Shown here: piece by piece, positions 1 through 64,000 of the stretch
Layout of the letters: every line of letters starts with the position of its first letter
Position numbering within the stretch: position 1 is the first letter of the stretch
Source: Candidatus Tectimicrobiota bacterium
Lineage (GTDB): Bacteria; JACPUC01
Length of the DNA: 64,000 nt
Direction of reading: 5' to 3'
NCBI GenBank assembly: GCA_016192455.1
Contig: JACPUC010000019.1
Coordinates: 1-64,000, forward strand
Notes under the pieces: model-generated
What the model was told of the DNA's origin: nothing
Seen by the model: the letters and a program-made list of their open reading frames with translations, nothing else
Database searches by the model: none
Position numbers and translations under genes: made by a program

Positions 1-468
1 CAGGGTTGGTGGTGCGGAACTTGCGTGGCATAACACCCCCACCAGCAAACAGCGGAACAGGGCCGGCCCCCCGCCGGTTGCGAACACCTCACAGTCTACC
101 AAAAACTAGACGCCTGCGGGGGTTTCTCCGACAGGCTCCTAGCGGGCGGAGAGCAACTCGTGAGGAAGTCGCCGGGAGGGTGAGCAGGTGAGGGGCTGAG
201 CCTGTGGTTCGACCAGCGGCGCCCCCGCCCAAGGCGTAGCGGCGGGAAGATGTTCGAACCTTTGGTGAGCTGCGGCGGAGAACCCGGCACGCCGCTCCCA
301 GGCAGCCGCGAGCCGCCGCCTTCGGGCAGCCTGGAAGATTCCCAGGGAAGGGGGTCTGCCCCCGCGCCACATGCCTGCCGCAAGGCGCAGACCGTGCCCC
401 CTCCCGAGCCGCGAGACAGAGCATGCCGCAGGGTTCCCCCTCCGCGCCCAACCACCTCCTGTCGCTCT

Positions 469-1857
469 TCAGCTCGCGGCTCTGGTTAACTCGATTTTCT
501 TCATCTTCTCCACGAGTGTGGTGCGATTCAGTTGCAGCAGCTTCGCAGCCTTGTTCTTCACCCAGTTGCTGCGCCGCAGCGCTTGCAGAATAAGCTCACG
601 TTCGAAATCGTTCACGGCCCTTTTCAGGTCGATGCCGGCCTCTGGAATCTCCAGGCGGCCGAGAGACGAGCCCCCGGCATCCTTACTCCGCAGGTTCTCC
701 GGCAAGTCCTCCAGGCCGATGGTGTCCTTCACCTTCAGGATGACCATGCGCTCGATCATGTTCTCGAGCTCGCGAACGTTCCCAGGCCAAGGGTAACGTT
801 GCAGCCACTCCATGACGCCGGGATCGAGACCCACGACCTCGCGCTGCTTCTCTTTCTTGAATCGGGCCAGGAAGTGCTCCACCAGCAAGGGGATGTCGCT
901 GCAGCGCTCCCGCAGGGGCGGCAGGTGGATCGGAATGACATTGAGCCGATAGTAGAGGTCCTCGCGGAAGGTCCTCTTGGCAACCACCTCTTCGAGGTTC
1001 TGATGCGTGGCGGCAATTACTCGCACACTGACCTTCACGGTCTTCGTGCTGCCGATCGGCTCGAACTCCTGCTCCTGCAAGACACGCAGGAGCTTCACCT
1101 GCAGGTTCGGGCTCATATCGCCGATCTCATCGAGGAAGATGGTGCCGCCGCTGGCGAGCTCGAAGCGCCCGATGCGCGTGTTCAGGGCGCCCGTGAAGGA
1201 GCCCTTGACATGCCCGAACAGCTCGCTCTCCAACAGATCCTCGGGGATGGCGCCGCAGTTCACCGGCACGAGCGGTCGATCCTGCCGCCGGCTGTTGTAG
1301 TGCAGGGCCCTGGCAACCAGCTCCTTCCCCGTGCCGCTCTCGCCCAGGATCAAGACCGTGCTGTCAGTATCAGCGACCTTCTCGATCATGCGGTAGACGC
1401 GCTGCATGTTCTCGCTGTCGCCGATAAGGTTGTCGAACCGGTACTTCTGCCTGAGCTGTCGCTTCAGGTGCTGGTTCTCCCCCTTCAAGCGGCGGAATTC
1501 CAGCGCCTTGCGGACGACGATGCGAATCTCGTCGAGGTGGAACGGCTTGCTGATGTAATCCGCCGCGCCGGCCTTCATCGCTTGCACCGCCGACTCAATG
1601 GTGCCGAAGGCGGTGAAGACCACTCCGACCGCCTCCGAGTTGGTGCGTTGAATCGCCTTCAGCACCTCAATCCCCGTGGCCTTCGGCATCTTGAGGTCCG
1701 TCAGCACCACGTCGAAGGTGTCGGCCTCGATCTGCTTGATCGCCTCCTCGCCATCCTTGGCGGTGGTAACCTGGTAGCCCTCGAGTTGCAGGGCTTCGGC
1801 CAGGAACTCACGGTTTCCCTCTTCATCATCAGCGATCAGCAAACGGCCTGACGGCAT
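469..1857 (-). CDS. Sigma-54-dependent response regulator (REC + AAA+ + Fis-type HTH)
   Basis: Receiver domain (LLIADD, DLKMP, KPF), Walker A GESGTGKE, GSFTGA loop, RFELA/FLDEIG, WPGNVRELEN, C-terminal HTH. ATG at 1857 follows a GGGAG RBS. Confidence 0.95.
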   Translation of the reverse strand: MPSGRLLIADDEEGNREFLAEALQLEGYQVTTAKDGEEAIKQIEADTFDVVLTDLKMPKATGIEVLKAIQRTNSEAVGVVFTAFGTIESAVQAMKAGAADYISKPFHLDEIRIVVRKALEFRRLKGENQHLKRQLRQKYRFDNLIGDSENMQRVYRMIEKVADTDSTVLILGESGTGKELVARALHYNSRRQDRPLVPVNCGAIPEDLLESELFGHVKGSFTGALNTRIGRFELASGGTIFLDEIGDMSPNLQVKLLRVLQEQEFEPIGSTKTVKVSVRVIAATHQNLEEVVAKRTFREDLYYRLNVIPIHLPPLRERCSDIPLLVEHFLARFKKEKQREVVGLDPGVMEWLQRYPWPGNVRELENMIERMVILKVKDTIGLEDLPENLRSKDAGGSSLGRLEIPEAGIDLKRAVNDFERELILQALRRSNWVKNKAAKLLQLNRTTLVEKMKKIELTRAAS

Positions 1858-2286
1858 AACGCGTCTCCCTTTCTCCACAGCCATGGAGCTTGCCCAACAA
1901 GAAGCGGAAGCCGACGAACCGCGCAACGCGCCCAGGCCAGGGAGCGCGCGGCGGCGCTGCGTTCTCCAGGCGGCGCTGGCCGGCGCTTTCCGCACCCTCA
2001 TTGCTCGGCCAACCACGAAATGCCGCAGCGTCACGCGTCACGCCAAACTCCGCGGCCCTGCTCTTCCACCGGCTGCCGGCGCCACGGGGCCGGCCTCTCT
2101 TCGAAGCACCCAGTCCAGACTGGGGCGCAGCCTACCCCCCTTCCCCGCCACCCCGCAGGGTAGAATCCCACTGAGCGTCAAACTTGACAAAATGGCTGAC
2201 AATTTTTAAGTATACAGCGCCAATCTTTCCGACACAAGAAGGAAAGCGTCAAAATTTCAACTTCCCGCAAAGAGTCCTCAACTCCA

Positions 2287-3039
2287 GTGGCCACCTCTCC
2301 CACTCCCGGCGCCAACCCAGAGGCGACACCCCCCCGGCCGACCGGTTCCCGGCGCCGAGCCGTGGCGCATCGCTGGCGGGTTGGCCCCGCCGCGGCGCGC
2401 AGGATTCAGGAGCGTCTGCGCTCGGCCGTGCGCCTGGAGCTCCTCGCCTGGCCGCCTCGAACCGTTGCGGGTACCGACGTGGCCTACGACAAGGGGGAGC
2501 AGCGGGCTGTTGCCGGGGTGGTGCTCCTCTCCTTTCCGGAGCTGAAACTCCTCGAGGAGCACTGGGCCGGCGTGCCGTGCGACTTCCCCTACGTGCCGGG
2601 GCTGCTCAGCTTCCGCGAGGCGCCGGCCCTGCTGGCGGCGCTGCGCAAGCTCCGCACTCTCCCCGACGTGATCATGGTGGATGGTCAGGGTCTGGCGCAT
2701 CCGCGGCGCTTTGGGCTCGCCTCGCACCTCGGCGTCCTGCTCGACCTCCCCACCCTCGGCTGCGCGAAGTCGCGCCTAATCGGACAGGCCGACGAGCCGG
2801 GCGGCGAGCGCGGCTGCACTGCCGATCTCATCGACGACGGGGAGGTCATTGGGGCGGTGCTGCGGACGCGCCCGCAGGTCGCCCCGATCTTTGTCTCCGT
2901 AGGCCTCCGCATGCTCCTCGCTGACGCCGTCTCGTTAGCCCTGGCGTGCTCGCCCCGCTTCCGCGTCCCCGAGCCGACCCGCCTGGCCGACCAACTCGTC
3001 AGCCGCCGCCGCAGGCAGATGGAAGGCAACAGGTGCTGA
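2287..3039 (+). CDS. nfi: Endonuclease V
   Basis: AGTDVAY, FPYVPGLLSFRE, MVDGQGLAHPRRFGLASHLG, GCAKSRL, PEPTRLAD motifs. Start uncertain. Confidence 0.93.
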   Translation: MATSPTPGANPEATPPRPTGSRRRAVAHRWRVGPAAARRIQERLRSAVRLELLAWPPRTVAGTDVAYDKGEQRAVAGVVLLSFPELKLLEEHWAGVPCDFPYVPGLLSFREAPALLAALRKLRTLPDVIMVDGQGLAHPRRFGLASHLGVLLDLPTLGCAKSRLIGQADEPGGERGCTADLIDDGEVIGAVLRTRPQVAPIFVSVGLRMLLADAVSLALACSPRFRVPEPTRLADQLVSRRRRQMEGNRC

Positions 3040-3333
3040 GCAAGCAGGCGCCGCGCGCTCCGCGCGCCATGCAACGCCCTCTCGCGCACTCCCCTCGACC
3101 CCTGAAGCCTCCCAGCGCGCACCCGCCGTTGCAGTGCCGAGGCAAAAAGCCTCTCGCAGGCGTCCTCCCTTCTGCTAGACTGGTAGACTGGAGCGGTGCG
3201 AAGCCCCGGTGAAGGCCAGGCACCGATCCGAGGAGGGACCTGCTCTCGCACCTACCCCTCTCACTCGACGCCAGGATGTCCCTCGCCTCTCCACTTCACC
3301 CTTTCACCCCCGTGAACGCTCGAAGGAGGAGCG

Positions 3334-4692
3334 ATGAACGCTGCTGAAGAGGCCTACCGTCGCCCCCGTCAAGAATCCGCTCTCCTCTACGAGCGCGCCC
3401 GGCGGGTCATCCCCGGCGGCGTCTCGCACACGGTGCGCTACTATCCCCCCTACCCCGCCTTCATGGAGCGCGCCCAAGGGGGACGCATCTGGGATGTCGA
3501 TGGGAACAGCTACCTCGATCTCTGGCTGGGCCACTACACCCACATCCTCGGGCACGCGCCGGACTGCATCCTCGAACCGCTGCGGCAGGCTCTGGGGCGT
3601 GGTCTCAACTGGGGACATGCGAACGAGCACGCCGTGGAGCTGGCCGAGCTGATTTGCGAGCTGGTGCCGAGCGCGCGGATGGCGCGCTTCTGCTGCTCCG
3701 GCACCGAGGCGACGATGTTCGCGGCGCGCCTGGCGCGCGGCTTCACGCGGCGCCGCATGATTCTCAAGGTGCGCGGCTCCTGGCACGGGCCGAGCAGCGA
3801 CCTCGCCGTGGCCATCACCTTCCCCTTCGAAGAGCCGGAATCGACGGGCATCCCGCCGGAGACCCAGCAGTTCACCGCCACGCTGCCGTTCAATGAGACG
3901 GAAGAGACGCTGAAGATCATCGACCGCCACGCGGCGGACCTGGCGGCGGTGATCCTCGACCCCATCGTCGGAGCCAGCGGCTTTCTCCCCCCCCAGCGCG
4001 GCTACCTCGAGGCGGTGCGCCAGGCCACCCAGGCCTGCGGCGCGCTCCTCATCTTCGACGAGATCATCACCGGTTTCCGCGTCGGGCTTGGCGGCGCCCA
4101 GGGGGTGTTCGGCGTTCTCCCTGACCTGACCACCCTAGGCAAGATCGCCGGCGGCGGCATGCCCATCGGCGTGGTGTGCGGTCGCGCCGACATCATGGAG
4201 GCGAGCACGCCGATCCTGCAGGCCCGCAAGCAGACCCCCCTCCTCATTGGCGGCGGCACCTTTTCCTCCAACCACCTGTCGATGCTGAGCGGCCTGGCGA
4301 TGCTGCGCCACCTGCGGCGGCACGCCGACACCTTCTACCCCCGCCTCGCCGCAGCCGGGGAGCGCCTGCGGCGCGGCATCGAGTGGGCCATGGCGGAATC
4401 GGGCATCGTGGCGCAGTGCACGGGTTACGGCTCCCTGGTCGGCGTCAACTTCCCCAGGGTCTACGACGTGACGCTCGACACCCCCTGGAAGGTGCACGCC
4501 ATGACCTCCAACGCCGCTTACGGGGATGAGCTGAGGCTGCGCCTCATGGAGCACGGCGTCTTCGCCGTGCACGGCGGCGGCGCCCTCTGCACCGAGCACG
4601 GCGACAGCGACCTCGAGGCCATCATCGAGGCCTACCGCCTAGCTGGCCGGGAGATGGTCGAGGCGGGGCTGAGCGTGGCGCGGCCGCGGTAG
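3334..4692 (+). CDS. Class III PLP aminotransferase, glutamate-1-semialdehyde aminomutase-like
   Basis: IPGGVSH, WDVDGNSYLD, SGTEAT, LIFDEIITGFR, LGKIAGGGMP. GGAGG RBS. Several HemL-signature residues differ. Confidence 0.85.
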   Translation: MNAAEEAYRRPRQESALLYERARRVIPGGVSHTVRYYPPYPAFMERAQGGRIWDVDGNSYLDLWLGHYTHILGHAPDCILEPLRQALGRGLNWGHANEHAVELAELICELVPSARMARFCCSGTEATMFAARLARGFTRRRMILKVRGSWHGPSSDLAVAITFPFEEPESTGIPPETQQFTATLPFNETEETLKIIDRHAADLAAVILDPIVGASGFLPPQRGYLEAVRQATQACGALLIFDEIITGFRVGLGGAQGVFGVLPDLTTLGKIAGGGMPIGVVCGRADIMEASTPILQARKQTPLLIGGGTFSSNHLSMLSGLAMLRHLRRHADTFYPRLAAAGERLRRGIEWAMAESGIVAQCTGYGSLVGVNFPRVYDVTLDTPWKVHAMTSNAAYGDELRLRLMEHGVFAVHGGGALCTEHGDSDLEAIIEAYRLAGREMVEAGLSVARPR

Positions 4693-4724
4693 GAGACTGA
4701 GGCATTTCTTGCCTGACGTGAGTT

Positions 4725-4784
4725 TGCGAGGGAACCATGTCCCCTCGCGCACCCCTTTTACGCGAGCTGCTGCGCAGCTCGCGG
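4725..4784. repeat. Dispersed double-hairpin intergenic repeat
   Basis: TGCGAGGGA..CCCCTCGCGCACCCCTTTTACGCGAGCTGC..GCAGCTCGCGG recurs at 25012-25071, partially at 53028-53058, and as a variant at 34026-34085. Confidence 0.8.
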
Positions 4785-4868
4785 GGGTGGCGGCCTGCCA
4801 ATGACAAACCCCGCCTCGTGTGAAGCAGGGTTCGTCGTTCTCATCGCTGCGCGGCGCAGGCAGCGCGA

Positions 4869-6041
4869 CTACGTGAACGCCGGGATGCCGGTGATGTCCT
4901 GCCCGAGGATGAGGGTGTGCATGTCGTAGGTGCCCTCGTAGGTGTTGACCGACTCGAGGTTGCACATGTGGCGCATCACCGGGTACTCGTCGAGGATGCC
5001 GTTCGCCCCCAGGAGGTCCCGCGCGTTGCGCGCGATGTCGAGGGCCATCTGCACGTTGTTCATCTTGGCCAGGGAGATTTGCTGGTGGCGGAGCTTGCCC
5101 TCGTCCTTCAGGCGGCCCAAGCGCCAGCAGACGAGCTGGGCCTTGGTGATCTCGATCAGCATGTGCGCCAGTTTGCGCTGCACGAGCTGGAAGGAGGCGA
5201 TGGGGCGGTCGAACTGGATGCGCGACTTGGCGTAGTTGACCGCCGTCTCGTAGCAGCTCATGGCGGCGCCGACGGCGCCCCAGGCGATGCCGTAGCGGGC
5301 TTGGTTCAGGCACATGAAGGCGCCGCGCAGCCCCGGCGTCTTGGGCAGACGGGCGCCGGCGGGGAGGCGCACGTCCTCGAGCACCAGCTCGCTGGTGATG
5401 GAGGCGCGCAGCGACCATTTCCCCTTCATCTGCGGCGTCGAGAACCCTTTCGTCCCCTTCTCGACGAGGAAGCCGCCGTAGCTGTTCTCTTCGTCGATGC
5501 GCGCCCAGACGAGCGTCACATCGGCGATGCTGGCATTGGTGATCCACATCTTCGTGCCGTTGAGGATGTAGTCATCCCGGTCGCGCACCGCCTTCGTCAA
5601 CATGCCGGCGGGGTTGGAGCCGAAATCCGGCTCGGTCAGCCCGAAGGCGCCGATGGCTTCGCCGGCGGTCATCTTCGGCAGCCAGCGTTCCTTCTGCTCG
5701 TCGCTGCCGAAGGTGTGGATGGGGTACATGACCAAGCCGCCCTGCACCGAGCAGAAGCTGCGCAGGCCGCTGTCGCCGCGCTCCAGCTCCTGCATGATGA
5801 GGCCGTAGGCGACATTGTTCAGCCCGGCGCAGCCATAGCCTTGCAGGTGCGCCCCGAACAGCCCCAGCTCGCCGATCTTTGGGATCAACCCCATCGGGAA
5901 CGTCTGAGCCTGGGCGTGAGCGTCGATGATCGGGACTACTTCCTTCTCGACGAATTCCCGCACGGTGTCTCGGATCATCAGCTCCTCTTCGCTGAAGAGA
6001 TCCGAAACGTTGTAGAAATCCACTCCTTTGAAGCTCGCCAT
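4869..6041 (-). CDS. Acyl-CoA dehydrogenase, glutaryl-CoA dehydrogenase-like
   Basis: ELERGDSGLRSFCSVQ, FGLTEPDFGS, GTKMWITN, NLESVNTYEGT motifs typical of the GcdH group. Confidence 0.9.
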   Translation of the reverse strand: MASFKGVDFYNVSDLFSEEELMIRDTVREFVEKEVVPIIDAHAQAQTFPMGLIPKIGELGLFGAHLQGYGCAGLNNVAYGLIMQELERGDSGLRSFCSVQGGLVMYPIHTFGSDEQKERWLPKMTAGEAIGAFGLTEPDFGSNPAGMLTKAVRDRDDYILNGTKMWITNASIADVTLVWARIDEENSYGGFLVEKGTKGFSTPQMKGKWSLRASITSELVLEDVRLPAGARLPKTPGLRGAFMCLNQARYGIAWGAVGAAMSCYETAVNYAKSRIQFDRPIASFQLVQRKLAHMLIEITKAQLVCWRLGRLKDEGKLRHQQISLAKMNNVQMALDIARNARDLLGANGILDEYPVMRHMCNLESVNTYEGTYDMHTLILGQDITGIPAFT

Positions 6042-6145
6042 ACGCGGTCCCTTTCTCGAATATCACGCTCCATGGTCATCGGCGGCACTACTTCCCTCTC
6101 CCCACCTCTCCCCGTGGGATCGGCCGCGCGCGCCCCCTTCTCTGC

Positions 6146-7126
6146 TCAGAGCGGCCGCTGCAGCGCCCGCGCCACCTGCTTGGAGTAGTAGGTCAGGATC
6201 ATATCGGCGCCGGCGCGCTTGATGCTCAGCAGCGCCTCCCACATGACGCGCTCGCCGTCCAGCCAGCCGAGCCGCGCCCCCGCCTGCAGCATGGCGAACT
6301 CGCCGCTGACGTTGTACGCCGCCAAGGGCCGATTGAAGCGCTGCTTGACGCGGTAGATGATGTCGAGGAACGGCAAGGCGGGTTTCACCATGACGATGTC
6401 GGCGCCTTCGGCGATATCCAGCTCCACCTCGCGCAGCGCCTCCTCGGCGTTGCCGGGGTCCATCTGGTAGGCGCGGCGGTCGCCGAACTGCGGCGTCGAG
6501 TCGGCGGCCTCGCGGAAGGGGCCGTAGAAGCTGGAGGCGTACTTGGCGGCGTAGGCCATGATCGGCGTGTCGCTGAAGCCGTGCTCGTCGAGCCGCGTGC
6601 GGATGGCGCCGACGCGGCCGTCCATCATGTCGGAGGGGGCCACCATGTCGGCTCCCGCCTGGACGTGCGACAGGGCGGCGCGCGCCAGCAGCTCGAGCGA
6701 CGGGTCGTTGAGCACCCGCTCGCCCTCGACGACGCCGCAGTGGCCGTGGCTGGTGTACTCGCAGAGGCAGACATCGGTGATGACGACGAGCGCCGGGAAG
6801 CGGTTCTTCACCGCCGCCACGGCGCGCTGAATGATGCCGTGCTCGGCGTAGGCTTCCGAACCCACCTCGTCCTTGTGCTGCGGGATGCCGAAGAACATGA
6901 CCGCGGGGATGCCGAGATCGCTCACGTCCTTCAGCTCTTCGAGGAGGCGGTCGATCGAGAAGCGGTAGTTCCCCGGCATCGAGGAGATCTCCCGCTTCAG
7001 GTTCTCGCCTTCCTCGACGAAGAGCGGCAGGATGAGGTCATCGATCGCCAGGCTGGTTTCGCGCACCATGCGCCGCAGCGCGTCACTCTGCCGCAAACGA
7101 CGCGGACGATACGTCGGAAAGTGCAT
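6146..7126 (-). CDS. hemB: Porphobilinogen synthase
   Basis: [20 protein letters not shown] (Zn site), [23 protein letters not shown]. Confidence 0.98.
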
Positions 7127-7204
7127 GGGACGCTCCTTTGCCCCACAGGGGATGTGCTGCGACGTTCCGCCCGGCGATCAGCGGCCCGCCCTGCGGCCCG
7201 CTGC

Positions 7205-8848
7205 TCATGGCGCGGCCTGCCGCCGCTCCTGAAAGTATTCTAGCAACTTCCGCGTCAGCCCCTCAATCGTGTACTCGTCGGCGGTGACGGTGGGCGTAAG
7301 CCCGTGCTCGCGCAGCGTGTCAGAGGTGACCGGCCCGATACTGGCGAGGACGATCCCGTGCAGCAGCTCAGCCGCCCGATCCTGGGGGAGCACGCTGAAG
7401 AAGTTGGTCACCGTCGAGGAGCTGGTGAAGGTGATGGCGGCGACGCGCCGCTGCTCCAGGTGCTCGAGCATGGCCGCATGGGCCGGGGTGGCCGCCGGCA
7501 GGACGGTGCGATAGGCCGGCACCACGTCGATCACCGCCCCCCGCTCGCGCAGCATCTCCGGCAACACCTCCCGCGCCACCAGCGCGCGCGGCAGCAGGAA
7601 GCGCAGGCCGGCGACTTCGCCGCCGGCGCGCTCGAGGAGGGCCGCGAGCACCCCCTCGGCGCGGTACTCCGCCGGCATGAGATCAACGCGCAGGCGCAGG
7701 CGCTCGATCTCGGCGGCCGTCTTCGGCCCGATGGCGCACAACTTGGCCTGGCCGATGGCCCGCAGGTCCAGCCCGACCTCCCAGAGGCGCTGGGCAAAGA
7801 AGCGCACGCCGTGCACGCTGGTGAAGAGGAGCCAGTCGTATTCGCCCAGGCGCCGGAGAGCCGCATCGAGCGACGCGTAGTCATCGAGGGGCCGCGGCTC
7901 GATCACCGGGCAGGGTATGACCTCGGCGCCGGCGCGCTCGAGGAGGGCCGCGAAGGTCGCCGCCGCCCCCGCCGGGCGCGTCACCACGATGCGCTTGCCG
8001 AAGAGGGGCTTGGCTTCAAACCAGGCGAGGGCTGGACGCAGACGCGCCGCCCCGCCGAGGAACAGCACCACGGGGGCGGCCTCGCCACTCCCCTGGCGCG
8101 GCTCCAGCTTGTTGACGATGGTGACGAGGGGCCCTCGCAGGGTACGCTGCCGCGGGGTCGTCGGCTCCAGGACGAGGGCCGCTTCGGTCTCCGGAGCATA
8201 CCCCATGCCCAGGAGCTGCGCGACCACGGCCGGCACCTCGCCCCATGGCATGGTCATCGCCAGCGCCGCCCCGGGACCGGCCAGATGGCGCCTGCCACCG
8301 GCCGGTGTGGCGGCATCGTCCGGCGCGCCGCCGACGAGCGCCCACGCCTGCTCTGTCTGGCGGCCCATGGGAAACATCGCGGCGTAGGCCGTCGCCGCGG
8401 CGATCGTCCCCACCCCCGGCACGAGTTCAAAGGCCACCCCGGCAGCCGCCAGCGCTTCGCCGAGGTCGCCCGCGCAAGCGTGCCGCGCCCCCTCGAGGCA
8501 GGCATCGCCGGCAACCAGGCGCACCACCACCCGCCCTTCGCCAGCCCTCCTGATCACGTGCCCGGCGAGCTCGTCCGCCGCCTCGGCAGCGCCCTGCCCT
8601 CCCGGTACCATGCGGAGTTCCACGGTTTCTCGGGCCAGTCCCAGGACAGCGCGACTCACCCCCTCATCATAGACGACGACATGCGCCTCGTGCAGGCATT
8701 GCGCCCCCTTCAGGGTGAGGAGGCCACGGTCGCCCGGTCCCGCGCCGACGAGGTAGACGACGCCCGCGGAGCCGCCACGTTCTGCCACCGCCCGCCCCGT
8801 CGATTCACTCGCCGCCACGCCTTCCCCCCTGCCATCCTTGCGCATCAC
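7205..8848 (-). CDS. hemD: Fused uroporphyrinogen-III methyltransferase-like domain / uroporphyrinogen-III synthase
   Basis: N-terminal VYLVGAGPGD; C-terminal HemD (PLFGKRIVVTR, FTSVHGV, AIGPKT, FTSSSTV). Lies between hemC and hemB. Methyltransferase half looks degenerate. Confidence 0.9.
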   Translation of the reverse strand: MMRKDGRGEGVAASESTGRAVAERGGSAGVVYLVGAGPGDRGLLTLKGAQCLHEAHVVVYDEGVSRAVLGLARETVELRMVPGGQGAAEAADELAGHVIRRAGEGRVVVRLVAGDACLEGARHACAGDLGEALAAAGVAFELVPGVGTIAAATAYAAMFPMGRQTEQAWALVGGAPDDAATPAGGRRHLAGPGAALAMTMPWGEVPAVVAQLLGMGYAPETEAALVLEPTTPRQRTLRGPLVTIVNKLEPRQGSGEAAPVVLFLGGAARLRPALAWFEAKPLFGKRIVVTRPAGAAATFAALLERAGAEVIPCPVIEPRPLDDYASLDAALRRLGEYDWLLFTSVHGVRFFAQRLWEVGLDLRAIGQAKLCAIGPKTAAEIERLRLRVDLMPAEYRAEGVLAALLERAGGEVAGLRFLLPRALVAREVLPEMLRERGAVIDVVPAYRTVLPAATPAHAAMLEHLEQRRVAAITFTSSSTVTNFFSVLPQDRAAELLHGIVLASIGPVTSDTLREHGLTPTVTADEYTIEGLTRKLLEYFQERRQAAP

Positions 8849-9846
8849 CGCTGCGCGGCCTGGGCCGCGGCCAGGATCTCCGCCAACAGCTCGCGGCCAC
8901 CCATGGCCAAAATCTGCTCACCCACACGAGCGCCCAGCTCTTCCGCCTCATCGAGAGCGGCAACGCCCTCCGCCGCGAGGATCGGCGCCCCTTCCAGCGC
9001 GGCCAGGAGAGCCCGCAGGCGCAACTTCCTACCCTCCACCACGGCGTAGCCGGCGATGGGCACTTGGCAACTGCCGCTGAGGCGCCGCAGGAGGGCGCGT
9101 TCGGCGCGCACCGCAGAGGCCGTCTCGGCGTCATGGAGGACGCGCACCGCCTGCTGCGTCGGTGCGTCCTCCTCGCGCACCTCGATCCCCAAGGCGCCCT
9201 GGCCGATGGCCGGCAGGCTCAGGCTCGGGTCAAGGTAGGCGGTGATGGCCTCCCTCCAGCCCAGCCGGTGCAGGCCCGCCGCGGCGAGGATGACGGCATC
9301 GACCTCGCCGGCGCGCAGCTTGCGGAGCCGGGTGTCGAGGTTGCCGCGCAGCGGTGCTACGGTCAGATCTGGCCGGCCCGCCAGCACCTGGGCGCGTCGG
9401 CGCAGGCTGCTCGTGCCAAGCCGCGCCCCTTCCCTGAGAACCTCAAACGAGATGGCGGTGAGCGTACGGCTGGGGGAATCTCCCAGCGCCGCAGCGCCGT
9501 CGTTCTCTCTCCCGCCTGGGAGGAGCAGGGCGTCGCGCGGGTCCTCGCGGCGGGTCACGGCGCCCAGCGCCAGCCCCGGCGCCAGCTCCGCCGGCACATC
9601 CTTCATGCTGTGGACCGCCAGGTCGATGCGCCCCTCCCGCAGCGCTTCCTCAATCTCCTTGACGAACAGTCCCTTGCCGCCGATTTTCGACAGCGGCACG
9701 TCGGTGAAGCGGTCGCCGGAGGTCTTGATGATCAGGAGCTCGACGCGCAGGTCGGGGTGGGCCTTCCGGAGGGCAGCCGCCACCCCCTGCGCCTGGCAGA
9801 GGGCAAGCTGACTGCCGCGGCTGCCGAGGGTGATCGTTCGTTCCAT
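8845..9846 (-). CDS. hemC: Hydroxymethylbilane synthase
   Basis: GSRGSQLA, GGKGLFVKE, AVHSMKDVP, GTSSLRR, RGNLDTRL, GSCQVP. Confidence 0.97.
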   Translation of the reverse strand: MERTITLGSRGSQLALCQAQGVAAALRKAHPDLRVELLIIKTSGDRFTDVPLSKIGGKGLFVKEIEEALREGRIDLAVHSMKDVPAELAPGLALGAVTRREDPRDALLLPGGRENDGAAALGDSPSRTLTAISFEVLREGARLGTSSLRRRAQVLAGRPDLTVAPLRGNLDTRLRKLRAGEVDAVILAAAGLHRLGWREAITAYLDPSLSLPAIGQGALGIEVREEDAPTQQAVRVLHDAETASAVRAERALLRRLSGSCQVPIAGYAVVEGRKLRLRALLAALEGAPILAAEGVAALDEAEELGARVGEQILAMGGRELLAEILAAAQAAQR

Positions 9847-9922
9847 GAGGGGTCCTGAGGATGAGGGACGGATGAAGACGGTCGGAGGCGGGCCAGCCGT
9901 GGGATCGGCACTCCCCCGCGGC

Positions 9923-11188
9923 TCAGCGATCGAGCTGAAAGAGCTGGCGGATCGTCTGCGCGTAGGCCGTGCTCCCGTCGGACGATCCCTGCTGCTTGAG
10001 GGAGACGAGCGGCGCATGGAGGAACTTGTTGAGGAGCGACGTCGTGAGCTGCTCGATGGCCTGGATGTCAGCCTCGCTCATCTTGCCGTTGCGATTGACG
10101 AACCTCTCCACCTCAGCACGCCGGATGTGCTCGAACTTCTCCCGCAGCGCCACGATCGTGGGGGTCACATCGCGGGCGTCGAACCAGGCGAGGAACTTCG
10201 CCACCTCGGACTGGACGATCTCCTCGGCCCGCACCGCCTCTCGCTGGCGCTCCTTGATGTTGGTTTCGATGACGTTCTCGAGGTCATCGATGTCATAGAG
10301 GAAGACATGATCGATCTCGTTCACCGCCGCATCGATGTCGCGCGGCAGGGCAATGTCGATGAAGAACATCGGCTTGTTCTTGCGCTGCCGGATGACGCGC
10401 TGGACCTCGTCCTTGTTGACGATGACTTTTCCCGCCGCCGTCGAGCTGATGACGATGTCGGCCTGCGCCATGCGCTCCTGCAAATGCTCGAAGCGAATGG
10501 CATCTCCCCCCAGGCCCTCGGCCAGCTCCACGGCGCGGTTGAAGGTGCGATTGCAGACAAGGAGTGATTTCACCCCGTTGCTCAAGAGATGACGCGCCGC
10601 CAGCTCCGCCATCTCGCCGGCGCCGATGAGCATGACCGTCTTGTCCGCCAAGTCGCCGAAGATTTTCCTGGAGAGTTCCACCGCGGCGTACGAAATCGAC
10701 ACGGCGTTCTCGGAGATGCGCGTCTCGGTGCGCACCCGCTTGGCCACCGTGAAAGCGCGCTCCAGGACTTGGTGCAGCACGGGTCCCAGCACGCCGCTCT
10801 CCTTTGCCGCCTGGAAGGCGGCCTTTACCTGCCCGAGGATTTGCGCCTCCCCCACGATGAGCGAGTCAAGGCTGCTGGCCACGCGGAAGAGATGCCGCAC
10901 CGCCTCGGCGTCCTGGTAGGTGTAGAGACAGGCCTCGAAACTGGAGAGAGGCACGCCCCGGCAGTCGCCCAGGTGCGTCCGCAGCTCCTTCGCGCTCAGC
11001 TCGGCATCCTGCACCCTGGCGCAGATTTCCGTGCGGTTACAGGTGGAGAGGAGAAAGGCCTCCTCGACAGCCGGCATCGCCCCGAACTGCTTGAGGGATT
11101 CGACCAGGTGCTCGTCGGAGAAGTGGAGCTGCTCGCGCACGCTGATCGGAGCGGTCTTGTGACTGAGACCAAGTAGGAGGATGTTCAT
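9923..11188 (-). CDS. hemA: Glutamyl-tRNA reductase
   Basis: LSTCNRTE, SSLDSLIVGEAQILGQVK, IGAGEM, DIALPRDID. Confidence 0.98.
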   Translation of the reverse strand: MNILLLGLSHKTAPISVREQLHFSDEHLVESLKQFGAMPAVEEAFLLSTCNRTEICARVQDAELSAKELRTHLGDCRGVPLSSFEACLYTYQDAEAVRHLFRVASSLDSLIVGEAQILGQVKAAFQAAKESGVLGPVLHQVLERAFTVAKRVRTETRISENAVSISYAAVELSRKIFGDLADKTVMLIGAGEMAELAARHLLSNGVKSLLVCNRTFNRAVELAEGLGGDAIRFEHLQERMAQADIVISSTAAGKVIVNKDEVQRVIRQRKNKPMFFIDIALPRDIDAAVNEIDHVFLYDIDDLENVIETNIKERQREAVRAEEIVQSEVAKFLAWFDARDVTPTIVALREKFEHIRRAEVERFVNRNGKMSEADIQAIEQLTTSLLNKFLHAPLVSLKQQGSSDGSTAYAQTIRQLFQLDR

Positions 11189-11245
11189 GGCTCCCTGCCT
11201 GTCAGCCTCAAGCCTGTCGGCGATGCGGAAGGGAAGCTTCCCCTT

Positions 11246-12046
11246 TCACTTCGCCGTGTGGAGGAAGTACGTCAACACCGCGACGCAGAACCCCAGGACC
11301 GCCAGAACCGAAGGCTTGCGGCCCCGCCAGCCTCCGGCCAGTCGGCCGATGAAGAGCACGGCGTACATCAGCCAGGTCACCAGCAAGGGAAGCGTGTACT
11401 GGAAGTCCCAGCGCAGCAGCGACCCTTTCGCCGCGCCGGCCCAGATGATCCCCGCGATCAGCCCAAAAGTCAGGAACGGAAAGCCGAACGACTGGGCCGT
11501 CGCATTGATGCTGTCAAGCGATTCAAGGGAGGGGAAGCGGTAGTAGAAGGCGCCGATTTTCTTCGATTTGAGCTGGCTCTCCTGGATGATGTACATGAGG
11601 CCGGCGCCAAAGATGAGTGCGAAGGCCGCCAAGCCGGCGAAGGCGAAGACGATGTGCATGCCGAACCACACGGAGCGGACCTTCGGGTCAAGTTGCACGG
11701 TATATTGGAAGATCAGGAGAGCGAAGAAGGTGGCGAGGAACGCCAGGGGGACGAGGAAGATGCCGAGGCTGCCGGTGCGGTAGCGCATCTCCGCCACCAG
11801 GTACACTAGGGCCACCACCCAGGAGAAGAGGATGAGAATTTCCGAGAAGGTGGCGAACGGCGGTCGGCCCACTGCCCGCGCGTAGAGCAGCAAGGCCACA
11901 CTCTGCGTCAGAAAGCCTACCGCAACCCCGATCGTGGCGAGGACGAACGTCGTTCTGCGATGCCGCCTGACATTCCACCAGTACCCGCAGGCACTCAGGA
12001 AGTAGCAGAGCAGCGCAACACTGAAGAGGAGGTGCGGAACTCTCAT
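11246..12046 (-). CDS. CcsA/HemX-like membrane protein
   Basis: About 8 hydrophobic segments, conserved His (GMHI), QESQLKSK..PSLESLD, degenerate W..WD motif. Directly upstream of hemA. Confidence 0.85.
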   Translation of the reverse strand: MRVPHLLFSVALLCYFLSACGYWWNVRRHRRTTFVLATIGVAVGFLTQSVALLLYARAVGRPPFATFSEILILFSWVVALVYLVAEMRYRTGSLGIFLVPLAFLATFFALLIFQYTVQLDPKVRSVWFGMHIVFAFAGLAAFALIFGAGLMYIIQESQLKSKKIGAFYYRFPSLESLDSINATAQSFGFPFLTFGLIAGIIWAGAAKGSLLRWDFQYTLPLLVTWLMYAVLFIGRLAGGWRGRKPSVLAVLGFCVAVLTYFLHTAK

Positions 12047-12424
12047 GGGGCTTCGTGCTTAGCGCGGAACGAAGGCGCGGGGGTGACCCAGTCACCACCT
12101 CAGCCTGCAAGCGTGTCGCTGCCTCGCTGCGGCAACGAGGCGTCTGCCGCCAGTACCCGGCAAAGGCGGCATTTCCTTCCCGCGGGTTACGCGCCGCGGC
12201 TCTCCTACATCAAGTTTCCTTAATTATGTGGGCCGCGATGGCGCGTTTCGCAAGTGTTAGAGTCAAGATGGAGGGCAGCCTCTCCTCAGCAGCGCGGTTC
12301 AATCTCCTCGGCCCTCGCCGTCGTTGCCGCAGGAGCCGGCCGGGAGGACCGAAGCGGCGCTTCCCGGGCAACCCGCACCCCTCCTCTCTTCGTTGCTCGG
12401 TTAACGGTGGGAAGGGGCGGCGCC

Positions 12425-13168
12425 TCAGATGTATTGACCTCCGTCGACTTTCAACACCTCCCCGGTAATGTGCCGGGCCTTCTCGGTGCACAGGAACGTC
12501 ACCACGAACGCCACCTCCTCCGCGGTTCCGGCACGACCGAGAACGATCTCGCCGAGGGCCTGCTCCTTCACCGCGTCCGGCAGCACCTCGTACATCTCGG
12601 TCCTGATGAAGCCGGGCGCCACAGCGTTCACGTTGACGTTCGATCTGCCGAGCTCGCGCGCCAGGGCCTTCGTGTAGCCGATGATCCCCGCCTTCGCGGC
12701 GGAGTAGTTGGTCTGCCCGAACTTGCCGCGCAGGCCGTTGATGGAGGTGATGTTGACGATCTTGCCGTGCTTCTGGTCGCGAAAGATCGGCGCCACGGCG
12801 CGGCTGTAATTGAAGCAGCCCTTCAGGTCCACGCCGATGACGCGGTCCCACTGCTCCTCGGTCATCTTCCAGGAGACCCCATCCCAGTTCACCCCGGCGT
12901 TGTTCACCAGGATGTCGACGTGGCCGAGCCGTTCGACAGTGTCGCCCACGATGCGCTGCGCCGCCTCGAAGTCCGAAGCGTCGGCCTGGAAGCAGCACGC
13001 CTTGCGCCCCAGCCCCTCGATGGCGCTGACGAGCTGCAGCGCTTTCGCCTCCTGGCTCTGGTAGGTGATGGCGACGTGAGCGCCGTGCCGCGCCAGGTCA
13101 ACGGCAATGGCCGCGCCGATGCCGCGACTCCCTCCGGTGACAATGGCGACCTTGTCCTCGATCTCCAC
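12425..13168 (-). CDS. SDR oxidoreductase (FabG/acetoacetyl-CoA reductase-like)
   Basis: TGGSRGIG, NNAG, GQTNYSAAK, VAPGFI, VDGG. Confidence 0.93.
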   Translation of the reverse strand: MEIEDKVAIVTGGSRGIGAAIAVDLARHGAHVAITYQSQEAKALQLVSAIEGLGRKACCFQADASDFEAAQRIVGDTVERLGHVDILVNNAGVNWDGVSWKMTEEQWDRVIGVDLKGCFNYSRAVAPIFRDQKHGKIVNITSINGLRGKFGQTNYSAAKAGIIGYTKALARELGRSNVNVNAVAPGFIRTEMYEVLPDAVKEQALGEIVLGRAGTAEEVAFVVTFLCTEKARHITGEVLKVDGGQYI

Positions 13169-13455
13169 GACACCTCTCCCCTCGTTGGACGTTGCCTCTG
13201 CTGTTTCGTGGTTCGCCTGTCACGCGCCGTGGCTCGGACGTTCAACTCAGCGGTTTCGCCGGGCGGCGCGGAAGGAGCGAACCACCGGCGCGCCGTGATG
13301 CACCGCTCTCCCCTCCGCCTTCTCGATCGCTCCTCCCTCAGGTGGCAGCCGCGCGGCGGCGCGGCGGCGATGGACAAAAAGCAACTCGCCCCTTGCAGAA
13401 ACTCTTCCGGGGGATGCCCAAGCACCCTTCTGACCTGTCGATCTGAGAGGCAGCG

Positions 13456-13932
13456 CTAGAGAAGCTTCTTCTGGTACGGTTTCTCGCTCAGGATTTCATC
13501 GAGCTCAGCCTTGAATTCATTGATATCCCGGAATGAACGATACACAGAGGCAAAGCGGACATAGGCCACTTCATCGACCTCGTGCAGCTCGCGCATGACG
13601 CGCTCGCCGATGCGGTAGCTGCGGATTTCCTTTTCCCCGCTCATCTGCAAGGCCCGTTCGACGCGGTTCACGATCTCCTCTCGCTGGGCCACGCTGATGG
13701 GGCGCTTCTCGCACGCCTTCTCCACGCCGAGGGCGATCTTGCGGCGGTCGAACGGTTCGCGCCGGCCATCCTTCTTGATGACCATGGGCAACACCTCTTC
13801 GACCCGCTCGTAAGTCGTGAAACGGCGGTTGCACACCAGGCATTCCCTGCGGCGCCGGATGACATTCGACTCTTTGCTCAGGCGCGAGTCGACAACCCGA
13901 TTATTCAGTTCACCGCAGGCGGGACACTTCAA
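13456..13932 (-). CDS. nrdR: Transcriptional repressor NrdR
   Basis: MKCPAC..VDSR..RRRREC..C..RFTTYE zinc ribbon, ATP cone, [14 protein letters not shown] start. Confidence 0.97.
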
Positions 13933-14076
13933 GGCTGCATCTCTCCGCCCATGAGCTGATCAGCGCCCAGCGTGCCACGAACCTGACCGCACGGGGCGCC
14001 GACACGCCGCCCGCGGCAGCCCTCCAGGGCTGCAGGGAGGGCCGCGGGGTGGTGTCTCCAGAGGCACCGCGAGACG

Positions 14077-15333
14077 CTACGAGAGGTGATGGAGGTACTG
14101 CGGGAAGCGGCTGCACAGCTCGCGCACCTTCCCGCGCACCTCACGACGCAGCGCTGCATTCCCCGGCTCGTCAAGGACCCGGCAGATGTACTCGGCGATC
14201 AGCTCCATCTCGGGGGCGCCCATGCCGCGGGAGCTGACCATGGGCGTGCCGATGCGGATACCGCTGGTGACCATCGGGCTGGTGGTGTCGAAGGGGATGA
14301 CGTTGCGGTTGACGATGAATCCGGCCTCGTAGAGCGCCTCGGAGACGGCGCGGCCGGTCAGTCCCTTGGGCCGCAAGTCCAGGAGCATGAGGTGGTTATC
14401 CGTGCCGCCGCTCACCAGGCGACAGCCTCGCCCCGTGAGGGCCTTCGCCAGCGCCGCGGCGTTGGCGACAATCCGCTCCTGGTACTGCTGGAACCCCGGC
14501 TTCGAGGCCTCATGGAAGGCCACCGCCTTGGCGGCGATCTCATGCATGAAGGGGCCACCCTGCAAGCCGGGAAAGACGTTCTTATCGAGCACCTTGCCGA
14601 GGTGGGCGCGCGCGAAGACCAGGCCGCCGCGCGGCCCCCGCAGCGTCTTGTGGGTGGTGGTGGTCACGAAGTCGGCATGAGGAAACGGGCTGGGATGCAC
14701 CTTGGCGGCGACGAGGCCGGCGATGTGAGCCATATCGACGACCAGATAGGCGCCGACCTCAGCGGCGATGGCGCGGAAGCGCGCGAAGTCGATACTACGG
14801 GGATACGCGGACGCCCCGGCGAGGATGATCTTCGGCTGGTAGCTGCGGGCCAGCTCGGCAACCGCGTCGTAGTCGATGCGCTCGGTCTCCCGGCTCACCC
14901 CGTAGTGCACGAACTGGTAGAGCTGCCCGGAGAAGTTCACCGGGCTGCCATGGGTGAGGTGGCCGCCATGGGCAAGGTCCATGGCCAGAACGGTGTCCCC
15001 CGGCTTCAGCACCGCGAAGTAGACCGCCATGTTCGCCTGCGAGCCGGAGTGCGGCTGCACGTTGACGTACTCGGCATCGAAGAGTTTGCAAGCGCGCTGG
15101 CGCGCCAACGCCTCCACCGCGTCCATATTCTCGCAGCCGCAGTAGTAGCGGCGTCCCGGGTAGCCCTCCGCATACTTGTTGGCGAGCACCGAGCCGCAGG
15201 CCTGCATGACGGCGTCACTCGCATAGTTCTCGGAAGCGATGAGGCCGATCATGTACTCCTGCCGCTCTGTATCGCGCCGGATGATGGCCGCCACCTCGGG
15301 GTCCACTTCCGCCAGCGTACGCATGACGTCCAT
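14077..15333 (-). CDS. glyA: Serine hydroxymethyltransferase
   Basis: [45 protein letters not shown]. Confidence 0.98.
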
Positions 15334-15645
15334 ACGTTCCGTTTCCTGGGATGCGTCTCCGCCGCTCAACCGCGGCGCCTGGGGGGCGCCGGGCGTCAAC
15401 GCGGGGAGCCGTCTCCCTCAATGAGGAACCCCATCAGCCGCATCCGGCCGCACCTCACGGCATCACAAGGGACGCCTGGGGTCGATGCGGAGCATACTAT
15501 TGGAAGTATACTCTCCAGCTTTTCCCTTTCGCAAGCTCACCCTCATGCGGCCGTCGTCTCTGCCAACGGGTCAGCCGCACAGCGGCCTTGCCGGCGCCCG
15601 CCGGTGGGACGAGCGCCTCCTGCCGCGCCTGCCGCTGGCGTGCCC

Positions 15646-18657
<3,012 letters not shown>

Positions 18658-18993
18658 GGCACGTAGCTCTTCCTGATGACGAATCCGAGACACAGCAGCC
18701 TGCCGGCTGCCGCCCTCGTGGGGCGCCAGCGGCAGGCAGGCCGACAGCGGCCACCTGATGAAGGCTAACACCCGCCCGAAACCGGCGCAAGCTTCAATGT
18801 TCGGTTCCCGGCACAGGTCCCCACAGCCGCGCGGCCCTTCTGGGTTGCAAATTCCCTCCTCGTCTTTCACAATCAAGCGCTGAGATCCCCAGCGCGGCCC
18901 CTTTCGCGGTGCGCCTTGGTGGCCGCGCGGGGCATGTCGCTCGACGGTTGCGAAGAGTGCCCTGACGAACTTGCTTGAGGGAGGGGTGACGGC

Positions 18994-20406
18994 ATGAACT
19001 ACCTGCAAGTGGACTGCCAGAATATTGAGCTGCCCACGTTCTCTTACAAACTCGGTATGGAGCGGCTGCCGCCCGCTCAGTTTCGCGCCATGCAGATGGA
19101 GCGATTGAAACCGTTCCTGCAGCGCGTCTACGAGCACAACCCGTTCTTCCGCGCCCGCTTCGATGCCGTCGGGTTAAAGCCGAGCCATGTGAAGAGTTGG
19201 CAGGACTTCAAGAAGCTCGTGCCGTTCGTCACCAAGCAGGAGGTCCTGGAGGACCAGCGCGACCATCCCCCCTACGGCACCCGCCTGGGGGTGCCGCGCC
19301 AGCAGCTCCGCGTCATGCAGACGACGAGCGGCACCACCGGGATCGGCCAGGAGGTCTATGGCCTCACTGCCGTGGATACCGTCTACGAGGGCCTCAATTC
19401 GGCGCAGTGCATCAGCGGCCAGGGTGTTGAGCCGGGCCAGCACGTGGCCCTCACCTACCCCGTCTCCACCTCGAGCGCGGGGCAGTGCATCATCGAGGGG
19501 CTGCGGATGTACGGCGCCGTGCCGGTGCTCCTCGGCCTTTACGATGCGCAGATGAAGTTCAACTTCATGAAGAGCCTGCAGACCGAGTACATGATCACCG
19601 CGCCGGCCTACCTGACGCGGCTGAGCGTGCTGGCGAAGGAGCTCGCTATCGACCCAAAGCGCGAGTTCCCCAAGCTCAACTCGATCTGTGTCGCCACCGA
19701 GGCCTTCCCGGTGAGCTGGGCGGAGCGCATGCGCGACTTCTGGGGCAAGCCGATCCACGAACTCTACGGCTCGACGCAGCAGGGGAGCGTCATTGGCTAC
19801 ACCTGCACCGCCTGCACCGCCACGGTCAACGGCAAGCGCGGCCTCCTCCACTTCCCGGAGTGGATGTGCATCCTCGAGCTCGTCGATGCCACGACGAACG
19901 AAGAGGTCGGCCCGGGCGAGGAGGGGGAACTCATCCTCACGACCTTCGCCCGCGAGGCCTCGCCGCTCGTCCGCTTCCGCACCGGCGACCTGATGATCCG
20001 CGGCGACCTGAACCGCTGCATCTCGGGTCGCACGACGCTGGCCGCCGAGGCCGGCACCATCCGCCGCGTCGACGACATGATCAAGATCAAGGCCTCCAAC
20101 GTCTGGCCGGCGTCGGTCGACAACGTCATCTTCTCTTACCCCGAGGCGGATGAGTACAACGCCCGCGTGTACCTCGATGAGGCCGGCGCCGAGAAGGTCG
20201 AGATCAAGCTCGAGTTCAAACCCGACGTCAAGGACCAGGGCCGCAAGGCGGCGGTGCTGCGGCAGATGGCGGGCGAGATCAAGAACCGCACCGCCGTGAC
20301 CATGGAGATCGTCGAGGTGCCCAAGGGGACGGTGCAGCGCTTCGAGTGGAAGCCGAAACGCTGGAAGGACCAGCGCATGGAGGGACTCGGCGGCGTGAAA
20401 CTGTAA
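18994..20406 (+). CDS. Phenylacetate-CoA ligase family protein (paralog 1)
   Basis: PFVTKQE, TTSGTTG P-loop, [31 protein letters not shown]. Confidence 0.88.
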
Positions 20407-20525
20407 CGCGGAAGAGACGGGCCAGGCGAAAGAGGGGTCGGGTCACCAGTAAGGTGGGGTGCTGGGGCGGCGCCGTGTCGCCCCCTCATCCCCACGGCGC
20501 TCTTTCCCGCGTTGAGGGTGCGGCC

Positions 20526-22823
20526 ATGCAGGTGGGAACGGACGAGCTTGCGGTGCTGGGGCGGCGCGTGCGCCGCATCGATGGGGTGGAGAAGGCGACC
20601 GGCCAGGCGCGCTACACGGCGGACCTGCGCCTGCCGCGCCTGCTGCACGGCAAGGTGGTGCGCAGCTCCGTGCCGCACGCCCGCATCCGCGCCATCGACC
20701 TCGGTCACGCCCGCAAGGTTCCCGGCGTTAAGGCGATCCTCACCGGCCTGGACCTCCCTGATCACCGCTTCGGCTTGATGGTCCAGGATCAGCGTCCCCT
20801 GGCGCGCGACAAGGTGCGCTTCATCGGTGATGAGGTGGCGGCGGTGGTGGCCTCCCACGCCGACGCCGCGGCCGAGGCGGCTGACCTCGTGCGCATCGAG
20901 TACGACGAGCTTCCCGCCGTCTACGACGTCTTCGAGGCCATGCAGCCGGAGGCGCCGCGCCTCCACGAGGTCGAGGGCAACGTCGCCTACCGTCTCGCCT
21001 TCCAGCGCGGCAACGTGGACGAGGCCCTGGCCGCCAGCGATGTGGTGGTAAGCGCTCGCTACCGCACCTCGGCGGTCCATCCCCTCCCCCTGGAGCCGAT
21101 GGTCTGCGTGGCTGAGCCGCACGCGGATGGACGGCTGACCATCTACACGCCCAACCAGAACATCTTTCTCGCCCGCGGCCACCTGGCGAAAGCCCTGCGC
21201 CTGCCCCTCGATCGCCTGCGCCTCGTCCAGCTTGCCATCGGGGGCGGCTTCGGCGCCAAGCTCGACATGCCGGTGCATGTGCAGGCGGCCGTCATGGCGC
21301 TGGCGGTGCGGCAGCCGGTGCGCCTCCTCCTCGACCGCCACGAAGATTTCTCCTGCACCATGGCGCGCGTGCCGATGACGGTGGACCTCACCCTCGGCGC
21401 CCGGCGCGACGGCACGCTGACGGCCAAGCGCCAGCGCATCATCGCCGACAACGGCGCCTACTCGAGCCACGCTCCGGCGATCCTGGCCTCCAGCTCGACG
21501 AAAGGGGACTCCCTCTACCGCGTGCGGAACGTCGCCTGCGAGGGGCTGCTCGTCTACACCAACAAGACGCCCACCGGCGCCTTCCGCGGCTACGGCAACC
21601 CGCAGCTCACCTTCGCGCTCGAGTCCCATATGGACGTGCTGGCGGAAGCCCTCGGCATCGATCCGGTCGAGCTGCGGCTGAAGAACGCCATGCGGCCCGG
21701 CGAGGTCTCGGTGCACGGTAACACCATCCACAGCGGCGGCGCCGAGGTCTGCCTGCGACGCGCCCTGCAGGTCCTGCCGCCTCTCCCGGAGGTGCGCGCC
21801 CCGCGCGGGCCGGGAGGGCGCCTGACCCGCCGCGGCCGCGGCGTCGCCTGCGGCATCCACGTCAGCGGGGCGCGCGGCTTCGTGAACTGGGACGGCGGGG
21901 CGGCTCAGATTCACCTCCACGAAGACGGCACGGCGCGGCTGCTGAACGGCGATGGAGAAATGGGACAGGGGAGCATGACGACGCTGGCGCAGATCGTCGC
22001 GGAAGAGCTTGGCCTCAAGACCGAGGACGTACGCGTCGCGCCGCCGGATACCGACACCTCGCCCTACGGTCTCGGCTCCTTCGCCAGTCGGCTCACCGTC
22101 ACTACCGGCCACGCGGTGCGCAACGCGGCCCGCGAAGTGCGGCGTCAGCTCTGCGACGTGGCCGCCGACGCCCTCGAGGTCTCCGCCGACGACCTGGAGT
22201 TCGTGGACCGTCGCATTCGGCTGCGGGGTTCGCCCCAGCATGGCATGAGCGTCGCCGACGCCGCCGCCCGCGCCGTCTTCAGGCAGGGGGGCGCGCCGAT
22301 CATGGGGCAAGGCGTGTACGACGCCCCCACCACCCTCGCCGACCCGGTCACCAAGTACGGCGACACCTCCAGCACCTACGTCTTCATGTGCCAGGTAGCG
22401 GACGTGGAGGTTGACCTTGAGACGGGGCGGGTGACGGTGCTCAACCTTTACTCCGCCCACGATATCGGCAAAGTCATGAATCCGCTCGGGGCGGAGGGCC
22501 AGGTGGAGGGCGGCGTCGCCCAGGGCCTGGGGTTCGCCCTCTCGGAAGAGGTGATCACGCAAGGGGGCAAAATCCAAAACGCCGACCTGACCGATTATCG
22601 CCTCCTCACCGCCCTTGACCTGCCGGCCATCGCCTACGACCTGCTGGAGACCAACGATCCCATTGGACCATACGGCGCCAAGGCCCTCGGCGAGACGCCG
22701 CTGGTGCCCACCGCGGCGGCGGTGGCAAACGCCGTGCGCGCCGCCACCGGGGTACGGATCAGCGAGCTGCCGCTCAGCCCGGCGCGCGTCCTCGCCGCCC
22801 TGCGCGCCGCTAAGCGGGGGTAG
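20526..22823 (+). CDS. Xanthine dehydrogenase-family molybdopterin-binding subunit
   Basis: KATGQARY, IGGGFGAK, AFRGYGNPQ, EMGQGS, GSFASR, GQVEGGVAQGLG, GAKALGE. Confidence 0.93.
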   Translation: MQVGTDELAVLGRRVRRIDGVEKATGQARYTADLRLPRLLHGKVVRSSVPHARIRAIDLGHARKVPGVKAILTGLDLPDHRFGLMVQDQRPLARDKVRFIGDEVAAVVASHADAAAEAADLVRIEYDELPAVYDVFEAMQPEAPRLHEVEGNVAYRLAFQRGNVDEALAASDVVVSARYRTSAVHPLPLEPMVCVAEPHADGRLTIYTPNQNIFLARGHLAKALRLPLDRLRLVQLAIGGGFGAKLDMPVHVQAAVMALAVRQPVRLLLDRHEDFSCTMARVPMTVDLTLGARRDGTLTAKRQRIIADNGAYSSHAPAILASSSTKGDSLYRVRNVACEGLLVYTNKTPTGAFRGYGNPQLTFALESHMDVLAEALGIDPVELRLKNAMRPGEVSVHGNTIHSGGAEVCLRRALQVLPPLPEVRAPRGPGGRLTRRGRGVACGIHVSGARGFVNWDGGAAQIHLHEDGTARLLNGDGEMGQGSMTTLAQIVAEELGLKTEDVRVAPPDTDTSPYGLGSFASRLTVTTGHAVRNAAREVRRQLCDVAADALEVSADDLEFVDRRIRLRGSPQHGMSVADAAARAVFRQGGAPIMGQGVYDAPTTLADPVTKYGDTSSTYVFMCQVADVEVDLETGRVTVLNLYSAHDIGKVMNPLGAEGQVEGGVAQGLGFALSEEVITQGGKIQNADLTDYRLLTALDLPAIAYDLLETNDPIGPYGAKALGETPLVPTAAAVANAVRAATGVRISELPLSPARVLAALRAAKRG

Positions 22824-23201
22824 GCGGTTGGGGGGCAAATCGACGCCAGATGAACGCGGGGCGAGGAGTGTTCCTCGCCCCGCTGCGCGTTCCAGCCTCT
22901 TTCGGGCGCTCGCCACCTTACCGCAGCAACTCTTCCAGGTCCCGCACCTGCCTCCAACATAAGCGTCTACATAGTTGATTTCACATGGGGATGAGGTTGA
23001 CGGTCGCGCGGCCAGCGTCCCCCACCTCTGAGATCTCCGAGCCTCTGCGGTTAAGTGGATCGCACCGCGGAGACGCAGAGGAGGTAGGGGGGGGTCGCGA
23101 ACCGCCCTTACGGGTAATGGGCTGAGAACCTGCTTGGAGAAAAGTGTACGCGTTGGTTTTCATGACCTTGCCGGGGGTCCGAAGGCCCATGGGGAACGGC
23201 C

Positions 23202-23615
23202 TCAGCCGACCGGCAGACGCGGCAGGCGCGCGGCATTCGCCATGGCGGCCTGACCCTCGCTGCGGCGGCTCAGCTCCTCGCGGCACGCGTCGACGGCGCG
23301 CAGGAACTCCGCCAGCCAGGTCTCTTCGGCCCTTCCCCCCACGCTCGCCAGGTAGCGTCGCAGCCGCTCACTCCCCTTCCTCAGCAGCTTCACCGCCGCG
23401 CCGGGTTGACCGCGCCGCAGCTTCACGCCCCCCGCGGCGAGCTGGATGAGGCCCTGGTAGAAGCTGCGCCGCGGCTCCGCCGCCGCCATCCAAACCTCCT
23501 CCCACGCCTCGTGCGCCTCGAAGTACTCCCCCGCGTTGAAGTGCGCCGCGCCGCGGCGGGCGGCTTCGCTGGTAAGGAGGCGCGAGAGCCTTATCCCTCC
23601 CTCCCGGTGAGCCAA
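23202..23615 (-). CDS. DUF309 domain protein
   Basis: FNAGEYFEAHEAWEEVW and FYQGLIQLAAG motifs. Confidence 0.85.
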   Translation of the reverse strand: MAHREGGIRLSRLLTSEAARRGAAHFNAGEYFEAHEAWEEVWMAAAEPRRSFYQGLIQLAAGGVKLRRGQPGAAVKLLRKGSERLRRYLASVGGRAEETWLAEFLRAVDACREELSRRSEGQAAMANAARLPRLPVG

Positions 23616-23627
23616 CGCCGCCTCCCC

Positions 23628-24977
23628 TCACGCCGCCGGCGCGAAGCGCTCCTTGATCAGGCCGGCGACGATCTGCGCATTGCGGGCGCAGCCGTCGCTG
23701 CCGCTGAAGCCGCGCGGCACCGAGGCGTCGCCGCAGAAGAAGAGGTTGGGCAGCGGCGATTGCGGGTCGATGACGAAGCCGGGAATGGTGTTCATTATGG
23801 GGCGGGACTTGTGGTAGAGGCGCACGGTGAGCACCTCGCACTCGCGCTCGAACTCCGGCACCTGCTCCCTTAAGTCTTCGAGCACGAGGCGCCGCTCCAG
23901 CTCGCGGTCGACGTTCTCATGGCTGCCCGGCTCGACGATCTGTAGCGTCAGGTAATAGTAGACTCCCGGCGGCGACAGGCTGCGGTCGAGCTGGTTCATC
24001 ATCTCGATCTGCCCCAGGCGGCGCGTCTCCACCATCGGCAGGAAGCAGATGCAGCCGTCGAAATCGAAGAGCTTCTTCTCGCTGACGAAGATGACCTCCA
24101 TGCCGGCGGCGGGGCGCAGGGTGCGACGCATCTCCGCCAGGTATTCCGGCGCGAAGCGATCCTCGCCGACGAGCGCCACGGTGTCGCGCGGCGGGATGTT
24201 GCTGATGACCACCTGGGCCTGCACTTCGACGGAGCGCCCCTCGACGTCGAAGACGACGCCGTCGACCCGCCCGTTGCTCGCGGTGATCTCGACCGCCTTC
24301 GCCCCCTTGACGATGGCGCCGCCGCGCCCCTCGATGGCCGAGGCGAGCATGTGGTGCAAGGTGATGACGCCCCCCTTCACCCAGCCGTAGGGAAAGCTGG
24401 GGGAGTTCTTCATGGTGTGGATGGCGGTGCCGGCGGGCATTTCGTTTGCGCCGGCGCTCGACAGGTTGGCGGCGATGGCCCAGAAGAAGCCGCGGATGAG
24501 CTGGTTATCCGTGCACTGCGCGATCCACTCCTCGAGGGTCAGGTTGTCCGGCGGCTCGTTTCCTTGCAGGGCGTCGTAGACCATCGAGGTGACGCGCTCG
24601 GCCTCCTCGGCGCTGCGGGCCATCTCGCGGATGATCGTCTTCAGGCCGCCGCGCTGCGGCATGATGACGTCCCGCCCGCCGAAGCGGTACTTCAGCGGAA
24701 TCTCCGGCTCCAGCAGCGGCGCCTGCGGCAGCCCGACCTCCTGCAGCACCTGGTAGAAGTAACGGTTGGAGCAGTAGACGTTGCCGCCGGTGTTGAGCAG
24801 GTAGTCGTCTTTGAAGCGGTGCGTGCTGAAGCGCCCGCCGAGGAGCTGCAGCTTCTCCGCCACCAGCACCCGGTAGCCGGCGTTCGCCAACAAGGCGGCG
24901 CTGCACATGCCGCCCACGCCGGAACCGATGATGACGACGTCGTATCTGGAAGAGAGGTTGGCGGGAAGCGTGGTCAT
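23628..24977 (-). CDS. FAD-dependent oxidoreductase, phytoene desaturase-like
   Basis: YDVVIIGSGVGG..EK...GGR dinucleotide-binding fold, KGG motif, C-terminal NLFFCGD. Confidence 0.85.
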   Translation of the reverse strand: MTTLPANLSSRYDVVIIGSGVGGMCSAALLANAGYRVLVAEKLQLLGGRFSTHRFKDDYLLNTGGNVYCSNRYFYQVLQEVGLPQAPLLEPEIPLKYRFGGRDVIMPQRGGLKTIIREMARSAEEAERVTSMVYDALQGNEPPDNLTLEEWIAQCTDNQLIRGFFWAIAANLSSAGANEMPAGTAIHTMKNSPSFPYGWVKGGVITLHHMLASAIEGRGGAIVKGAKAVEITASNGRVDGVVFDVEGRSVEVQAQVVISNIPPRDTVALVGEDRFAPEYLAEMRRTLRPAAGMEVIFVSEKKLFDFDGCICFLPMVETRRLGQIEMMNQLDRSLSPPGVYYYLTLQIVEPGSHENVDRELERRLVLEDLREQVPEFERECEVLTVRLYHKSRPIMNTIPGFVIDPQSPLPNLFFCGDASVPRGFSGSDGCARNAQIVAGLIKERFAPAA

Positions 24978-25104
24978 CGGGCTGCGTTCTCTTTTCCTGA
25001 TTCAGGTAAGGTGCGAGGGAGCAGTGCCCCCTCGCGCACCCCTTTTACGCGAGCTGCTTTGCAGCTCGCGGTGCAAGCGCGCGCCTGCGCAATTTTCCAG
25101 CGTG

Positions 25105-26109
25105 CTACTTCCCCTTGAAGTACGGCACCACCTGCTTGGCGATCAACTCCAGAGATTTCTGCGGGTCGGGACCGGGTTCGAGGAAGCAGAAGTGCTGCAC
25201 GCCGGCGTTGATCAGCGCCTCGGTCTGGGCGATGAACTCCTTGGTGTTGCCGCAGACCGAGAAGCTGGCGATGCTGCGCTCGGAGATGTGCTTCGACGCC
25301 TCGGCGAGCTGTCCCTTATAGAAGAGCGCCTCCACCGTGTCGAGCTCGGACCTCTCGATGCCGGCCACCTTGTCGAGCGGCTTCAGATTGTGGAGGACGA
25401 TGGGAAGGACGCGCCGAGCATGGGCGATCGCCTCGTCCTTGTTGTCGGAGATGGCGATGAGCGGGCTGACGCCGATGTCCACCTTGGCGGCATTGCGGCC
25501 GGCGCGCGCCGCTCCGATCTTGATGTTTTCGCGCACCTCCGCCATGTGGAACGGCATGGCGCAGAAGGCCAGCTCGGCCTCGTCGCACAGTTCGCCGGCA
25601 AGCTGGATCATCTTCGGGCCGCGCGTGCCCAGGATGATGCGCAGCTCCGGGCGCAGCACCGGCCAGCGCAGGAAGGCGTTTTCGGTGAGGGTGAAGACCT
25701 CGCCGCGGAAGGGCTTCTTCTCCCCCCGCAGGTAGTGCCGCACCACCTGGATGAACTCGCGCACCGCCTGCATCGGTTTCGGCATCTTCACGCCCATGAG
25801 CTGGTGCGACGAGTCCTGTCCCCGCCCCACTTCGAGCACCGCCCGTCCGTTCGACACCCGGTCGAGGAGCGAGAGGTTCTTCGCCGTGTCGCTGGGGTGG
25901 CGGATGTAGGGGTGCGTCAGCCCCGGCCCCACGGTGATCTTCTGCGTGTTGTCGGCGATGGCGAAGAGCACCGGCCACATCGGCACGTCGAGGGTGAAGT
26001 CGTCGGCGATGGAGACCTCATCGACGCCCGCCGCCTCCATCATCTGCGCGACGCGGATGAACTCCTTCAGCGGACGCCAATGGATGAATCGGACGGAGAA
26101 CTTCACCAT
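25105..26109 (-). CDS. LLM-class (luciferase-like, Mer-like) flavin/F420-dependent oxidoreductase
   Basis: GPGLTHPYIRHP, LDRVSNGRAVLEVGRG, GPKMIQLAGE motifs. Confidence 0.88.
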   Translation of the reverse strand: MVKFSVRFIHWRPLKEFIRVAQMMEAAGVDEVSIADDFTLDVPMWPVLFAIADNTQKITVGPGLTHPYIRHPSDTAKNLSLLDRVSNGRAVLEVGRGQDSSHQLMGVKMPKPMQAVREFIQVVRHYLRGEKKPFRGEVFTLTENAFLRWPVLRPELRIILGTRGPKMIQLAGELCDEAELAFCAMPFHMAEVRENIKIGAARAGRNAAKVDIGVSPLIAISDNKDEAIAHARRVLPIVLHNLKPLDKVAGIERSELDTVEALFYKGQLAEASKHISERSIASFSVCGNTKEFIAQTEALINAGVQHFCFLEPGPDPQKSLELIAKQVVPYFKGK

Positions 26110-26272
26110 GGCAAGGAACCTCCAGAGTTACGGGATCGGCCAATCCAGAAGACGTTGCATGTCTCGGAACGCCACGGGCAGAGCGCGCCTCTGAGGAGGC
26201 CAGGGGCCGGCTCGGCACGCCGACATGGCGGGCGACTCCGCGGCGCCTCGGCGCAGGTCGGGCCAGCCATGC

Positions 26273-27682
26273 CTACGATGTCCGCGCCAGCCCCTCCTGG
26301 CGCTGATCCTTCCAGCGGCGCGGCTTCCAGTCGAAGCGCTCGACGCTGCCGGGGGGGACCTCGTTGATCACCATGCTCACCTGGGTGCGGTTCTTGATCT
26401 CGGCGCTCATCTCCCGCATCAGGTCCTGCTTGCGCGCCGCGTTTGTGACCTCCGGCTTGAACTCCAGGCTGATCTCGACGCGCTCCGCCCCCTGGCCGTC
26501 CAGGTAGACGCGGCCGTTGTACTCGTCCGCCTCGGGGTACGAGAAGATAACGTTATCGACCGCCGACGGCCAGACGTTCGCCCCCTTGATCTTCATCATG
26601 TCGTCGTAACGCGACACGGCGCCCACCAGGAGGCCGTCCATGGTGCGGCCGCTGGAGCAGTTGCGCGGCTCGATGAGGGTGACGCGGTCGCCGGTGCGGA
26701 AGCGGATAAGCGGCGACGACTCGCGGCTGAACGTGGTGATCACCGCCTCGCCCTCCTCGCCGTAGCCCACTTGCTCGCCGCTGTCGGGGTCGATGACCTC
26801 CATGAGAGTGGCGTACTCCGGCATGTGCAGGACGCCGCGCTCGCCGTTGCGCACCGCGCCGCAGCCGGCGCAGGTGTAGGCGAAGTAGCTGCCCTGCTGC
26901 GTCGAGCCGTACATCTCATGGATCGGCTTGCGCCAAATCTCGCGCATGCTCTCCGCCCAGGCGACGGGGAAGGCTTCGGTCGACACGGTGATGGCCTTCA
27001 GCTTCGGGAAGTCGCGCGCGGGGTCCAGGCCGATCTCGCGGCAGAGGGTGGTGAGGCGCGTCAGGTAGGCGGGCGCGGTGAGCAGGTAGTGGGCGCCGAA
27101 GTCGCGCATGAAGCGCAGCTTCGTCTTGCCGTCGTAGAGCGCCAGGGGCAGCAGGACGCTGCCGTAGAGGCGCATCCCCTCCGCCGTGCACTGCCCCGCC
27201 GAGGAGGTGGTGAAGGGATACGTCAGGGCGCAGATGTCCCCCGGTTCGATGCCGATCCAGCGCACGCAGGTGGCCACGCCGCTGCCTTCGTAGATGCAGT
27301 CGTTCTCCGTCAGGCCGTAGATTTCCTGCCCCAGGCCGGTGGTGCCGCTGGTGGTGTGAATCTTGCGCAGGCGCTCGGGCGGCACGCCGAGGCGGGTGCC
27401 GAAGGGCGGGTTCGTCTCTTGATCGGCCAGCAGGTCCTGTTTGGTGATGAAGGGGACGTGGCGGCGGAACTCCTCCAGACTCGTGAGGCGCGTCACGTCC
27501 ACCTCGGCGGCGGTGAAGCGCCGTTGGTAGAAGTCGTTCGTGGCGGCGACGCGGCGCAGGAAGGCCAGCAGGCGATCAAGCTGCAAACGCAGCAGCTCGC
27601 CGCGCGGCAGGCGCTCGTACTCCTCGTGGTAGACGTAGGTCGGCAGGTCGATGTGCTTGACGTCGATCGCTCCCCTGGTCAT
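26273..27682 (-). CDS. Phenylacetate-CoA ligase family protein (paralog 2)
   Basis: HTTSGTTG, EMYGSTQ, PLIRFRTGD. Colinear with 18994-20406. Confidence 0.88.
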   Translation of the reverse strand: MTRGAIDVKHIDLPTYVYHEEYERLPRGELLRLQLDRLLAFLRRVAATNDFYQRRFTAAEVDVTRLTSLEEFRRHVPFITKQDLLADQETNPPFGTRLGVPPERLRKIHTTSGTTGLGQEIYGLTENDCIYEGSGVATCVRWIGIEPGDICALTYPFTTSSAGQCTAEGMRLYGSVLLPLALYDGKTKLRFMRDFGAHYLLTAPAYLTRLTTLCREIGLDPARDFPKLKAITVSTEAFPVAWAESMREIWRKPIHEMYGSTQQGSYFAYTCAGCGAVRNGERGVLHMPEYATLMEVIDPDSGEQVGYGEEGEAVITTFSRESSPLIRFRTGDRVTLIEPRNCSSGRTMDGLLVGAVSRYDDMMKIKGANVWPSAVDNVIFSYPEADEYNGRVYLDGQGAERVEISLEFKPEVTNAARKQDLMREMSAEIKNRTQVSMVINEVPPGSVERFDWKPRRWKDQRQEGLARTS

Positions 27683-27700
27683 GGGGCAACCTCACGCTCG

Positions 27701-27730
27701 TTGCCAGGATGCTTGCCTTGCTGGTATGAT
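27701..27730 (+). promoter_or_regulatory. Putative sigma-70 promoter for the ABC binding-protein gene
   Basis: TTGCCA-N18-TATGAT with an extended -10 TG, in a divergent intergenic region. Confidence 0.45.
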
Positions 27731-27878
27731 AAGCGGCGCATGTGTCTCCACGACAGTGAACAGGAACGCGGCGATCCGTTGTACGGATTTTCCATCTTTG
27801 ACCGCGTACCGTCAAGCGCCTGGGCACGACCGGTGCCGCGGCGCTGCCACTCCAGCTTGAAGGAAGGGAGGAACGCCT

Positions 27879-29066
27879 ATGGCACCATCACGTCATCCGT
27901 ACCGCACGACGCTCTCAATCGTGGCGCTTTTCCTGCTCGTGCTCATCGGGCTTGCCGCGCGGCCGGCGGCGGCGAAGCTCGAAGGCAAGGAGGTGAAGAT
28001 CGGCGTCATCAACCAGGTCAGCGGCCGCTTCGCCGCCTTCGGGAAAGACTCCGAGGTCGGCTTCAAGATGGCCATGGAGCGGCTCGAGAAGATGGGAGGC
28101 ATGGGCGGCCTGCCGGTGAACTTCGTCTTCTGTGATGACGCCAGCAAGTCCGACGAGGCCATCGCCTGCGTCCGCAAGCTCGCCAACTCCGACAAGGTGC
28201 TGGCAATCATCGGCCCGTTCCTGAGCGCCTCGTGCAAGGTGGCCTTCCCCGTCGCGGAGCGGCTGGGCATCGTGGCCATCTCCCATGCCTCGGCGGCGCC
28301 GGGTCTGGCCGCGCCGTACAAATTCGCTTTCCGCGCCGCTCTCACCAGCGACAAGCTCAACGCCCCAACCTTCGCCTTGTGGGCGAAGAAGAACCCCACC
28401 GTGAAGACCCTCGTCTACCTCTGGGACAACTCCGACGTGGTCTACAAGGGCGAGCACGACGGCGTCTTCCCGGACCTCTTCAAGAAGCACGGCATGCAGG
28501 TCCTCGACGACATCACCTTCGGGCCGGCGGACATCGACTTCTCGGCCCAGGTGACGCGCGCCAAGGCGAAGAACCCCACTGGCATCATCGTCACGGCGAG
28601 CTACTCCCAGGGCGCCAACGTGGTGCGCGAGATTCGCCGCCAGGGGATGACGCAGCCGATCTACGGGGGCATCGGCATCTCGAGCCCGGAGTTCATCCGC
28701 CAGGCCGGCAAGTCGGCGGAAGGGGTGGTGAACGCGCAGGCGTTCTGGCCGGGCAACCCCGACCCGAAGGTGAAGGGGTTTGTGGACGAATACACCAAGC
28801 GGCATGAAGGCAAGCCCCCCCCCATGTACGCCGCCGCCGCCTATGACCTGATGTTCATGATGAAGAAAGTCATCGAGGAGGGAGGGGTGACGAACCGCCC
28901 CGCCGACCTGCAGGCGGATCGCGACCGCATCCGCGCCGGCTTCGCCAAGATGAAGAACTACCCCAGCCTGGCCGGCAATGTCTCCTTCAACGAGGATGGG
29001 GACGTGGTGCAGGAGGAGCCGGTGCCCCTCGTGGTGAAGGACGGCTTCTGGGCGAAGTACGAGTAA
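27879..29066 (+). CDS. ABC transporter substrate-binding protein, LivK/HAAT type
   Basis: Signal peptide, VKIGVI..SGRFAAFG, DDASK, IIGPFLS, DFSAQV, AAAYD. Confidence 0.92.
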   Translation: MAPSRHPYRTTLSIVALFLLVLIGLAARPAAAKLEGKEVKIGVINQVSGRFAAFGKDSEVGFKMAMERLEKMGGMGGLPVNFVFCDDASKSDEAIACVRKLANSDKVLAIIGPFLSASCKVAFPVAERLGIVAISHASAAPGLAAPYKFAFRAALTSDKLNAPTFALWAKKNPTVKTLVYLWDNSDVVYKGEHDGVFPDLFKKHGMQVLDDITFGPADIDFSAQVTRAKAKNPTGIIVTASYSQGANVVREIRRQGMTQPIYGGIGISSPEFIRQAGKSAEGVVNAQAFWPGNPDPKVKGFVDEYTKRHEGKPPPMYAAAAYDLMFMMKKVIEEGGVTNRPADLQADRDRIRAGFAKMKNYPSLAGNVSFNEDGDVVQEEPVPLVVKDGFWAKYE

Positions 29067-29094
29067 GGTCGGTCGCTGAGCGTGGCTAGTTGTG

Positions 29095-29385
29095 GTGTCT
29101 CACAACTTCGCTGACAAACTTAATGTGGAGGAGGCATTGGTAAAGAGGTTTCTTGTGAAGGAACCACGGATATACACTGATGAACACTGATGGTATCCGT
29201 GTGTATCCGTGTCCATCAGTGGTTCATTCTCAGGACCCTTGTTCCCCCACGCCCCCAGTCCTTTTTGTAGGGGCGGTTCGCGAACCGCCCCTACGATGAG
29301 GGGTGGGCCTGCCTGTGCGTTGCACGCAGACAGGCGAGGGGGCGCGGCTCCCTCGCGGCACCATAGGGTGTAACTTCGGAGACAC
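29095..29385. repeat. Palindrome-packed non-coding element with imperfect terminal inverted repeats (MITE-like)
   Basis: Left end GTGTCTCACAACTT matches the reverse complement of the right end (GTGTCTCCGAAGTT) at 11/14. Contains several nested hairpins. Confidence 0.45.
29267..29294. repeat. GTAG-type REP-like 28-bp palindrome
   Basis: GTAGGGGCGGTTCGCGAACCGCCCCTAC; identical copy at 53064-53091, degenerate copy at 23084-23111. Confidence 0.85.
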
Positions 29386-29444
29386 TCTATCGTTGTGGTG
29401 AACTGCTTGGGCGAGGGAGGAGTGGCCTCCCTCGCCCCCTCTGT

Positions 29445-29669
29445 TTGCGACAGCTCGGCTTGGGCAGCGCCGCCGACCCCTCGATCCTCGGCCGCGTCGG
29501 CTCCAAGGCCGGCATCGACGCCGCCAAGCCCGCGCCCCCCGAGCCCTACCTAATCCCCACCATGTTCCCCGACAACGAGATGCGCCGCATTAAACTCACC
29601 GATTTCGTCCCCAAGGAGCGCCTGGAACAGGTGCCCGATGCGTTTCGGAAGGGGGAGGAGGGGGAGTGA
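29445..29669 (+). pseudogene. 3' remnant of a UbiD-family decarboxylase gene
   Basis: DPS...GSKAGIDAAKP resembles the UbiD C-terminal DPS...GSKxGIDATK motif. Host-like codon usage; no upstream coding part. Confidence 0.6.
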
Positions 29670-30014
29670 GGGGGGGGTGAAGATGATGCGGATGGCCGGG
29701 GGGGGGTGTGTTCCTCGCCACTCTACCAGAAATGTCAGATTAAGTCATAGCTATTACATCATATAAAGACTATGGGGAAAAGTATCCGCCACATGCTATT
29801 GGTAGTAGATCTGACCCTTGGAGATTTCGTCTCCGCAATATGAGCAAGAATGGTCTACCCGGGCTTTGAGCTGCTTCAGAATCTTGTAAGGATCGAGCTT
29901 TGACATTACAAGCTTCCCTCAAGAGTCCAAGCAGAATCTCAAGCTTGGTCTCCCTCATACATGATGTCCCTTCTGCACCGCTATCCTTTCTCAGTCATTC
30001 CCGATACCGTGATG

Positions 30015-31118
30015 CTAAATCCCCCGCGGTGCCTTCTCAAAGGATTCTCGAACGAAAGGCTCCGCTTCTCGCAACCGTTCCACACTGTTGACCGACAGCT
30101 CCACGTCTCCCACGCCCCAGTGCCCAATTCGGGATACATCTCTGGCAAAGCTCTGAGACGAATCAAGAGACTTTGGATTAGTCTTTACCCACACCCGGAG
30201 GCCCCCTTGCTGGAGGTGTACGCAACAGAAAATCCACTTGCCCACTGACCAGCTTATATATTTCGCTTTGTAGGCACGAGTTATCTTCCCCGGCGCGAGA
30301 TCCTGACACAGCCGATCCAACCCTCGATAGAGTTCTAGAATTTCCGTTGGCTTCCCGGTTGTGTGGTGGGCCTCCGTATATTGTGCTGCCTTGCGTGAAA
30401 CACGGCGTTCTGTTGAGTTCGTCTTCGATTCCGTTTCAGCTGAAGAATATGTGCCTGCAAACCATATGCGCCCGAGAGCTCGTTGGATTTGTGCGAGGGT
30501 GACCGAATCATCGCCTATACTCTTCCGGACGAGGCGAACGAAACTGCTCGGGGTCTGCGTAAATATTTGATCGAGTGCTTTGCGTACTTTCCCGGTTGTG
30601 AAAATTTCTGTTCCCAAGCGATCCAGAACACCTTCTGCGAGGGAGTTCTTTGAAAGACGATTAAGTTGAGCTGTTATCTGCTCGATGGATAACACCGGGG
30701 AGTCACGGGGATCAATGGATGCTTCAAACAGCAGTTTTTCTGGTGCACTGGCACGCTCGGAGGCTCTATAGACCTTGTACCGGACGCCGTTGGTTAGGAC
30801 ACACCATTCTATACCGTCATTGGCTGCATAGCCTACCACCTGCGTTATGGACTTGACGTCGTCAAGAGGATTATCGAGCTGTTTCGCCTCCATGAGGAGA
30901 ACGACCTTTCGGTTGATCCTCATAGCGTAATCCACCGATTTTCCATCAACTGTAGGGTATTCAAGTTCCACCTCGTCAGGGTCGCGCACGTCCCAATTTA
31001 GTGCTTGAAGCAACGGATCAATGAAAATGGTCCTTGTCGGGTATTCTTTCAAGCCTTTTCCGTGGTGTCTAGCCAGTTGAGTACGGAGAAATTCGATGCA
31101 TTTTTCAACTGCTTTCAT
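30015..31118 (-). CDS. Type I restriction R N-terminal-like PD-(D/E)xK nuclease fused to a DUF5655-like domain
   Basis: EYPTR..FIDPLLQALNWD, EVELEY, VDYA..MEAK, LTNG; C-terminal RDVSRIGHWGVGDVE. AT-rich relative to flanks. Confidence 0.82.
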   Translation of the reverse strand: MKAVEKCIEFLRTQLARHHGKGLKEYPTRTIFIDPLLQALNWDVRDPDEVELEYPTVDGKSVDYAMRINRKVVLLMEAKQLDNPLDDVKSITQVVGYAANDGIEWCVLTNGVRYKVYRASERASAPEKLLFEASIDPRDSPVLSIEQITAQLNRLSKNSLAEGVLDRLGTEIFTTGKVRKALDQIFTQTPSSFVRLVRKSIGDDSVTLAQIQRALGRIWFAGTYSSAETESKTNSTERRVSRKAAQYTEAHHTTGKPTEILELYRGLDRLCQDLAPGKITRAYKAKYISWSVGKWIFCCVHLQQGGLRVWVKTNPKSLDSSQSFARDVSRIGHWGVGDVELSVNSVERLREAEPFVRESFEKAPRGI

Positions 31119-31336
31119 GATTCTTCTTTCATCTTGCCACGCCCAACACTAATTAGATTGATCCGCATAAGATGCGGAACATCCGTCATCGACTTCTACC
31201 ACACGCCTTTATAGATGTTGAGATATTCATCGTATCCACTTCGCCATTACCCACAAGTTCCTGGACGATTCGAATATCATAACCTCATTTCTTGATTGTT
31301 GAGCAGCTTACGTTATTATTGAGCAACTTAAGGCCC

Positions 31337-31436
31337 GCTGTCAAGCGTTCGTTGGTCAAAGATTCGCTTAAGTATCCTCCCCTCTCCACAAACGCCACCA
31401 CGCCCTTCCCCATGGCCACCGGCGGGCGCATTGCGC
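31337..31436 (+). repeat. ~100-bp direct repeat, copy 1
   Basis: GCTGTCAAGC...GATTCGC...CCTCCCCTCTCCACA.ACGCCACC..CCCTTCCCCATGGCCACC.GCGGGCGCATTGCGC recurs at 32399-32497. Confidence 0.85.
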
Positions 31437-31514
31437 GTCTGAGCAGTTCAGGAATGTTAAATCTGGATGGTATCGCCCCGCTTTCGCCAAAAGCCTCCCT
31501 CGGAGAGGTTTCGT

Positions 31515-31853
31515 TCATGAGCGAATGAGCGATTCCGCCGACACGCGGGGATCAGGCGCTTCGACGCGCCGCACCCTGACCTTCACGTCCACCCGCAACC
31601 CGAGCCGGTTGAGGATCGACATGAGACGATCAACCGTGAAGCGGCCCAGATCCGCGTTGCGGATACGGGAGAAGTCTGCCGCCGCGACCCCCGCGCGGCT
31701 GTGCGCCGCCCGAACGCTCAACTTCTCCCGGTCGAGCGCCTTGATGATTTCGGCTGCCAGGATGGCCTTGAGCTGCTCGATATCCGCGTTCTCACACCCG
31801 AGGTCGCGGAATACGTTGCCGCTTCCCCGCACCACGTCCAGCTTCTCTTTCAT
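31515..31853 (-). CDS. XRE-family HTH antitoxin (HigA-like)
   Basis: GSGNVFRDLG, FSRIRNADLGRFTVDRL. Overlaps the toxin stop by 4 nt. Confidence 0.9.
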   Translation of the reverse strand: MKEKLDVVRGSGNVFRDLGCENADIEQLKAILAAEIIKALDREKLSVRAAHSRAGVAAADFSRIRNADLGRFTVDRLMSILNRLGLRVDVKVRVRRVEAPDPRVSAESLIRS

Positions 31854-32197
31854 CGCAACATCTCCTTCAATCTCTTCAATCGGTCCTTGATAAGATCAAC
31901 GTCCCGCTTCGGCGTCTTGATGCCCCGCGTCGATCTCTTCTGGAATACGTGAACCACCCAGATTTCATCGCCGAGCTGCACCGCGTAGACCACCCGGAAC
32001 GCATCGCCGCGATACGGCAGGGCCACCTCAAAGACGCCCGACCCCATCCCGCGCATCGGCTTCGCAATGTCCGCCTTGCCGCCAGCGGCGGCGATCGCCA
32101 GCGCCGCCAGGCAGATCGACCGCGCCCCCTCCGGGAAGGCCTCGAAGTCCTTCAGGGCCGCCTTGATCCAGGAGATAGGTCGCGGTTTCCGCGTCAT
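31850..32197 (-). CDS. RelE/ParE-superfamily toxin (HigB/Gp49-like)
   Basis: KPMRGMGSGVFEV, AFRVVYAV, VVHVFQKRS. Toxin-first gene order. Confidence 0.9.
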   Translation of the reverse strand: MTRKPRPISWIKAALKDFEAFPEGARSICLAALAIAAAGGKADIAKPMRGMGSGVFEVALPYRGDAFRVVYAVQLGDEIWVVHVFQKRSTRGIKTPKRDVDLIKDRLKRLKEMLR

Positions 32198-32398
32198 GCG
32201 CCGTCGCTGCTCATCGCGTGGCCACGAATCCGCGAAGCTTGGCGAATTCGCTTCCTCTTTCGCTATGTTGTCATATTTGCCAACACCTGTCAAGCAAGGC
32301 CGCCAAAGGGCTAATTTTCGCGCCGGTTCTCCGGCATGTCAGAGACGGCCTTTCGCGCACCATCACCCCTTGCTGCCTCAAGAAGCAAGCTCTACCTT

Positions 32399-32497
32399 GC
32401 TGTCAAGCCTTTCTTCGCCAATGATTCGCCCTGCGCACCCTCCCCTCTCCACAGACGCCACCCCCCTTCCCCATGGCCACCAGCGGGCGCATTGCGC
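32399..32497 (+). repeat. ~100-bp direct repeat, copy 2
   Basis: Matches 31337-31436; followed directly by TATAGT (-10-like) upstream of the MmgE/PrpD gene. Confidence 0.85.
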
Positions 32498-32568
32498 TAT
32501 AGTAGGGCGTGATCGGGGCCCTGCGCCCGGCCCGCCCGCCGTCTTTTCTTTCCCGTGGAGGAACCGCC

Positions 32569-33936
32569 ATGGATGCCATTGCCGTGTTCGCCCAGCATAT
32601 CGCCGAGACGGACTACGACGACCTGCCCGCCGAGCTGCACGCCGTCGGCAAGCGTTTCGCGCTCGATACGCTGGGGGTGGCGCTGGCGGGGTCGAGCGCG
32701 CCGGGGTGCGAGACGGTGGCGGAGCTGGTGCGCGGCTGGGGGGGCGCGCCGGAGAGCACTCTTTTCCTGCACGGCGCCAAGGTGCCGGCGCACCACGCCC
32801 TGCTCGCCAACACCATGATGTCGCGGGCGCGCGACTTCTGCGACACCCACGACGACATCGGCCTGCACATCAACACCTCGGTGCTGCCGACGGCGCTGGC
32901 GGCGGCGGAGCAGCGCGGCGGCGCGAGCGGGCGGGAGGTCCTGGCGGCGGTAGCGCTGGCGGGCGATATGATGTGCCGCATGGGCCTGGCGGTGGGCACG
33001 GACCGCCCCATCCACTTCTCGGCGGCGACGATCTACGGCGCCTTCGGCTCCACGGCGGCGGCGGGGAAGGTGCTGCGGCTCGACGTCGAGCAGCTCATCC
33101 ACGCCTTCGGCATCATGCTCAGCCAGACGGCGGGCAACATCCAGTGCCTCATGGACGGGGCGCTGTCGCTGCGCATGCAGCAGGCGTTCGGGGCGCAGGC
33201 GGGGATGCTGTCGGCGCGCCTGGCGCAGCGCGGCATCACGGGCGCGCGGCGCGTCCTCGAGGGCGAGCACGGCTTCTACGCCCTCTACGAGGAGGGAAAC
33301 TACCGCCGCGAACGGCTGCTGGACGGCCTGGGCGAGCGCTACGAGGGCATGAACCTGAGCATGAAGCCCTACCCCTGCTGCCGCTGCAACCACGCCGGCA
33401 TCGAGGCCGTCCTGACCCTGGCGCGCCGGCACCGCATCAGCGCCGACCAGGTCGAGAAGGTGGTCGTCAGCCTGCCGCCCTTCGGCTACACCTCGGTGGG
33501 GCGCCCCTTCTTCGCCGGCGCCACCGTGGTCGACGCGCAGTTCAACATGCAGTACACCACGGCGACCGCGCTGCTGAAGGGGGACGTGTTCATCGACGAC
33601 TTCACGCCGGAGGCGGTGAAGGAGCCGCAGCGCCTGGAGCTGGCGCGGCGCGTGACGGTGCTGCGCAACGACGCCATCCGCGCCATGAAGGCCCTGGCGC
33701 CGGTGCGCGTGGAGATCACCACGAAGTCCGGCGCCACGCACGCCCACACCGTGCCGGCGGCCCTGGGGCATCCCAGCCACCCGATGACCGACACGGAGGT
33801 GCGCGAGAAGTTCCGCAAGTGCGCCGGGCACGCCGTCAAGACGCTGCCGGCGGAGCGCCTGGCGGCCCTCGTCAGCGCCTGCGAGCGGCTGGATGAGCTG
33901 GACGACGTGCGCGAACTGACGGCGCTGCTGGCGTGA
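32569..33936 (+). CDS. MmgE/PrpD family protein
   Basis: LDTLGVALAGS, DFCDTH, GITG...LEGEHGF, KPYPCCR..H, GHPSHPM. GGAGG RBS. Confidence 0.93.
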   Translation: MDAIAVFAQHIAETDYDDLPAELHAVGKRFALDTLGVALAGSSAPGCETVAELVRGWGGAPESTLFLHGAKVPAHHALLANTMMSRARDFCDTHDDIGLHINTSVLPTALAAAEQRGGASGREVLAAVALAGDMMCRMGLAVGTDRPIHFSAATIYGAFGSTAAAGKVLRLDVEQLIHAFGIMLSQTAGNIQCLMDGALSLRMQQAFGAQAGMLSARLAQRGITGARRVLEGEHGFYALYEEGNYRRERLLDGLGERYEGMNLSMKPYPCCRCNHAGIEAVLTLARRHRISADQVEKVVVSLPPFGYTSVGRPFFAGATVVDAQFNMQYTTATALLKGDVFIDDFTPEAVKEPQRLELARRVTVLRNDAIRAMKALAPVRVEITTKSGATHAHTVPAALGHPSHPMTDTEVREKFRKCAGHAVKTLPAERLAALVSACERLDELDDVRELTALLA

Positions 33937-34211
33937 GGCCTGCCTACCGGTAGGCAGGCGGGAGACGGCTGGCGGCGTGGGGATTCAGCCGCGGGGGTCG
34001 AGGCAAAGCAGTTGGATGAATTTTTTGTGGGGGACCCTCGCTCCCCCACGCCCCCATTTCGCCCGAGCTGCCGCGCAACTCGCGGGGGGCGGGTGCGAGC
34101 AAGGCTTACAGACGGAGACACGGCTCCTTCGCCGCAAACGCATTGGAGAGCCGAGACGACGGCGATGATCTCGTCAGCGAACGGATGAGGCATACGACAG
34201 GCGGGCGCGAC

Positions 34212-34967
34212 CTACCAGGAGCTGCGCGACATCCCTTCCTCGAAGGCTTGCATGACGATCTTCTCCATCTCGAAGAGATCGTCCGAGCCGTAGCGCCGCG
34301 GGAAGGGCGTGGGGATGGGGATTTCGTGGCAGATCACCGTGGGCTTGGGGGTGAAGATGATGATCTTCTGCGCCAGGTAGCAGGCCTCGGCGATATCGTG
34401 GGTGACGAAGAGGATGGTCTTGCGGGTCTCGGTCCAGAGGCGGATAAGCTCGGCCCGCATGTCGCGCGCGGTGATCTCGTCGAGGCTGCTGAACGGCTCG
34501 TCCATAAGCAGGATGTCCGGCTGGATGGAGAAGGCGCGGGCGATGGCGACGCGCTGCTGCATGCCGCCGGAAATCTGGTGCGGGTAGTAGTTCTTGAACT
34601 CCCGCAGCCCGACCATCGTCAGCACGGAGTCAATGATCTTCTGGCGCTGTTGGCGCTTCACCGAGGGGGCCATCACGAAGTCAATGTTATCCTTCACCAG
34701 GGCCCACGGGAGCAAGCGATGGTTCTGGAAGACGAATCCCAGCCGTGGTTTGCGACCCTCTTCCTCGATGATGAGCTCCCCTGAGTCGGCCTTCAACAAC
34801 CCGCCGATCAGGTTCAGGGTGACCGATTTCCCGGAACCGGAAGGCCCCAGCAGGCAGACGAAGCTCCCCGCCTCGACGCTGAAGGAGATATCCTTCAGCA
34901 CGTGGAGCTGCGTGCCGTCGCCGGTGTTGAAGCTCTTGGTGATGTTCTTCAGATGGATCGTGGCCAC
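34212..34967 (-). CDS. NitT/TauT ABC transporter ATP-binding protein
   Basis: GPSGSGKS, VFQ..LLPW, YPHQISGGMQQR, MDEPFSSLD, FVTHD. Confidence 0.95.
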   Translation of the reverse strand: MATIHLKNITKSFNTGDGTQLHVLKDISFSVEAGSFVCLLGPSGSGKSVTLNLIGGLLKADSGELIIEEEGRKPRLGFVFQNHRLLPWALVKDNIDFVMAPSVKRQQRQKIIDSVLTMVGLREFKNYYPHQISGGMQQRVAIARAFSIQPDILLMDEPFSSLDEITARDMRAELIRLWTETRKTILFVTHDIAEACYLAQKIIIFTPKPTVICHEIPIPTPFPRRYGSDDLFEMEKIVMQAFEEGMSRSSW

Positions 34968-35067
34968 GCCGCACTTCCACCTTCTCAGCAAGGGCCGTAC
35001 GAGAAGCAGGGAGCGTACCTAGGACGCCTTGACGCGCGCCGCCGAGCGCTGCCGGGATGCGCTGCGT

Positions 35068-35808
35068 TCATTTCGGCCGCCAGCGCATGAGGTAGGTCTC
35101 GACCGGTACGATGACGATGTACTCCGTGGCCAGCATCATGACGATCAACATCAGCGTCCAGGCGAAAACGCCGACGTTGTCGAAGTTCTCCCAGGAGTAG
35201 AGCATCTTGTAGCCGATGCCGCTGCCGCCGACAATGAGTTCGGCAAGGACGGACATGCGCCAGCCGTAGCTCAGCGAGCTGCGCGCCGAGCTGAGCAGGA
35301 ACGGCAGGATCGTGGGGATGAGGATGCCGAAGAAAACGCGCCGCCGCGACACGCTGTAGGCTTGCGCCATCTGCATGAGCGACAGGTCGGTGCTCTTCAG
35401 CCCCATCCAGACGTTGATCGCCGTGAGCGGGTAGCCGACGATGAAGACCACGAAGATCACGGAGAACTGCGTGAGGCCGAACCAGATGACGGCGAAAAAG
35501 CTCCACACCAGGGCGGGAATGGTTTGCAGGAAGAAGACCGGCACCTTGAAGAAGCTCTCACCGTAACGCAGCAGCACCCCGGTGATGGTGCCGAAGAAGA
35601 TGGCCGCAAGCCAGCCGGTGAAGACGCGGAAAGAGGTTGCCCCTACATCCCCCCAGAGCTCCCCCTTGTCAACGTATTCGAGGAGCTTCTTCATGGTGGT
35701 GGGAATAGAGGGGAAGAGGTAGACCGGGAAGATGAATGAGCACGCGGTCCAGACCACGACAACCGCCAGGACCGCCAGGAGCGTCCAGCCCGTGCTGCGC
35801 TTCTTCAT
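35068..35808 (-). CDS. NitT/TauT ABC transporter permease
   Basis: Six hydrophobic segments, QTIPAL, EAA-like loop, W...LAEL..GSGIG. Confidence 0.93.
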   Translation of the reverse strand: MKKRSTGWTLLAVLAVVVVWTACSFIFPVYLFPSIPTTMKKLLEYVDKGELWGDVGATSFRVFTGWLAAIFFGTITGVLLRYGESFFKVPVFFLQTIPALVWSFFAVIWFGLTQFSVIFVVFIVGYPLTAINVWMGLKSTDLSLMQMAQAYSVSRRRVFFGILIPTILPFLLSSARSSLSYGWRMSVLAELIVGGSGIGYKMLYSWENFDNVGVFAWTLMLIVMMLATEYIVIVPVETYLMRWRPK

Positions 35809-36123
35809 GGGCTCCTCCCTCGTACGGCTCCCTAGCCCACGGTGCGCGACGGTTCCCCACGCCGGCGTGGGGACCATCCGCGACCATGCTCCTCAGACGC
35901 GGTCATCGAGAATGAGCGGCGCGCTCAGCGAAGGAGCCGCGGCGCTTCGTTGAGAGACGAGGCCGCGGCTTCGTCCGTGCCCTTCAACCGCCGCGGGGTG
36001 GCGCGAGCGAGGCGCGCAGACTCGACACCTGGGCCGCGGCGCGCTCCTCATCTCACCTCGAGCCGGCAGCCTGGGCTCGGCGCCCCGGCATTGCCGGAGC
36101 GCCCGCCGGCGCGTGCGCCGCCG

Positions 36124-37107
36124 CTACGGCAGCGTCCAGATCTCCTTCGCGTTCGGCACTTCCTTGATAAACCCCAGGTCCTTCACGAGCTTGTAGAAGT
36201 CCTGGACCTGCTTCCACGCCTTTTCGTCGAGGCCGGTACGCATCCACGCGTCTCCGAAGTAGACGCGAATCTCCTTCATGGTCTTCATGTCGAGATCGAG
36301 CTTCTTCGCCCCGATGGCATCGACTTCATCGGGGTGGGAGTACGTCCGCGCGATGGCGACATCGAGGGCTTTCACGAAGCTCTTCAGAGCAGCGCGATTC
36401 TTCTCGTAGTAATCGCGGTGGAAGCCGATGCCGAACTGCGGGAAGAGGCCGCCGTACTTCTGCTCGTAGAGGTCCTGAGGCTTGGCGAGGATGCGATACT
36501 CTCCGGTGGCCAGGGCTTTCGCGAGCGAGGGATGCCAGATGATCGTGGAATCCAGCTTGTTGGTGCCGATGGCGCCGATGCTTGCCGCCGGGGCGCTCGA
36601 GCTTACCTTCAGCTCTTTTTCGAGATCAACGCCGGCGATCTGAAATGCCACGCGCGACAGGATGTACTCGGTGCCGCTGATCGATGGGGTTGAAAAGGTC
36701 CGCCCGCGGAGGTCTTGCAGCGTCTTGAAGGGTGCATCCTTCTTCACGATGATGCCGAACTGGCGGGGGTAAATCCAGGGGCGGATGAGGTTCACCGGCA
36801 CGCCACCCTCCATGAAGTTGTAGGCGGTGACGATGCCGATGTAAGAGCCGTCGGTGCGCTTTCCTTTGAAGGAGGTGTACATCTCCGTGGGGCGGGCGAA
36901 GACGGTGATCTTCAGATCGATCCCGTACTCTTTCTTCAGGTCTTGCTCTTGCAGCCAGAAGAGTGGCAAGGCCGTGACCGATTGGATGATCCCGAGGTGC
37001 ATTTTCGTTTGCGCCGCAACGTTGCTCGATCCAAGGAGCATGACGCCGAGGGCAAGCGCCAACACCTTCAACCCACGCCGACAAACACGACCGGAACGGC
37101 GCTCCAT
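36124..37107 (-). CDS. ABC substrate-binding protein (SsuA/NMT1-like)
   Basis: Signal peptide, KTLQDLRGRT, IIWHP; co-oriented upstream of permease and ATPase. Confidence 0.88.
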   Translation of the reverse strand: MERRSGRVCRRGLKVLALALGVMLLGSSNVAAQTKMHLGIIQSVTALPLFWLQEQDLKKEYGIDLKITVFARPTEMYTSFKGKRTDGSYIGIVTAYNFMEGGVPVNLIRPWIYPRQFGIIVKKDAPFKTLQDLRGRTFSTPSISGTEYILSRVAFQIAGVDLEKELKVSSSAPAASIGAIGTNKLDSTIIWHPSLAKALATGEYRILAKPQDLYEQKYGGLFPQFGIGFHRDYYEKNRAALKSFVKALDVAIARTYSHPDEVDAIGAKKLDLDMKTMKEIRVYFGDAWMRTGLDEKAWKQVQDFYKLVKDLGFIKEVPNAKEIWTLP

Positions 37108-37289
37108 GATACCTCCTCCTCAGGGGGACCCACCCGCGCGGTCATGCTTCGACGGCGAGGGTTCCCCGCCCGCACAACCACCTGGCGGTTCGGTTATCAC
37201 CATGCTTGAGAGGGAGAGCTCCCAGGCCCTCCTCCGGGGCTTTAACGTCTGTCGCCCCGGCTTCCTACCCGGGGGCATGGCAGCCGCAA

Positions 37290-38555
37290 CTACGCCGCCG
37301 CCGCCTTCGCCTCGCGCTCGCGGAGCTGCTCGTAGTACTCCCAGTCGCACATCACGTCGTTGATGTTGCAGCCGCGGCAGAAGCACGCCGGCACCGGCAG
37401 GTTATGCTTCTTGCGCAGCTCGTAGTGGCCGCGCGCCATCTTCAGGTAGTACTCGAAGGGAGCTGGGTGCGATTGCCCGGCCAGCTTCGAGTTCGCTTCG
37501 ATCACCCAGACGTCCATGCGCGGAATCACCCCATTCCCCATCAGGTAGTCGAAGCCGCCCAGGGTGGAGGCGACCGCCTCGTCCACGTCGGTGAAGCCGA
37601 AGGGACGCGCCATCTCGGAGCCGGCCACAAACGTGCTGACGATGCGGCCTTCGCCAAAGATTTCGGCGCTGCACACCATGCGCCGCACCCACTCGTGGTA
37701 GCCGATGGCCCGCGCCTTGCCGGGACACATGACGTTCCAGATGCGCTCGTCCCACACCTCGGTATTGTGGTGCAGGGTGCCGACGCCGGTGGCGAAGAGC
37801 TTGCGGGCCTCCTCCTCGCGGTGCGCCACGATCTGGAAGAAGGTGGGATACCACACCTTCAGGCGGCGGCGGATAGCCTCCAGGTAGGTGACATAGTGAT
37901 CAACCTCCTTCTGGCCCTGGAAGGTGGTCAGGATGGTGCCAGCGCTCAGGGCGATGTGACGGTAGCCAACTTCCTGCAGCGCCTGGGCCAAGACCTCCGC
38001 CACCAGCTCCGGGTCCTTGTGCACGTCGAGCTTCTCGCCGGACTTCTTCTGGAACACGGTGTGCGCCGTGAAGTCGCAGAAGAGGCACTCCTCGTTCTCT
38101 TTCCAGAACTCGCAGTACTTGTTGAAGGTGACGAAGAGCTTGTCCATGCCGACGGATTGCACGATGGAGGCCTTCGGCTTGCCGTTCTCCAGCTCTTCGT
38201 AGTAGTAGCGGGGGCGCTTGCGGAAGGTGATTTCCCCCAGCGGCTCCTCGCCGTCGTAGAGCATGAAGGAGCCGTCCCGCACGTCGATGACGTAGGGCGA
38301 GGTGTTGTTGCGGCGGAACTGGATGATGGTGTCGTCGCTCTTCAAGATGAAATCCTGCGGAATCTTCTCCCCGGCGGTGGCCGGCGTACTGACATCCTGG
38401 GAGAAGAGGAAGTAGCCCTTGAAGACGGTGTCGAGGCGGCTAAAGGCATCGATGGCGGCGGGCGTCGGGTTCACCCCCAGGCGCAGCGTTTCGATCTTGA
38501 TGATGATGCTCTCCGGAACTTCAGGATAGCGCTCGAACAACGCACGCATGCCCAT
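37290..38555 (-). CDS. Radical SAM protein, CX8CX2C motif (tandem copy A)
   Basis: YCEFWKENEECLFCDF, HHNTEVWD...CPGK, C-terminal CFCRGCNINDVMC. Confidence 0.82.
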   Translation of the reverse strand: MGMRALFERYPEVPESIIIKIETLRLGVNPTPAAIDAFSRLDTVFKGYFLFSQDVSTPATAGEKIPQDFILKSDDTIIQFRRNNTSPYVIDVRDGSFMLYDGEEPLGEITFRKRPRYYYEELENGKPKASIVQSVGMDKLFVTFNKYCEFWKENEECLFCDFTAHTVFQKKSGEKLDVHKDPELVAEVLAQALQEVGYRHIALSAGTILTTFQGQKEVDHYVTYLEAIRRRLKVWYPTFFQIVAHREEEARKLFATGVGTLHHNTEVWDERIWNVMCPGKARAIGYHEWVRRMVCSAEIFGEGRIVSTFVAGSEMARPFGFTDVDEAVASTLGGFDYLMGNGVIPRMDVWVIEANSKLAGQSHPAPFEYYLKMARGHYELRKKHNLPVPACFCRGCNINDVMCDWEYYEQLREREAKAAAA

Positions 38556-38658
38556 GCCGACCATCTCCCTGCTGGTGCAGCAACCCACCGCCCTGTTCGC
38601 CGCCACCGTTGGGCGACGCGGCGGCTCTCACCCGTCCTAGCCTTCCCTGCCCCGCCGA

Positions 38659-39921
38659 TCACGCCACGGCAGCCTTTGCCTCGCGCCCCCGGAGCTGCTC
38701 GTAGTACTCCCAATCGCACATCACGTCGTTGACGTTGCAGCCGCGGCAGTAACACGCCGGCACCGGCAGGTTATGTTTCCTGCGCAGCTCGTAGTAGCCG
38801 CGCGCCATCTTCAGGTAGTACTCGAAGGGGGTCGGCGGCTGCCCGGCCAGCCGCGTGTTCGCCTCGATCACCCAGACGTCCATGCGCGGGATGATGCCGT
38901 TCCCCATGAGATAGTCGAAGCCGCCCAGGGTCGAGGTGACTGCCTCGTCTACGTCGGTGAAGCCGAAGGGACGCGCCATCTCGGAGCCCGCCACAAACGT
39001 GCTGACGATGCGCCCCTCGCCGAAGATCTTGGCGCTGCGCACCATGCGCCGCACCCACTCCTGGTAGCCGATGGCGCGCGCCTTGCCGGGACACATAACG
39101 TTCCAGATGCGTTCGTCCCACACCTCGGTATTGTGGTGCAGGGTGCCGACGCCGGTGGCGAAGAGCTTGCGGGCCTCCTCCTCGCGGTGCGCCACGATCT
39201 GGAAGTAGCTGGGGTACCAGACCTTCAGACGGCGGCGGATGGCCTCGAGGTAGGTGACGTAGTGATCAACCTCCTGCTGCCCCTGGTAGGTGCTCAGGAT
39301 CGTGCCGGCGCTCAGGGCGATGTGCCGATACCCGGTCTCTTTCAGCGCCAGGGAGAGCACCTCGGCAACGAGCTCCGGGTCCTTGTGCACGTCGAGCTTC
39401 TCGCCGGACTTCTTCTGGAACACAGTGTGCGCCGTGAAGTCGCAGAACAGGCACTCCTCGTCCGCTTTCCAGAACTCGCAGTACTTGTTGAAGGTGACGA
39501 AGAGCTTGTCCACGCCGACGGACTGCACGATGGAGGCCATCGGCTTGCCGTTCTCCAGCTCTTCGTAGTAGTAGCGCGGGCGTTTGCGGAAGGTGATTTC
39601 TCCCAGCGGCTCTTGACCGTCGTAGAGCATGAAGGCGCCGTCGCGCACGTCGATGCTGTAGGGTGAGGCATGGTTGCGGCGCAACTGAATGACGGTGTCG
39701 TCGCTCTTCAAGATGAAATCCGAAGGAATCTTCTCGCCCGCGGTTGCCGGCGTGCTCACGTCCTGGGAGAAGAGAAAGTAGCCCTTGAAGACCGTGTCGA
39801 GGCGGCCAAAGGCGTCGACGGCTGCAGGCGTCGGGTTCACTCCCAGGCGCAGCGCCTCGATCTTGATGATGATGCTCTCCGGAACTTCAGGATAGCTCTC
39901 GATCAACGCGTGCATGCCCAT
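38659..39921 (-). CDS. Radical SAM protein, CX8CX2C motif (tandem copy B)
   Basis: YCEFWKADEECLFCDF; about 43 differences from copy A over about 420 aa by manual alignment. Confidence 0.82.
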   Translation of the reverse strand: MGMHALIESYPEVPESIIIKIEALRLGVNPTPAAVDAFGRLDTVFKGYFLFSQDVSTPATAGEKIPSDFILKSDDTVIQLRRNHASPYSIDVRDGAFMLYDGQEPLGEITFRKRPRYYYEELENGKPMASIVQSVGVDKLFVTFNKYCEFWKADEECLFCDFTAHTVFQKKSGEKLDVHKDPELVAEVLSLALKETGYRHIALSAGTILSTYQGQQEVDHYVTYLEAIRRRLKVWYPSYFQIVAHREEEARKLFATGVGTLHHNTEVWDERIWNVMCPGKARAIGYQEWVRRMVRSAKIFGEGRIVSTFVAGSEMARPFGFTDVDEAVTSTLGGFDYLMGNGIIPRMDVWVIEANTRLAGQPPTPFEYYLKMARGYYELRRKHNLPVPACYCRGCNVNDVMCDWEYYEQLRGREAKAAVA

Positions 39922-40355
39922 GCCGACCCTCTCTCTGGTTATGACGTCCACCCTCACGCCTCGAGGCTGGGGAAGGAGCAGACGGTCCGCTACACCGCAC
40001 CCCACCGCCGGAAACCCGGCGTTGATCTCTTCCTTCGGGTTCGACGAGAATCGAATGAGTTGACGTATCGTACCCTGATTGAAGCGAATGGCGCAAGGAG
40101 AAACCGTCCCAAGCAGCCCAGGGCTCGGCGCGCCACTCAGAGGATGAGTTACAAGAGCGAAGGTGCGGAAAACCGGTCCCGCACCCTGGTGAAAAGAGAC
40201 CTGAGTTCAGCACTCCAACCCCTGCCGCCGGAAGAGGTTCAGCGCCGCGGAGCGGACACACCGACGCCCCCAGCAAAACGCCGGGGAGAGACCAACCGCG
40301 CACCCCGGCGGCGGCACGCAGCGCTGCCCTCGCCCTGCACGCCGCCGCTGGCGCC

Positions 40356-40838
40356 TCAGCGCAACTTCCATTGAAAGCGGCGTTCCTTCACTCCGGCAAT
40401 GTCCCGCACGATCATCTCGATCAACTGCGTCTGCGGCCCGATGAGCATCTGCCCCTCAGCGGTCTTCGCCGGGAAGCGCAGCTCGCCGCGGCGATGATGC
40501 CCGCCGCCTGCCTCGTTGAACCAGCCGGCCGGCGGCACAGACTGACCGCCATCGTTGCGCAAGCTCGCCAGCTCTTCGAGGCGGTAGCCGTCGAGATCAA
40601 CGGAGTGGGTGCTGAGCTTGACCTGGAAATTCAGCGTTGCGGGCGGTTGCGGCAGCGTCGGGTTGAGGTAGGTGACGCTCATCTCGACCATGCCGGCGTC
40701 ATTGGTCCGTTCCCAGGTGGTCTCGGCGCCGGCGCGGGGCGCCAGCAATCCCAGGACCAACACGAAAAAGAGCAGGCTTGCCGCGACTCCACTTGCCCTT
40801 GAGCGGTACGAACGGCGTGCGCTATACACGGTTGGCAT
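40356..40838 (-). CDS. Exported hypothetical protein with His motifs
   Basis: GAGGAG RBS, signal peptide ending AGA, STHSVDLD and GGGHHRRG motifs. Confidence 0.75.
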   Translation of the reverse strand: MPTVYSARRSYRSRASGVAASLLFFVLVLGLLAPRAGAETTWERTNDAGMVEMSVTYLNPTLPQPPATLNFQVKLSTHSVDLDGYRLEELASLRNDGGQSVPPAGWFNEAGGGHHRRGELRFPAKTAEGQMLIGPQTQLIEMIVRDIAGVKERRFQWKLR

Positions 40839-40968
40839 CTCCTCGCGTCGGTGGGTGAAACTTCGGGACCGGTAGGAATCCGAGCCGGGCCTGCCGTCCT
40901 CCCTGTTCGCTTGCTGCCGCGGCGGCCTGCCGGCGGTCTTGCTGGACTGGGTGCACCCCTTCTCGCGT

Positions 40969-41985
40969 TCAGCGCAGGGCCCGCGGGGCGCCGCCGGAAT
41001 AGGCGAGTTGGTGGGGCTCCGCTCCCACCTCGAGTGCGGCGATGATCTCAAGAGACTGCGGGTCGATAATCAGCGTCTGACGCGTGCTGAGGCGGTTCAT
41101 GACAATGAAGTACCCCGCTGCCGTCCCCACCGTGAGGAGGTGGCCCGGCTCCTTGCCGATCTCCACGGTCTTCTCGACCTGGTTCGTCGCCGTGTTCAGG
41201 ATGGAGTACGTGGTTCCGCCGCGGTTCGTGACGTAGAGGCGCTTCCCATCGGGGGAGGCGGCGATGCCGTGCGGGCCCATCCCCGTCTTGACGCGGCCGA
41301 TCTGCCGGCGGGCCGCAAGGTCGATGATGCTCACGTCGCCGGAGAAATTATTCGTCACGTAGAGGCGCGTGCCGTCAAGCGACAGAGCCAAATGGTCCGG
41401 CGCTTCCCCCGTCGCCACCGTTCCCACCACCTCCTGTTTGCCGGTGTCAATGATCGCCACCCGATCAGCCTCGCGGTCGGTCACGTAGGCGAAGCGCGAA
41501 TCCGCCGAGAAGATGACCGAGTCCGGCGTTTTCATCCCCTTGATCTTGGCGACGAGGCTCTGCCGGGCGACATCGACCACGGCGACGAAGCCGGCCTTCT
41601 CCGTGGTGGCGTAGGCCCACGCGCCATCCGGAGAGATCGCCACATGGTGGGAGTGAGTCCCCAGCTCGATCTCCTTGACGATCTGCCCGCGTTGCGGGTC
41701 AGCGAGGATGAGTCGCGTCGATTGCGTGATCGACGGCACGACCAGGAGCTTCCCATCCGGGGTGGCTGCGAGCCCATGCGGCTGCGCTTCCACAGGAATG
41801 GAACGCAGAATCGCGCGCTTGGCAAAGTCGATGACCAGCACGCGCTTGGCAGGTCCCATGGCGAGGTAGAGCTCTCCCGCCACGGAAACGGCCAACGCCG
41901 GCGCCGCCCGCGCCAGGAGCCCCAGCAGGACCAAGGCGCACACGGCACTCAAACCACGAGCCGTCAGAGAGATCCTCACGCGCAT
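40969..41985 (-). CDS. Exported YVTN/YncE-type beta-propeller protein
   Basis: Signal peptide, seven repeats (PHGLAATPDGK, SPDGKRLYVTN etc.). GGAGG RBS. Confidence 0.9.
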   Translation of the reverse strand: MRVRISLTARGLSAVCALVLLGLLARAAPALAVSVAGELYLAMGPAKRVLVIDFAKRAILRSIPVEAQPHGLAATPDGKLLVVPSITQSTRLILADPQRGQIVKEIELGTHSHHVAISPDGAWAYATTEKAGFVAVVDVARQSLVAKIKGMKTPDSVIFSADSRFAYVTDREADRVAIIDTGKQEVVGTVATGEAPDHLALSLDGTRLYVTNNFSGDVSIIDLAARRQIGRVKTGMGPHGIAASPDGKRLYVTNRGGTTYSILNTATNQVEKTVEIGKEPGHLLTVGTAAGYFIVMNRLSTRQTLIIDPQSLEIIAALEVGAEPHQLAYSGGAPRALR

Positions 41986-42039
41986 CGTAACCCTCCTTGA
42001 TCCACATGCAGCAGCCGCAGCGCGCGCCGGCGGCTTCCC

Positions 42040-42522
42040 TCACCGGAGGGATGGCCCCGGCGGCGTCTCCGGCGCCACGTGGTTCTCTCGTTTGGCGCTC
42101 GCTCCGCCTGCGGCGAAGCTGCGCAGGTAGGCGATGAGGTCCTCGATCTGGTAGGGGCGCAGCGTCCTTCCCCAGGCCGGCATGAGGTAGGAGAGGCCGG
42201 CGCCTGGGCCGCCTTCGGTGATCACGCGCCGCAGGTCATCGGCGGACCTCGTCGCCATGTAGGCAGCATCGGTAAAGTCCCGCGGCGCCTTGGCCAGGAA
42301 CTCGGCGTTGCTCCCCCTGCCATCCCCACGCGGGCCGTGGCATGCGGCGCAGTAGTAAGCGTACAGCGCCTTGCCGCGCTGCAGCCGTTCCGTTCGTCGG
42401 GGCGGTGTGATGAGCGGCGCCGCCTGGCGAGGCTCCTCGGCTCCGAGCGCCGTCGCGGCCAGCACGGCCAGTGCGAGCAGGAGAGCCCCCGCCACCTTTC
42501 TTGCGCGGTCACTGCGCGTCAT
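42040..42522 (-). CDS. Monoheme c-type cytochrome
   Basis: Signal peptide, CAACHG, PRDFT, distal Met MPAW. Confidence 0.93.
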   Translation of the reverse strand: MTRSDRARKVAGALLLALAVLAATALGAEEPRQAAPLITPPRRTERLQRGKALYAYYCAACHGPRGDGRGSNAEFLAKAPRDFTDAAYMATRSADDLRRVITEGGPGAGLSYLMPAWGRTLRPYQIEDLIAYLRSFAAGGASAKRENHVAPETPPGPSLR

Positions 42523-44578
42523 CGGTTTTCAAGCTCATCAGGTAGGCGGTCATGGCCGCGGCCTCGGTGTCGCTGATGCCGAGGTTCGGCATGCGCGTGT
42601 GGCGCACGAGAAGCTCAGGCGTCTGCATCATCCCCCGCACCCAGGCCGGCTGCAGCCGCGCCCCGGCGCTGCTGAGGTCCGGCCCCACCCGTCCGCCCCG
42701 CTCGCCGACGCGGTGGCAGGCGATGCACGGGTGCACCCGCGAGAACAATCGTCGCCCCTCTTGGATGAGGGCCTCGGTGCTCTCCTCCTTGCCGGGGTGG
42801 GGACCGAGCCCATCGGCGCGCAGCATGGAGGTGGCGTAGGCGACAAGGACCTCGATCTCGTTGTCAGTCAGGCGGAAATCCGGCATGCGCGCGCTCGACA
42901 GGGGGTTGCGCGGCTGCGGCTCCGCCAGGTAGCGTCGCAGCCAGGCCGGGGTGACCCGGCTCCCCAGCGCCGTGAGATCGGGACCGATGTCGCCGCCCTG
43001 GGCGCCGATGCGGTGGCACGTGAGGCAGCGATACCGCTCCACGACGGCGCTCAACTCCCCCTTATGGAGCATCGTCGGGGCGCGATCAGATGCCGAGGGC
43101 ACTCGATACTTTTGCGGCGGCTTGTGCGGCAGGCTGAGGATGAAGGTCGCCAGGGCATCGGTATCTTCCATGGCGACGTTGGGATAGGGCATCCTGGCGT
43201 CTTCGTAGAAGGTATGGGGCGTCATGATCTTGGCGAAGAGCCAGCTCTCCGCGGTGCGGTTTGCCCCCAGCTCGTTGGAACCGAAATCGAGTTCCTCAAC
43301 GCCTTTCAGCGCGAACTTCGTCAGGTCGGGGCCGGGACTCCCCTTGGGAAGGCCGCGCAGGAGATGGCAGCCGGTGCAGTTGGAGCTCAGCACGATCTCC
43401 CTGCCGCGCTTCCTGAGCTGCTCCTCGGAGGAGACCGCCCCGCCCCCTCGTTCGCTTGGCAGCGCCGGGGGGGCACTTGTGTGCCGGGCTGCGGGTTTCT
43501 CGTCTGCTGCCCTGCTCAGCAGGTAGCTTGCCAGGTTCAGTGCCTCCCGGCGCGAGAAGCGGTAGGCCGGCATGCGCCCGCTGGGCTGCTCGCGGCGGTT
43601 GTCCTGCAGGTAGCCGACCAGCCAGGCGGCGTTCACCTTCTCGCCCAGGGCGGTGAGCGGCGGGCCGATCTTCTCGGGCGCCAGCAGACCCTCCGGTTCG
43701 GGACCGGAGAAGTCATGGCAGGTGCGGCAGGCGGAGCGCTCGAAGAGCTGCTTGCCCACCTCGGCATCCGCCTGGGCGAGCTCCTCGGCGCGCAGCTCCG
43801 GACGGGGCAGGGGCGACCCTGCCGCGGCAGATGCCGCCGGCTCCTCCTCGCTCATCAGGTAGGCGACGAGCGCGTCAAGTTGCTCCTCCTTGAAGCGGTA
43901 GTTCGGCATGCGCGCCGCCGGCCAGACCTGCTGCGGGTCCTGCAGGTAGCGTCGCACCCAGGCGGCGCTTGTCTTCCGCGGTAGGTGATCGAGGCTCGTC
44001 TTCGCCTCGGCCGGCAGCTCCCGGCCGCTCACCGTGTGGCAGCCCAGGCAGTTGAGGCGCTCGAAAAGCTGCTGCCCCCTGACGGCGCGCGGCGCCTCCA
44101 CCACCCGGGGCTGGGCGTGGCAGCCGAGGCAGGGAGCTTCCAGAAAGGCCGCCGGCAGCAGCGGGTACTTCCAGCTCGCCTTGCGGCCGTGCCCGCCGTC
44201 AACGCTTGTGCCAAGGCCATCGCCGCGATGGCACACCGTGCAGCCGAAGGACTCGACCGGATGGAAGCGCAGGAACGGCTCGGGATGCGCCGTGAGCGGC
44301 TGCGGCCAGGCGGCGGCGCGCTCCTCCGTCACGCCGAGGTGGCACGTCGTGCAGCGGTCGAGCACGCCGAGGGCCGGCACGTTGATCTGCGCGATGCCCT
44401 TGACCGCAGCCTCTCCCTTTGCTGCCGGGGCGGCTTGCCCCGTCCCGGCCGCCGGCCGCACCAGGCGCGCGTACTCCTCCTGGTGGCCCACCCAGTCGCG
44501 CTGCCGATCCCTCCACACAGCGAGCAGGATCGCCGCCAGCAGGGCGAAGCTGAAGAGCACGAAGAGGACATACCTCAT
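42509..44578 (-). CDS. Membrane-anchored octaheme cytochrome c
   Basis: N-terminal TM helix; 8 CxxCH motifs (CTTCH, CTVCH, CLGCH x2, CRTCH, CTGCH, CLTCH, CIACH); five RMP distal-Met motifs. Confidence 0.93.
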   Translation of the reverse strand: MRYVLFVLFSFALLAAILLAVWRDRQRDWVGHQEEYARLVRPAAGTGQAAPAAKGEAAVKGIAQINVPALGVLDRCTTCHLGVTEERAAAWPQPLTAHPEPFLRFHPVESFGCTVCHRGDGLGTSVDGGHGRKASWKYPLLPAAFLEAPCLGCHAQPRVVEAPRAVRGQQLFERLNCLGCHTVSGRELPAEAKTSLDHLPRKTSAAWVRRYLQDPQQVWPAARMPNYRFKEEQLDALVAYLMSEEEPAASAAAGSPLPRPELRAEELAQADAEVGKQLFERSACRTCHDFSGPEPEGLLAPEKIGPPLTALGEKVNAAWLVGYLQDNRREQPSGRMPAYRFSRREALNLASYLLSRAADEKPAARHTSAPPALPSERGGGAVSSEEQLRKRGREIVLSSNCTGCHLLRGLPKGSPGPDLTKFALKGVEELDFGSNELGANRTAESWLFAKIMTPHTFYEDARMPYPNVAMEDTDALATFILSLPHKPPQKYRVPSASDRAPTMLHKGELSAVVERYRCLTCHRIGAQGGDIGPDLTALGSRVTPAWLRRYLAEPQPRNPLSSARMPDFRLTDNEIEVLVAYATSMLRADGLGPHPGKEESTEALIQEGRRLFSRVHPCIACHRVGERGGRVGPDLSSAGARLQPAWVRGMMQTPELLVRHTRMPNLGISDTEAAAMTAYLMSLKTDDAQ

Positions 44579-44579
44579 C

Positions 44580-45356
44580 TCACATCGACCCCCACGGCGT
44601 CGTCACCACGTAGTGCACATCCCACAGCAGCCGCAGGGCGATCTTCAGGAAGACGCCGCCCATGAGGGCGAGCAGGCTGACCATCCAGACGTAGCGGAAG
44701 CGTCCCATGCGCGGCAGGAACGAACCACGGAAGCGCCATCCCAGGCAGGCGACGAGGAGGAGGTAGGCGCCCACGACGAGCGCGCCGGCGAGCGGCGAGA
44801 AGCTCCAGCTCTGCGCGGCCCCGTTCTGCCCCTGCCCTGCCGCAACCGCCGACCAGGGCGTCACGAAGCGCCATCCCGCTCCGCGGAACCACGCCCCGAC
44901 GAGGATGAGGAGGAACCAAAACGTCAGGCCGACAGTGAACACGACGTTGCCGAAACGGCGGCTGCGGCGTGGCGTTGGGCTGCGCCCGGTTCTGCGGCTG
45001 TCTTCGAGGAACGGCAGCGACATGAGCCCAAGGACGATAAGGCCGGGAATCACCACGCCGGCCATCCAGGGGTCGAAGTAGACGAGGAGCTCCTGCAGCC
45101 CCACGAAGTACCAGGGCGCCTTGGTCACCGCCGGCGTGAAGGCGGAGTTTGCCTCACCCTCCAGGGGAGCATCGAAGACCACGGAAAGGAGAACGAAGAA
45201 CGCCGTCACCGCCAGGACAGCCAGCAGTTCGAGGAAGACGAGGGTCGGGTAGCTCGGCACCCTGTCGGCCCCATCGGGGCCTTGACGCGCGGCGCCCACC
45301 TCAGTTTCCTCCGCCTCCCCCGAAGCCGCGGCCTCGAGCGGCGCGTTTTCCAGCAT
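44580..45356 (-). CDS. Cytochrome b C-terminal / subunit IV-like protein
   Basis: APLEGEAN..TP..KAPWYFVGLQELL (PEWY-equivalent), LMSLPFLE, extra TM helices. Confidence 0.87.
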   Translation of the reverse strand: MLENAPLEAAASGEAEETEVGAARQGPDGADRVPSYPTLVFLELLAVLAVTAFFVLLSVVFDAPLEGEANSAFTPAVTKAPWYFVGLQELLVYFDPWMAGVVIPGLIVLGLMSLPFLEDSRRTGRSPTPRRSRRFGNVVFTVGLTFWFLLILVGAWFRGAGWRFVTPWSAVAAGQGQNGAAQSWSFSPLAGALVVGAYLLLVACLGWRFRGSFLPRMGRFRYVWMVSLLALMGGVFLKIALRLLWDVHYVVTTPWGSM

Positions 45357-45458
45357 CCTTTTCTCCACCTCCAGGCTCCTCCCCCCAAACCTCACTCCGG
45401 TGGGCGCCGGCAAGGGCTGCAACAAGCACCGCCCTGCTCCCCGCTCGCTTCCCCACTC

Positions 45459-46202
45459 TTAGAGCGGCGTCTTCAGCATGCCGTCCTTCCGCACCCGCCA
45501 GAAGTGCACCATCATGAGGACGATGGCGACGACCGGCAAGACGAAGACGTGCAGGACGTAGAAGCGGATCAGCGAGCTCTCGCCGATGACCCGGCCGCCA
45601 AGGAAGTAGAACCCCACATCGGTGTTGAGATCGACCAGGCTGGCCGGACCCGCGGCGCCGAGGACCGGCATGGCGCGCAGCATGTTCGTGCCCACCGAGG
45701 TGGCCCAGTACGCCAACTGATCCCACGGCAGCAGGTAGCCGGTGAAGCTGAGGAAGAGAGTCAGGACCAGCAGGCTCACCCCTACCACCCAGTTGAACTC
45801 GCGCGGCGGTTTGTAGGCGCGCGCATAGACGACGCGCGCCATGTGCGCAATAACCGTCAGAACCATCCCATGCGCCGCCCAGCGGTGCAGGTTGCGCAGG
45901 AACTGTCCCATGGTCACGGCGTACTCGAGGTCCTTCATGTCGCGGTAAGCGAAGGCCGTCGTCGGACGGTAGTAGAACATCAAGAGGAGCCCGGTGACGG
46001 TCAAGATGATGAAGAGGAGGAAGGAGATGCCGCCCATGCAGAAAGTCGTCGTCAGGCGCAGGCGCTGGCGCGGCAGGGTGGCGGGATGCAGGTGCAGGAA
46101 GAAGTTGTTGCGGGCCGCCTGCTTCTGCTCGCGCGGGCTGCGCGGCAGAGGGCGGCGGAAGACGGCGCGCCAGACCTGGCTGGTGAGAATCGCCTTGCGC
46201 AT
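45459..46202 (-). CDS. Cytochrome b6-like subunit (split cytochrome b)
   Basis: [41 protein letters not shown]...VH; Cys in FCMGG. Confidence 0.95.
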
Positions 46203-46265
46203 GCCTTGGTCCTTCCGGCTCGCGGGGCGCTCGGCAGAGCCGCAGCGCCACCCTGCCAGCTCCGC

Positions 46266-46862
46266 TCACGCATTGATGACGAAGGGGGCGCGATCGCGCT
46301 GGCCAGGCTGGTTGGCTTGCTCGGGGAGGCGGATGCCGGCAAGCCCGTTGCGCACGAGGAGGCGTCCATCGCGGGTCAGGTGGAGAGGGCTGCGATAGAG
46401 CGGTTCGGGCGCCGGCCCTTTGACCACATCACCCTCAAGGTCGAAGACCGAGCCATGGCAGGGACAGCGGAAGACCTGCTCGCTGGGGGTCCAGCGCGGG
46501 GTGCAGGCAAGGTGGGTGCAGATGGAGACGAGCGCGTAGAGCCGCGCATCACGCCGCACCAACCACACCTTCTGGTCCTCCACCCATTGGGTGTTCACGG
46601 TGTCGGCCGGAAGATCAGCGACGGGGGCGGGACTGAAGGTGGCCGGCGGCTCGTCGACGACGTTCGGCTTCATGAACCGCACCAGGTTGTAGCCGGAGAT
46701 GAGGGAGGCAAGAGAGAGCCCCCCGAAGCCGGTCCACAGGCAGAAGGTGCGTCGATCAAGCTGGCGTGCGGCATTCCCGCGGGGAGAGGAATCCCCTCCC
46801 TGCGGAGACGCCTGCTCCGCTCCCTCCGGCCGAGAGTTAGTTGGTGTTGGCTCTCTGCTCAC
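46266..46862 (-). CDS. Rieske [2Fe-2S] subunit
   Basis: Tat motif DRRTF plus TM helix, CTHLAC, CPCHGSVF, GPAPEPL. Confidence 0.95.
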   Translation of the reverse strand: MSREPTPTNSRPEGAEQASPQGGDSSPRGNAARQLDRRTFCLWTGFGGLSLASLISGYNLVRFMKPNVVDEPPATFSPAPVADLPADTVNTQWVEDQKVWLVRRDARLYALVSICTHLACTPRWTPSEQVFRCPCHGSVFDLEGDVVKGPAPEPLYRSPLHLTRDGRLLVRNGLAGIRLPEQANQPGQRDRAPFVINA

Positions 46863-47304
46863 GACCCGCTCCTCTAGCACCTTACACCTGCGGAGACCAC
46901 TCCTCAGATGGGAAGGAGAGGCCGCCGAGCCGCCGCCGTCCCTGCCGCAACGGAGAGCCCCAGGCGCTCTCCGCCGTCCGCTGCAATGAAGGTAGCTGAA
47001 CGTTCACACGACACCGACCTTAGGCGAGAATGTGTAACCCGAATCTTGCCGGCGCAAGGGCATCTAGAGATCGTTCCGTGGGTCTCCGCCTCTCGGCCGC
47101 CAGGGGTTGCGCCGGCGGGGAAACAGCGCACCCTCGCCGCTGGGTTATGCGGCATCCGGTACCCTCAATCTCCGTCGTTCTGCTCGTTAGACGACGCCCT
47201 GTTCCATCCAGAAGCCCCAGCTTCGCGGCAGCGCGGCGCCGCCGTTTGCCCTATCGCGCTCCCCTTGCGGCCGCGCTGATGGGATGGCCGCCCCCACCCT
47301 GGGT

Positions 47305-47631
47305 TCACTCGACAAGCAGGCGCAAGCCGCGCAGCGCTCGGATGCGCACCACATCTCCCACGGCATGGGCGGTGGCGGCGCGGGCCTCCCACAGCTCGTT
47401 GGCGTAGCGCACCCTGAGATTGCGGCCGCACACGCCGATGACCTCCACCTCCTTGCCGATCATCGCTTCCGAGCCGCAGAGCGACTGCTTCCGCATGACC
47501 TGGAAGACCAGGAGGTACATGGCGACGGCGAGGCTGTTCACGAAGCCGTAGCCGGCCAGCGCCCAGGGCAGCGGCACAATCCAGAAGAGGATGAGACCGA
47601 ACGCCGGCATCCCCAGGAGGACGTGGCACAT
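47305..47631 (-). CDS. Small NfeD C-terminal-like membrane protein
   Basis: MCH start, two TM helices, GSEAMIG...ELWEA...GD.V.I....GL.L.VE OB-fold pattern. Confidence 0.75.
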   Translation of the reverse strand: MCHVLLGMPAFGLILFWIVPLPWALAGYGFVNSLAVAMYLLVFQVMRKQSLCGSEAMIGKEVEVIGVCGRNLRVRYANELWEARAATAHAVGDVVRIRALRGLRLLVE

Positions 47632-47853
47632 GACTCACCCTCAGGCTCTGAGATGGCGAGCGGCTCCGCAACCCAGGTGGTGAACAGGACGCCGCGCGGC
47701 AATCTCGTCGAAGCGCACCATCAGCCTGCCCAGGCGCCTGGCTTGCGGCGGGCCCCTGCCGGTGGGAACGCCATGATCTTGGGCTTGCCAGCGGGCCCGG
47801 CGGAACACCGCCGCAGGTGCCGCCTTCACACTCAGAGCAGCCCACGCCAGCCT

Positions 47854-48429
47854 TCAAGTCTCTTCGAGGAGCTGCTTGATGAAACGATTGATGCCGGGAG
47901 AGGTCCACTCCCGCGGGCCCACGGCGACGGCCACGAGGCGACCGCGCTTGTCGATCAGGAAGCTCTCCGGATGGCCGCTGATGCCGTAGTCTTGCGCCAC
48001 CGCGCTGCGCGTGTCGAGGAGGCTGCGGAAGGTCCAGCCGCGGCGCTGCATCTGCCGCGTCACCATCCCCTCAACCTCACCGACATTGACGGCGAGCACC
48101 ACGAACCGCGGATCATCTTGAAACGTTTCCATCAGCTTTTGAATTGAAGGAGACTCCTTCAAGCATGACTGTCACCAGGTGGTCCGAAAGGTGAGGAAGA
48201 CCACCTTGCCGAGGAAGCTCTGCAGGTCCACGCGGACGCCTCTGGTGTCCTGCAGCGAGAAGGTCGGCGCCGGGGAGCGCGGCTCATACATCTTCATGAA
48301 CACCGCGTAGCCTTCGGCGTTGCGCCGCAGGAGCGCTTCACGCTCGACCACCTTGCGCGCCAGCAGAACCAGGAAGATCAGGATCAACCCCCCCATGACC
48401 CAGACGCCGTAGCCCCGGAAGACGCGCAC
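47854..48429 (-). CDS. TlpA/ResA-like thioredoxin, putative selenoprotein (UxxC; TGA at 48172-48174)
   Basis: ORFs 48172-48588 and 47854-48162 are in one frame. Read-through gives APTFSL...GKVVFLTFRTTW-U-QSC-LKESP...VLAVN...YGISGHPESFLIDKRG...GPREW, a complete TlpA fold. Confidence 0.88.
48144..48162 (-). promoter_or_regulatory. Candidate bacterial SECIS hairpin (TlpA-like gene)
   Basis: UGA-N9-UUGAAGGA-GUC-UCCUUCAA: perfect 8-bp stem, 17 nt between UGA and a loop that begins with G. Confidence 0.65.
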
Positions 48430-48445
48430 CGCAGCTTCACCCGTC

Positions 48446-48940
48446 TTAGTAATCAAGGTGGTGCAACTCCTCTTGTAAACGTTGGCGGTACATGGCCAGG
48501 TGGGCCTCCTGCAGCTCCGTCGTGGAGGCCTTGGGGGACGCATCGGGGCTCTCCCTGCGACGCTTGTTCGACCACAGGAAGAGCACACTGCTGAGCAGGA
48601 ACCCGGCCCCCACCAGGACCGCGAACGGGGTCACCCAGGCGGTGAGATCGAAGCCCCGCTTGGGGGGCGCCGCCAGGATCTTGGCGCCGTACTGGTCGAC
48701 AAAGTAGGCGATGATCTGTTCCTTCGTCTGACCGGCGGCAAGTTTCTCCGTGATGAGCGCCTTGGCCGGCACCGCCCACCCCTGCATCTCGCAGATAGCG
48801 AGAACCTTGTTGCAGCCGCACTGGCAGATGAGGTCGGCGGCCACGTCCTGCATAGTCACCCCTGCGCTCGCCGCATGCCCTGCCCCATGGAGGAGCAGGA
48901 ACGCGACCAAGAGGATGCCGAGCAGCGTGACGGTTCTCAT
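48446..48940 (-). CDS. ccmH: CcmH/NrfF-like cytochrome c maturation protein
   Basis: Signal peptide, LICQCGC, YFVDQYG..ILAAPP..GF..AWVTP, TM helix. Confidence 0.85.
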   Translation of the reverse strand: MRTVTLLGILLVAFLLLHGAGHAASAGVTMQDVAADLICQCGCNKVLAICEMQGWAVPAKALITEKLAAGQTKEQIIAYFVDQYGAKILAAPPKRGFDLTAWVTPFAVLVGAGFLLSSVLFLWSNKRRRESPDASPKASTTELQEAHLAMYRQRLQEELHHLDY

Positions 48941-49512
48941 GGGCGCGACTCCTCTGCTGGGGCTGCGGCGGTGTTCCGAGCGAGCGCGGCGCCGCAAGCG
49001 GAGCAGAGCGTTTCACTCCTTGGCGCCAGGCGCCCGCAGCTCCAGCACGAAATTCGACATGGCGCGCCGCACTGCGTGCAGAAAAAGTTTCCGGCCCGCA
49101 GGAGATGGCCGCAGGAGCGGCAGCGGTCGGCCGGCGCGGCGAGCGACTCCATCTGCGCACCCGCCTCTGCCGAGAAGGCCGGGACGCCCGCCCCTCTCCG
49201 CTCTTCCCCTCGCCGGCGGCGTCGATCCCCCTTGAACTCCCGCGGTCGGGCATCCAGCTCCTGGAGGATCGCAATGGCTGCCTCGGATTGCGCCGCGTGC
49301 AGCTCCGCGAAGTCTTCCGCCGAGAGCTTGCCGGTGAGGTGATCGAGCTCCAGATCCTTCAGGGCCAGCAGGGCCGCCTCCTTGCGCTCCCACAGCTCAT
49401 CGGCGGCGCCCCGCCGGGAGCTCTCCTTGGCGCCCCGGAACCAGCGCGAGAAGGGGTAGCTCACCACGCCGGCCGCAACGATGATGATGGCAAGCTCAAG
49501 CAACACGATCAT
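48937..49512 (-). CDS. Membrane-anchored double zinc-ribbon protein (CcmI N-terminal-like)
   Basis: TM helix, LKDLELD..TGKLS.EDF, four CxxC pairs. Overlaps ccmF and ccmH. Confidence 0.8.
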   Translation of the reverse strand: MIVLLELAIIIVAAGVVSYPFSRWFRGAKESSRRGAADELWERKEAALLALKDLELDHLTGKLSAEDFAELHAAQSEAAIAILQELDARPREFKGDRRRRRGEERRGAGVPAFSAEAGAQMESLAAPADRCRSCGHLLRAGNFFCTQCGAPCRISCWSCGRLAPRSETLCSACGAALARNTAAAPAEESRP

Positions 49513-51581
49513 CAGGCGCCCTCCTCGGAAGCGTTGGGGAAGCCGTAGGCGCGCGAGCTTCGCAGCGCCGCGGCAGGGCTGGCGAGCGCCGGCGCAGCCG
49601 CGTCCCGCGCCGGCTGCCGACCCTGCGACGGGGCGCGCGCGCCACGCAGCTCCGGCACCGGCAAACCGGTGATGAGGGTGCCGAGGATCCAACCCAGGCC
49701 ACCCAGCCAGAGCCAGGAGATGAGGGGGTTGATGACCGCTTTCACGACGATGCGGTCGCGCTCCATCTCAGCCAGGATGACGTAGAGGTCCTCCTTCAAG
49801 GTTGAGCGCACCGCCACCTCGGTGGTGCTTTGCTCTTGCCGGAAGTGGTACTCCTTGCGGGGTTTCAGCGTCCCGAGCGAGGTCCCCCCGCGCCAGACGC
49901 TCAGCGTCACCTCCAGGACCTCCTTCCCCGGCTCGCGCCAGAGGTTGACGGTGTCAAGCTGCAGGCGGTACTCCCGCACGCTCAGGGACTCGCCCCGCAG
50001 CAGCCCAGCTTGGTGCTCCGTCTGGAAGGCGCTGCCGGTGATCCCCACGACCATCATGAGGACGCCGAGGTGGATGACGTAGCCGCCATAGCGCCGGCGG
50101 TTGCGCCCGAACAGCCCGATGAGCGCCTGCGCCCAGCCCGCCCCCTTCATCTGCTGGCGAGCCCGTGTGCCGCGGTAGAACTCGATGATGATCGAGGCGC
50201 CCACGAACGCCGCAAGGCCGAAGCTTATCACCACAAAGGGGTCGCGCAGCCCGCCCAGCACCATGCCGAGCAGCGCCAGCCCGCCCAGCAGCGCCGGCGG
50301 CACGAGGTTGCGCCGCAGGTTGCGGGCCGTCGCCTTGCGCCAGGCGATGAGCGGGCAGATGCCGGTGAGCAGCAGCATGGCCAGGAAGATCGGCGCCATC
50401 ACCTGGTTGAAGAACGGCGGCCCCACCGTCAGCTTCACGCCGCGCACCGCCTCGGAGATGAGGGGGAAGATCGTCCCCCACAGCACCGCGAAAGCGCCGC
50501 CGACGAGGAGCAGGTTGTTGAACAGGAAACTGCTCTCCCTCGAGATGAACGAATCGAGCTGGTGGGCGCTCTTCAGCAGCGGCAGCCGCCACACCAGGAG
50601 GCTCAACGAGCCAAACAGCACAACGCCCATGAAGCCCAGGAGGAGCGGTCCAACCGAGGCCTGCGCGAAACTGTGCACCGAAGTAATGACGCCGCTGCGG
50701 GTGAGGAAGGTGCCGAACAGCGTCAGCGAGAAGGTCGCCATGATGAGCGCCATGTTCCAGACTTTCAGCATCCCCTTCTTCTCCTGGATCATCACCGAGT
50801 GGAGGAAGGCGGTGCCGGTGAGCCAGGGCATGAAGGAGGCGTTCTCCACCGGGTCCCACATCCAGAAGCCACCCCAGCCCAACTCGTTGTAAGCCCACCA
50901 CGAGCCAAAGAGGTTGCCTATGCCCAGGAAGAACCAGGCGAAGAGTGTCCAGTTGCGCGTGCGGCTCACCCACTCATTCCCCACCTTCCCCGCCAGCAGG
51001 GCGCCGATGGCAAAGGCGAACGGAACGGTGAAGCCGATGTATCCCAGGTACAGCGTCGGCGGATGGAAGAACATGCCGGGGTTCTGCAGCAAGGGGTTCA
51101 AGCCGCGGCCATCAGCCGGCACTTGCGCCGCAAGCTCGAAGGGGTTGCTGCTGAAGTTCGTCAACGCCAGGAAGAAGGTCAGCACCGTGAGCAGCACCGG
51201 CAGCACGTAGGGGAAGATGTCGCTCGGTCGCCGCTCGTTCTGCACGATCACCACCACGACCATGAGCGACAGCACCCACACCCAGAAGAGGAGGGACCCT
51301 GCGAGACCGCCGTAGAACGCCGACAACGTGTAGACCAGCGACAGATCGCGGCTGGTGTAGCTGGCGACATACTGCAGGGAGAAGTCCCGGGTCACCAGGG
51401 CATAGATGAGCGCCGCCGAGGCCACGCTGAGCAGGACGCCGAGCATCACGCCGGCGCCAAGGGCGCTGGCGGTGGAAGCCCCGTGCCGGCGTTTGGCGCC
51501 GAGGACCGACACCCCCAAGCCATAGAGTGCCAGCAGGAACGCGAAGAAGAGAGCAAAGCGGCCAAGGTCGATCATGCGCAC
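49512..51581 (-). CDS. ccmF: Heme lyase CcmF/NrfE family
   Basis: GSLLFW, GLNPLLQ..HPP.LYLGY, WAYNELGWGGFWMWDPVENAS, TRSG..SVHSF, HLGV. Confidence 0.96.
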   Translation of the reverse strand: MRMIDLGRFALFFAFLLALYGLGVSVLGAKRRHGASTASALGAGVMLGVLLSVASAALIYALVTRDFSLQYVASYTSRDLSLVYTLSAFYGGLAGSLLFWVWVLSLMVVVVIVQNERRPSDIFPYVLPVLLTVLTFFLALTNFSSNPFELAAQVPADGRGLNPLLQNPGMFFHPPTLYLGYIGFTVPFAFAIGALLAGKVGNEWVSRTRNWTLFAWFFLGIGNLFGSWWAYNELGWGGFWMWDPVENASFMPWLTGTAFLHSVMIQEKKGMLKVWNMALIMATFSLTLFGTFLTRSGVITSVHSFAQASVGPLLLGFMGVVLFGSLSLLVWRLPLLKSAHQLDSFISRESSFLFNNLLLVGGAFAVLWGTIFPLISEAVRGVKLTVGPPFFNQVMAPIFLAMLLLTGICPLIAWRKATARNLRRNLVPPALLGGLALLGMVLGGLRDPFVVISFGLAAFVGASIIIEFYRGTRARQQMKGAGWAQALIGLFGRNRRRYGGYVIHLGVLMMVVGITGSAFQTEHQAGLLRGESLSVREYRLQLDTVNLWREPGKEVLEVTLSVWRGGTSLGTLKPRKEYHFRQEQSTTEVAVRSTLKEDLYVILAEMERDRIVVKAVINPLISWLWLGGLGWILGTLITGLPVPELRGARAPSQGRQPARDAAAPALASPAAALRSSRAYGFPNASEEGA

Positions 51582-51817
51582 GACTCCACCGTCGCCGAGC
51601 TGCCGTGGCGGGCTTGCGGGCGCTGCGCCGACGGCAGGCGGGCATCAGGTAACCTCTTTGCATTGGTGCGGCCGCAGCCGCCGGAATGCGGTCCATGCGC
51701 ACGGGGTCGCGCTCCAACTACCGCCGGGGGATCACCCGAACAGGGAGGGAGCAACCAACGTGGCAAAGATGGAGCGCGGCGGCGGATGCGAGCCCTCGCA
51801 GGGCGAGGCTGCGTCCC

Positions 51818-52096
51818 TTACATGGAGGCGAGCGTGAGGCGAGGAGGTCGGAAGAAGGAGGTGTGGAGGAGGCGCACCCGGGGTGGATGGGCAAGCCACC
51901 GCAACCGGCTGGCGAACAGCGGCCCCAGCACCAGGGGTAGCGCCGCTACGGCAATGCAGCACCCTGCTGGCGCGGGCGTGGACATATGCCCGCTCTCTTG
52001 TAACGTCAGGAGACAGATGTTGAGCAACACCAGGAAGACGCAGAGCGCCAGGATGAGACCCCGCTGCTGGTGGTGGATACGGGCGAGTCTACGCAT
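51818..52096 (-). CDS. Putative DUF2946-like leader peptide (TM helix, His/Cys-Cys, C-terminal FFRPPR)
   Basis: Short ORF upstream of ccmF with LILALCVFLVLLNICLL, GHM..GCC and FFRPPR near the stop. Start uncertain (52096 or 52132). Confidence 0.55.
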   Translation of the reverse strand: MRRLARIHHQQRGLILALCVFLVLLNICLLTLQESGHMSTPAPAGCCIAVAALPLVLGPLFASRLRWLAHPPRVRLLHTSFFRPPRLTLASM

Positions 52097-52204
52097 GCTG
52101 GATCGGCTATCCTGAACTGGAAAGGTGTTCATGTCCTTTAAGATGCGCCGCTGGTCGCAGCGCCTCCTTGGTTCCAGCAACGTCCTCAATGCCGCGTCAC
52201 CGTC

Positions 52205-52735
52205 TCAGGGCACGATGAAGTTCCCCTTGATGCGCAAGCGCGTCTCCGGTTGGCGCGGATCGTTCGATTTGATCACCGCTTCGAAGAGGTGCGGTCCTTC
52301 CATCCCCTTGTGCATCATGACGGAGGTGGTCACGGTTCCAGAGAAGCCGGGCTGCAGGGTGACCTCACGGATCACCATCTCCGGCGGTCAGCACCCCTCG
52401 AGCACTTTCATTTGGATCTTCTGATCGCGCCCGAACTCATTGGTGATGCGCAGCTCCGCATCGCCGACGTTGCGGTACACGAACGCATAGGGAGCCAGAC
52501 GATCAATGTACACCTTGCCGAAATCGACGAACTGGGTGTCAAACTCGATCTTCGGCCCCAACGCCACCGCCGGCCCGCCGGGCGCCGCGGCAAGGGGCGC
52601 GAGCTGCGCCGCGGCAGCCGCCCCCGCCGACCAGCTCAGGGCCACGACAGCGGACAGCAGGAGCAGGCCGCACACCGCCACGACGATGCGCGGGAAGCGT
52701 TCCAAGACTCTAGCTCGCGCGCGGCAATCTCTCAT
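52205..52735 (-). CDS. Exported DUF1573-like Ig-fold protein, putative selenoprotein (CU; TGA at 52388-52390)
   Basis: Signal peptide, GPKIEFD...DFG....F.YRNVGDAEL.I, then EGC-TGA-PP and an open in-frame continuation (LQPG, MMHKGMEGPH.F...SNDP..P...L.IKG) to a stop at 52205-52207. Confidence 0.8.
52346..52385 (-). promoter_or_regulatory. Candidate bacterial SECIS hairpin (DUF1573-like gene)
   Basis: UGA-N11-GGUGAUC-CGUGA-GGUCACC upper stem, G second in the loop, 18 nt between UGA and loop; GCCGG/CCGGC lower stem. Confidence 0.6.
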
Positions 52736-53063
52736 CTCCCCTCCCTGCTATGCACCGCGTCTGATTTGTGGGAGCGTTCCTCGCCTCTCAAGGGTGGCAC
52801 GCCATCTTTCATGGCTAACTTCATGCCTGCGTGACCTTAAAACCTTGACCGACATCAAAATCTCGAGGAGGAGCGCATCCTACGGCGGCAGGGCTTCCGC
52901 TGGCGCAGAGAGCTAATACCATCCTATAAGTTCCAACACCTCATTCTGACAGGGGGCCTTCTCTCCTCCGCGCACTCCGTAGGAGCGGATCGTAGGGGCG
53001 GGGCTTGCCCCGCCCGGCGCTTACGTCTGCGAGGGAACCTTGTCCCCTCGCGCACCCCGCCTT

Positions 53064-53091
53064 GTAGGGGCGGTTCGCGAACCGCCCCTAC
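53064..53091. repeat. GTAG-type REP-like palindrome (identical to 29267-29294)
   Basis: Exact 28-bp match; related GTAGGGGCGGGGCTTGCCCCGCCC at 52992-53015. Confidence 0.85.
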
Positions 53092-53310
53092 GGGATGGGG
53101 GTATGGGGGAGCATGGGTCCCTCATAAGCTCCTTGCCAATCCAGCGAGCAACGCCGCAACTAGGTGAGCGAACTTGTGGGACACACCACGAACGGGTGGG
53201 ATCGAACCTTTGGGGGCATGTCATGTGATAGGATAGGGTGGTGCAAGTGTAGAACTCCCCGCAGCGGGAGTCCTCCCGCCTTCAACAACCGAGAATTCGG
53301 TGGAGAAGCC

Positions 53311-54702
53311 ATGGAACTACTCTCTGCTTCAGCAACTGAGCTGGCCCGCGCCATCCGTGCCAAGGAAGTCTCCTCCTCCGAGGCGGTGGAGGCGTACCTG
53401 CGGCGCATCGAGGAGATCAATCCCAAGCTCAACGCGGTGGTGGTGGTGACAGCGGAGCGAGCGCGTGCCGAAGCCAAAGAGGCGGATGCGGCGCTGGCGC
53501 GGGGCAGCGTGAAGGGGCCGCTCCACGGCCTGCCCGTGACCATCAAGGACGCCTTCGAGACGGCCGGCGTGATCTCCACCGGCGGCACGCTGGGACGAAA
53601 AGCGTTCGTTCCGGAACGGGACGCCACCGCCGTGGCTCGTCTGCGCGCCGCGGGAGCCATCATGCTCGGCAAGACGAACTGCCCCGAGCTGAGCCTGGCG
53701 TTTGAGAGCGACAACCTTGTCTACGGTCGCACCACCAACCCGTATGACCTGTCGCGGACCCCCGGCGGCAGCTCCGGCGGCGAGGCCGCCATCATCGCCG
53801 CCTGTGGCTCGCCCCTCGGCCTGGGCAGCGACGCGGCCGGAAGCATCCGGCTGCCGTCGCATTACTGCGGCATCGCCGGGATCAAGCCGACCACCGGTCG
53901 CGTGCCGAGGACCGGCCATTTCCCTTCTCCCGACGGCGTGACGCAACCGCTGTGGCAGGTTGGCCCGATGGCCCGCCGAGTGGAGGACCTGATCCTGGTC
54001 CTGCCCATCATCGCCGGCGTGGACTGGTGCGATCCGGCAATCGTGCCGATGCCGCTCGGCGACCCCGCCGGCGTCAAGATCGCCGGGCTGCGGGTTGCGT
54101 TCTACACGGATAACCGCATCTTCGCGCCCACGCCGGAGACGGCCGGGGTAGTGGAGGCGGCGGCGAAAGCGCTTGCCGATGCGGGTGCGGTGGTGGAGGA
54201 GGCGCTGCCGACGGGGATCGAGCAGACCGCCGAGCTTACCAAGGCGGTGCTTGGCGGGGACGGAGGCGCCACGGTGCAGGGCCTCTTACAGGCCGCCGGC
54301 ACCACCGAGATGAGCCCGCTGCTGCAACGCCGGCAGAAGATTCGCACCGCGGGGAAGCTGCCGATTGATGAGTTCTACCGCCAGATGACGCGCTGGCAAA
54401 AGTTTCAGAGTTCCATGCTGGCGTTTTTCCAGCCTTACGACGTGATCATCTGCCCCGCGAACGCCGCCCCGGCCATGCCGCACGGAACCACCAGCGATCC
54501 CGACAAGTTCCTCGCCTTCATGTACACCCTCACCTACAACCTCACCGGCTGGCCCGGCGTGGTGGTGCGGGGAGGAACGTCAGCCGAGGGCTTGCCGATC
54601 GGCGTGCAGGTTGTCGCCCATGCCTGGAAGGAGCACGTCGCCCTGGCGGTGGCCCAGCACCTCGAACGTCTGCTGGGTGGCTGGCAGCCCCCGCCGCTGT
54701 AA
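53311..54702 (+). CDS. Amidase signature family enzyme
   Basis: GPLHGLPVTIKD, GKTN, PGGSSGGEAA, GSDAAGSIRLPS, GLPIGVQ. Confidence 0.95.
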   Translation: MELLSASATELARAIRAKEVSSSEAVEAYLRRIEEINPKLNAVVVVTAERARAEAKEADAALARGSVKGPLHGLPVTIKDAFETAGVISTGGTLGRKAFVPERDATAVARLRAAGAIMLGKTNCPELSLAFESDNLVYGRTTNPYDLSRTPGGSSGGEAAIIAACGSPLGLGSDAAGSIRLPSHYCGIAGIKPTTGRVPRTGHFPSPDGVTQPLWQVGPMARRVEDLILVLPIIAGVDWCDPAIVPMPLGDPAGVKIAGLRVAFYTDNRIFAPTPETAGVVEAAAKALADAGAVVEEALPTGIEQTAELTKAVLGGDGGATVQGLLQAAGTTEMSPLLQRRQKIRTAGKLPIDEFYRQMTRWQKFQSSMLAFFQPYDVIICPANAAPAMPHGTTSDPDKFLAFMYTLTYNLTGWPGVVVRGGTSAEGLPIGVQVVAHAWKEHVALAVAQHLERLLGGWQPPPL

Positions 54703-54962
54703 ATCAAGGACGACGTGCAGAGGTCCCGTTGATGGCGAGGAAAGCCGCTCTACCGCGGGCTGTTGGAGGACCGACTTCGATCACGAAGCGGCATGAGAAG
54801 GGCTCTGATTCATTGCGCAAGCGAGCGCTTATCCACTCCCATCACGCTGCGGAGGAGTGTGCCTGAAATTCCGGGGCTGGAGAGGCCGAAAGAGAGGCAG
54901 GTTCAATCGGCGGCTCAGCCTGCATCGCCAGGCCGCGGAAATGCCAGTTGCGGCTGTAACGC

Positions 54963-55040
54963 TGGCGTCCCCAGGGGGATTTGAACCCCCGTCGCCGGCG
55001 TGAAAGGCCGGTGTCCTGGGCCGGACTAGACGATGGGGAC
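54963..55040 (-). tRNA. tRNA-Glu (TTC)
   Basis: GTCCCCA/TGGGGAC acceptor stem, anticodon loop CTTTCAC, GGTTCAAATCC T-arm, encoded CCA. Confidence 0.96.
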
Positions 55041-55096
55041 GCCGATTCCGGCGAGCAGCACGGGAGGGCGTTACAGGGACGGTGGTCCAACCAGCT

Positions 55097-55173
55097 TGGT
55101 GAGCCGCGAAGGATTCGAACCTTCGACCCACGCCTTAAAAGGGCGTTGCTCTACCGGACTGAGCTAGCGGCCC
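55097..55173 (-). tRNA. tRNA-Lys (TTT)
   Basis: GGGCCGC/GCGGCTC acceptor stem, TAGCTCAG..GGTAGAGC D-arm, CTTTTAA loop, GGTTCGAATCC, CCA. Confidence 0.96.
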
Positions 55174-55661
55174 ACCTCCTTGGTTATCAGTCTGCGTTGC
55201 GAAGGAGCTGGGGAGGACCGCAGACGCTGCGTTCAGGAGTTCAGGACGAACCCTCGGTTCAACCCTCCCGTTCCAGGTGGCGCGGCCAGCACGTACCGCA
55301 GGGAGAGCCTGCGGCCGCAACGGTTCGCCGCCCGACCTGCTGCCTCAAAGCGAGAGTCTGTGGCGCCCCGGCGCACCAAACGACGACTCGGCATTCCGCC
55401 GGGGCGGGGAGAGCGAGCCTGCGTTTTGCCGCGAAACATCAAGGGCATCCGGTTGGCTCGCAGGGACGCAAGATACATTACTGCGTGAAAGGATTCCCGT
55501 CAAGTTCACCGACTTTCAGCCCTGCCGGCAAGGAACGCGACTCCTGCCGAGGCAAGAGGGGCGCTCGCCCACCACCGCGCCCCTCGCTTGCGTCGCCTGA
55601 AGCCGCCGGCTCCGTCGCGGAGGGATTGCCCTGCCGCGGGGGCGCTCCTCTGTCGCGCTGC

Positions 55662-56948
55662 TCAGCTCACTAGCAAGTTGGGCACCGACAGCGCGGCGAT
55701 AAGGTAGAGCACCAGGTTGAGGTCCCGCCACTTCCCCAGCGCCAGCTTGAGGAGGACGTAGCTGAGGAAACCAAAGAGCAGGCCATGCGAGATGGAGTAG
55801 GTGAACGGCATGAGGACGATCGTGAGGAAGCTCGGGAAGGCGTCCTCCCAGTTCGTAAAGTCGATCTCCCGCACGCCGCGCATCATGTAGACCCCGACGG
55901 CGATAAGGGCGGGGGCCGTGGCATAGGTCGGGACGACGGCGATCAGGGGCGTGAAGAACATGGCGAGCAGGAAGAGGACGCCGGTGGTGACGGCGGTGAG
56001 GCCGCTGCGGCCGCCCTGGGCGATGCCGCTGGCGGACTCGATGTAGGTCGTCGTCGTCGAGGTTCCCAGCAGGGCTCCCGCGGCCGTCGCCATGGCATCG
56101 GCCGCCAGCATCTGGCCGATCTTCGGGATGCTGCCGTCGGCTTGCACCATGCCCGCCTGGTAGGCCACCCCCACCATGGTGCCGACGCTGTCGAAGAGGT
56201 CCACAAACATCATGGTGAAGATGGCGCCCCACAAGCCCACCGTGAAGATGGCGGCGAAGTCGAGCCGCAGCGCGATGGGGGCCGGCGAGGGTGGCAAGCT
56301 CAGCACGCCTGCCGGCGTGCTTCCATAGCCCAGGAGCATGCCGAGGATCGCCGTGGCCAGAATGCCCGCGAGGATCGCCCCCCGTATTCCCCGCGCGGCA
56401 AGGTACATGATGACGAGCAGACCGAAGAGGCCCAGAAAGACGGTCGGCTTGAGCTTGCCGATGGTGATGAAGGTGGCGGGATGGGCCACCACGAGCCCAA
56501 GGTTTTGCAGGCCGATGAGGGTGATGAAGAGGCCGATGCCGATGGAGAGGGAGAGGCGCAGGGCGGCGGGGATGGAGCGCACGAACCTCTCGCGCACCCC
56601 GACGACGGTGAGGAGGAGAAAGAGGATGCCGCTGTAGAAGACGGCGCCCAGCGCCACCTGCCAGGAGAGCCCCAGGCTCTTCACGAGGGTGAAGGTGAAG
56701 AAGGCATTCAGGCCCATCCCCGGCGCCATCATGAGCGGCACGCGCGGCCACAGACCAAGCAGCAGCGTCGCCAGGCCCGAGATGAGGCAGGTGACGGTGA
56801 TCAGGGCGCCCCGGTCCATGCCCGTCTCGGAGAGAATGGAAGGATTCACGAAGATGATGTAAGCTGCGGTAAGGAAGGTGGTGATGCCGGCCAAAATTTC
56901 AATGCGCACCGTGGTGCCGTGTCGCTGCAGCTCGAAGAAACGCTCCAT
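55662..56948 (-). CDS. NCS2/AzgA-family nucleobase permease
   Basis: EILAGITTFLT..YIIFVNP, APGMGLNAFF, GIGLFI, FDSVGT, TTYIESASG, PFTYSISHG. Confidence 0.95.
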   Translation of the reverse strand: MERFFELQRHGTTVRIEILAGITTFLTAAYIIFVNPSILSETGMDRGALITVTCLISGLATLLLGLWPRVPLMMAPGMGLNAFFTFTLVKSLGLSWQVALGAVFYSGILFLLLTVVGVRERFVRSIPAALRLSLSIGIGLFITLIGLQNLGLVVAHPATFITIGKLKPTVFLGLFGLLVIMYLAARGIRGAILAGILATAILGMLLGYGSTPAGVLSLPPSPAPIALRLDFAAIFTVGLWGAIFTMMFVDLFDSVGTMVGVAYQAGMVQADGSIPKIGQMLAADAMATAAGALLGTSTTTTYIESASGIAQGGRSGLTAVTTGVLFLLAMFFTPLIAVVPTYATAPALIAVGVYMMRGVREIDFTNWEDAFPSFLTIVLMPFTYSISHGLLFGFLSYVLLKLALGKWRDLNLVLYLIAALSVPNLLVS

Positions 56949-57184
56949 GCCCAGCTCCTCCTGCAACCGCTCGCCGAGAACGCTGCGCTTCCCAGCTTCG
57001 AGGCGTCTCCCTTAGCCGGACATCGCGGCGCAGAGACCCCGAGCGGGACGGCGCACGAGCGCGCCGGGCCGGCGTGGTGATCCGGCAGCCGTCCCTCTTC
57101 CCGACCAGGCGAGAAGAGCGCGCCCCAAAATCAGGGGTTGCGGCGGCCCCTCGCGCAGCCGCGGGCCGTCCAGGTAAACTCGAA

Positions 57185-57200
57185 TGTTCCACGTGGAACA
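57185..57200. promoter_or_regulatory. parS chromosome partition site
   Basis: Perfect intergenic palindrome TGTTCCACGTGGAACA matching the ParB/Spo0J consensus. Confidence 0.88.
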
Positions 57201-57309
57201 TTGGCGGCCGCTCGCGCAGCCGCGCGCTTGGGGCCGGCGCCGCAGCCGTCACGCAGCCTCTGCATCGCCCCCGGAGTCGCACGCCGGCTGGGCAGGAAGG
57301 AAGTGTACC

Positions 57310-57948
57310 ATGATGCAGCCTCTCTTAAACACCCTTGATCACACGGCGCTCCTGGTCATCGACATGCAGAACGCCTACTGCCATCCCCAGGGTGGGATGG
57401 CCAAGGGGGGAAAAAATATCAACCTGATGCGGCAGTCGATTCAACCGATCGTGGAGCTGATCCAGCTCTGCCGGCGCCAGGGCATTCCCATCCTGCTCTC
57501 CCAGCAGGAGCACTGGGGCAACGCCGACTTGACGCGCCGCAAGCATGCCATCCCCTCCCACCTCGACCGTCAGAAGATCAGCATTGCCGAGCGCGGCACC
57601 TGGGACTTCGAGCTCCTCGACGAGATCAAGGCCGTCCTGCAGCCGGAGGACAACGTCTTCGTCAAGCATCGCATGTCCTGCTTCTTCGACACCAACCTGG
57701 CCACGCGGCTGCGCATGCTTGACGTCACCCAGCTCATCATCGGCGGCGTCGCCACCAACGTCTGCGTGGAATCAACTATTCGGGACGCCTACTTCCGCGA
57801 TTTCGACATCATCGTCGTGCCGGAATGCGTCGGCGGCCCCTGGCCCGAGCTGCATGCAAACACCTTGAAGAACGTCGAGATGCTGTTCGGCCGGCTGGTG
57901 TCGCTGGCCGATCTCTACACCGCGTTCGGAGCGAGGGTGATGGTGTGA
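57310..57948 (+). CDS. Isochorismatase-like cysteine hydrolase
   Basis: TALLVIDMQN, KHRMSCF, GVATNVCVESTIRDA (Asp-Lys-Cys triad). Confidence 0.93.
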   Translation: MMQPLLNTLDHTALLVIDMQNAYCHPQGGMAKGGKNINLMRQSIQPIVELIQLCRRQGIPILLSQQEHWGNADLTRRKHAIPSHLDRQKISIAERGTWDFELLDEIKAVLQPEDNVFVKHRMSCFFDTNLATRLRMLDVTQLIIGGVATNVCVESTIRDAYFRDFDIIVVPECVGGPWPELHANTLKNVEMLFGRLVSLADLYTAFGARVMV

Positions 57949-58112
57949 CGCGGCGCGCGGCCAAGCTGCGGCGATGAGGGGGCGCGCCAGACGCGCCGCG
58001 CAGCGGTGAAGAGCAAATTCACAGTTCCGTGGGACGTTGCGAAGGGTCGCGGCTGGTCAACTCGCCCGCGAAGGAGAGACCCCAGGACGTGGAACCGGTG
58101 CGAGGGTGGAAC

Positions 58113-58523
58113 ATGGATGCATGGAGAAACGTGTTCCAGAGTTTGTTACGAAGAAGAGAAAGAACCTCGAGGGGATTCACGCTCATCGAGATGCTGCTGG
58201 TGGTATCAATCATCGGGCTGTTGGCGGCAATCGCCATGCCGGGGTATCAACTCTACTCTCGCCGCGCGCGCCGCGTTGAGGCGCGCCAGGAACTCGGCCA
58301 TATCCGCCGCTTGCAGGATAAGTTTTTCGCCGAGAACGGCAAGTACGCGAAGACGGGATCCGAGTTGAGCTACGAACCTCCAATCGGCGCCACCTACTAT
58401 AAGTACAAGGTGGCTGATGACAAAACTTCCACCGCAACCGGCAAGGCGGGGTTTGATGTTCAGGGAGAACTCTGGACCCTCACCTACGCCACCGGAGAGA
58501 TTATCTGCAAAGCCGGGTGTTAG
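58113..58523 (+). CDS. Type IV pilin-like protein
   Basis: Prepilin cleavage site G|FTLIEM with E5, hydrophobic helix, two C-terminal Cys. Confidence 0.92.
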   Translation: MDAWRNVFQSLLRRRERTSRGFTLIEMLLVVSIIGLLAAIAMPGYQLYSRRARRVEARQELGHIRRLQDKFFAENGKYAKTGSELSYEPPIGATYYKYKVADDKTSTATGKAGFDVQGELWTLTYATGEIICKAGC

Positions 58524-58647
58524 GGGTTCGTTGACCTGCGAAACGTACAAGTTGATTCTCCATCCAAGCTTGGCAATACTCTTCTTCCAGAACTTCTATT
58601 GTGTGAGATTTAATTTCCGATACTGAAAAACTCGTGCAGGGAACGCT

Positions 58648-59610
58648 ATGAGAGTGGATATTACCTACCATTATCCCCCTGAATTGATGAGTCTCCTCAT
58701 CGACACAATTCCGCTTCTCAACAAAGCGAAAAAAGATGTGTTTCTGTTTTTCCAAGGTGCTGGGGTGGCGGACTCACTCATGAGGCTTCCCCTTCAACGG
58801 TGGAAACAAGACAGGAACAACATAAACAAATTTGAGATTGCCCGGCAAGTTTTAGTCGAACTTAATGCGAGAGGCGAAACATGCTTAAGAGAACGTCGAG
58901 AAGTTCTAAAGCGTGTGATTGAATTCGAGTCTTTTTCATCCTGCTGGCCAGCGGATCAGCTCAAAGCAAGGGGATTAGTTGCAGAAATTCAGAAGGTAGT
59001 TAACGTCAAGGATAGCTTTACGCGTATGGCAAAAGAACGTGAGGCGACCCAACAAGCCCACATAGCTAAAAAACAGGCTGAGATCGATAAGGCTACCAAA
59101 AAGAGAGATGCGATCACAAAGGTAAAAAGTGACCTATCCGCCTTGTTTACCGAAGGTGACAGGCACAGACGAGGAAAGGCATTGGAAGGAGTCTTAAACT
59201 CTCTATTCGAGGCTTATGGCATTCTCATACGTGAGGCGTTTTCTCTTCCCGGCGATCAGGGCGAGGGAGTGGTTGAACAAATTGATGGTGTCATTGAGCT
59301 TGATGGCCACCTATACTTCGTCGAGGTGAAATGGTGGAAGGAGCCACTTGGTGTTGCAGAAATATCACAGCACCTTGTCCGGGTTTACCATCGTGCCGAA
59401 AGTCGCGCAATCATTATCTCTGCCTCTGACTTCACCGCTCCTGCCGTGACTACATGCAAAAAAGCATTGCAGCAGAAGGTAGTGGTGCTATGCACGTTGC
59501 AAGAAATCACAATTTTACTTGAAAGAGAGGGTGACCTTCGTGAGTTTATCAAGAAAAAAGCCCAGGCCTCAATAGTTGATGGTAACCCCTACTTCGAGGT
59601 CCGCATGTAA
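58648..59610 (+). CDS. Mrr-like PD-(D/E)xK restriction endonuclease
   Basis: RGKALE, EQIDG....VEVKWW, IISASDFT; AT-rich relative to flanks. Confidence 0.82.
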   Translation: MRVDITYHYPPELMSLLIDTIPLLNKAKKDVFLFFQGAGVADSLMRLPLQRWKQDRNNINKFEIARQVLVELNARGETCLRERREVLKRVIEFESFSSCWPADQLKARGLVAEIQKVVNVKDSFTRMAKEREATQQAHIAKKQAEIDKATKKRDAITKVKSDLSALFTEGDRHRRGKALEGVLNSLFEAYGILIREAFSLPGDQGEGVVEQIDGVIELDGHLYFVEVKWWKEPLGVAEISQHLVRVYHRAESRAIIISASDFTAPAVTTCKKALQQKVVVLCTLQEITILLEREGDLREFIKKKAQASIVDGNPYFEVRM

Positions 59611-59648
59611 TCAAACAACGGAACGGGCACCTTGACCGGACATCCCCC

Positions 59649-61235
59649 TCACCCCCTTCTCTTGCGCTGCACCTGCTTGTAGACGCCGAAGCCGAGGACG
59701 ATGACGGGGAGCAGCACCACGGAGAGCCAGAAGATGGCCTGCGGCTCGGCGCCGCTGAGCAGGACGGGGCTCCCTTCGATGTCTTTCGGGCGGATGGCGA
59801 TGAGGTCCTCATCCTGCGCCAGCCAGCTCAGGGTGTTCATGAAGAGGTCGCTGTTCCCCTGCAGCTTGACGGCGTTGTTGCTGGCGAAATCGGAGTCGCC
59901 GAACACCACGAGCCGGGCCTGCTTCGGCTCCGGCTGCGCCGTGGGACTGGGGCTGGCCTGCCCCTGGTTCACGTCCACGGTGGCGACCACCGCCACGGAA
60001 ACCGGGCCGGCAATATCCTTCCCTTGATCGAAGACTGCCTCGCCTTGATCGAGCTTGGCGCGGTCGGTCTCGCCCCAACTGTTCGGGCTTGTCTTCGCCA
60101 GGGTCTGCACCGTGATGCCCAGGCCCGGTTTTTCCTTCGGCCGCACGGAGGTGGCGAGGGGGAAGAAGGTGACGACGTTGAACCGATCCGTAATGGGATG
60201 CTTCTCGTACGACGAGACAGTGGGGACGACCTCATCCACGCCGAAGAGCCGACTCAGCTTGTCCAGAACGATGTCGTTGCCGAGGACCACGCCATACTTG
60301 TCGAGCAGCTTCGCATAGCCGGGGGGGGTATCGGGATCGAGCAGGAAGAGGGCATTGCCCCCCTTGGCGATGAATGCGGTGAGACGTTCGAGCTCCTTCT
60401 CGTGGAGCTCCCGCCGGGGACCGGCGATGATGACCGTGGTGGCGTCGTCGGGGACCTTCTCGGCGGTGAGGAGGACGAGGTCCTTGAGGTCGTAGTTGGA
60501 GCCGCGGATGGTCGCGGCGATCTGGCTGTATCCATCCTGAGCAGAATTGTCGCTGCTCTTCTCGCCATGCCCTTTCAGGAGGTACGCCGTCTTGTTCTTC
60601 TCGCGCAGCACCTTGATGAGGCCGTTCGTCAGATCCTGCTCGCGCGGCGCAACCAGCTTCTCCTCCTTCTTGCCGGCTTTCAGCACCACGGTGCCGTAAC
60701 TCTTGATGCCGAACTTCTCGGCTTCACGCGGGCTGCGGTCGGGATCAACGAAACGAAAGCTGAACTTCTCGGAGAGGTAGGCATAGCGGTCGAGCAGGTT
60801 CTGCATCTCCAGGCGGCCGCCCTGCGCCTCTTCATAGAAGGCGATCACCTCGACCGTCTGCTTCAGGTTGCGCACCACCTGCTGCGTCTGCGGGGCGAGA
60901 GTGTAGCGGGCCGTCTTCGTCACGTCGAAGCGCTTCGTATGCTTGGTTGAGAGCACCTCCACCATGACGGCGATGCCAAGCACGACGAGGATCATCAGGG
61001 TGGCGGCGAAGCCGTAGCGGGTGGAGCGGCTCCCCAGCCAGCCGCGCAGGCGGGCGAAGTTCACCAGGAGGGCGATGAGGAGCAGCACGAGCCCCACGAT
61101 GAGGAGGACGACGCTGCTGGTCACCAGGGTTCTGTACGCCAGGCGGACCACCAGGCCCACGGCCACCAGAACGGCCCCGAGGAGACCGAGCCAGGCCGCC
61201 ACTTGCTGGCTTCGACTCGGATACCCTGCACCCAT
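59649..61235 (-). CDS. GldG-like ABC transporter auxiliary protein
   Basis: N-terminal TMs, D.T...YTL..QT, FVDPD, GHGE, IIAGP, VFGDSDF, C-terminal TM. Confidence 0.88.
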   Translation of the reverse strand: MGAGYPSRSQQVAAWLGLLGAVLVAVGLVVRLAYRTLVTSSVVLLIVGLVLLLIALLVNFARLRGWLGSRSTRYGFAATLMILVVLGIAVMVEVLSTKHTKRFDVTKTARYTLAPQTQQVVRNLKQTVEVIAFYEEAQGGRLEMQNLLDRYAYLSEKFSFRFVDPDRSPREAEKFGIKSYGTVVLKAGKKEEKLVAPREQDLTNGLIKVLREKNKTAYLLKGHGEKSSDNSAQDGYSQIAATIRGSNYDLKDLVLLTAEKVPDDATTVIIAGPRRELHEKELERLTAFIAKGGNALFLLDPDTPPGYAKLLDKYGVVLGNDIVLDKLSRLFGVDEVVPTVSSYEKHPITDRFNVVTFFPLATSVRPKEKPGLGITVQTLAKTSPNSWGETDRAKLDQGEAVFDQGKDIAGPVSVAVVATVDVNQGQASPSPTAQPEPKQARLVVFGDSDFASNNAVKLQGNSDLFMNTLSWLAQDEDLIAIRPKDIEGSPVLLSGAEPQAIFWLSVVLLPVIVLGFGVYKQVQRKRRG

Positions 61236-61238
61236 GCC

Positions 61239-62012
61239 TCAGCTCCTCCAGCGCTTCGACTCCAGCGAGCGCATGGTCAAGAACAGGCAGAAGACGACGA
61301 AGTTGAGGTAGAAGACGATGTGCTGCGTATCAATGACGCCCTGGGCGAACATCGTGAAGTGCTCGATGATGGAGATGTGGCGCAGGATGCGCCCGATCGT
61401 CGGCCCTGTGAAGGTGTCGGCGAAGCCGATGGCCCAGATGAGCAGCAGCGTCCCGAAGGTGCTCACCACGGCGACGATCTGATTCTCTGTCAGCGATGAG
61501 ATGAAGATGCCCAGGGCGATGAAGGCGCCCCCCATGAGAAGCATGCCGAGGTAGCCGGAGAGGATGGGGCTGATCTCCGGGCTGCTCACCGCGCCCACAA
61601 TCAACGGGTGGGCGGCGGAGATCGCCAGGGCCAGCGCATAGACCGTGAGGCAGGAGGCGAACTTCGCCAAGCCCACCTCGATATCGCGCACCGGGTAGCT
61701 CAGCAGCAGCTCGAAGGTACCCTGTCGCTTCTCCTCGGCGAAGAGCCGCATGGTGAGCATCGGCACGATCAGCAGCGCGATGATGCTGGCGTTCTCGAAG
61801 AGCGGCCGCAGCACCCCCTCGTTGACGTTCAACTGGTTCAGGAGCTGGGGCTGCTGCACTGCCTGGAAGCTGATGAGACTGAAGAACGCCAGGTTGCTGT
61901 AAAAGAAGTAGCCCGTAATGAGGAGGTAGAACGCGATCACCACGTACGCGATGGGCGACCCAAAGTAGGTGCGCAGCTCCTTCTTGTAGATTGCCCAGAA
62001 GGCCTGCATCAC
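61239..62012 (-). CDS. ABC-2 permease (GldF-like)
   Basis: KELRTYF.SPIAY, TMRLFAEEKRQGT.ELL, SSLTENQIVA. Confidence 0.92.
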   Translation of the reverse strand: MMQAFWAIYKKELRTYFGSPIAYVVIAFYLLITGYFFYSNLAFFSLISFQAVQQPQLLNQLNVNEGVLRPLFENASIIALLIVPMLTMRLFAEEKRQGTFELLLSYPVRDIEVGLAKFASCLTVYALALAISAAHPLIVGAVSSPEISPILSGYLGMLLMGGAFIALGIFISSLTENQIVAVVSTFGTLLLIWAIGFADTFTGPTIGRILRHISIIEHFTMFAQGVIDTQHIVFYLNFVVFCLFLTMRSLESKRWRS

Positions 62013-62971
62013 GCCACCCCCTGCTCTTCGGTGACGAGTTGGATGAAGATCTCCTCCAGGCTCATGCTCAGCGGCCGCATCTCAAGCAAGCCCCACTGCC
62101 GGTCATGCACGGTGCGCGCCAGCTCGCGGCGCACGTCCACCTCCCTGGAGCTTGTCACCTGGAAGGCGTGCACCGTCGGCTGAGCGCCGTCGCCGCGCGG
62201 CATCTCCTGCGGCGCCACGTCGAGGACGCCGGGCACTCCCCGCAACGCCTGCTGCACCTGCGGCAGCGGTCCGTCCACCTGGAGGTACAGGGCGCGGCCT
62301 TTCTGCAGGCGCGCGTGCAGGTTCTCCGGCGTATCGACGGCCACGATCTTGCCGCGATTGATGATCGTCACCCGCTGGCAGATTTGGTTCACCTCCGGCA
62401 GGATGTGCGAGCTCAGGATGACGGTGCGGCGACCCGCCATGTTCTTGATCAGCTCGCGAATCTCGACGATCTGCTGCGGGTCGAGGCCGATGGTGGGCTC
62501 GTCGAGAATAAGGACCTCCGGGTCGTTCACCAACGCCTGGGCGATGCCCACCCGCTGGCGGTACCCCTTGGAGAGCTTGCCGACGGTGCGCTGCGTCATG
62601 TGCGCCAGGCCGCACTCCTCCAGCACTTTGGCCACGCTGCCCTGGCGCTGCCGGCGTGGCACGCCCTTCACCTCCGCGACGAAGTTGAGGTACTCGCTCA
62701 CTCGCAGCTCACTGTAGAGGGGCACCCCTTCGGGCAGGTAGCCGATGCGCCGGCGCACCTCGAGGGGTTCGGAAAAGACATCGTAGCCAGCGACCGTGGC
62801 GCTCCCCTCCGTGGCGGGAAGGAAGCAGGTGAGGATGCGCATCGTGGTCGTCTTGCCGGCGCCGTTCGGCCCAAGGAAGCCGAGCACCTCTCCGCTCTGC
62901 ACCTCGAACGACACCTTCGAGACCGCTTCGATGTTGCCGAACCGCTTGCTTAGGTTCTTTACCTCGATCAA
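62009..62971 (-). CDS. ABC transporter ATP-binding protein (GldA-like)
   Basis: GPNGAGKTT, LSKGYRQR, LDEPT, SSHIL. TTG start. Confidence 0.95.
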   Translation of the reverse strand: MIEVKNLSKRFGNIEAVSKVSFEVQSGEVLGFLGPNGAGKTTTMRILTCFLPATEGSATVAGYDVFSEPLEVRRRIGYLPEGVPLYSELRVSEYLNFVAEVKGVPRRQRQGSVAKVLEECGLAHMTQRTVGKLSKGYRQRVGIAQALVNDPEVLILDEPTIGLDPQQIVEIRELIKNMAGRRTVILSSHILPEVNQICQRVTIINRGKIVAVDTPENLHARLQKGRALYLQVDGPLPQVQQALRGVPGVLDVAPQEMPRGDGAQPTVHAFQVTSSREVDVRRELARTVHDRQWGLLEMRPLSMSLEEIFIQLVTEEQGVA

Positions 62972-63422
62972 GGATGAGACTCCTCGGGCTCCCCTGTCGG
63001 GGAGGAAACGAGGTCTGGCGCAAGCTCTTCCCCCGCGGCTTCACGCAGCGCCGCCGGGGAACCATGCCGACGTGCACGACCTTTCCATGGCGGAGTGCCA
63101 CGCGCCGACATCTGACGGGCACCGTCCCTCAGGGATGCTTCCTGATCGTGGCCTTTCATGGTACGAGACCCCGGCTCGGAACACAAGGCCACCTCAGGCC
63201 TCTCCGGCCACGCTCCGTCCATGAACAGCCTCAGAAGCAGCAGGGCGCGCGCCGCGGGGGCACCCCTACTCGGGCTTCGCGGCGCGGCGACGGCGGAGCC
63301 GCGATCGTTCCCCTCCACTCCGGACCGGAGCCAGCGGGCTCCGCGGGGCCGGCGCGCCCTCCTCACCACGCGCGTCCCGAAGCAACATCGCTGCTCCGGG
63401 ACGCACCGCTCATCCCACGGCT

Positions 63423-64000
63423 TTAGTGCATATGCCCATGATGGCCATGGCCGCCCTTCTTCTCCTCCTCTTCCTCCTCGGGCTTGTCGGTGATGAGCGC
63501 CTCGGTCGTCAGCATCACCCCGGCGATGCTCGCCGCGTTCTGCAACGCCGTTCGCACCACTTTCGTCGGATCGATGATGCCCCAGTCCATCAAGTCGCCG
63601 AACCGATCCAGTTGCGCGTCGTAGCCGTAGGAGGCGGAGGCATTCGCCTGCACCTGCTGCAGCACAATGCTCCCCTCCTTGCCGGCGTTGTTGGCAATCT
63701 GCTTCAGCGGCTCGGCGAGGGCCTGGCGGACAATGGCGAGGCCAAGCTGCTGGTCACCTTGCAGCTTCTCCTGGGCCATGGCGGCGGCCGCCCGCACGAG
63801 CGCCACGCCGCCGCCGGGCACGATGCCCTCCTCAACGGCGGCGCGGGTGGCATGCAGCGCATCTTCCACCCTGGCTTTCTTCTCTTTCATCTCCGCCTCG
63901 GTCGCCGCGCCTACCTTGATCACGGCAACCCCGCCCACGATCTTGGCAAGTCGCTCCTGCAACTTCTCGCGGTCATAGTCCGAGGTCGTCTCCTCGATCT
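63423..64000 (-). CDS. groEL: Chaperonin GroEL, 3' part (runs off the window)
   Basis: [54 protein letters not shown]. Confidence 0.98.

Follow-up and report, generated by a model that had tools for sequence, protein, structure and literature searches.

A probable selenoprotein gene for a TlpA/ResA-type thioredoxin beside ccmF- and ccmH-like genes

The stretch of DNA analysed here (64 kb, hereafter the window) carries on its reverse strand a run of genes in which a ccmF/nrfE-family haem lyase gene (49512..51581; Pfam CcmF_C 8e-61, Cytochrom_C_asm 4.4e-40) is followed by an ORF for a membrane protein with a double zinc ribbon, a ccmH-like gene (48446..48997; Pfam CcmH 1e-17), the target gene of this study (47854..48456) and an NfeD-like ORF. 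The same run continues with a Rieske protein, a cytochrome b, an ExtQ-like membrane subunit, a cytochrome with eight CxxCH motifs and a mono-haem cytochrome c. The ccmH-like gene lies directly upstream of the target, and there is an 11-nt overlap between its stop codon (48448-48446) and the TTG start of the target. With 449 bits the haem lyase stays under the cut-off of the NCBIfam CcmF/NrfE subfamily (569). No ccmABCDE genes were seen in the 64-kb window, nor was a CcdA/DsbD electron donor found among the 55 ORFs scanned.

In the ORF list made with translation table 11, the target is broken into two same-frame ORFs, 48172..48588 and 47854..48162, both on the reverse strand, just as the initial annotation had described. 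A single TGA (48174-48172) lies between the two halves, and translation through it gives ...FLTFRTTW-U-QSC-LKESPS.... The initial annotation had the gene extend from 47854 to a GTG at 48429. Its end is correct, being the terminal TGA at 47856-47854, but the TTG at 48456-48454 is the likelier start, because a GAGGAG sits 10 nt upstream of this codon and because the 94-aa N-terminal piece of a close relative (see below) equals the TTG-started upstream half in length and position. The whole gene then encodes 200 residues and has the in-frame TGA as codon 95. Residue numbers in this text follow the GTG start, by which the proposed selenocysteine (Sec) is U86. The last residue of the read-through translation is an artefact, as the true terminal TGA was also translated as a residue. 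Upstream of U86, residues 8-24 (48358..48408) form a hydrophobic segment that is likely a membrane anchor, with a presumed topology like that of TlpA, ResA and CcmG. Downstream, a TGC (48163..48165) encodes Cys89, the putative resolving cysteine of the U-Q-S-C motif, and the codon at 47968..47970 specifies P154, the conserved cis-proline of the thioredoxin fold.

Both halves together are one TlpA/ResA-type thioredoxin domain according to Pfam, AlphaFold2 and Foldseek. The Pfam matches to AhpC-TSA (1.3e-20, 74 bits; cut-off 26) and Redoxin (2.6e-18, 66.7 bits; cut-off 26.6) each cover residues 52-178 and run straight through the TGA, which bears out the claim that the halves are intact and in frame; Thioredoxin_8 matches with 39.1 bits (cut-off 27). 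In an alignment of the query with 15 of 40 homologue matches, the TGA takes the column of the first Cys of the W-C-x-x-C motif, and this Cys is invariant in 15/15 homologues, so that the expectation of Cys or TGA in this column is borne out by Cys throughout. Invariant columns are present on both sides of the TGA, and those downstream (C89, P94, D139, P154, G163, G171) are all retained in the target. The target is the exception in the alignment at one position of the C-x-P-C motif, where Pro makes up at least 90% of the column and the target has Ser.

AlphaFold2, run on this alignment, returned a confident single domain (mean pLDDT 89.3, pTM 0.77) in which a long N-terminal helix (residues 4-44) holds the hydrophobic anchor, and U86 directly precedes a helix spanning residues 87-102. 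When the model was compared with the PDB by Foldseek, 3kcm (TM 0.93 on the target, rmsd 1.3) and ResA of B. subtilis came out on top, next came TlpA and CcmG structures, and the probability for ResA, TlpA and CcmG structures was 1.00. A sequence search of the PDB gave the same order (3kcm 7.3e-21, ResA 2.5e-20). The curated family models are not reached, however. ResA (NF002854), the best NCBIfam match, scores 86.6 against a cut-off of 170 bits, TlpA 58.6 against 230, and CcmG/DsbE 40.3 against 123.15 (TIGR00385) and 26 against 359 (PRK15412). The model for a ResA-like selenoprotein with WAxxUGC (NF041054) is missed as well, with 31.1 against 300 bits; the target motif reads T-T-W-U-Q-S-C. Since the ResA, TlpA and DsbE/CcmG cut-offs are all missed, we place the protein in the TlpA-like superfamily only; plausibly, it works in a CcmG/ResA-like manner.

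TGA is an ordinary stop codon in this DNA. It ends 24/39 ORFs, so a change of the genetic code does not explain the in-frame TGA, and an alternative code with TGA as a sense codon was rejected on this count. The base after the in-frame TGA is C, as it is in only 2/24 of the terminal TGAs. In E. coli, UGA followed by C is a weak termination context. This context would suit a read-through without selenocysteine, in which the UGA is decoded by a suppressor or by a near-cognate tRNA for Trp or Cys and the downstream hairpin merely stimulates the process. In keeping with such a scenario, the Sec machinery is not demonstrated within the 64-kb window: it holds two tRNAs only (Glu and Lys, at the Rfam gathering threshold) and no tRNA-Sec, and no SelA, SelB or SelD turned up among the 55 ORFs scanned with Pfam. 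On the other hand, Trp in place of the nucleophile would inactivate the enzyme, the spacing and the G/U loop of the hairpin match a SelB-type model (see below), and a UGA at the Cys column of thioredoxin-fold proteins is, in the published tables, a signature of Sec. We therefore regard read-through of another kind as very improbable.

Close relatives of the protein are scarce. In a word-indexed homologue search all full-length relatives were distant (at most 40% identity). An exhaustive search returned 61,236 proteins at E <= 1e-3, with a best full-length identity of 44% among the 150 matches listed and no full-length homologue at 44-95% identity among them. When shorter proteins were searched, exactly two matches appeared, each of 95% identity and recorded with a single contig of 2499 nt. 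One, of 94 aa, has as its last residue the Trp that precedes the stop; the other, of 92 aa, begins at the first downstream ATG. This relative, which stems from another assembly, is the only close one in the protein databases, where it is known from protein pieces alone. Judging from these pieces, a second organism appears to have a stop at the same codon. A scan of genome contigs with the read-through protein yielded 75 pattern matches, of which three were confirmed as loci, and none of these was a TGA-bearing orthologue; all three are distant Cys forms that have the peptide WCQSCLKE in common with the target by chance.

The split of the 95% relative bears on the simplest objection, namely that the true codon is TGC or TGT and that the TGA is a sequencing or assembly error. 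Such an error would need a single-base difference only, and the window comes from one assembly. Yet the relative, which comes from a different assembly, has its break at this very codon, and an error would leave unexplained the hairpin of rare codons that follows the TGA. We consider this explanation scarcely credible.

The relative also allows one to ask whether the downstream half has decayed, as expected of a pseudogene that arose by a nonsense mutation of TGC or TGT to TGA in a common ancestor of both organisms and whose downstream half would be a remnant not yet decayed. The two proteins differ by 5/93 residues upstream (with the start codon set aside) and by 5/92 downstream, and their C-termini lie at the identical position. 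If the downstream half were neutral, the probability of a split as even as this would be 0.22 at twice the upstream rate and 0.08-0.016 at three to five times that rate. As there are only 10 substitutions in total, the test is a weak one, and the even split lends weak support against decay. Nonetheless, the downstream half shows no decay, considering that the end of the gene is the same and that the cis-Pro and the invariant columns are intact. A pseudogene is not without arguments in its favour: a single step turns a Cys codon into TGA, the 64-kb window shows no Sec machinery, and the relative is so little diverged that little decay would be expected yet. Against it, the stop falls on the one catalytic codon where Sec replaces Cys in published related families, the halves have been substituted equally, and both organisms have kept the reading frame and the end of the gene. 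A further argument comes from the nucleotides that follow the TGA.

A hairpin begins 9 nt after the TGA, at 48162-48144 on the reverse strand. It consists of a perfect 8-bp stem (5′ arm 48162-48155, 3′ arm 48151-48144) and a 3-nt loop (48154-48152) that starts with G, then U, and thus agrees with the perfect 8-bp stem and G-initiated loop just 3′ of the TGA that had been claimed for this site. The spacing from the UGA to the apical loop is 17 nt and the energy is -7.7 kcal/mol. The bacterial SECIS (bSECIS) model, as outlined in a figure legend, has 3-9 nt in the apical loop and 4-16 bp in the upper stem, a G as first or second loop base, with G or U next in most cases, a distance of 16-37 nt from UGA to loop and a minimum free energy of at most -7.5 kcal/mol (PMC13188914, Fig. 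2 legend). In the form in which the model is given there, the hairpin fits all four constraints, the one on energy by only 0.2 kcal/mol.

How much such a fit tells depends on the permissiveness of the model, which is considerable. With a perfect-stem implementation, 1,427/13,414 in-frame codons (10.6%) in the 38 Pfam-supported ORFs of the window pass. The number drops to 96/13,414 (0.72%) when a stem of at least 8 bp and a spacing of at most 20 are required. More telling is a comparison in which the peptide is held constant: 0/3000 synonymous recodings, drawn from the codon usage of the window, yield a model-compliant hairpin. The 20 codons right after the TGA (48112..48171) form a stretch of rare, A/T-ending codons with a GC3 of 0.45, compared with 0.95 in the 20 codons before the TGA and a mean of 0.89; a value as low as this occurs in only 0.33% of 13,832 control windows. 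Codons with fractions of 0.02-0.13 are lined up here (TCA, TTG, TCT, CCT, TCA, ATT, CAA, TTT). The arms of the hairpin are built of codons that account for 2-6% among their synonyms (TTG, TCT, CCT, TCA), and the next codons are rare too. Because of the rare-codon arms and because none of the 3000 recodings is compliant, there appears to be selection on the nucleotide sequence, beyond the peptide alone. A dead gene would not be expected to keep a model-fitting hairpin made of codons in the 2-13% range, and taken together with the points above we judge a pseudogene to be improbable.

Prediction of the fold depends on where the folded sequence begins. When 63-71 nt were folded from at or before the UGA, the prediction was a different hairpin, long and imperfect, into which the same 5′ arm is drawn, and the pair probability of the 8-bp helix was at most 0.01. 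Thus, the 8-bp hairpin is not the predicted fold when the first nucleotides are included and only about 60 nt are folded. In order to mimic a ribosome that holds the UGA, we left out the first 9-15 nt, starting with the U of UGA; once the 3′ context reaches 60 nt or more, the hairpin then dominates (mean pair probability >0.5) in 17/21 sub-windows. The overall stability of the region is not unusual: the 71-nt fold is no more stable than shuffled sequences (z -0.84; 41/200 shuffles fold as well), and 37% of the synonymous recodings are at least as stable. Overall folding energy was dropped as evidence on account of these values. A search with Rfam gave nothing above chance level near the TGA by E-value threshold.

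To see whether the window holds further cases, it was scanned for in-frame TGAs flanked by coding-like sequence, and 15 passed a crude filter. Apart from the target TGA and one at 52390 on the reverse strand, these were read as gene junctions or shadow frames, as judged from their translations and from Pfam. The second candidate (52205-52735, reverse strand; TGA 52390-52388) is located 4 kb from the target TGA. Across its TGA there are weak matches to DUF1573 (22.4 vs 26.1 bits) and to an 'OS_HP2 family (seleno)protein' (21.4 bits vs a cut-off of 100). A 7-bp hairpin with G as the second loop base (-8.2 kcal/mol) starts 11 nt after this TGA, a distance like that in the target. It is less telling than its counterpart because 16.9% of the synonymous recodings also give a hairpin, and only chance-level Rfam matches were found near this TGA. 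If real, the second candidate would be independent support for Sec decoding in this organism.

Considering the continuous domain, the Cys column at the TGA, the undecayed downstream half and the hairpin, we conclude that 47854-48456 on the reverse strand is probably a genuine selenoprotein gene. It would be one intact gene for a membrane-anchored thiol:disulfide reductase with a TlpA/ResA-type thioredoxin fold, and the UGA at 48174-48172 would be translated as selenocysteine, the first active-site residue of the motif U-Q-S-C. Sec would be inserted in the way usual for bacteria, with the downstream hairpin as the putative SECIS element, which would bind SelB together with Sec-tRNA(Sec) while the ribosome keeps the UGA in the A site. 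By analogy with other proteins of this fold, Sec as the N-terminal residue of the motif may attack the disulfide of the substrate, and Cys89 would then resolve the selenylsulfide. With Sec in place of the nucleophilic Cys, the reductant would be expected to act faster and to withstand over-oxidation. A Cys ancestor is the probable origin of the Sec form, as every more distant homologue has Cys. This agrees with what has been argued for rare selenoproteins with widespread Cys homologues, for which one survey, in its discussion of such cases, proposes Cys ancestry (PMC1794560).

What the reductase acts upon can be approached from its gene context. Since the ccmH-like gene overlaps the target, ccmF is nearby and a cluster of Rieske, cytochrome b and octahaem cytochrome c genes follows downstream, the CxxCH cysteines of apocytochromes c, or CcmH, would be the likeliest substrates, and on this ground a role in cytochrome c maturation is somewhat favoured. 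The initial annotation had proposed a reductase in the TlpA/CcmG position that serves the adjacent CcmF/CcmH system; it is the gene order that suggests this service, and the protein falls short of the curated CcmG/DsbE and ResA cut-offs. A true selenoprotein could also serve outside cytochrome c maturation, for instance as a TlpA-type reductase in the assembly of a copper centre (Sco or CoxB), as a general periplasmic reductase or as a thiol peroxidase. The best Pfam match is AhpC-TSA, the scores for TlpA, dsbE and ResA (58.6, 40.3 and 86.6 bits) are low, with both the CcmG/DsbE and the ResA cut-offs missed, Ser stands where C-x-P-C usually has its Pro, and ccmABCDE are not seen in the window. 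All this would fit such a role, but it has to be set against the 11-nt overlap with the ccmH stop codon and the ccmF gene two genes upstream on the same strand. Moreover, the nearest characterised structures are those of ResA, which reduces apocytochrome c, and genes for haem-rich cytochromes lie a short way downstream. The PDB sequence alignment reveals that the target retains a Glu aligned with Glu80 of ResA, a residue with a functional role in that protein. On balance, a function outside cytochrome c maturation is the less likely one.

If the maturation role holds, one may go a step further and propose, tentatively and with more doubt than confidence, that this organism needs selenium to mature its cytochromes c and that Sec insertion gates the assembly of the adjacent Rieske/cytochrome b/octahaem cytochrome c complex. 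In this case the only thiol reductase encoded with the CcmF/CcmH module would be a selenoprotein. A true link to the ccm genes would exemplify the use of Sec for the thiol-reduction branch of cytochrome c biogenesis and would tie selenium supply to the assembly of a respiratory chain. Full-text searches of a library of open-access papers, judged by title and abstract, turned up none that links a Sec-containing reductase to cytochrome c maturation.

For annotation, the consequence is that the two fragments are to be merged as one selenoprotein gene. The organism, which is deep-branching and has no SHMT relative above 67% identity, would count as a Sec user. The best outside matches of the SHMT encoded in this DNA are 62-67% identical and bear mixed names (Desulfuromonadia, Bacillota, Thermosulfurimonas, Deltaproteobacteria).

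To a specialist, the selenoprotein itself is no surprise, as UxxC selenoproteins with a thioredoxin fold have been catalogued since the mid-2000s. That UxxC proteins of this fold exist had been stated in the initial annotation; the published tables contain UxxC families with PF00578, PF08534 and cd02966 domains, among them a 'Prx-like thiol:disulfide oxidoreductase' (PF00578; UxxC/UxxU) from Geobacter, Syntrophus and Desulfotalea and selenoproteins named 'Redoxin family protein' (PF08534; UxxC) (PMC9312934, PMC1794560, PMC1088965, PMC13188914). It is the presence of AhpC-TSA, Redoxin and TlpA-like UxxC selenoproteins in these tables that makes the present case less surprising.

As far as these tables and the accompanying passages go, the Prx-like selenoproteins resemble the target in that AhpC-TSA is the best Pfam match, Sec comes first in the UxxC motif and a bacterial SECIS follows the UGA. 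They were predicted by the same logic of Sec/Cys pairs, in the lineage of papers by Kryukov and Gladyshev. The passages that describe them mention no link to ccm genes, unlike the context of the target. The TlpA-like and Redoxin UxxC selenoproteins share both domain and UxxC motif with the target, which matches Redoxin at 2.6e-18; in the sources covered, they are known from metagenome-derived predictions only.

Among characterised proteins, ResA of B. subtilis (1st9, 1su9, 2h1b) is 35-37% identical and superimposes with a TM of 0.87-0.91 on the target. It is the apocytochrome c reductase of System II and, like the target, a membrane-anchored extracytoplasmic thioredoxin fold; W-C-x-x-C-x-x-E with its Glu and the cis-Pro are shared. 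The differences concern the active site, in which ResA has Cys in a CEPC motif and the target has Sec and QS without Pro, as well as the score (86.6 vs 170 bits) and the location of the target beside ccmF and ccmH of System I type. CcmG/DsbE of System I (1kng, 3kh7) is closer in this last respect, with a ccmF/ccmH neighbourhood and a fold like those of the target. The target also has a G-x-x-G-x-P-E-[ST]-F-L-I-D stretch, which is similar to a CcmG motif. However, the PDB matches to CcmG/DsbE are weaker (1e-8 to 1e-6), and the target gene order of F-(zinc ribbon)-H-reductase differs from that of CcmG/DsbE. The best match in both sequence and structure is 3kcm of Geobacter metallireducens (7.3e-21; TM 0.93; rmsd 1.3), with which the target also has a motif near the C-terminus in common, reading G-P-R-E-W in the target. 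3kcm is a Cys form (WCPPC) and a thioredoxin family protein of unknown function.

A second selenoprotein gene may possibly be present in the window, at 52205-52735 on the reverse strand. This ORF encodes a secreted Ig-like/DUF1573-like protein and is interrupted by an in-frame TGA (52390-52388, -), which immediately follows a Cys codon, giving the motif G-C-U-P-P. Both the DUF1573 match, which is weak (22.4 bits), and a weak match to 'OS_HP2 family (seleno)protein' span this TGA. A hairpin of 7 bp (-8.2 kcal/mol) starts 11 nt 3' of the TGA; a comparable hairpin is also found in 16.9% of synonymous recodings, i.e. sequences for the same peptide with codons redrawn from the codon usage of the window.

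In the gene for the TlpA/ResA-like thioredoxin-fold protein, the 5' arm of the SECIS-like hairpin (within 48112-48171, -) has three possible 3' partners inside 45 nt because UUCAA-type segments repeat there in similar form. Therefore, a competing long hairpin, an imperfect alternative fold, is predicted when 63-71 nt from the UGA are folded.

Directly downstream of the same gene lies a respiratory cluster (40969-46880, -), which comprises genes for a Rieske protein, cytochrome b, a membrane subunit, a YNCE-like beta-propeller and two further cytochromes, one of 689 aa with eight CxxCH motifs and the other a mono-haem cytochrome c. The membrane subunit matches ExtQ weakly (48.4 bits versus 150). 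A haem biosynthesis run (6146-12058, -) consists of hemB, a fused methylase/hemD, hemC and hemA; immediately upstream of hemA lies a CcsA-like gene ('cytochrome c assembly'). This run and the CcsA-like gene are consistent with a cytochrome-rich organism.

Two islands of low GC content (51-57% versus about 66%) probably represent acquired DNA. The first (29000-32000) carries an ORF that resembles HSDR_N, along with a Gp49/HTH_37 pair; the second (58000-59650) contains one ORF resembling a type IV pilin and another resembling an Mrr_cat nuclease.

Between ccmF and ccmH sits an ORF (48937-49692, -) whose product is hydrophobic at the N-terminus and carries a double zinc ribbon (DZR, 3.1e-07) at the C-terminus; such an insert is unusual for a ccm cluster. 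The neighbouring CcmH-like protein (48446-48997, -; Pfam CcmH, 1e-17) has C-Q-C-G-C at the place where the usual CcmH motif is CxxC.

Follow-up and report, generated by a model that had tools for sequence, protein, structure and literature searches.

DUF1573 selenoproteins are known as the OS_HP2 family (PF07610, NF041425), which carries the motif UxC/UGC according to the accessible parts of PMC1976440 and PMC2398784 and Table 1 of PMC13188914. In the same Table 1, a CU motif is given for bacterial selenoproteins that have been linked to metals, namely SaoC, SaoL, HgcA, MbdU, and the CopZ-like 2Fe-2S form 2, and the accessible part of that catalogue proposes the Sec of the adjacent Cys-Sec as a metal ligand. 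Another exported Cys-rich lipoprotein with Sec forms is CYCXC/PCYCGC (OS_HP4, PF13798, NF041379), for which the available text of PMC13068155 gives no published function.

The stretch analyzed in this study, hereafter the window, comprises 64,000 nucleotides of a Candidatus Tectimicrobiota genome (GCA_016192455.1, contig JACPUC010000019.1, positions 1 to 64,000), and its minus strand carries a gene for a DUF1573-like protein with an in-frame TGA (Table 1). Similar to OS_HP2, the window protein is exported and belongs to the same fold superfamily (Ig-like, NVGD...SNDP frame), its Sec is part of the Cys motif in the same loop, and Cys forms are common. However, the Sec of OS_HP2 replaces the first Cys of C-G-C, as in the KPG-U-GCT of locus L018, whereas the window protein keeps the first Cys, has its Sec one column later at the canonical Gly, has a Pro in place of the second Cys (G-C-U-P-P), and contains an additional conserved Met/His loop. 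It scored 21.4 bits against NF041425, for which the cut-off is 100, and with its Sec one column late it falls outside OS_HP2. The C-G-C-T motif that follows the third strand in canonical DUF1573 is likewise absent, with the first Cys alone aligning. A C-U form of the DUF1573-like fold was found neither in NCBIfam nor among the 119 prokaryotic selenoprotein families and subfamilies in the accessible part of the 2026 catalogue (PMC13188914).

The CU-motif proteins linked to metals differ from the window protein in fold and family, and none of them matched it in NCBIfam. CYCXC/PCYCGC is also unrelated in fold and motif, and would be a likely partner rather than a relative. The vicinal Cys-Sec after a Gly resembles the G-C-U-G centre of mammalian thioredoxin reductase; however, the latter sits in the flexible C-terminal tail of a flavoenzyme, whereas the window motif is internal, forms part of a loop in an Ig domain, and is followed by Pro-Pro. 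As a small exported beta-sandwich with soft Met/His/Cys ligands, the window protein further resembles PCuAC (DUF461), CopC, CusF, and CopI, whose genes adjoin those for copper ATPases, cupredoxins, and copper-responsive regulators and which are proposed to protect or supply the assembly of periplasmic metalloproteins. To our knowledge, none of these four contains selenocysteine. No Pfam or NCBIfam match of the window protein to any of them was obtained at E values up to 1, and we would liken it to them in the way it may work, not as a member. CopI is described as a periplasmic Cu(I) protein in the accessible part of bioRxiv 10.64898/2026.10.17.759849.

Table 1. Features of the selenoprotein gene and its neighbours in the window
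Feature	Position	Strand	Basis
Selenoprotein CDS, complete	52208..52735	-	176 codons, translation with TGA=U
True stop of the selenoprotein gene, second TGA	52207..52205	-	translation
UGA codon 116, predicted Sec; motif G114-C115-U116-P117-P118	52388..52390	-	Sec/Cys column
N-terminal export signal or membrane anchor (predicted), residues 1-45	52601..52735	-	basic N-terminus, then hydrophobic stretch
Ig-like (DUF1573/HYDIN-type) beta-sandwich, residues 61-172	52220..52555	-	PF22544, structure model
Met/His loop M140-M141-H142-K-G-M145-E-G-P-H149	52289..52318	-	subfamily alignments
SECIS-type upper hairpin GGUGAuCC-GUGA-GGUCACC	52358..52376	-	fold, covariation; starts 11 nt past the UGA
Small hydrophobic protein, next ORF downstream, start uncertain	51818..52189	-	ORF list; no Pfam family over cut-off
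CcmF (cytochrome c haem lyase subunit), downstream	49512..51581	-	CcmF_C E 7.5e-61, Cytochrom_C_asm E 4.2e-40
CcmH-like protein	48446..48997	-	PF03918 E 1e-17
Second selenoprotein of the cluster, ResA/TlpA/CcmG-like thiol-disulfide oxidoreductase, TTW-U-QSC	47854..48588	-	in-frame TGA 48174..48172, translation

Reading frame and fold of the joined protein

The gene starts with an ATG at 52735 on the minus strand. The ORF 52388..52735 ends in ...VLEGC and is followed by a TGA at 52390..52388, beyond which 60 further codons, PPEMVIREVTLQPGFSGTVTTSVMMHKGMEGPHLFEAVIKSNDPRQPETRLRIKGNFIVP, continue in the same frame to the TGA at 52207..52205. An open frame past a TGA is by itself unremarkable, since at least 60 open codons follow 378 of the 1741 TGAs (21.7%) in the six frames of the window, a DNA of 66.8% G+C. 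What sets the joined frame above chance is that it completes a domain, that it has homologues, and that the composition of its tail is coding-like. The sequence-only reading, made from the letters and an ORF list, had reported host-like codon usage in these 60 codons; the GC3 was 0.85 after the TGA vs 0.82 upstream.

The same reading had proposed that an exported DUF1573-like domain is completed past the TGA. In the Pfam scan, the joined protein matched PF22544 over its full length (1-100/100; 31.5 bits, cut-off 25.5), and the truncated ORF matched positions 1-38 only. The match to DUF1573 (PF07610) ran from end to end (1-97 of 98) at 21.9 bits, below the gathering cut-off of 26.1. The protein is a single Ig-like beta-sandwich, and it is related to DUF1573, as had been proposed. 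Its structure model showed a helix at residues 4-43 and a pLDDT above 90 over the Ig-like domain, and the top Foldseek matches of the model were 2qsv and the HYDIN PapD-like domain, i.e., generic Ig-like/PapD-like folds. A PDB sequence search with the family profile gave 2qsv, which is without the Cys motif, as the best match, and returned no solved structure of the Cys-Sec site. For the natural Cys homologue P0083, the ESM Atlas returned generic DUF1573/Ig-like clusters only, with scores of 0.83 or lower. Export is supported by the predicted N-terminal signal or anchor and by lipoprotein-type signals in many homologues (e.g., LLSAC, LTAC, LPAC).

The Sec/Cys column and the hairpin after the UGA

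If the TGA encodes Sec, homologues should carry either TGA or Cys at this column, and the Cys-only ones had been expected to read GCCPP. Across 38 homologous loci, the column held TGA in 32 and a Cys codon (GCCPP) in 6, and GCCPP was present in all 17 small single-domain database proteins fetched from the best 150 of a representative search. Loci from scans of public genomes and metagenomes had TGA in 8 of 13 cases and TGC/TGT in 5. In the phylum of a Dehalococcoidales MAG, 25 matches were obtained from 19 of 301 sampled genomes, 24 with TGA and 1 with Cys. Two near-identical orthologues, L069 and L070, differ solely by Cys vs Sec. A Trp at the column in homologue P0006 is suspected to be a TGA that the gene caller translated under table 4.

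Homologues that genuinely end at the GC were not seen, and the frame downstream of the column is conserved, including the motifs LQPG, MxGxHxF, and SNDP. The gene call in the window and those of its two nearest database relatives are stumps of 115-123 residues, and these two relatives (88% and 78% identity) were both cut at ...VLEGC. Furthermore, contigs of approximately 93%-alike relatives, from two other studies, bridged positions 52388-52390 and were unchanged there, vs 35 and 39 differences elsewhere. A contig from a run labelled metatranscriptomic ('probably DNA') covers 52401-52562.

These proteins constitute a distinct and widespread subfamily, GC[U/C]P...M-x3-M-x-G-x-H-x-F...SNDP, in which Sec and Cys interchange. 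Its invariant or near-invariant residues are C115, U/C116, P117, H149, F151, and the Met of G-M. H149, F151, and the Pro after the Cys/Sec pair were almost invariant in one alignment (A2), and the equivalent Met, Gly, His, and Phe were invariant or almost so in another with 20 Cys forms (A5). As to the taxonomic setting, the 60 relatives that were found all have just the domain in common, and the genome is alone in its phylum; the phylum of a second ccm-linked genome has two members.

The genome contains selA, selB, and selD, all above the curated cut-offs, and a tRNA-Sec with the anticodon tca (contig C8), as the selenoprotein reading demands. The selD gene carries its own in-frame TGA, and a CYCXC Sec form, AG-U-GTC, is encoded on contig C19. 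The best NCBIfam match of the second selenoprotein of the cluster was ResA, at 86.8 bits under a cut-off of 170. A hairpin starts 10 nt past the UGA in this ResA-like gene, and the hairpins of selD and the ResA-like gene lie 10-11 nt after the UGA.

A two-tier hairpin had been noted after the UGA, and its two tiers fared differently. In 9 sequences, 95.8% of the cells of the upper tier were paired, with double changes in 4 of 8 pairs. When 31 Sec forms were compared, 91.9% of the cells were paired vs 71.7% in shuffles (0 of 500 as high) and 25-64.5% in slid controls, double changes occurred in 6 of 8 pairs, and the covariation score was 0.645 vs 0.270 in shuffles (0 of 500 as high). The columns that covary fall on third codon positions, i.e., synonymous sites. 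The spacing was 11 nt after the UGA in 31 of 31 Sec forms, which had at least five different downstream peptides, and the apical loop contains G-U. An 11-nt spacing and a G/U in the apical loop are also known from the SECIS element of Escherichia coli fdhF. The upper tier is thus conserved and covarying; the lower tier (80.6% of cells paired, a double change in 1 of 4 pairs) is weak as a conserved element. Since the hairpin columns pair in the Cys forms too (35 of 40 cells), the conserved peptide accounts for part of the hairpin, or else the Cys forms arose recently. An Rfam scan of 52150-52800 at E values up to 10 found no SECIS family, with one chance sRNA match. Thermodynamic stability was dropped as evidence for the hairpin, as 110 of 200 shuffles folded equally well at this G+C (z = 0.19).

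The TGA could also be an assembly error, or a true stop that leaves a 115-residue product or marks a gene that is split or decaying, with no selenoprotein made. Gene callers do end at the TGA in P0003, P0004, and P0005 and the hairpin is thermodynamically unexceptional; however, 32 diverged homologues keep the TGA with intact and conserved downstream frames, the column alternates with Cys codons only, the truncated product would be one third of an Ig domain, independent contigs contain the TGA, and the genome has the full Sec machinery, and a pseudogene, true stop, or assembly error was rejected as very improbable. We therefore estimate a probability of roughly 0.93 that 52735..52208 is one genuine exported selenoprotein, with Sec predicted at UGA116 beside Cys115. 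The hairpin 11 nt past UGA116 would recruit SelB and Sec-tRNA(Sec), by which Sec would be inserted next to Cys115.

Neighbouring genes

In the window, the selenoprotein gene heads a cytochrome c maturation/Rieske-cytochrome b cluster, a place from which the sequence-only reading had suggested that selenium supply might influence the expression of the genes that follow, here the ccm genes. In one large clade of homologues, it is the last gene of the operon, not the first. The small ORF that follows in the window (51818..52132) did not resemble the small ORFs found at the corresponding position in locus L021. No copper genes were found beside the selenoprotein gene in this genome, in which the HMA, CopA, and CYCXC genes are on other contigs.

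The neighbours of homologues in other genomes were inspected in a first set of 13 loci, within about 4-6 kb, and a second set of 20 loci. Copper-type neighbours were present at 5 of the 13 loci. P1B copper ATPases beside the homologue exceeded the TIGR01511 cut-off at L021 and L022 and scored lower on Cd/Zn models; the P1B ATPase of L038, whose ORF is cut by the contig end, scored 374.8 vs the cut-off of 397. The neighbours at L035 are CopZ/HMA and a CsoR-type repressor, and that at L044 is a YHS protein. In the second set, where the counts are inflated by kinship since a single clade of close relatives with conserved synteny contributes 11 of the 20 loci, genes for HMA, P-type ATPase, cupredoxin/COX2-like, or multicopper-oxidase proteins occurred at 13 loci, and a PCYCGC protein, the most frequent neighbour, at 11. 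PCYCGC is also fused to the GC[U/C]P domain in both orders, one way in L036, L037, and P0044 and the other way in L102. The ccm genes adjoin the selenoprotein gene itself in the window and its homologues at L021 and at 4 of the 20 loci (L086, L089, L090, and L091), and L091 has the copper set and the ccm set together.

The partners that recur are either Cys-rich (PCYCGC) or membrane proteins of the NapH-like Fer4_5 type. Complex prediction for two natural Cys-form proteins from one operon gave a score of 0.34, compared to 0.00 for the best of three controls. In a benchmark, 116 of 157 solved complexes and 2 of 215 mismatched pairs attained 0.34, and scores of 0.60 or under were those of 18 of the 157 solved complexes and both mismatches. 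At least 95% of the contacts agreed between runs, and the pLDDT of the partner was at least 86. The prediction weakly suggests that the domain and its partner form a complex in this natural pair.

Copper binding and its alternatives

Because of the conserved Cys/Sec/Met/His set and the copper neighbours (ATPase, HMA, CsoR-type repressor, cupredoxins, and CYCXC lipoprotein), we infer that the Cys-Sec pair and the conserved His and Met in the loop that follows bind Cu(I) outside the cytoplasmic membrane, a view to which we give slightly better than even odds. The gene structure, Sec/Cys column, hairpin, fold class, and neighbourhoods are observed, whereas the proposed ligands, metal, and physiological role are putative. 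Handling of Cu(I) had earlier been suggested from the Met/His patch, and it stays conditional, now with the copper-homeostasis neighbours of homologues in other genomes on its side. The alternation of strands in the model would place the GCUPP loop (114-118) and the M/H loop (140-146) at the same end of the sandwich. In that case, the domain would be a chaperone that scavenges or relays copper, probably in concert with the CYCXC (PCYCGC) lipoprotein. In the window genome, it may keep Cu(I) off the thiols/selenols of apocytochromes, CcmH, and the ResA-like selenoprotein. Cytochrome c assembly is a main periplasmic copper target according to the accessible parts of PMC4600104 and bioRxiv 10.64898/2026.10.17.759849.

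The main rival is a metal-free redox protein, in which the vicinal Cys-Sec would cycle between selenolate/thiolate and an eight-membered selenenylsulfide ring and serve the thiol chemistry of cytochrome c maturation (e.g., as a reductant or isomerase of apocytochrome CXXCH or CcmH). The GCUG end of mammalian thioredoxin reductase undergoes such Cys-Sec selenenylsulfide cycling. Moreover, CcmF, CcmH, and a ResA/TlpA-like U-x-x-C selenoprotein are encoded in the cluster that this gene opens, ccm genes stand beside the five homologues named above, and the Cys-rich PCYCGC or NapH-like Fer4_5 partners could pass electrons. With no copper gene adjoining in the window genome, the local ccm and thiol oxidoreductase genes fit this role equally, and the bacterial selenoproteins in the accessible part of the catalogue are mostly redox proteins (PMC13188914). 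Nevertheless, a redox role leaves the conserved His and Met loop unexplained, and it does not account for the repeated occurrence of copper ATPase, HMA, CsoR-type, cupredoxin, and multicopper-oxidase genes nearby; the fold is of the Ig type rather than the thioredoxin type, and the cluster already has a dedicated ResA-like reductase and CcmH. We consider this role unlikely, though worth keeping in view.

The protein could instead bind a thiophilic metal or metalloid other than copper (Hg, Ag, Cd, Zn, or As). Neither HMA domains nor P1B ATPases are strictly confined to copper, the HMA neighbours give scores with MerP and mercuric-reductase models as well, and CU motifs recur in the predicted metal/organometal selenoproteins SaoC, SaoL, HgcA, and MbdU (PMC13188914, Table 1). 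However, the ATPases of L021 and L022 favour the copper model over the Cd/Zn models, the cupredoxin/COX2-like and multicopper-oxidase neighbours are copper proteins, and the homologue neighbourhoods examined contained neither mer nor ars genes, which makes a metal other than copper improbable. Haem handling is more doubtful still. In its favour, the Cys/Sec-Pro dipeptide resembles a haem-regulatory CP motif, the Pro behind the Cys/Sec pair hardly varies, the second axial ligand could come from His or Met, and the ccm context recurs in the window and five other loci. However, most homologues lack ccm genes next to them, searches with Pfam, NCBIfam, and Foldseek showed no resemblance to a haem chaperone, and the copper context is left unexplained.

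Returning to Cu(I) binding, a broader and more tentative proposal is that the GC[U/C]PP proteins may be widespread unrecognised extracytoplasmic Cu(I) chaperones with Sec as a direct copper ligand, which, together with the CYCXC lipoprotein (often itself a selenoprotein), might form a selenium-dependent copper relay that loads cupredoxin/CuA-type proteins and shields cytochrome c maturation.

The GC[U/C]PP group is an uncatalogued and widespread branch of a known protein family. The stump calls and the TGA in 24 of 25 homologues of the sampled phylum indicate that a fairly common protein family is systematically mis-annotated, as gene callers halve the gene at the TGA. The Sec position C-U is new for the DUF1573-like fold, being unlisted among the 119 families and subfamilies so far as the accessible part of PMC13188914 extends. 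If the copper reading is true, the protein would be a clean case of Sec as a soft-metal ligand in an exported chaperone, would offer a first clue to the function of two so far uncharacterised domains (DUF1573-like and PCYCGC), and would connect copper stress and selenium with cytochrome c maturation in a concrete way. If the selenium-dependent relay is true, it would couple the building of the respiratory chain to selenium supply, both in Chloroflexota and in several rare phyla of groundwater.

Read-through gene at the head of a cytochrome c maturation cluster

An ATG at 52735 on the minus strand opens a 115-codon ORF, which ends in ...KVLEGC before a TGA at 52390..52388. Past this TGA, the frame stays open as PPEMVIREVTLQPGFSGTVTTSVMMHKGMEGPHLFEAVIKSNDPRQPETRLRIKGNFIVP until the next TGA, at 52207..52205. 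Such a long open tail is not unusual for the window DNA, where at least 60 open codons followed 378 of the 1741 TGAs in the six frames. The GC3 of the tail was 0.85, compared to 0.82 for the upstream part, 0.91 for CcmF, and 0.82 for the amidase, and its composition was coding-like. The decisive point for a read-through gene was the completion of the domain by the joined protein. In the Pfam scan, the match of the truncated ORF to the Ig-like profile PF22544 was limited to positions 1-38, whereas the joined protein covered positions 1-100 of 100 (31.5 bits; cut-off, 25.5), as the sequence-only reading had proposed for the frame beyond the TGA. For DUF1573, the joined protein covered positions 1-97 of 98, with 21.9 bits, slightly below the cut-off of 26.1. 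We consider this a genuine selenoprotein gene mis-called by annotation, with a probability of about 0.93.

The stretch was present in four runs of one groundwater study, possibly its source. An assembly error at the TGA was excluded, since positions 52388-52390 were unchanged in approximately 93%-alike contigs from two further studies, which carried 35 and 39 substitutions plus a 24-nt insertion. In groundwater run X2, several other contigs matched only 52346..52399 (about 50 nt, containing the TGA and the hairpin) with approximately 80% likeness and a depth of up to 74.8; they are probably other family members of the same community.

The gene was claimed to be the first of its cluster, and it does head a long co-directional run; its upstream neighbour is the divergent amidase. 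HMA, CopA, and PCYCGC genes were absent from its vicinity and were located on other contigs of the genome.

Features of the selenoprotein gene and of the run that it heads
Feature	Position	Strand	Remark
Selenoprotein gene	52735..52208	minus	176 codons; in-frame TGA at codon 116
Hairpin	52376..52358	minus	GGUGAuCC-GUGA-GGUCACC
Small hydrophobic ORF		minus	next after the selenoprotein gene
CcmF	49512..51581	minus	
Zinc-ribbon protein		minus	between CcmF and CcmH
CcmH	48446..48997	minus	
ResA/TlpA/CcmG-like thiol-disulfide oxidoreductase	about 47854..48588	minus	in-frame TGA 48174..48172, TTW-U-QSC
NfeD-like protein		minus	after the ResA/TlpA-like gene; named from translation, not family search
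Rieske protein		minus	after the NfeD-like gene
Cytochrome b-like protein		minus	after the Rieske gene
Multihaem cytochrome c		minus	689 residues
Another cytochrome c		minus	end of the listed run

On contig C23, the assembly (4.46 Mb, 66.8% G+C) carries adjacent selB and selA genes (366 and 596 bits, respectively, both above the cut-off); it also has a tRNA-Sec with the anticodon tca and a selD with an in-frame TGA of its own. The ResA/TlpA/CcmG-like gene is a second mis-called selenoprotein of the same cluster; its best NCBIfam match was ResA, with 86.8 bits against a cut-off of 170, and the U-x-x-C thiol:disulfide interchange selenoprotein family is already known. Elsewhere in the genome, a Sec form of the PCYCGC family (RHGAG-U-GTC, G000:C19:11393-11635, minus; L106) is unlinked to the window's gene, and an HMA-domain match of 24.6 bits with two in-frame TGAs (L059, G000:C27:118022-118201, minus) may be a UxxU metal-binding selenoprotein of the NF041115 type. 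The genome is the sole one of its phylum among the species representatives covered, its assembly is 88% complete, and all 60 of its listed 'relatives' have just the domain in common with it.

Conserved hairpin downstream of the UGA

A hairpin after the UGA had been claimed and was found in the window, with a stem that is conserved and covarying over 31 Sec forms. Every Sec form has a stem of 7-8 bp that begins 11 nt past the UGA, with G-U in its apical loop. The E. coli fdhF element follows an 11-nt spacing rule and has G/U in its loop. In the window's own genome, hairpins also begin 11 nt past the TGA of selD and 10 nt past that of the ResA-like gene. Rfam held no model matching the hairpin.

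In a nine-sequence alignment, the upper helix was paired in 95.8% of cells, with both-side changes in four of eight pairs. Over the 31 Sec forms, 91.9% of cells were paired compared with 71.7% in shuffles, none of the 500 shuffles being as high; double changes occurred in six of eight pairs, and the covariation score was 0.645 versus 0.270 for shuffles. When the partner was slid by 1-3 columns as a control, pairing was 25-64.5%. Covariation falls in columns 15/33, 18/30, and 21/27, all of them third codon positions. Moreover, the hairpin is kept while the encoded peptides differ among clades (PVVGSTT, LTIGSMV, PAVSSTV, and VFVGTTT; EMVIREV in the window). The stability of the window hairpin was not above that of shuffles (z = 0.19), and its columns also pair in 35 of 40 cells in five Cys forms. 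Hairpin-bound SelB would bring Sec-tRNA to UGA116, and translation would end at the second TGA, which lacks an element of this kind.

Homologues and relation to known DUF1573 selenoproteins

A word-indexed protein search returned the window's 115-residue stump, two relatives with 88% and 78% identity, both likewise ending at ...VLEGC, and a 137-residue protein, P0006, reading TLEGCWPP. At the DNA level, 13 subfamily loci came from six-frame searches and from scanning public contigs, eight with TGA at the column (L021, L022, L032, L033, L034, L037, L039, and L041) and five with TGC or TGT (L035, L036, L038, L040, and L044); L021 is titled a Nitrospinota MAG and L022 a Dehalococcoidales MAG. In the phylum of the latter, 19 of 301 sampled genomes held 25 matches (E <=1e-15), 24 with exactly one TGA, at the Sec column, and one with Cys. 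The near-identical orthologues L069 and L070 carry Cys and Sec, respectively. The Dehalococcoidales MAG itself (G061) has two family paralogues (L060 and L062), both with TGA. Overall, with L022/L060 taken as one locus, 32 loci had TGA at the column and six had a Cys codon; these 38 DNA-read loci showed no third residue, and the sole departure among the homologues was the apparent W in the protein sequence of P0006. The Cys forms read GCCPP, as predicted.

A 15-member profile searched against 1.84 billion representatives matched 16,792 proteins at E <=0.001, for the most part very large Ig proteins with many repeats. Among the best 150, the 17 short single-stretch proteins and three multi-domain ones were fetched, and all 17 short ones had GCCPP, M-x3-M-x-G-x-H-x-F, and SNDP. 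In the multi-domain canonical DUF1573 proteins P0099 and P0150, single repeats carry vicinal CC variants (SCC..., KCCG...), so C-x-C may have turned into C-C on several occasions.

DUF1573 is among the predicted selenoprotein families as OS_HP2, from Olavius symbionts, with the motif UxC/UGC (PMC1976440, PMC2398784, PMC9312934, PMC13188914); one genome held a form of this type (L018, KPG-U-GCT). In the canonical alignment, Cys115 of the window protein falls on the first Cys of C-G-C-T, where OS_HP2 has its Sec; U116 falls on Gly, and the window's Pro on the second canonical Cys. The OS_HP2 model NF041425 gave 21.4 bits (cut-off, 100), and no other NCBIfam model matched. The 2026 catalogue (PMC13188914) treats a different Sec position as a separate subfamily and has no C-U form of this kind for this fold. 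Nor did the open-access full texts searched on DUF1573 and PCYCGC/CYCXC/PF13798, main text only, describe a C-U DUF1573 form. The product places Sec at a position (C-U) new to a fold in which selenoproteins were already known. The subfamily is frequent in one phylum at the least, and two rare lineages also have it.

Copper-linked neighbourhoods and proposed function

In a first set of 13 loci (1-8.5 kb each), a copper-type P1B ATPase lay near the gene in L021, L022, and L038; the first two were above the TIGR01511 cut-off, and L038, with an ORF truncated at the end of the contig, scored 374.8 against 397. L035 had two HMA domains and a CsoR-type repressor as neighbours, L044 a YHS protein, and L021 also CcmF, CcmH, and two Rieske genes. 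PCYCGC is fused to the GC[U/C]PP Ig domain in L036:1697-2683, L037:41-934, and P0044, and in the opposite order in L102:5537-6411 (minus); L037 and L102 are Sec forms.

The second set took 20 of the 25 matches, which came from 16 genomes in a single phylum, each with flanks of 6 kb. Eleven loci contained PCYCGC (in L102 as a reverse-order fusion), and cupredoxin/COX2-like proteins likewise occurred in 11; HMA and/or P-type ATPase was found in nine, NapH-like Fer4_5 membrane proteins in eight, and multicopper oxidase in three; at least one copper-linked gene was present in 13. These loci are not independent, since eleven belong to one clade with a conserved operon; counted by lineage, copper-linked neighbours occurred in about eight diverged lineages. 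The operon of this clade, which lies in the Dehalococcoidales MAG's phylum (L092-L103, e.g., L095:2285-6330), starts with a gene for a small HMA protein, continues with the PCYCGC lipoprotein, another small protein of cupredoxin/COX2-like type, the NapH-like Fer4_5 membrane protein, and a fusion of COX2-like and cytochrome c parts, and ends with the GC[U/C]PP protein, often near an OmpR-type two-component system, multicopper oxidase, and P-type ATPase. Many homologues are lipoproteins, and some adjoin lgt. The putative link of the gene to copper handling and the CYCXC (PCYCGC) protein is well supported.

Ccm genes lay in four of the 20 loci (L086, L089, L090, and L091). The order in L089 (GC[U/C]PP gene, zinc-ribbon, CcmE, CcmF, CcmH, double-zinc-ribbon, CcmA) is near to the window's arrangement, and L091 combines P-type ATPase, Lgt, Rieske, the GC[U/C]PP gene, Fer4_5, PCYCGC, zinc-ribbon, two CcmE, and CcmF. 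The main alternative to copper binding is that a selenenylsulfide without metal would serve the redox chemistry of cytochrome c maturation; it appears unlikely beside the copper-linked neighbours.

The AlphaFold2 model, built with a 15-row alignment (mean pLDDT, 84.9; residues 61-176 above 90), has an N-terminal helix at 4-43 followed by an eight-stranded sandwich. The best Foldseek matches were 2qsv (a Porphyromonas protein of unknown function), HYDIN PapD-like domains, and VesB/VesC Ig domains. Strand alternation would place the G-C-U-P-P loop (114-118) and the M-H-K-G-M-E-G loop (140-146) at one pole, and NVGDA and SNDP at the opposite one. Invariant or nearly so, and specific to the subfamily, are E/G-C-[U/C]-P, the Met of G-M, Gly, His149, and Phe151; one clade (L036, L037, P0044, and P0048) has His-His instead of the Met residues. 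Selenolates are completely ionised at neutral pH, and as Cu(I) ligands they are better than thiolates. Cu(I) would be bound at a soft-ligand site of Cys115, Sec116, His149, and Met145, with Met140/141 and His142, and we give this predicted binding by the window's protein slightly better than even odds. That such a site would serve a thiophilic metal other than copper seems improbable, and haem handling via the Cys/Sec-Pro motif still more so.

A complex of a natural Cys-form protein with the PCYCGC lipoprotein of the same operon was predicted alongside three controls. The score was 0.34, versus 0.00 for the best control, with contacts agreeing by at least 95% between runs and a partner pLDDT of at least 86. 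Of 157 solved complexes, 116 score at least this high, as do two of 215 mismatched pairs, while scores of 0.60 or below belong to only 18 of the 157 and to both mismatches. The prediction weakly suggests that the two proteins may pair.

In the Cu(I)-binding reading, the protein, exported via its N-terminal signal or anchor, would buffer or relay Cu(I), probably to or from the CYCXC lipoprotein. Selenium supply could possibly modulate the downstream ccm genes in the window, a putative effect that is not general, because the gene is the last of the operon in the largest clade. In cupredoxin operons, the role would be copper-protein loading or copper resistance; at the head of a ccm operon, the protein would keep Cu(I) from reduced CXXCH, CcmH, and the ResA-like selenol.
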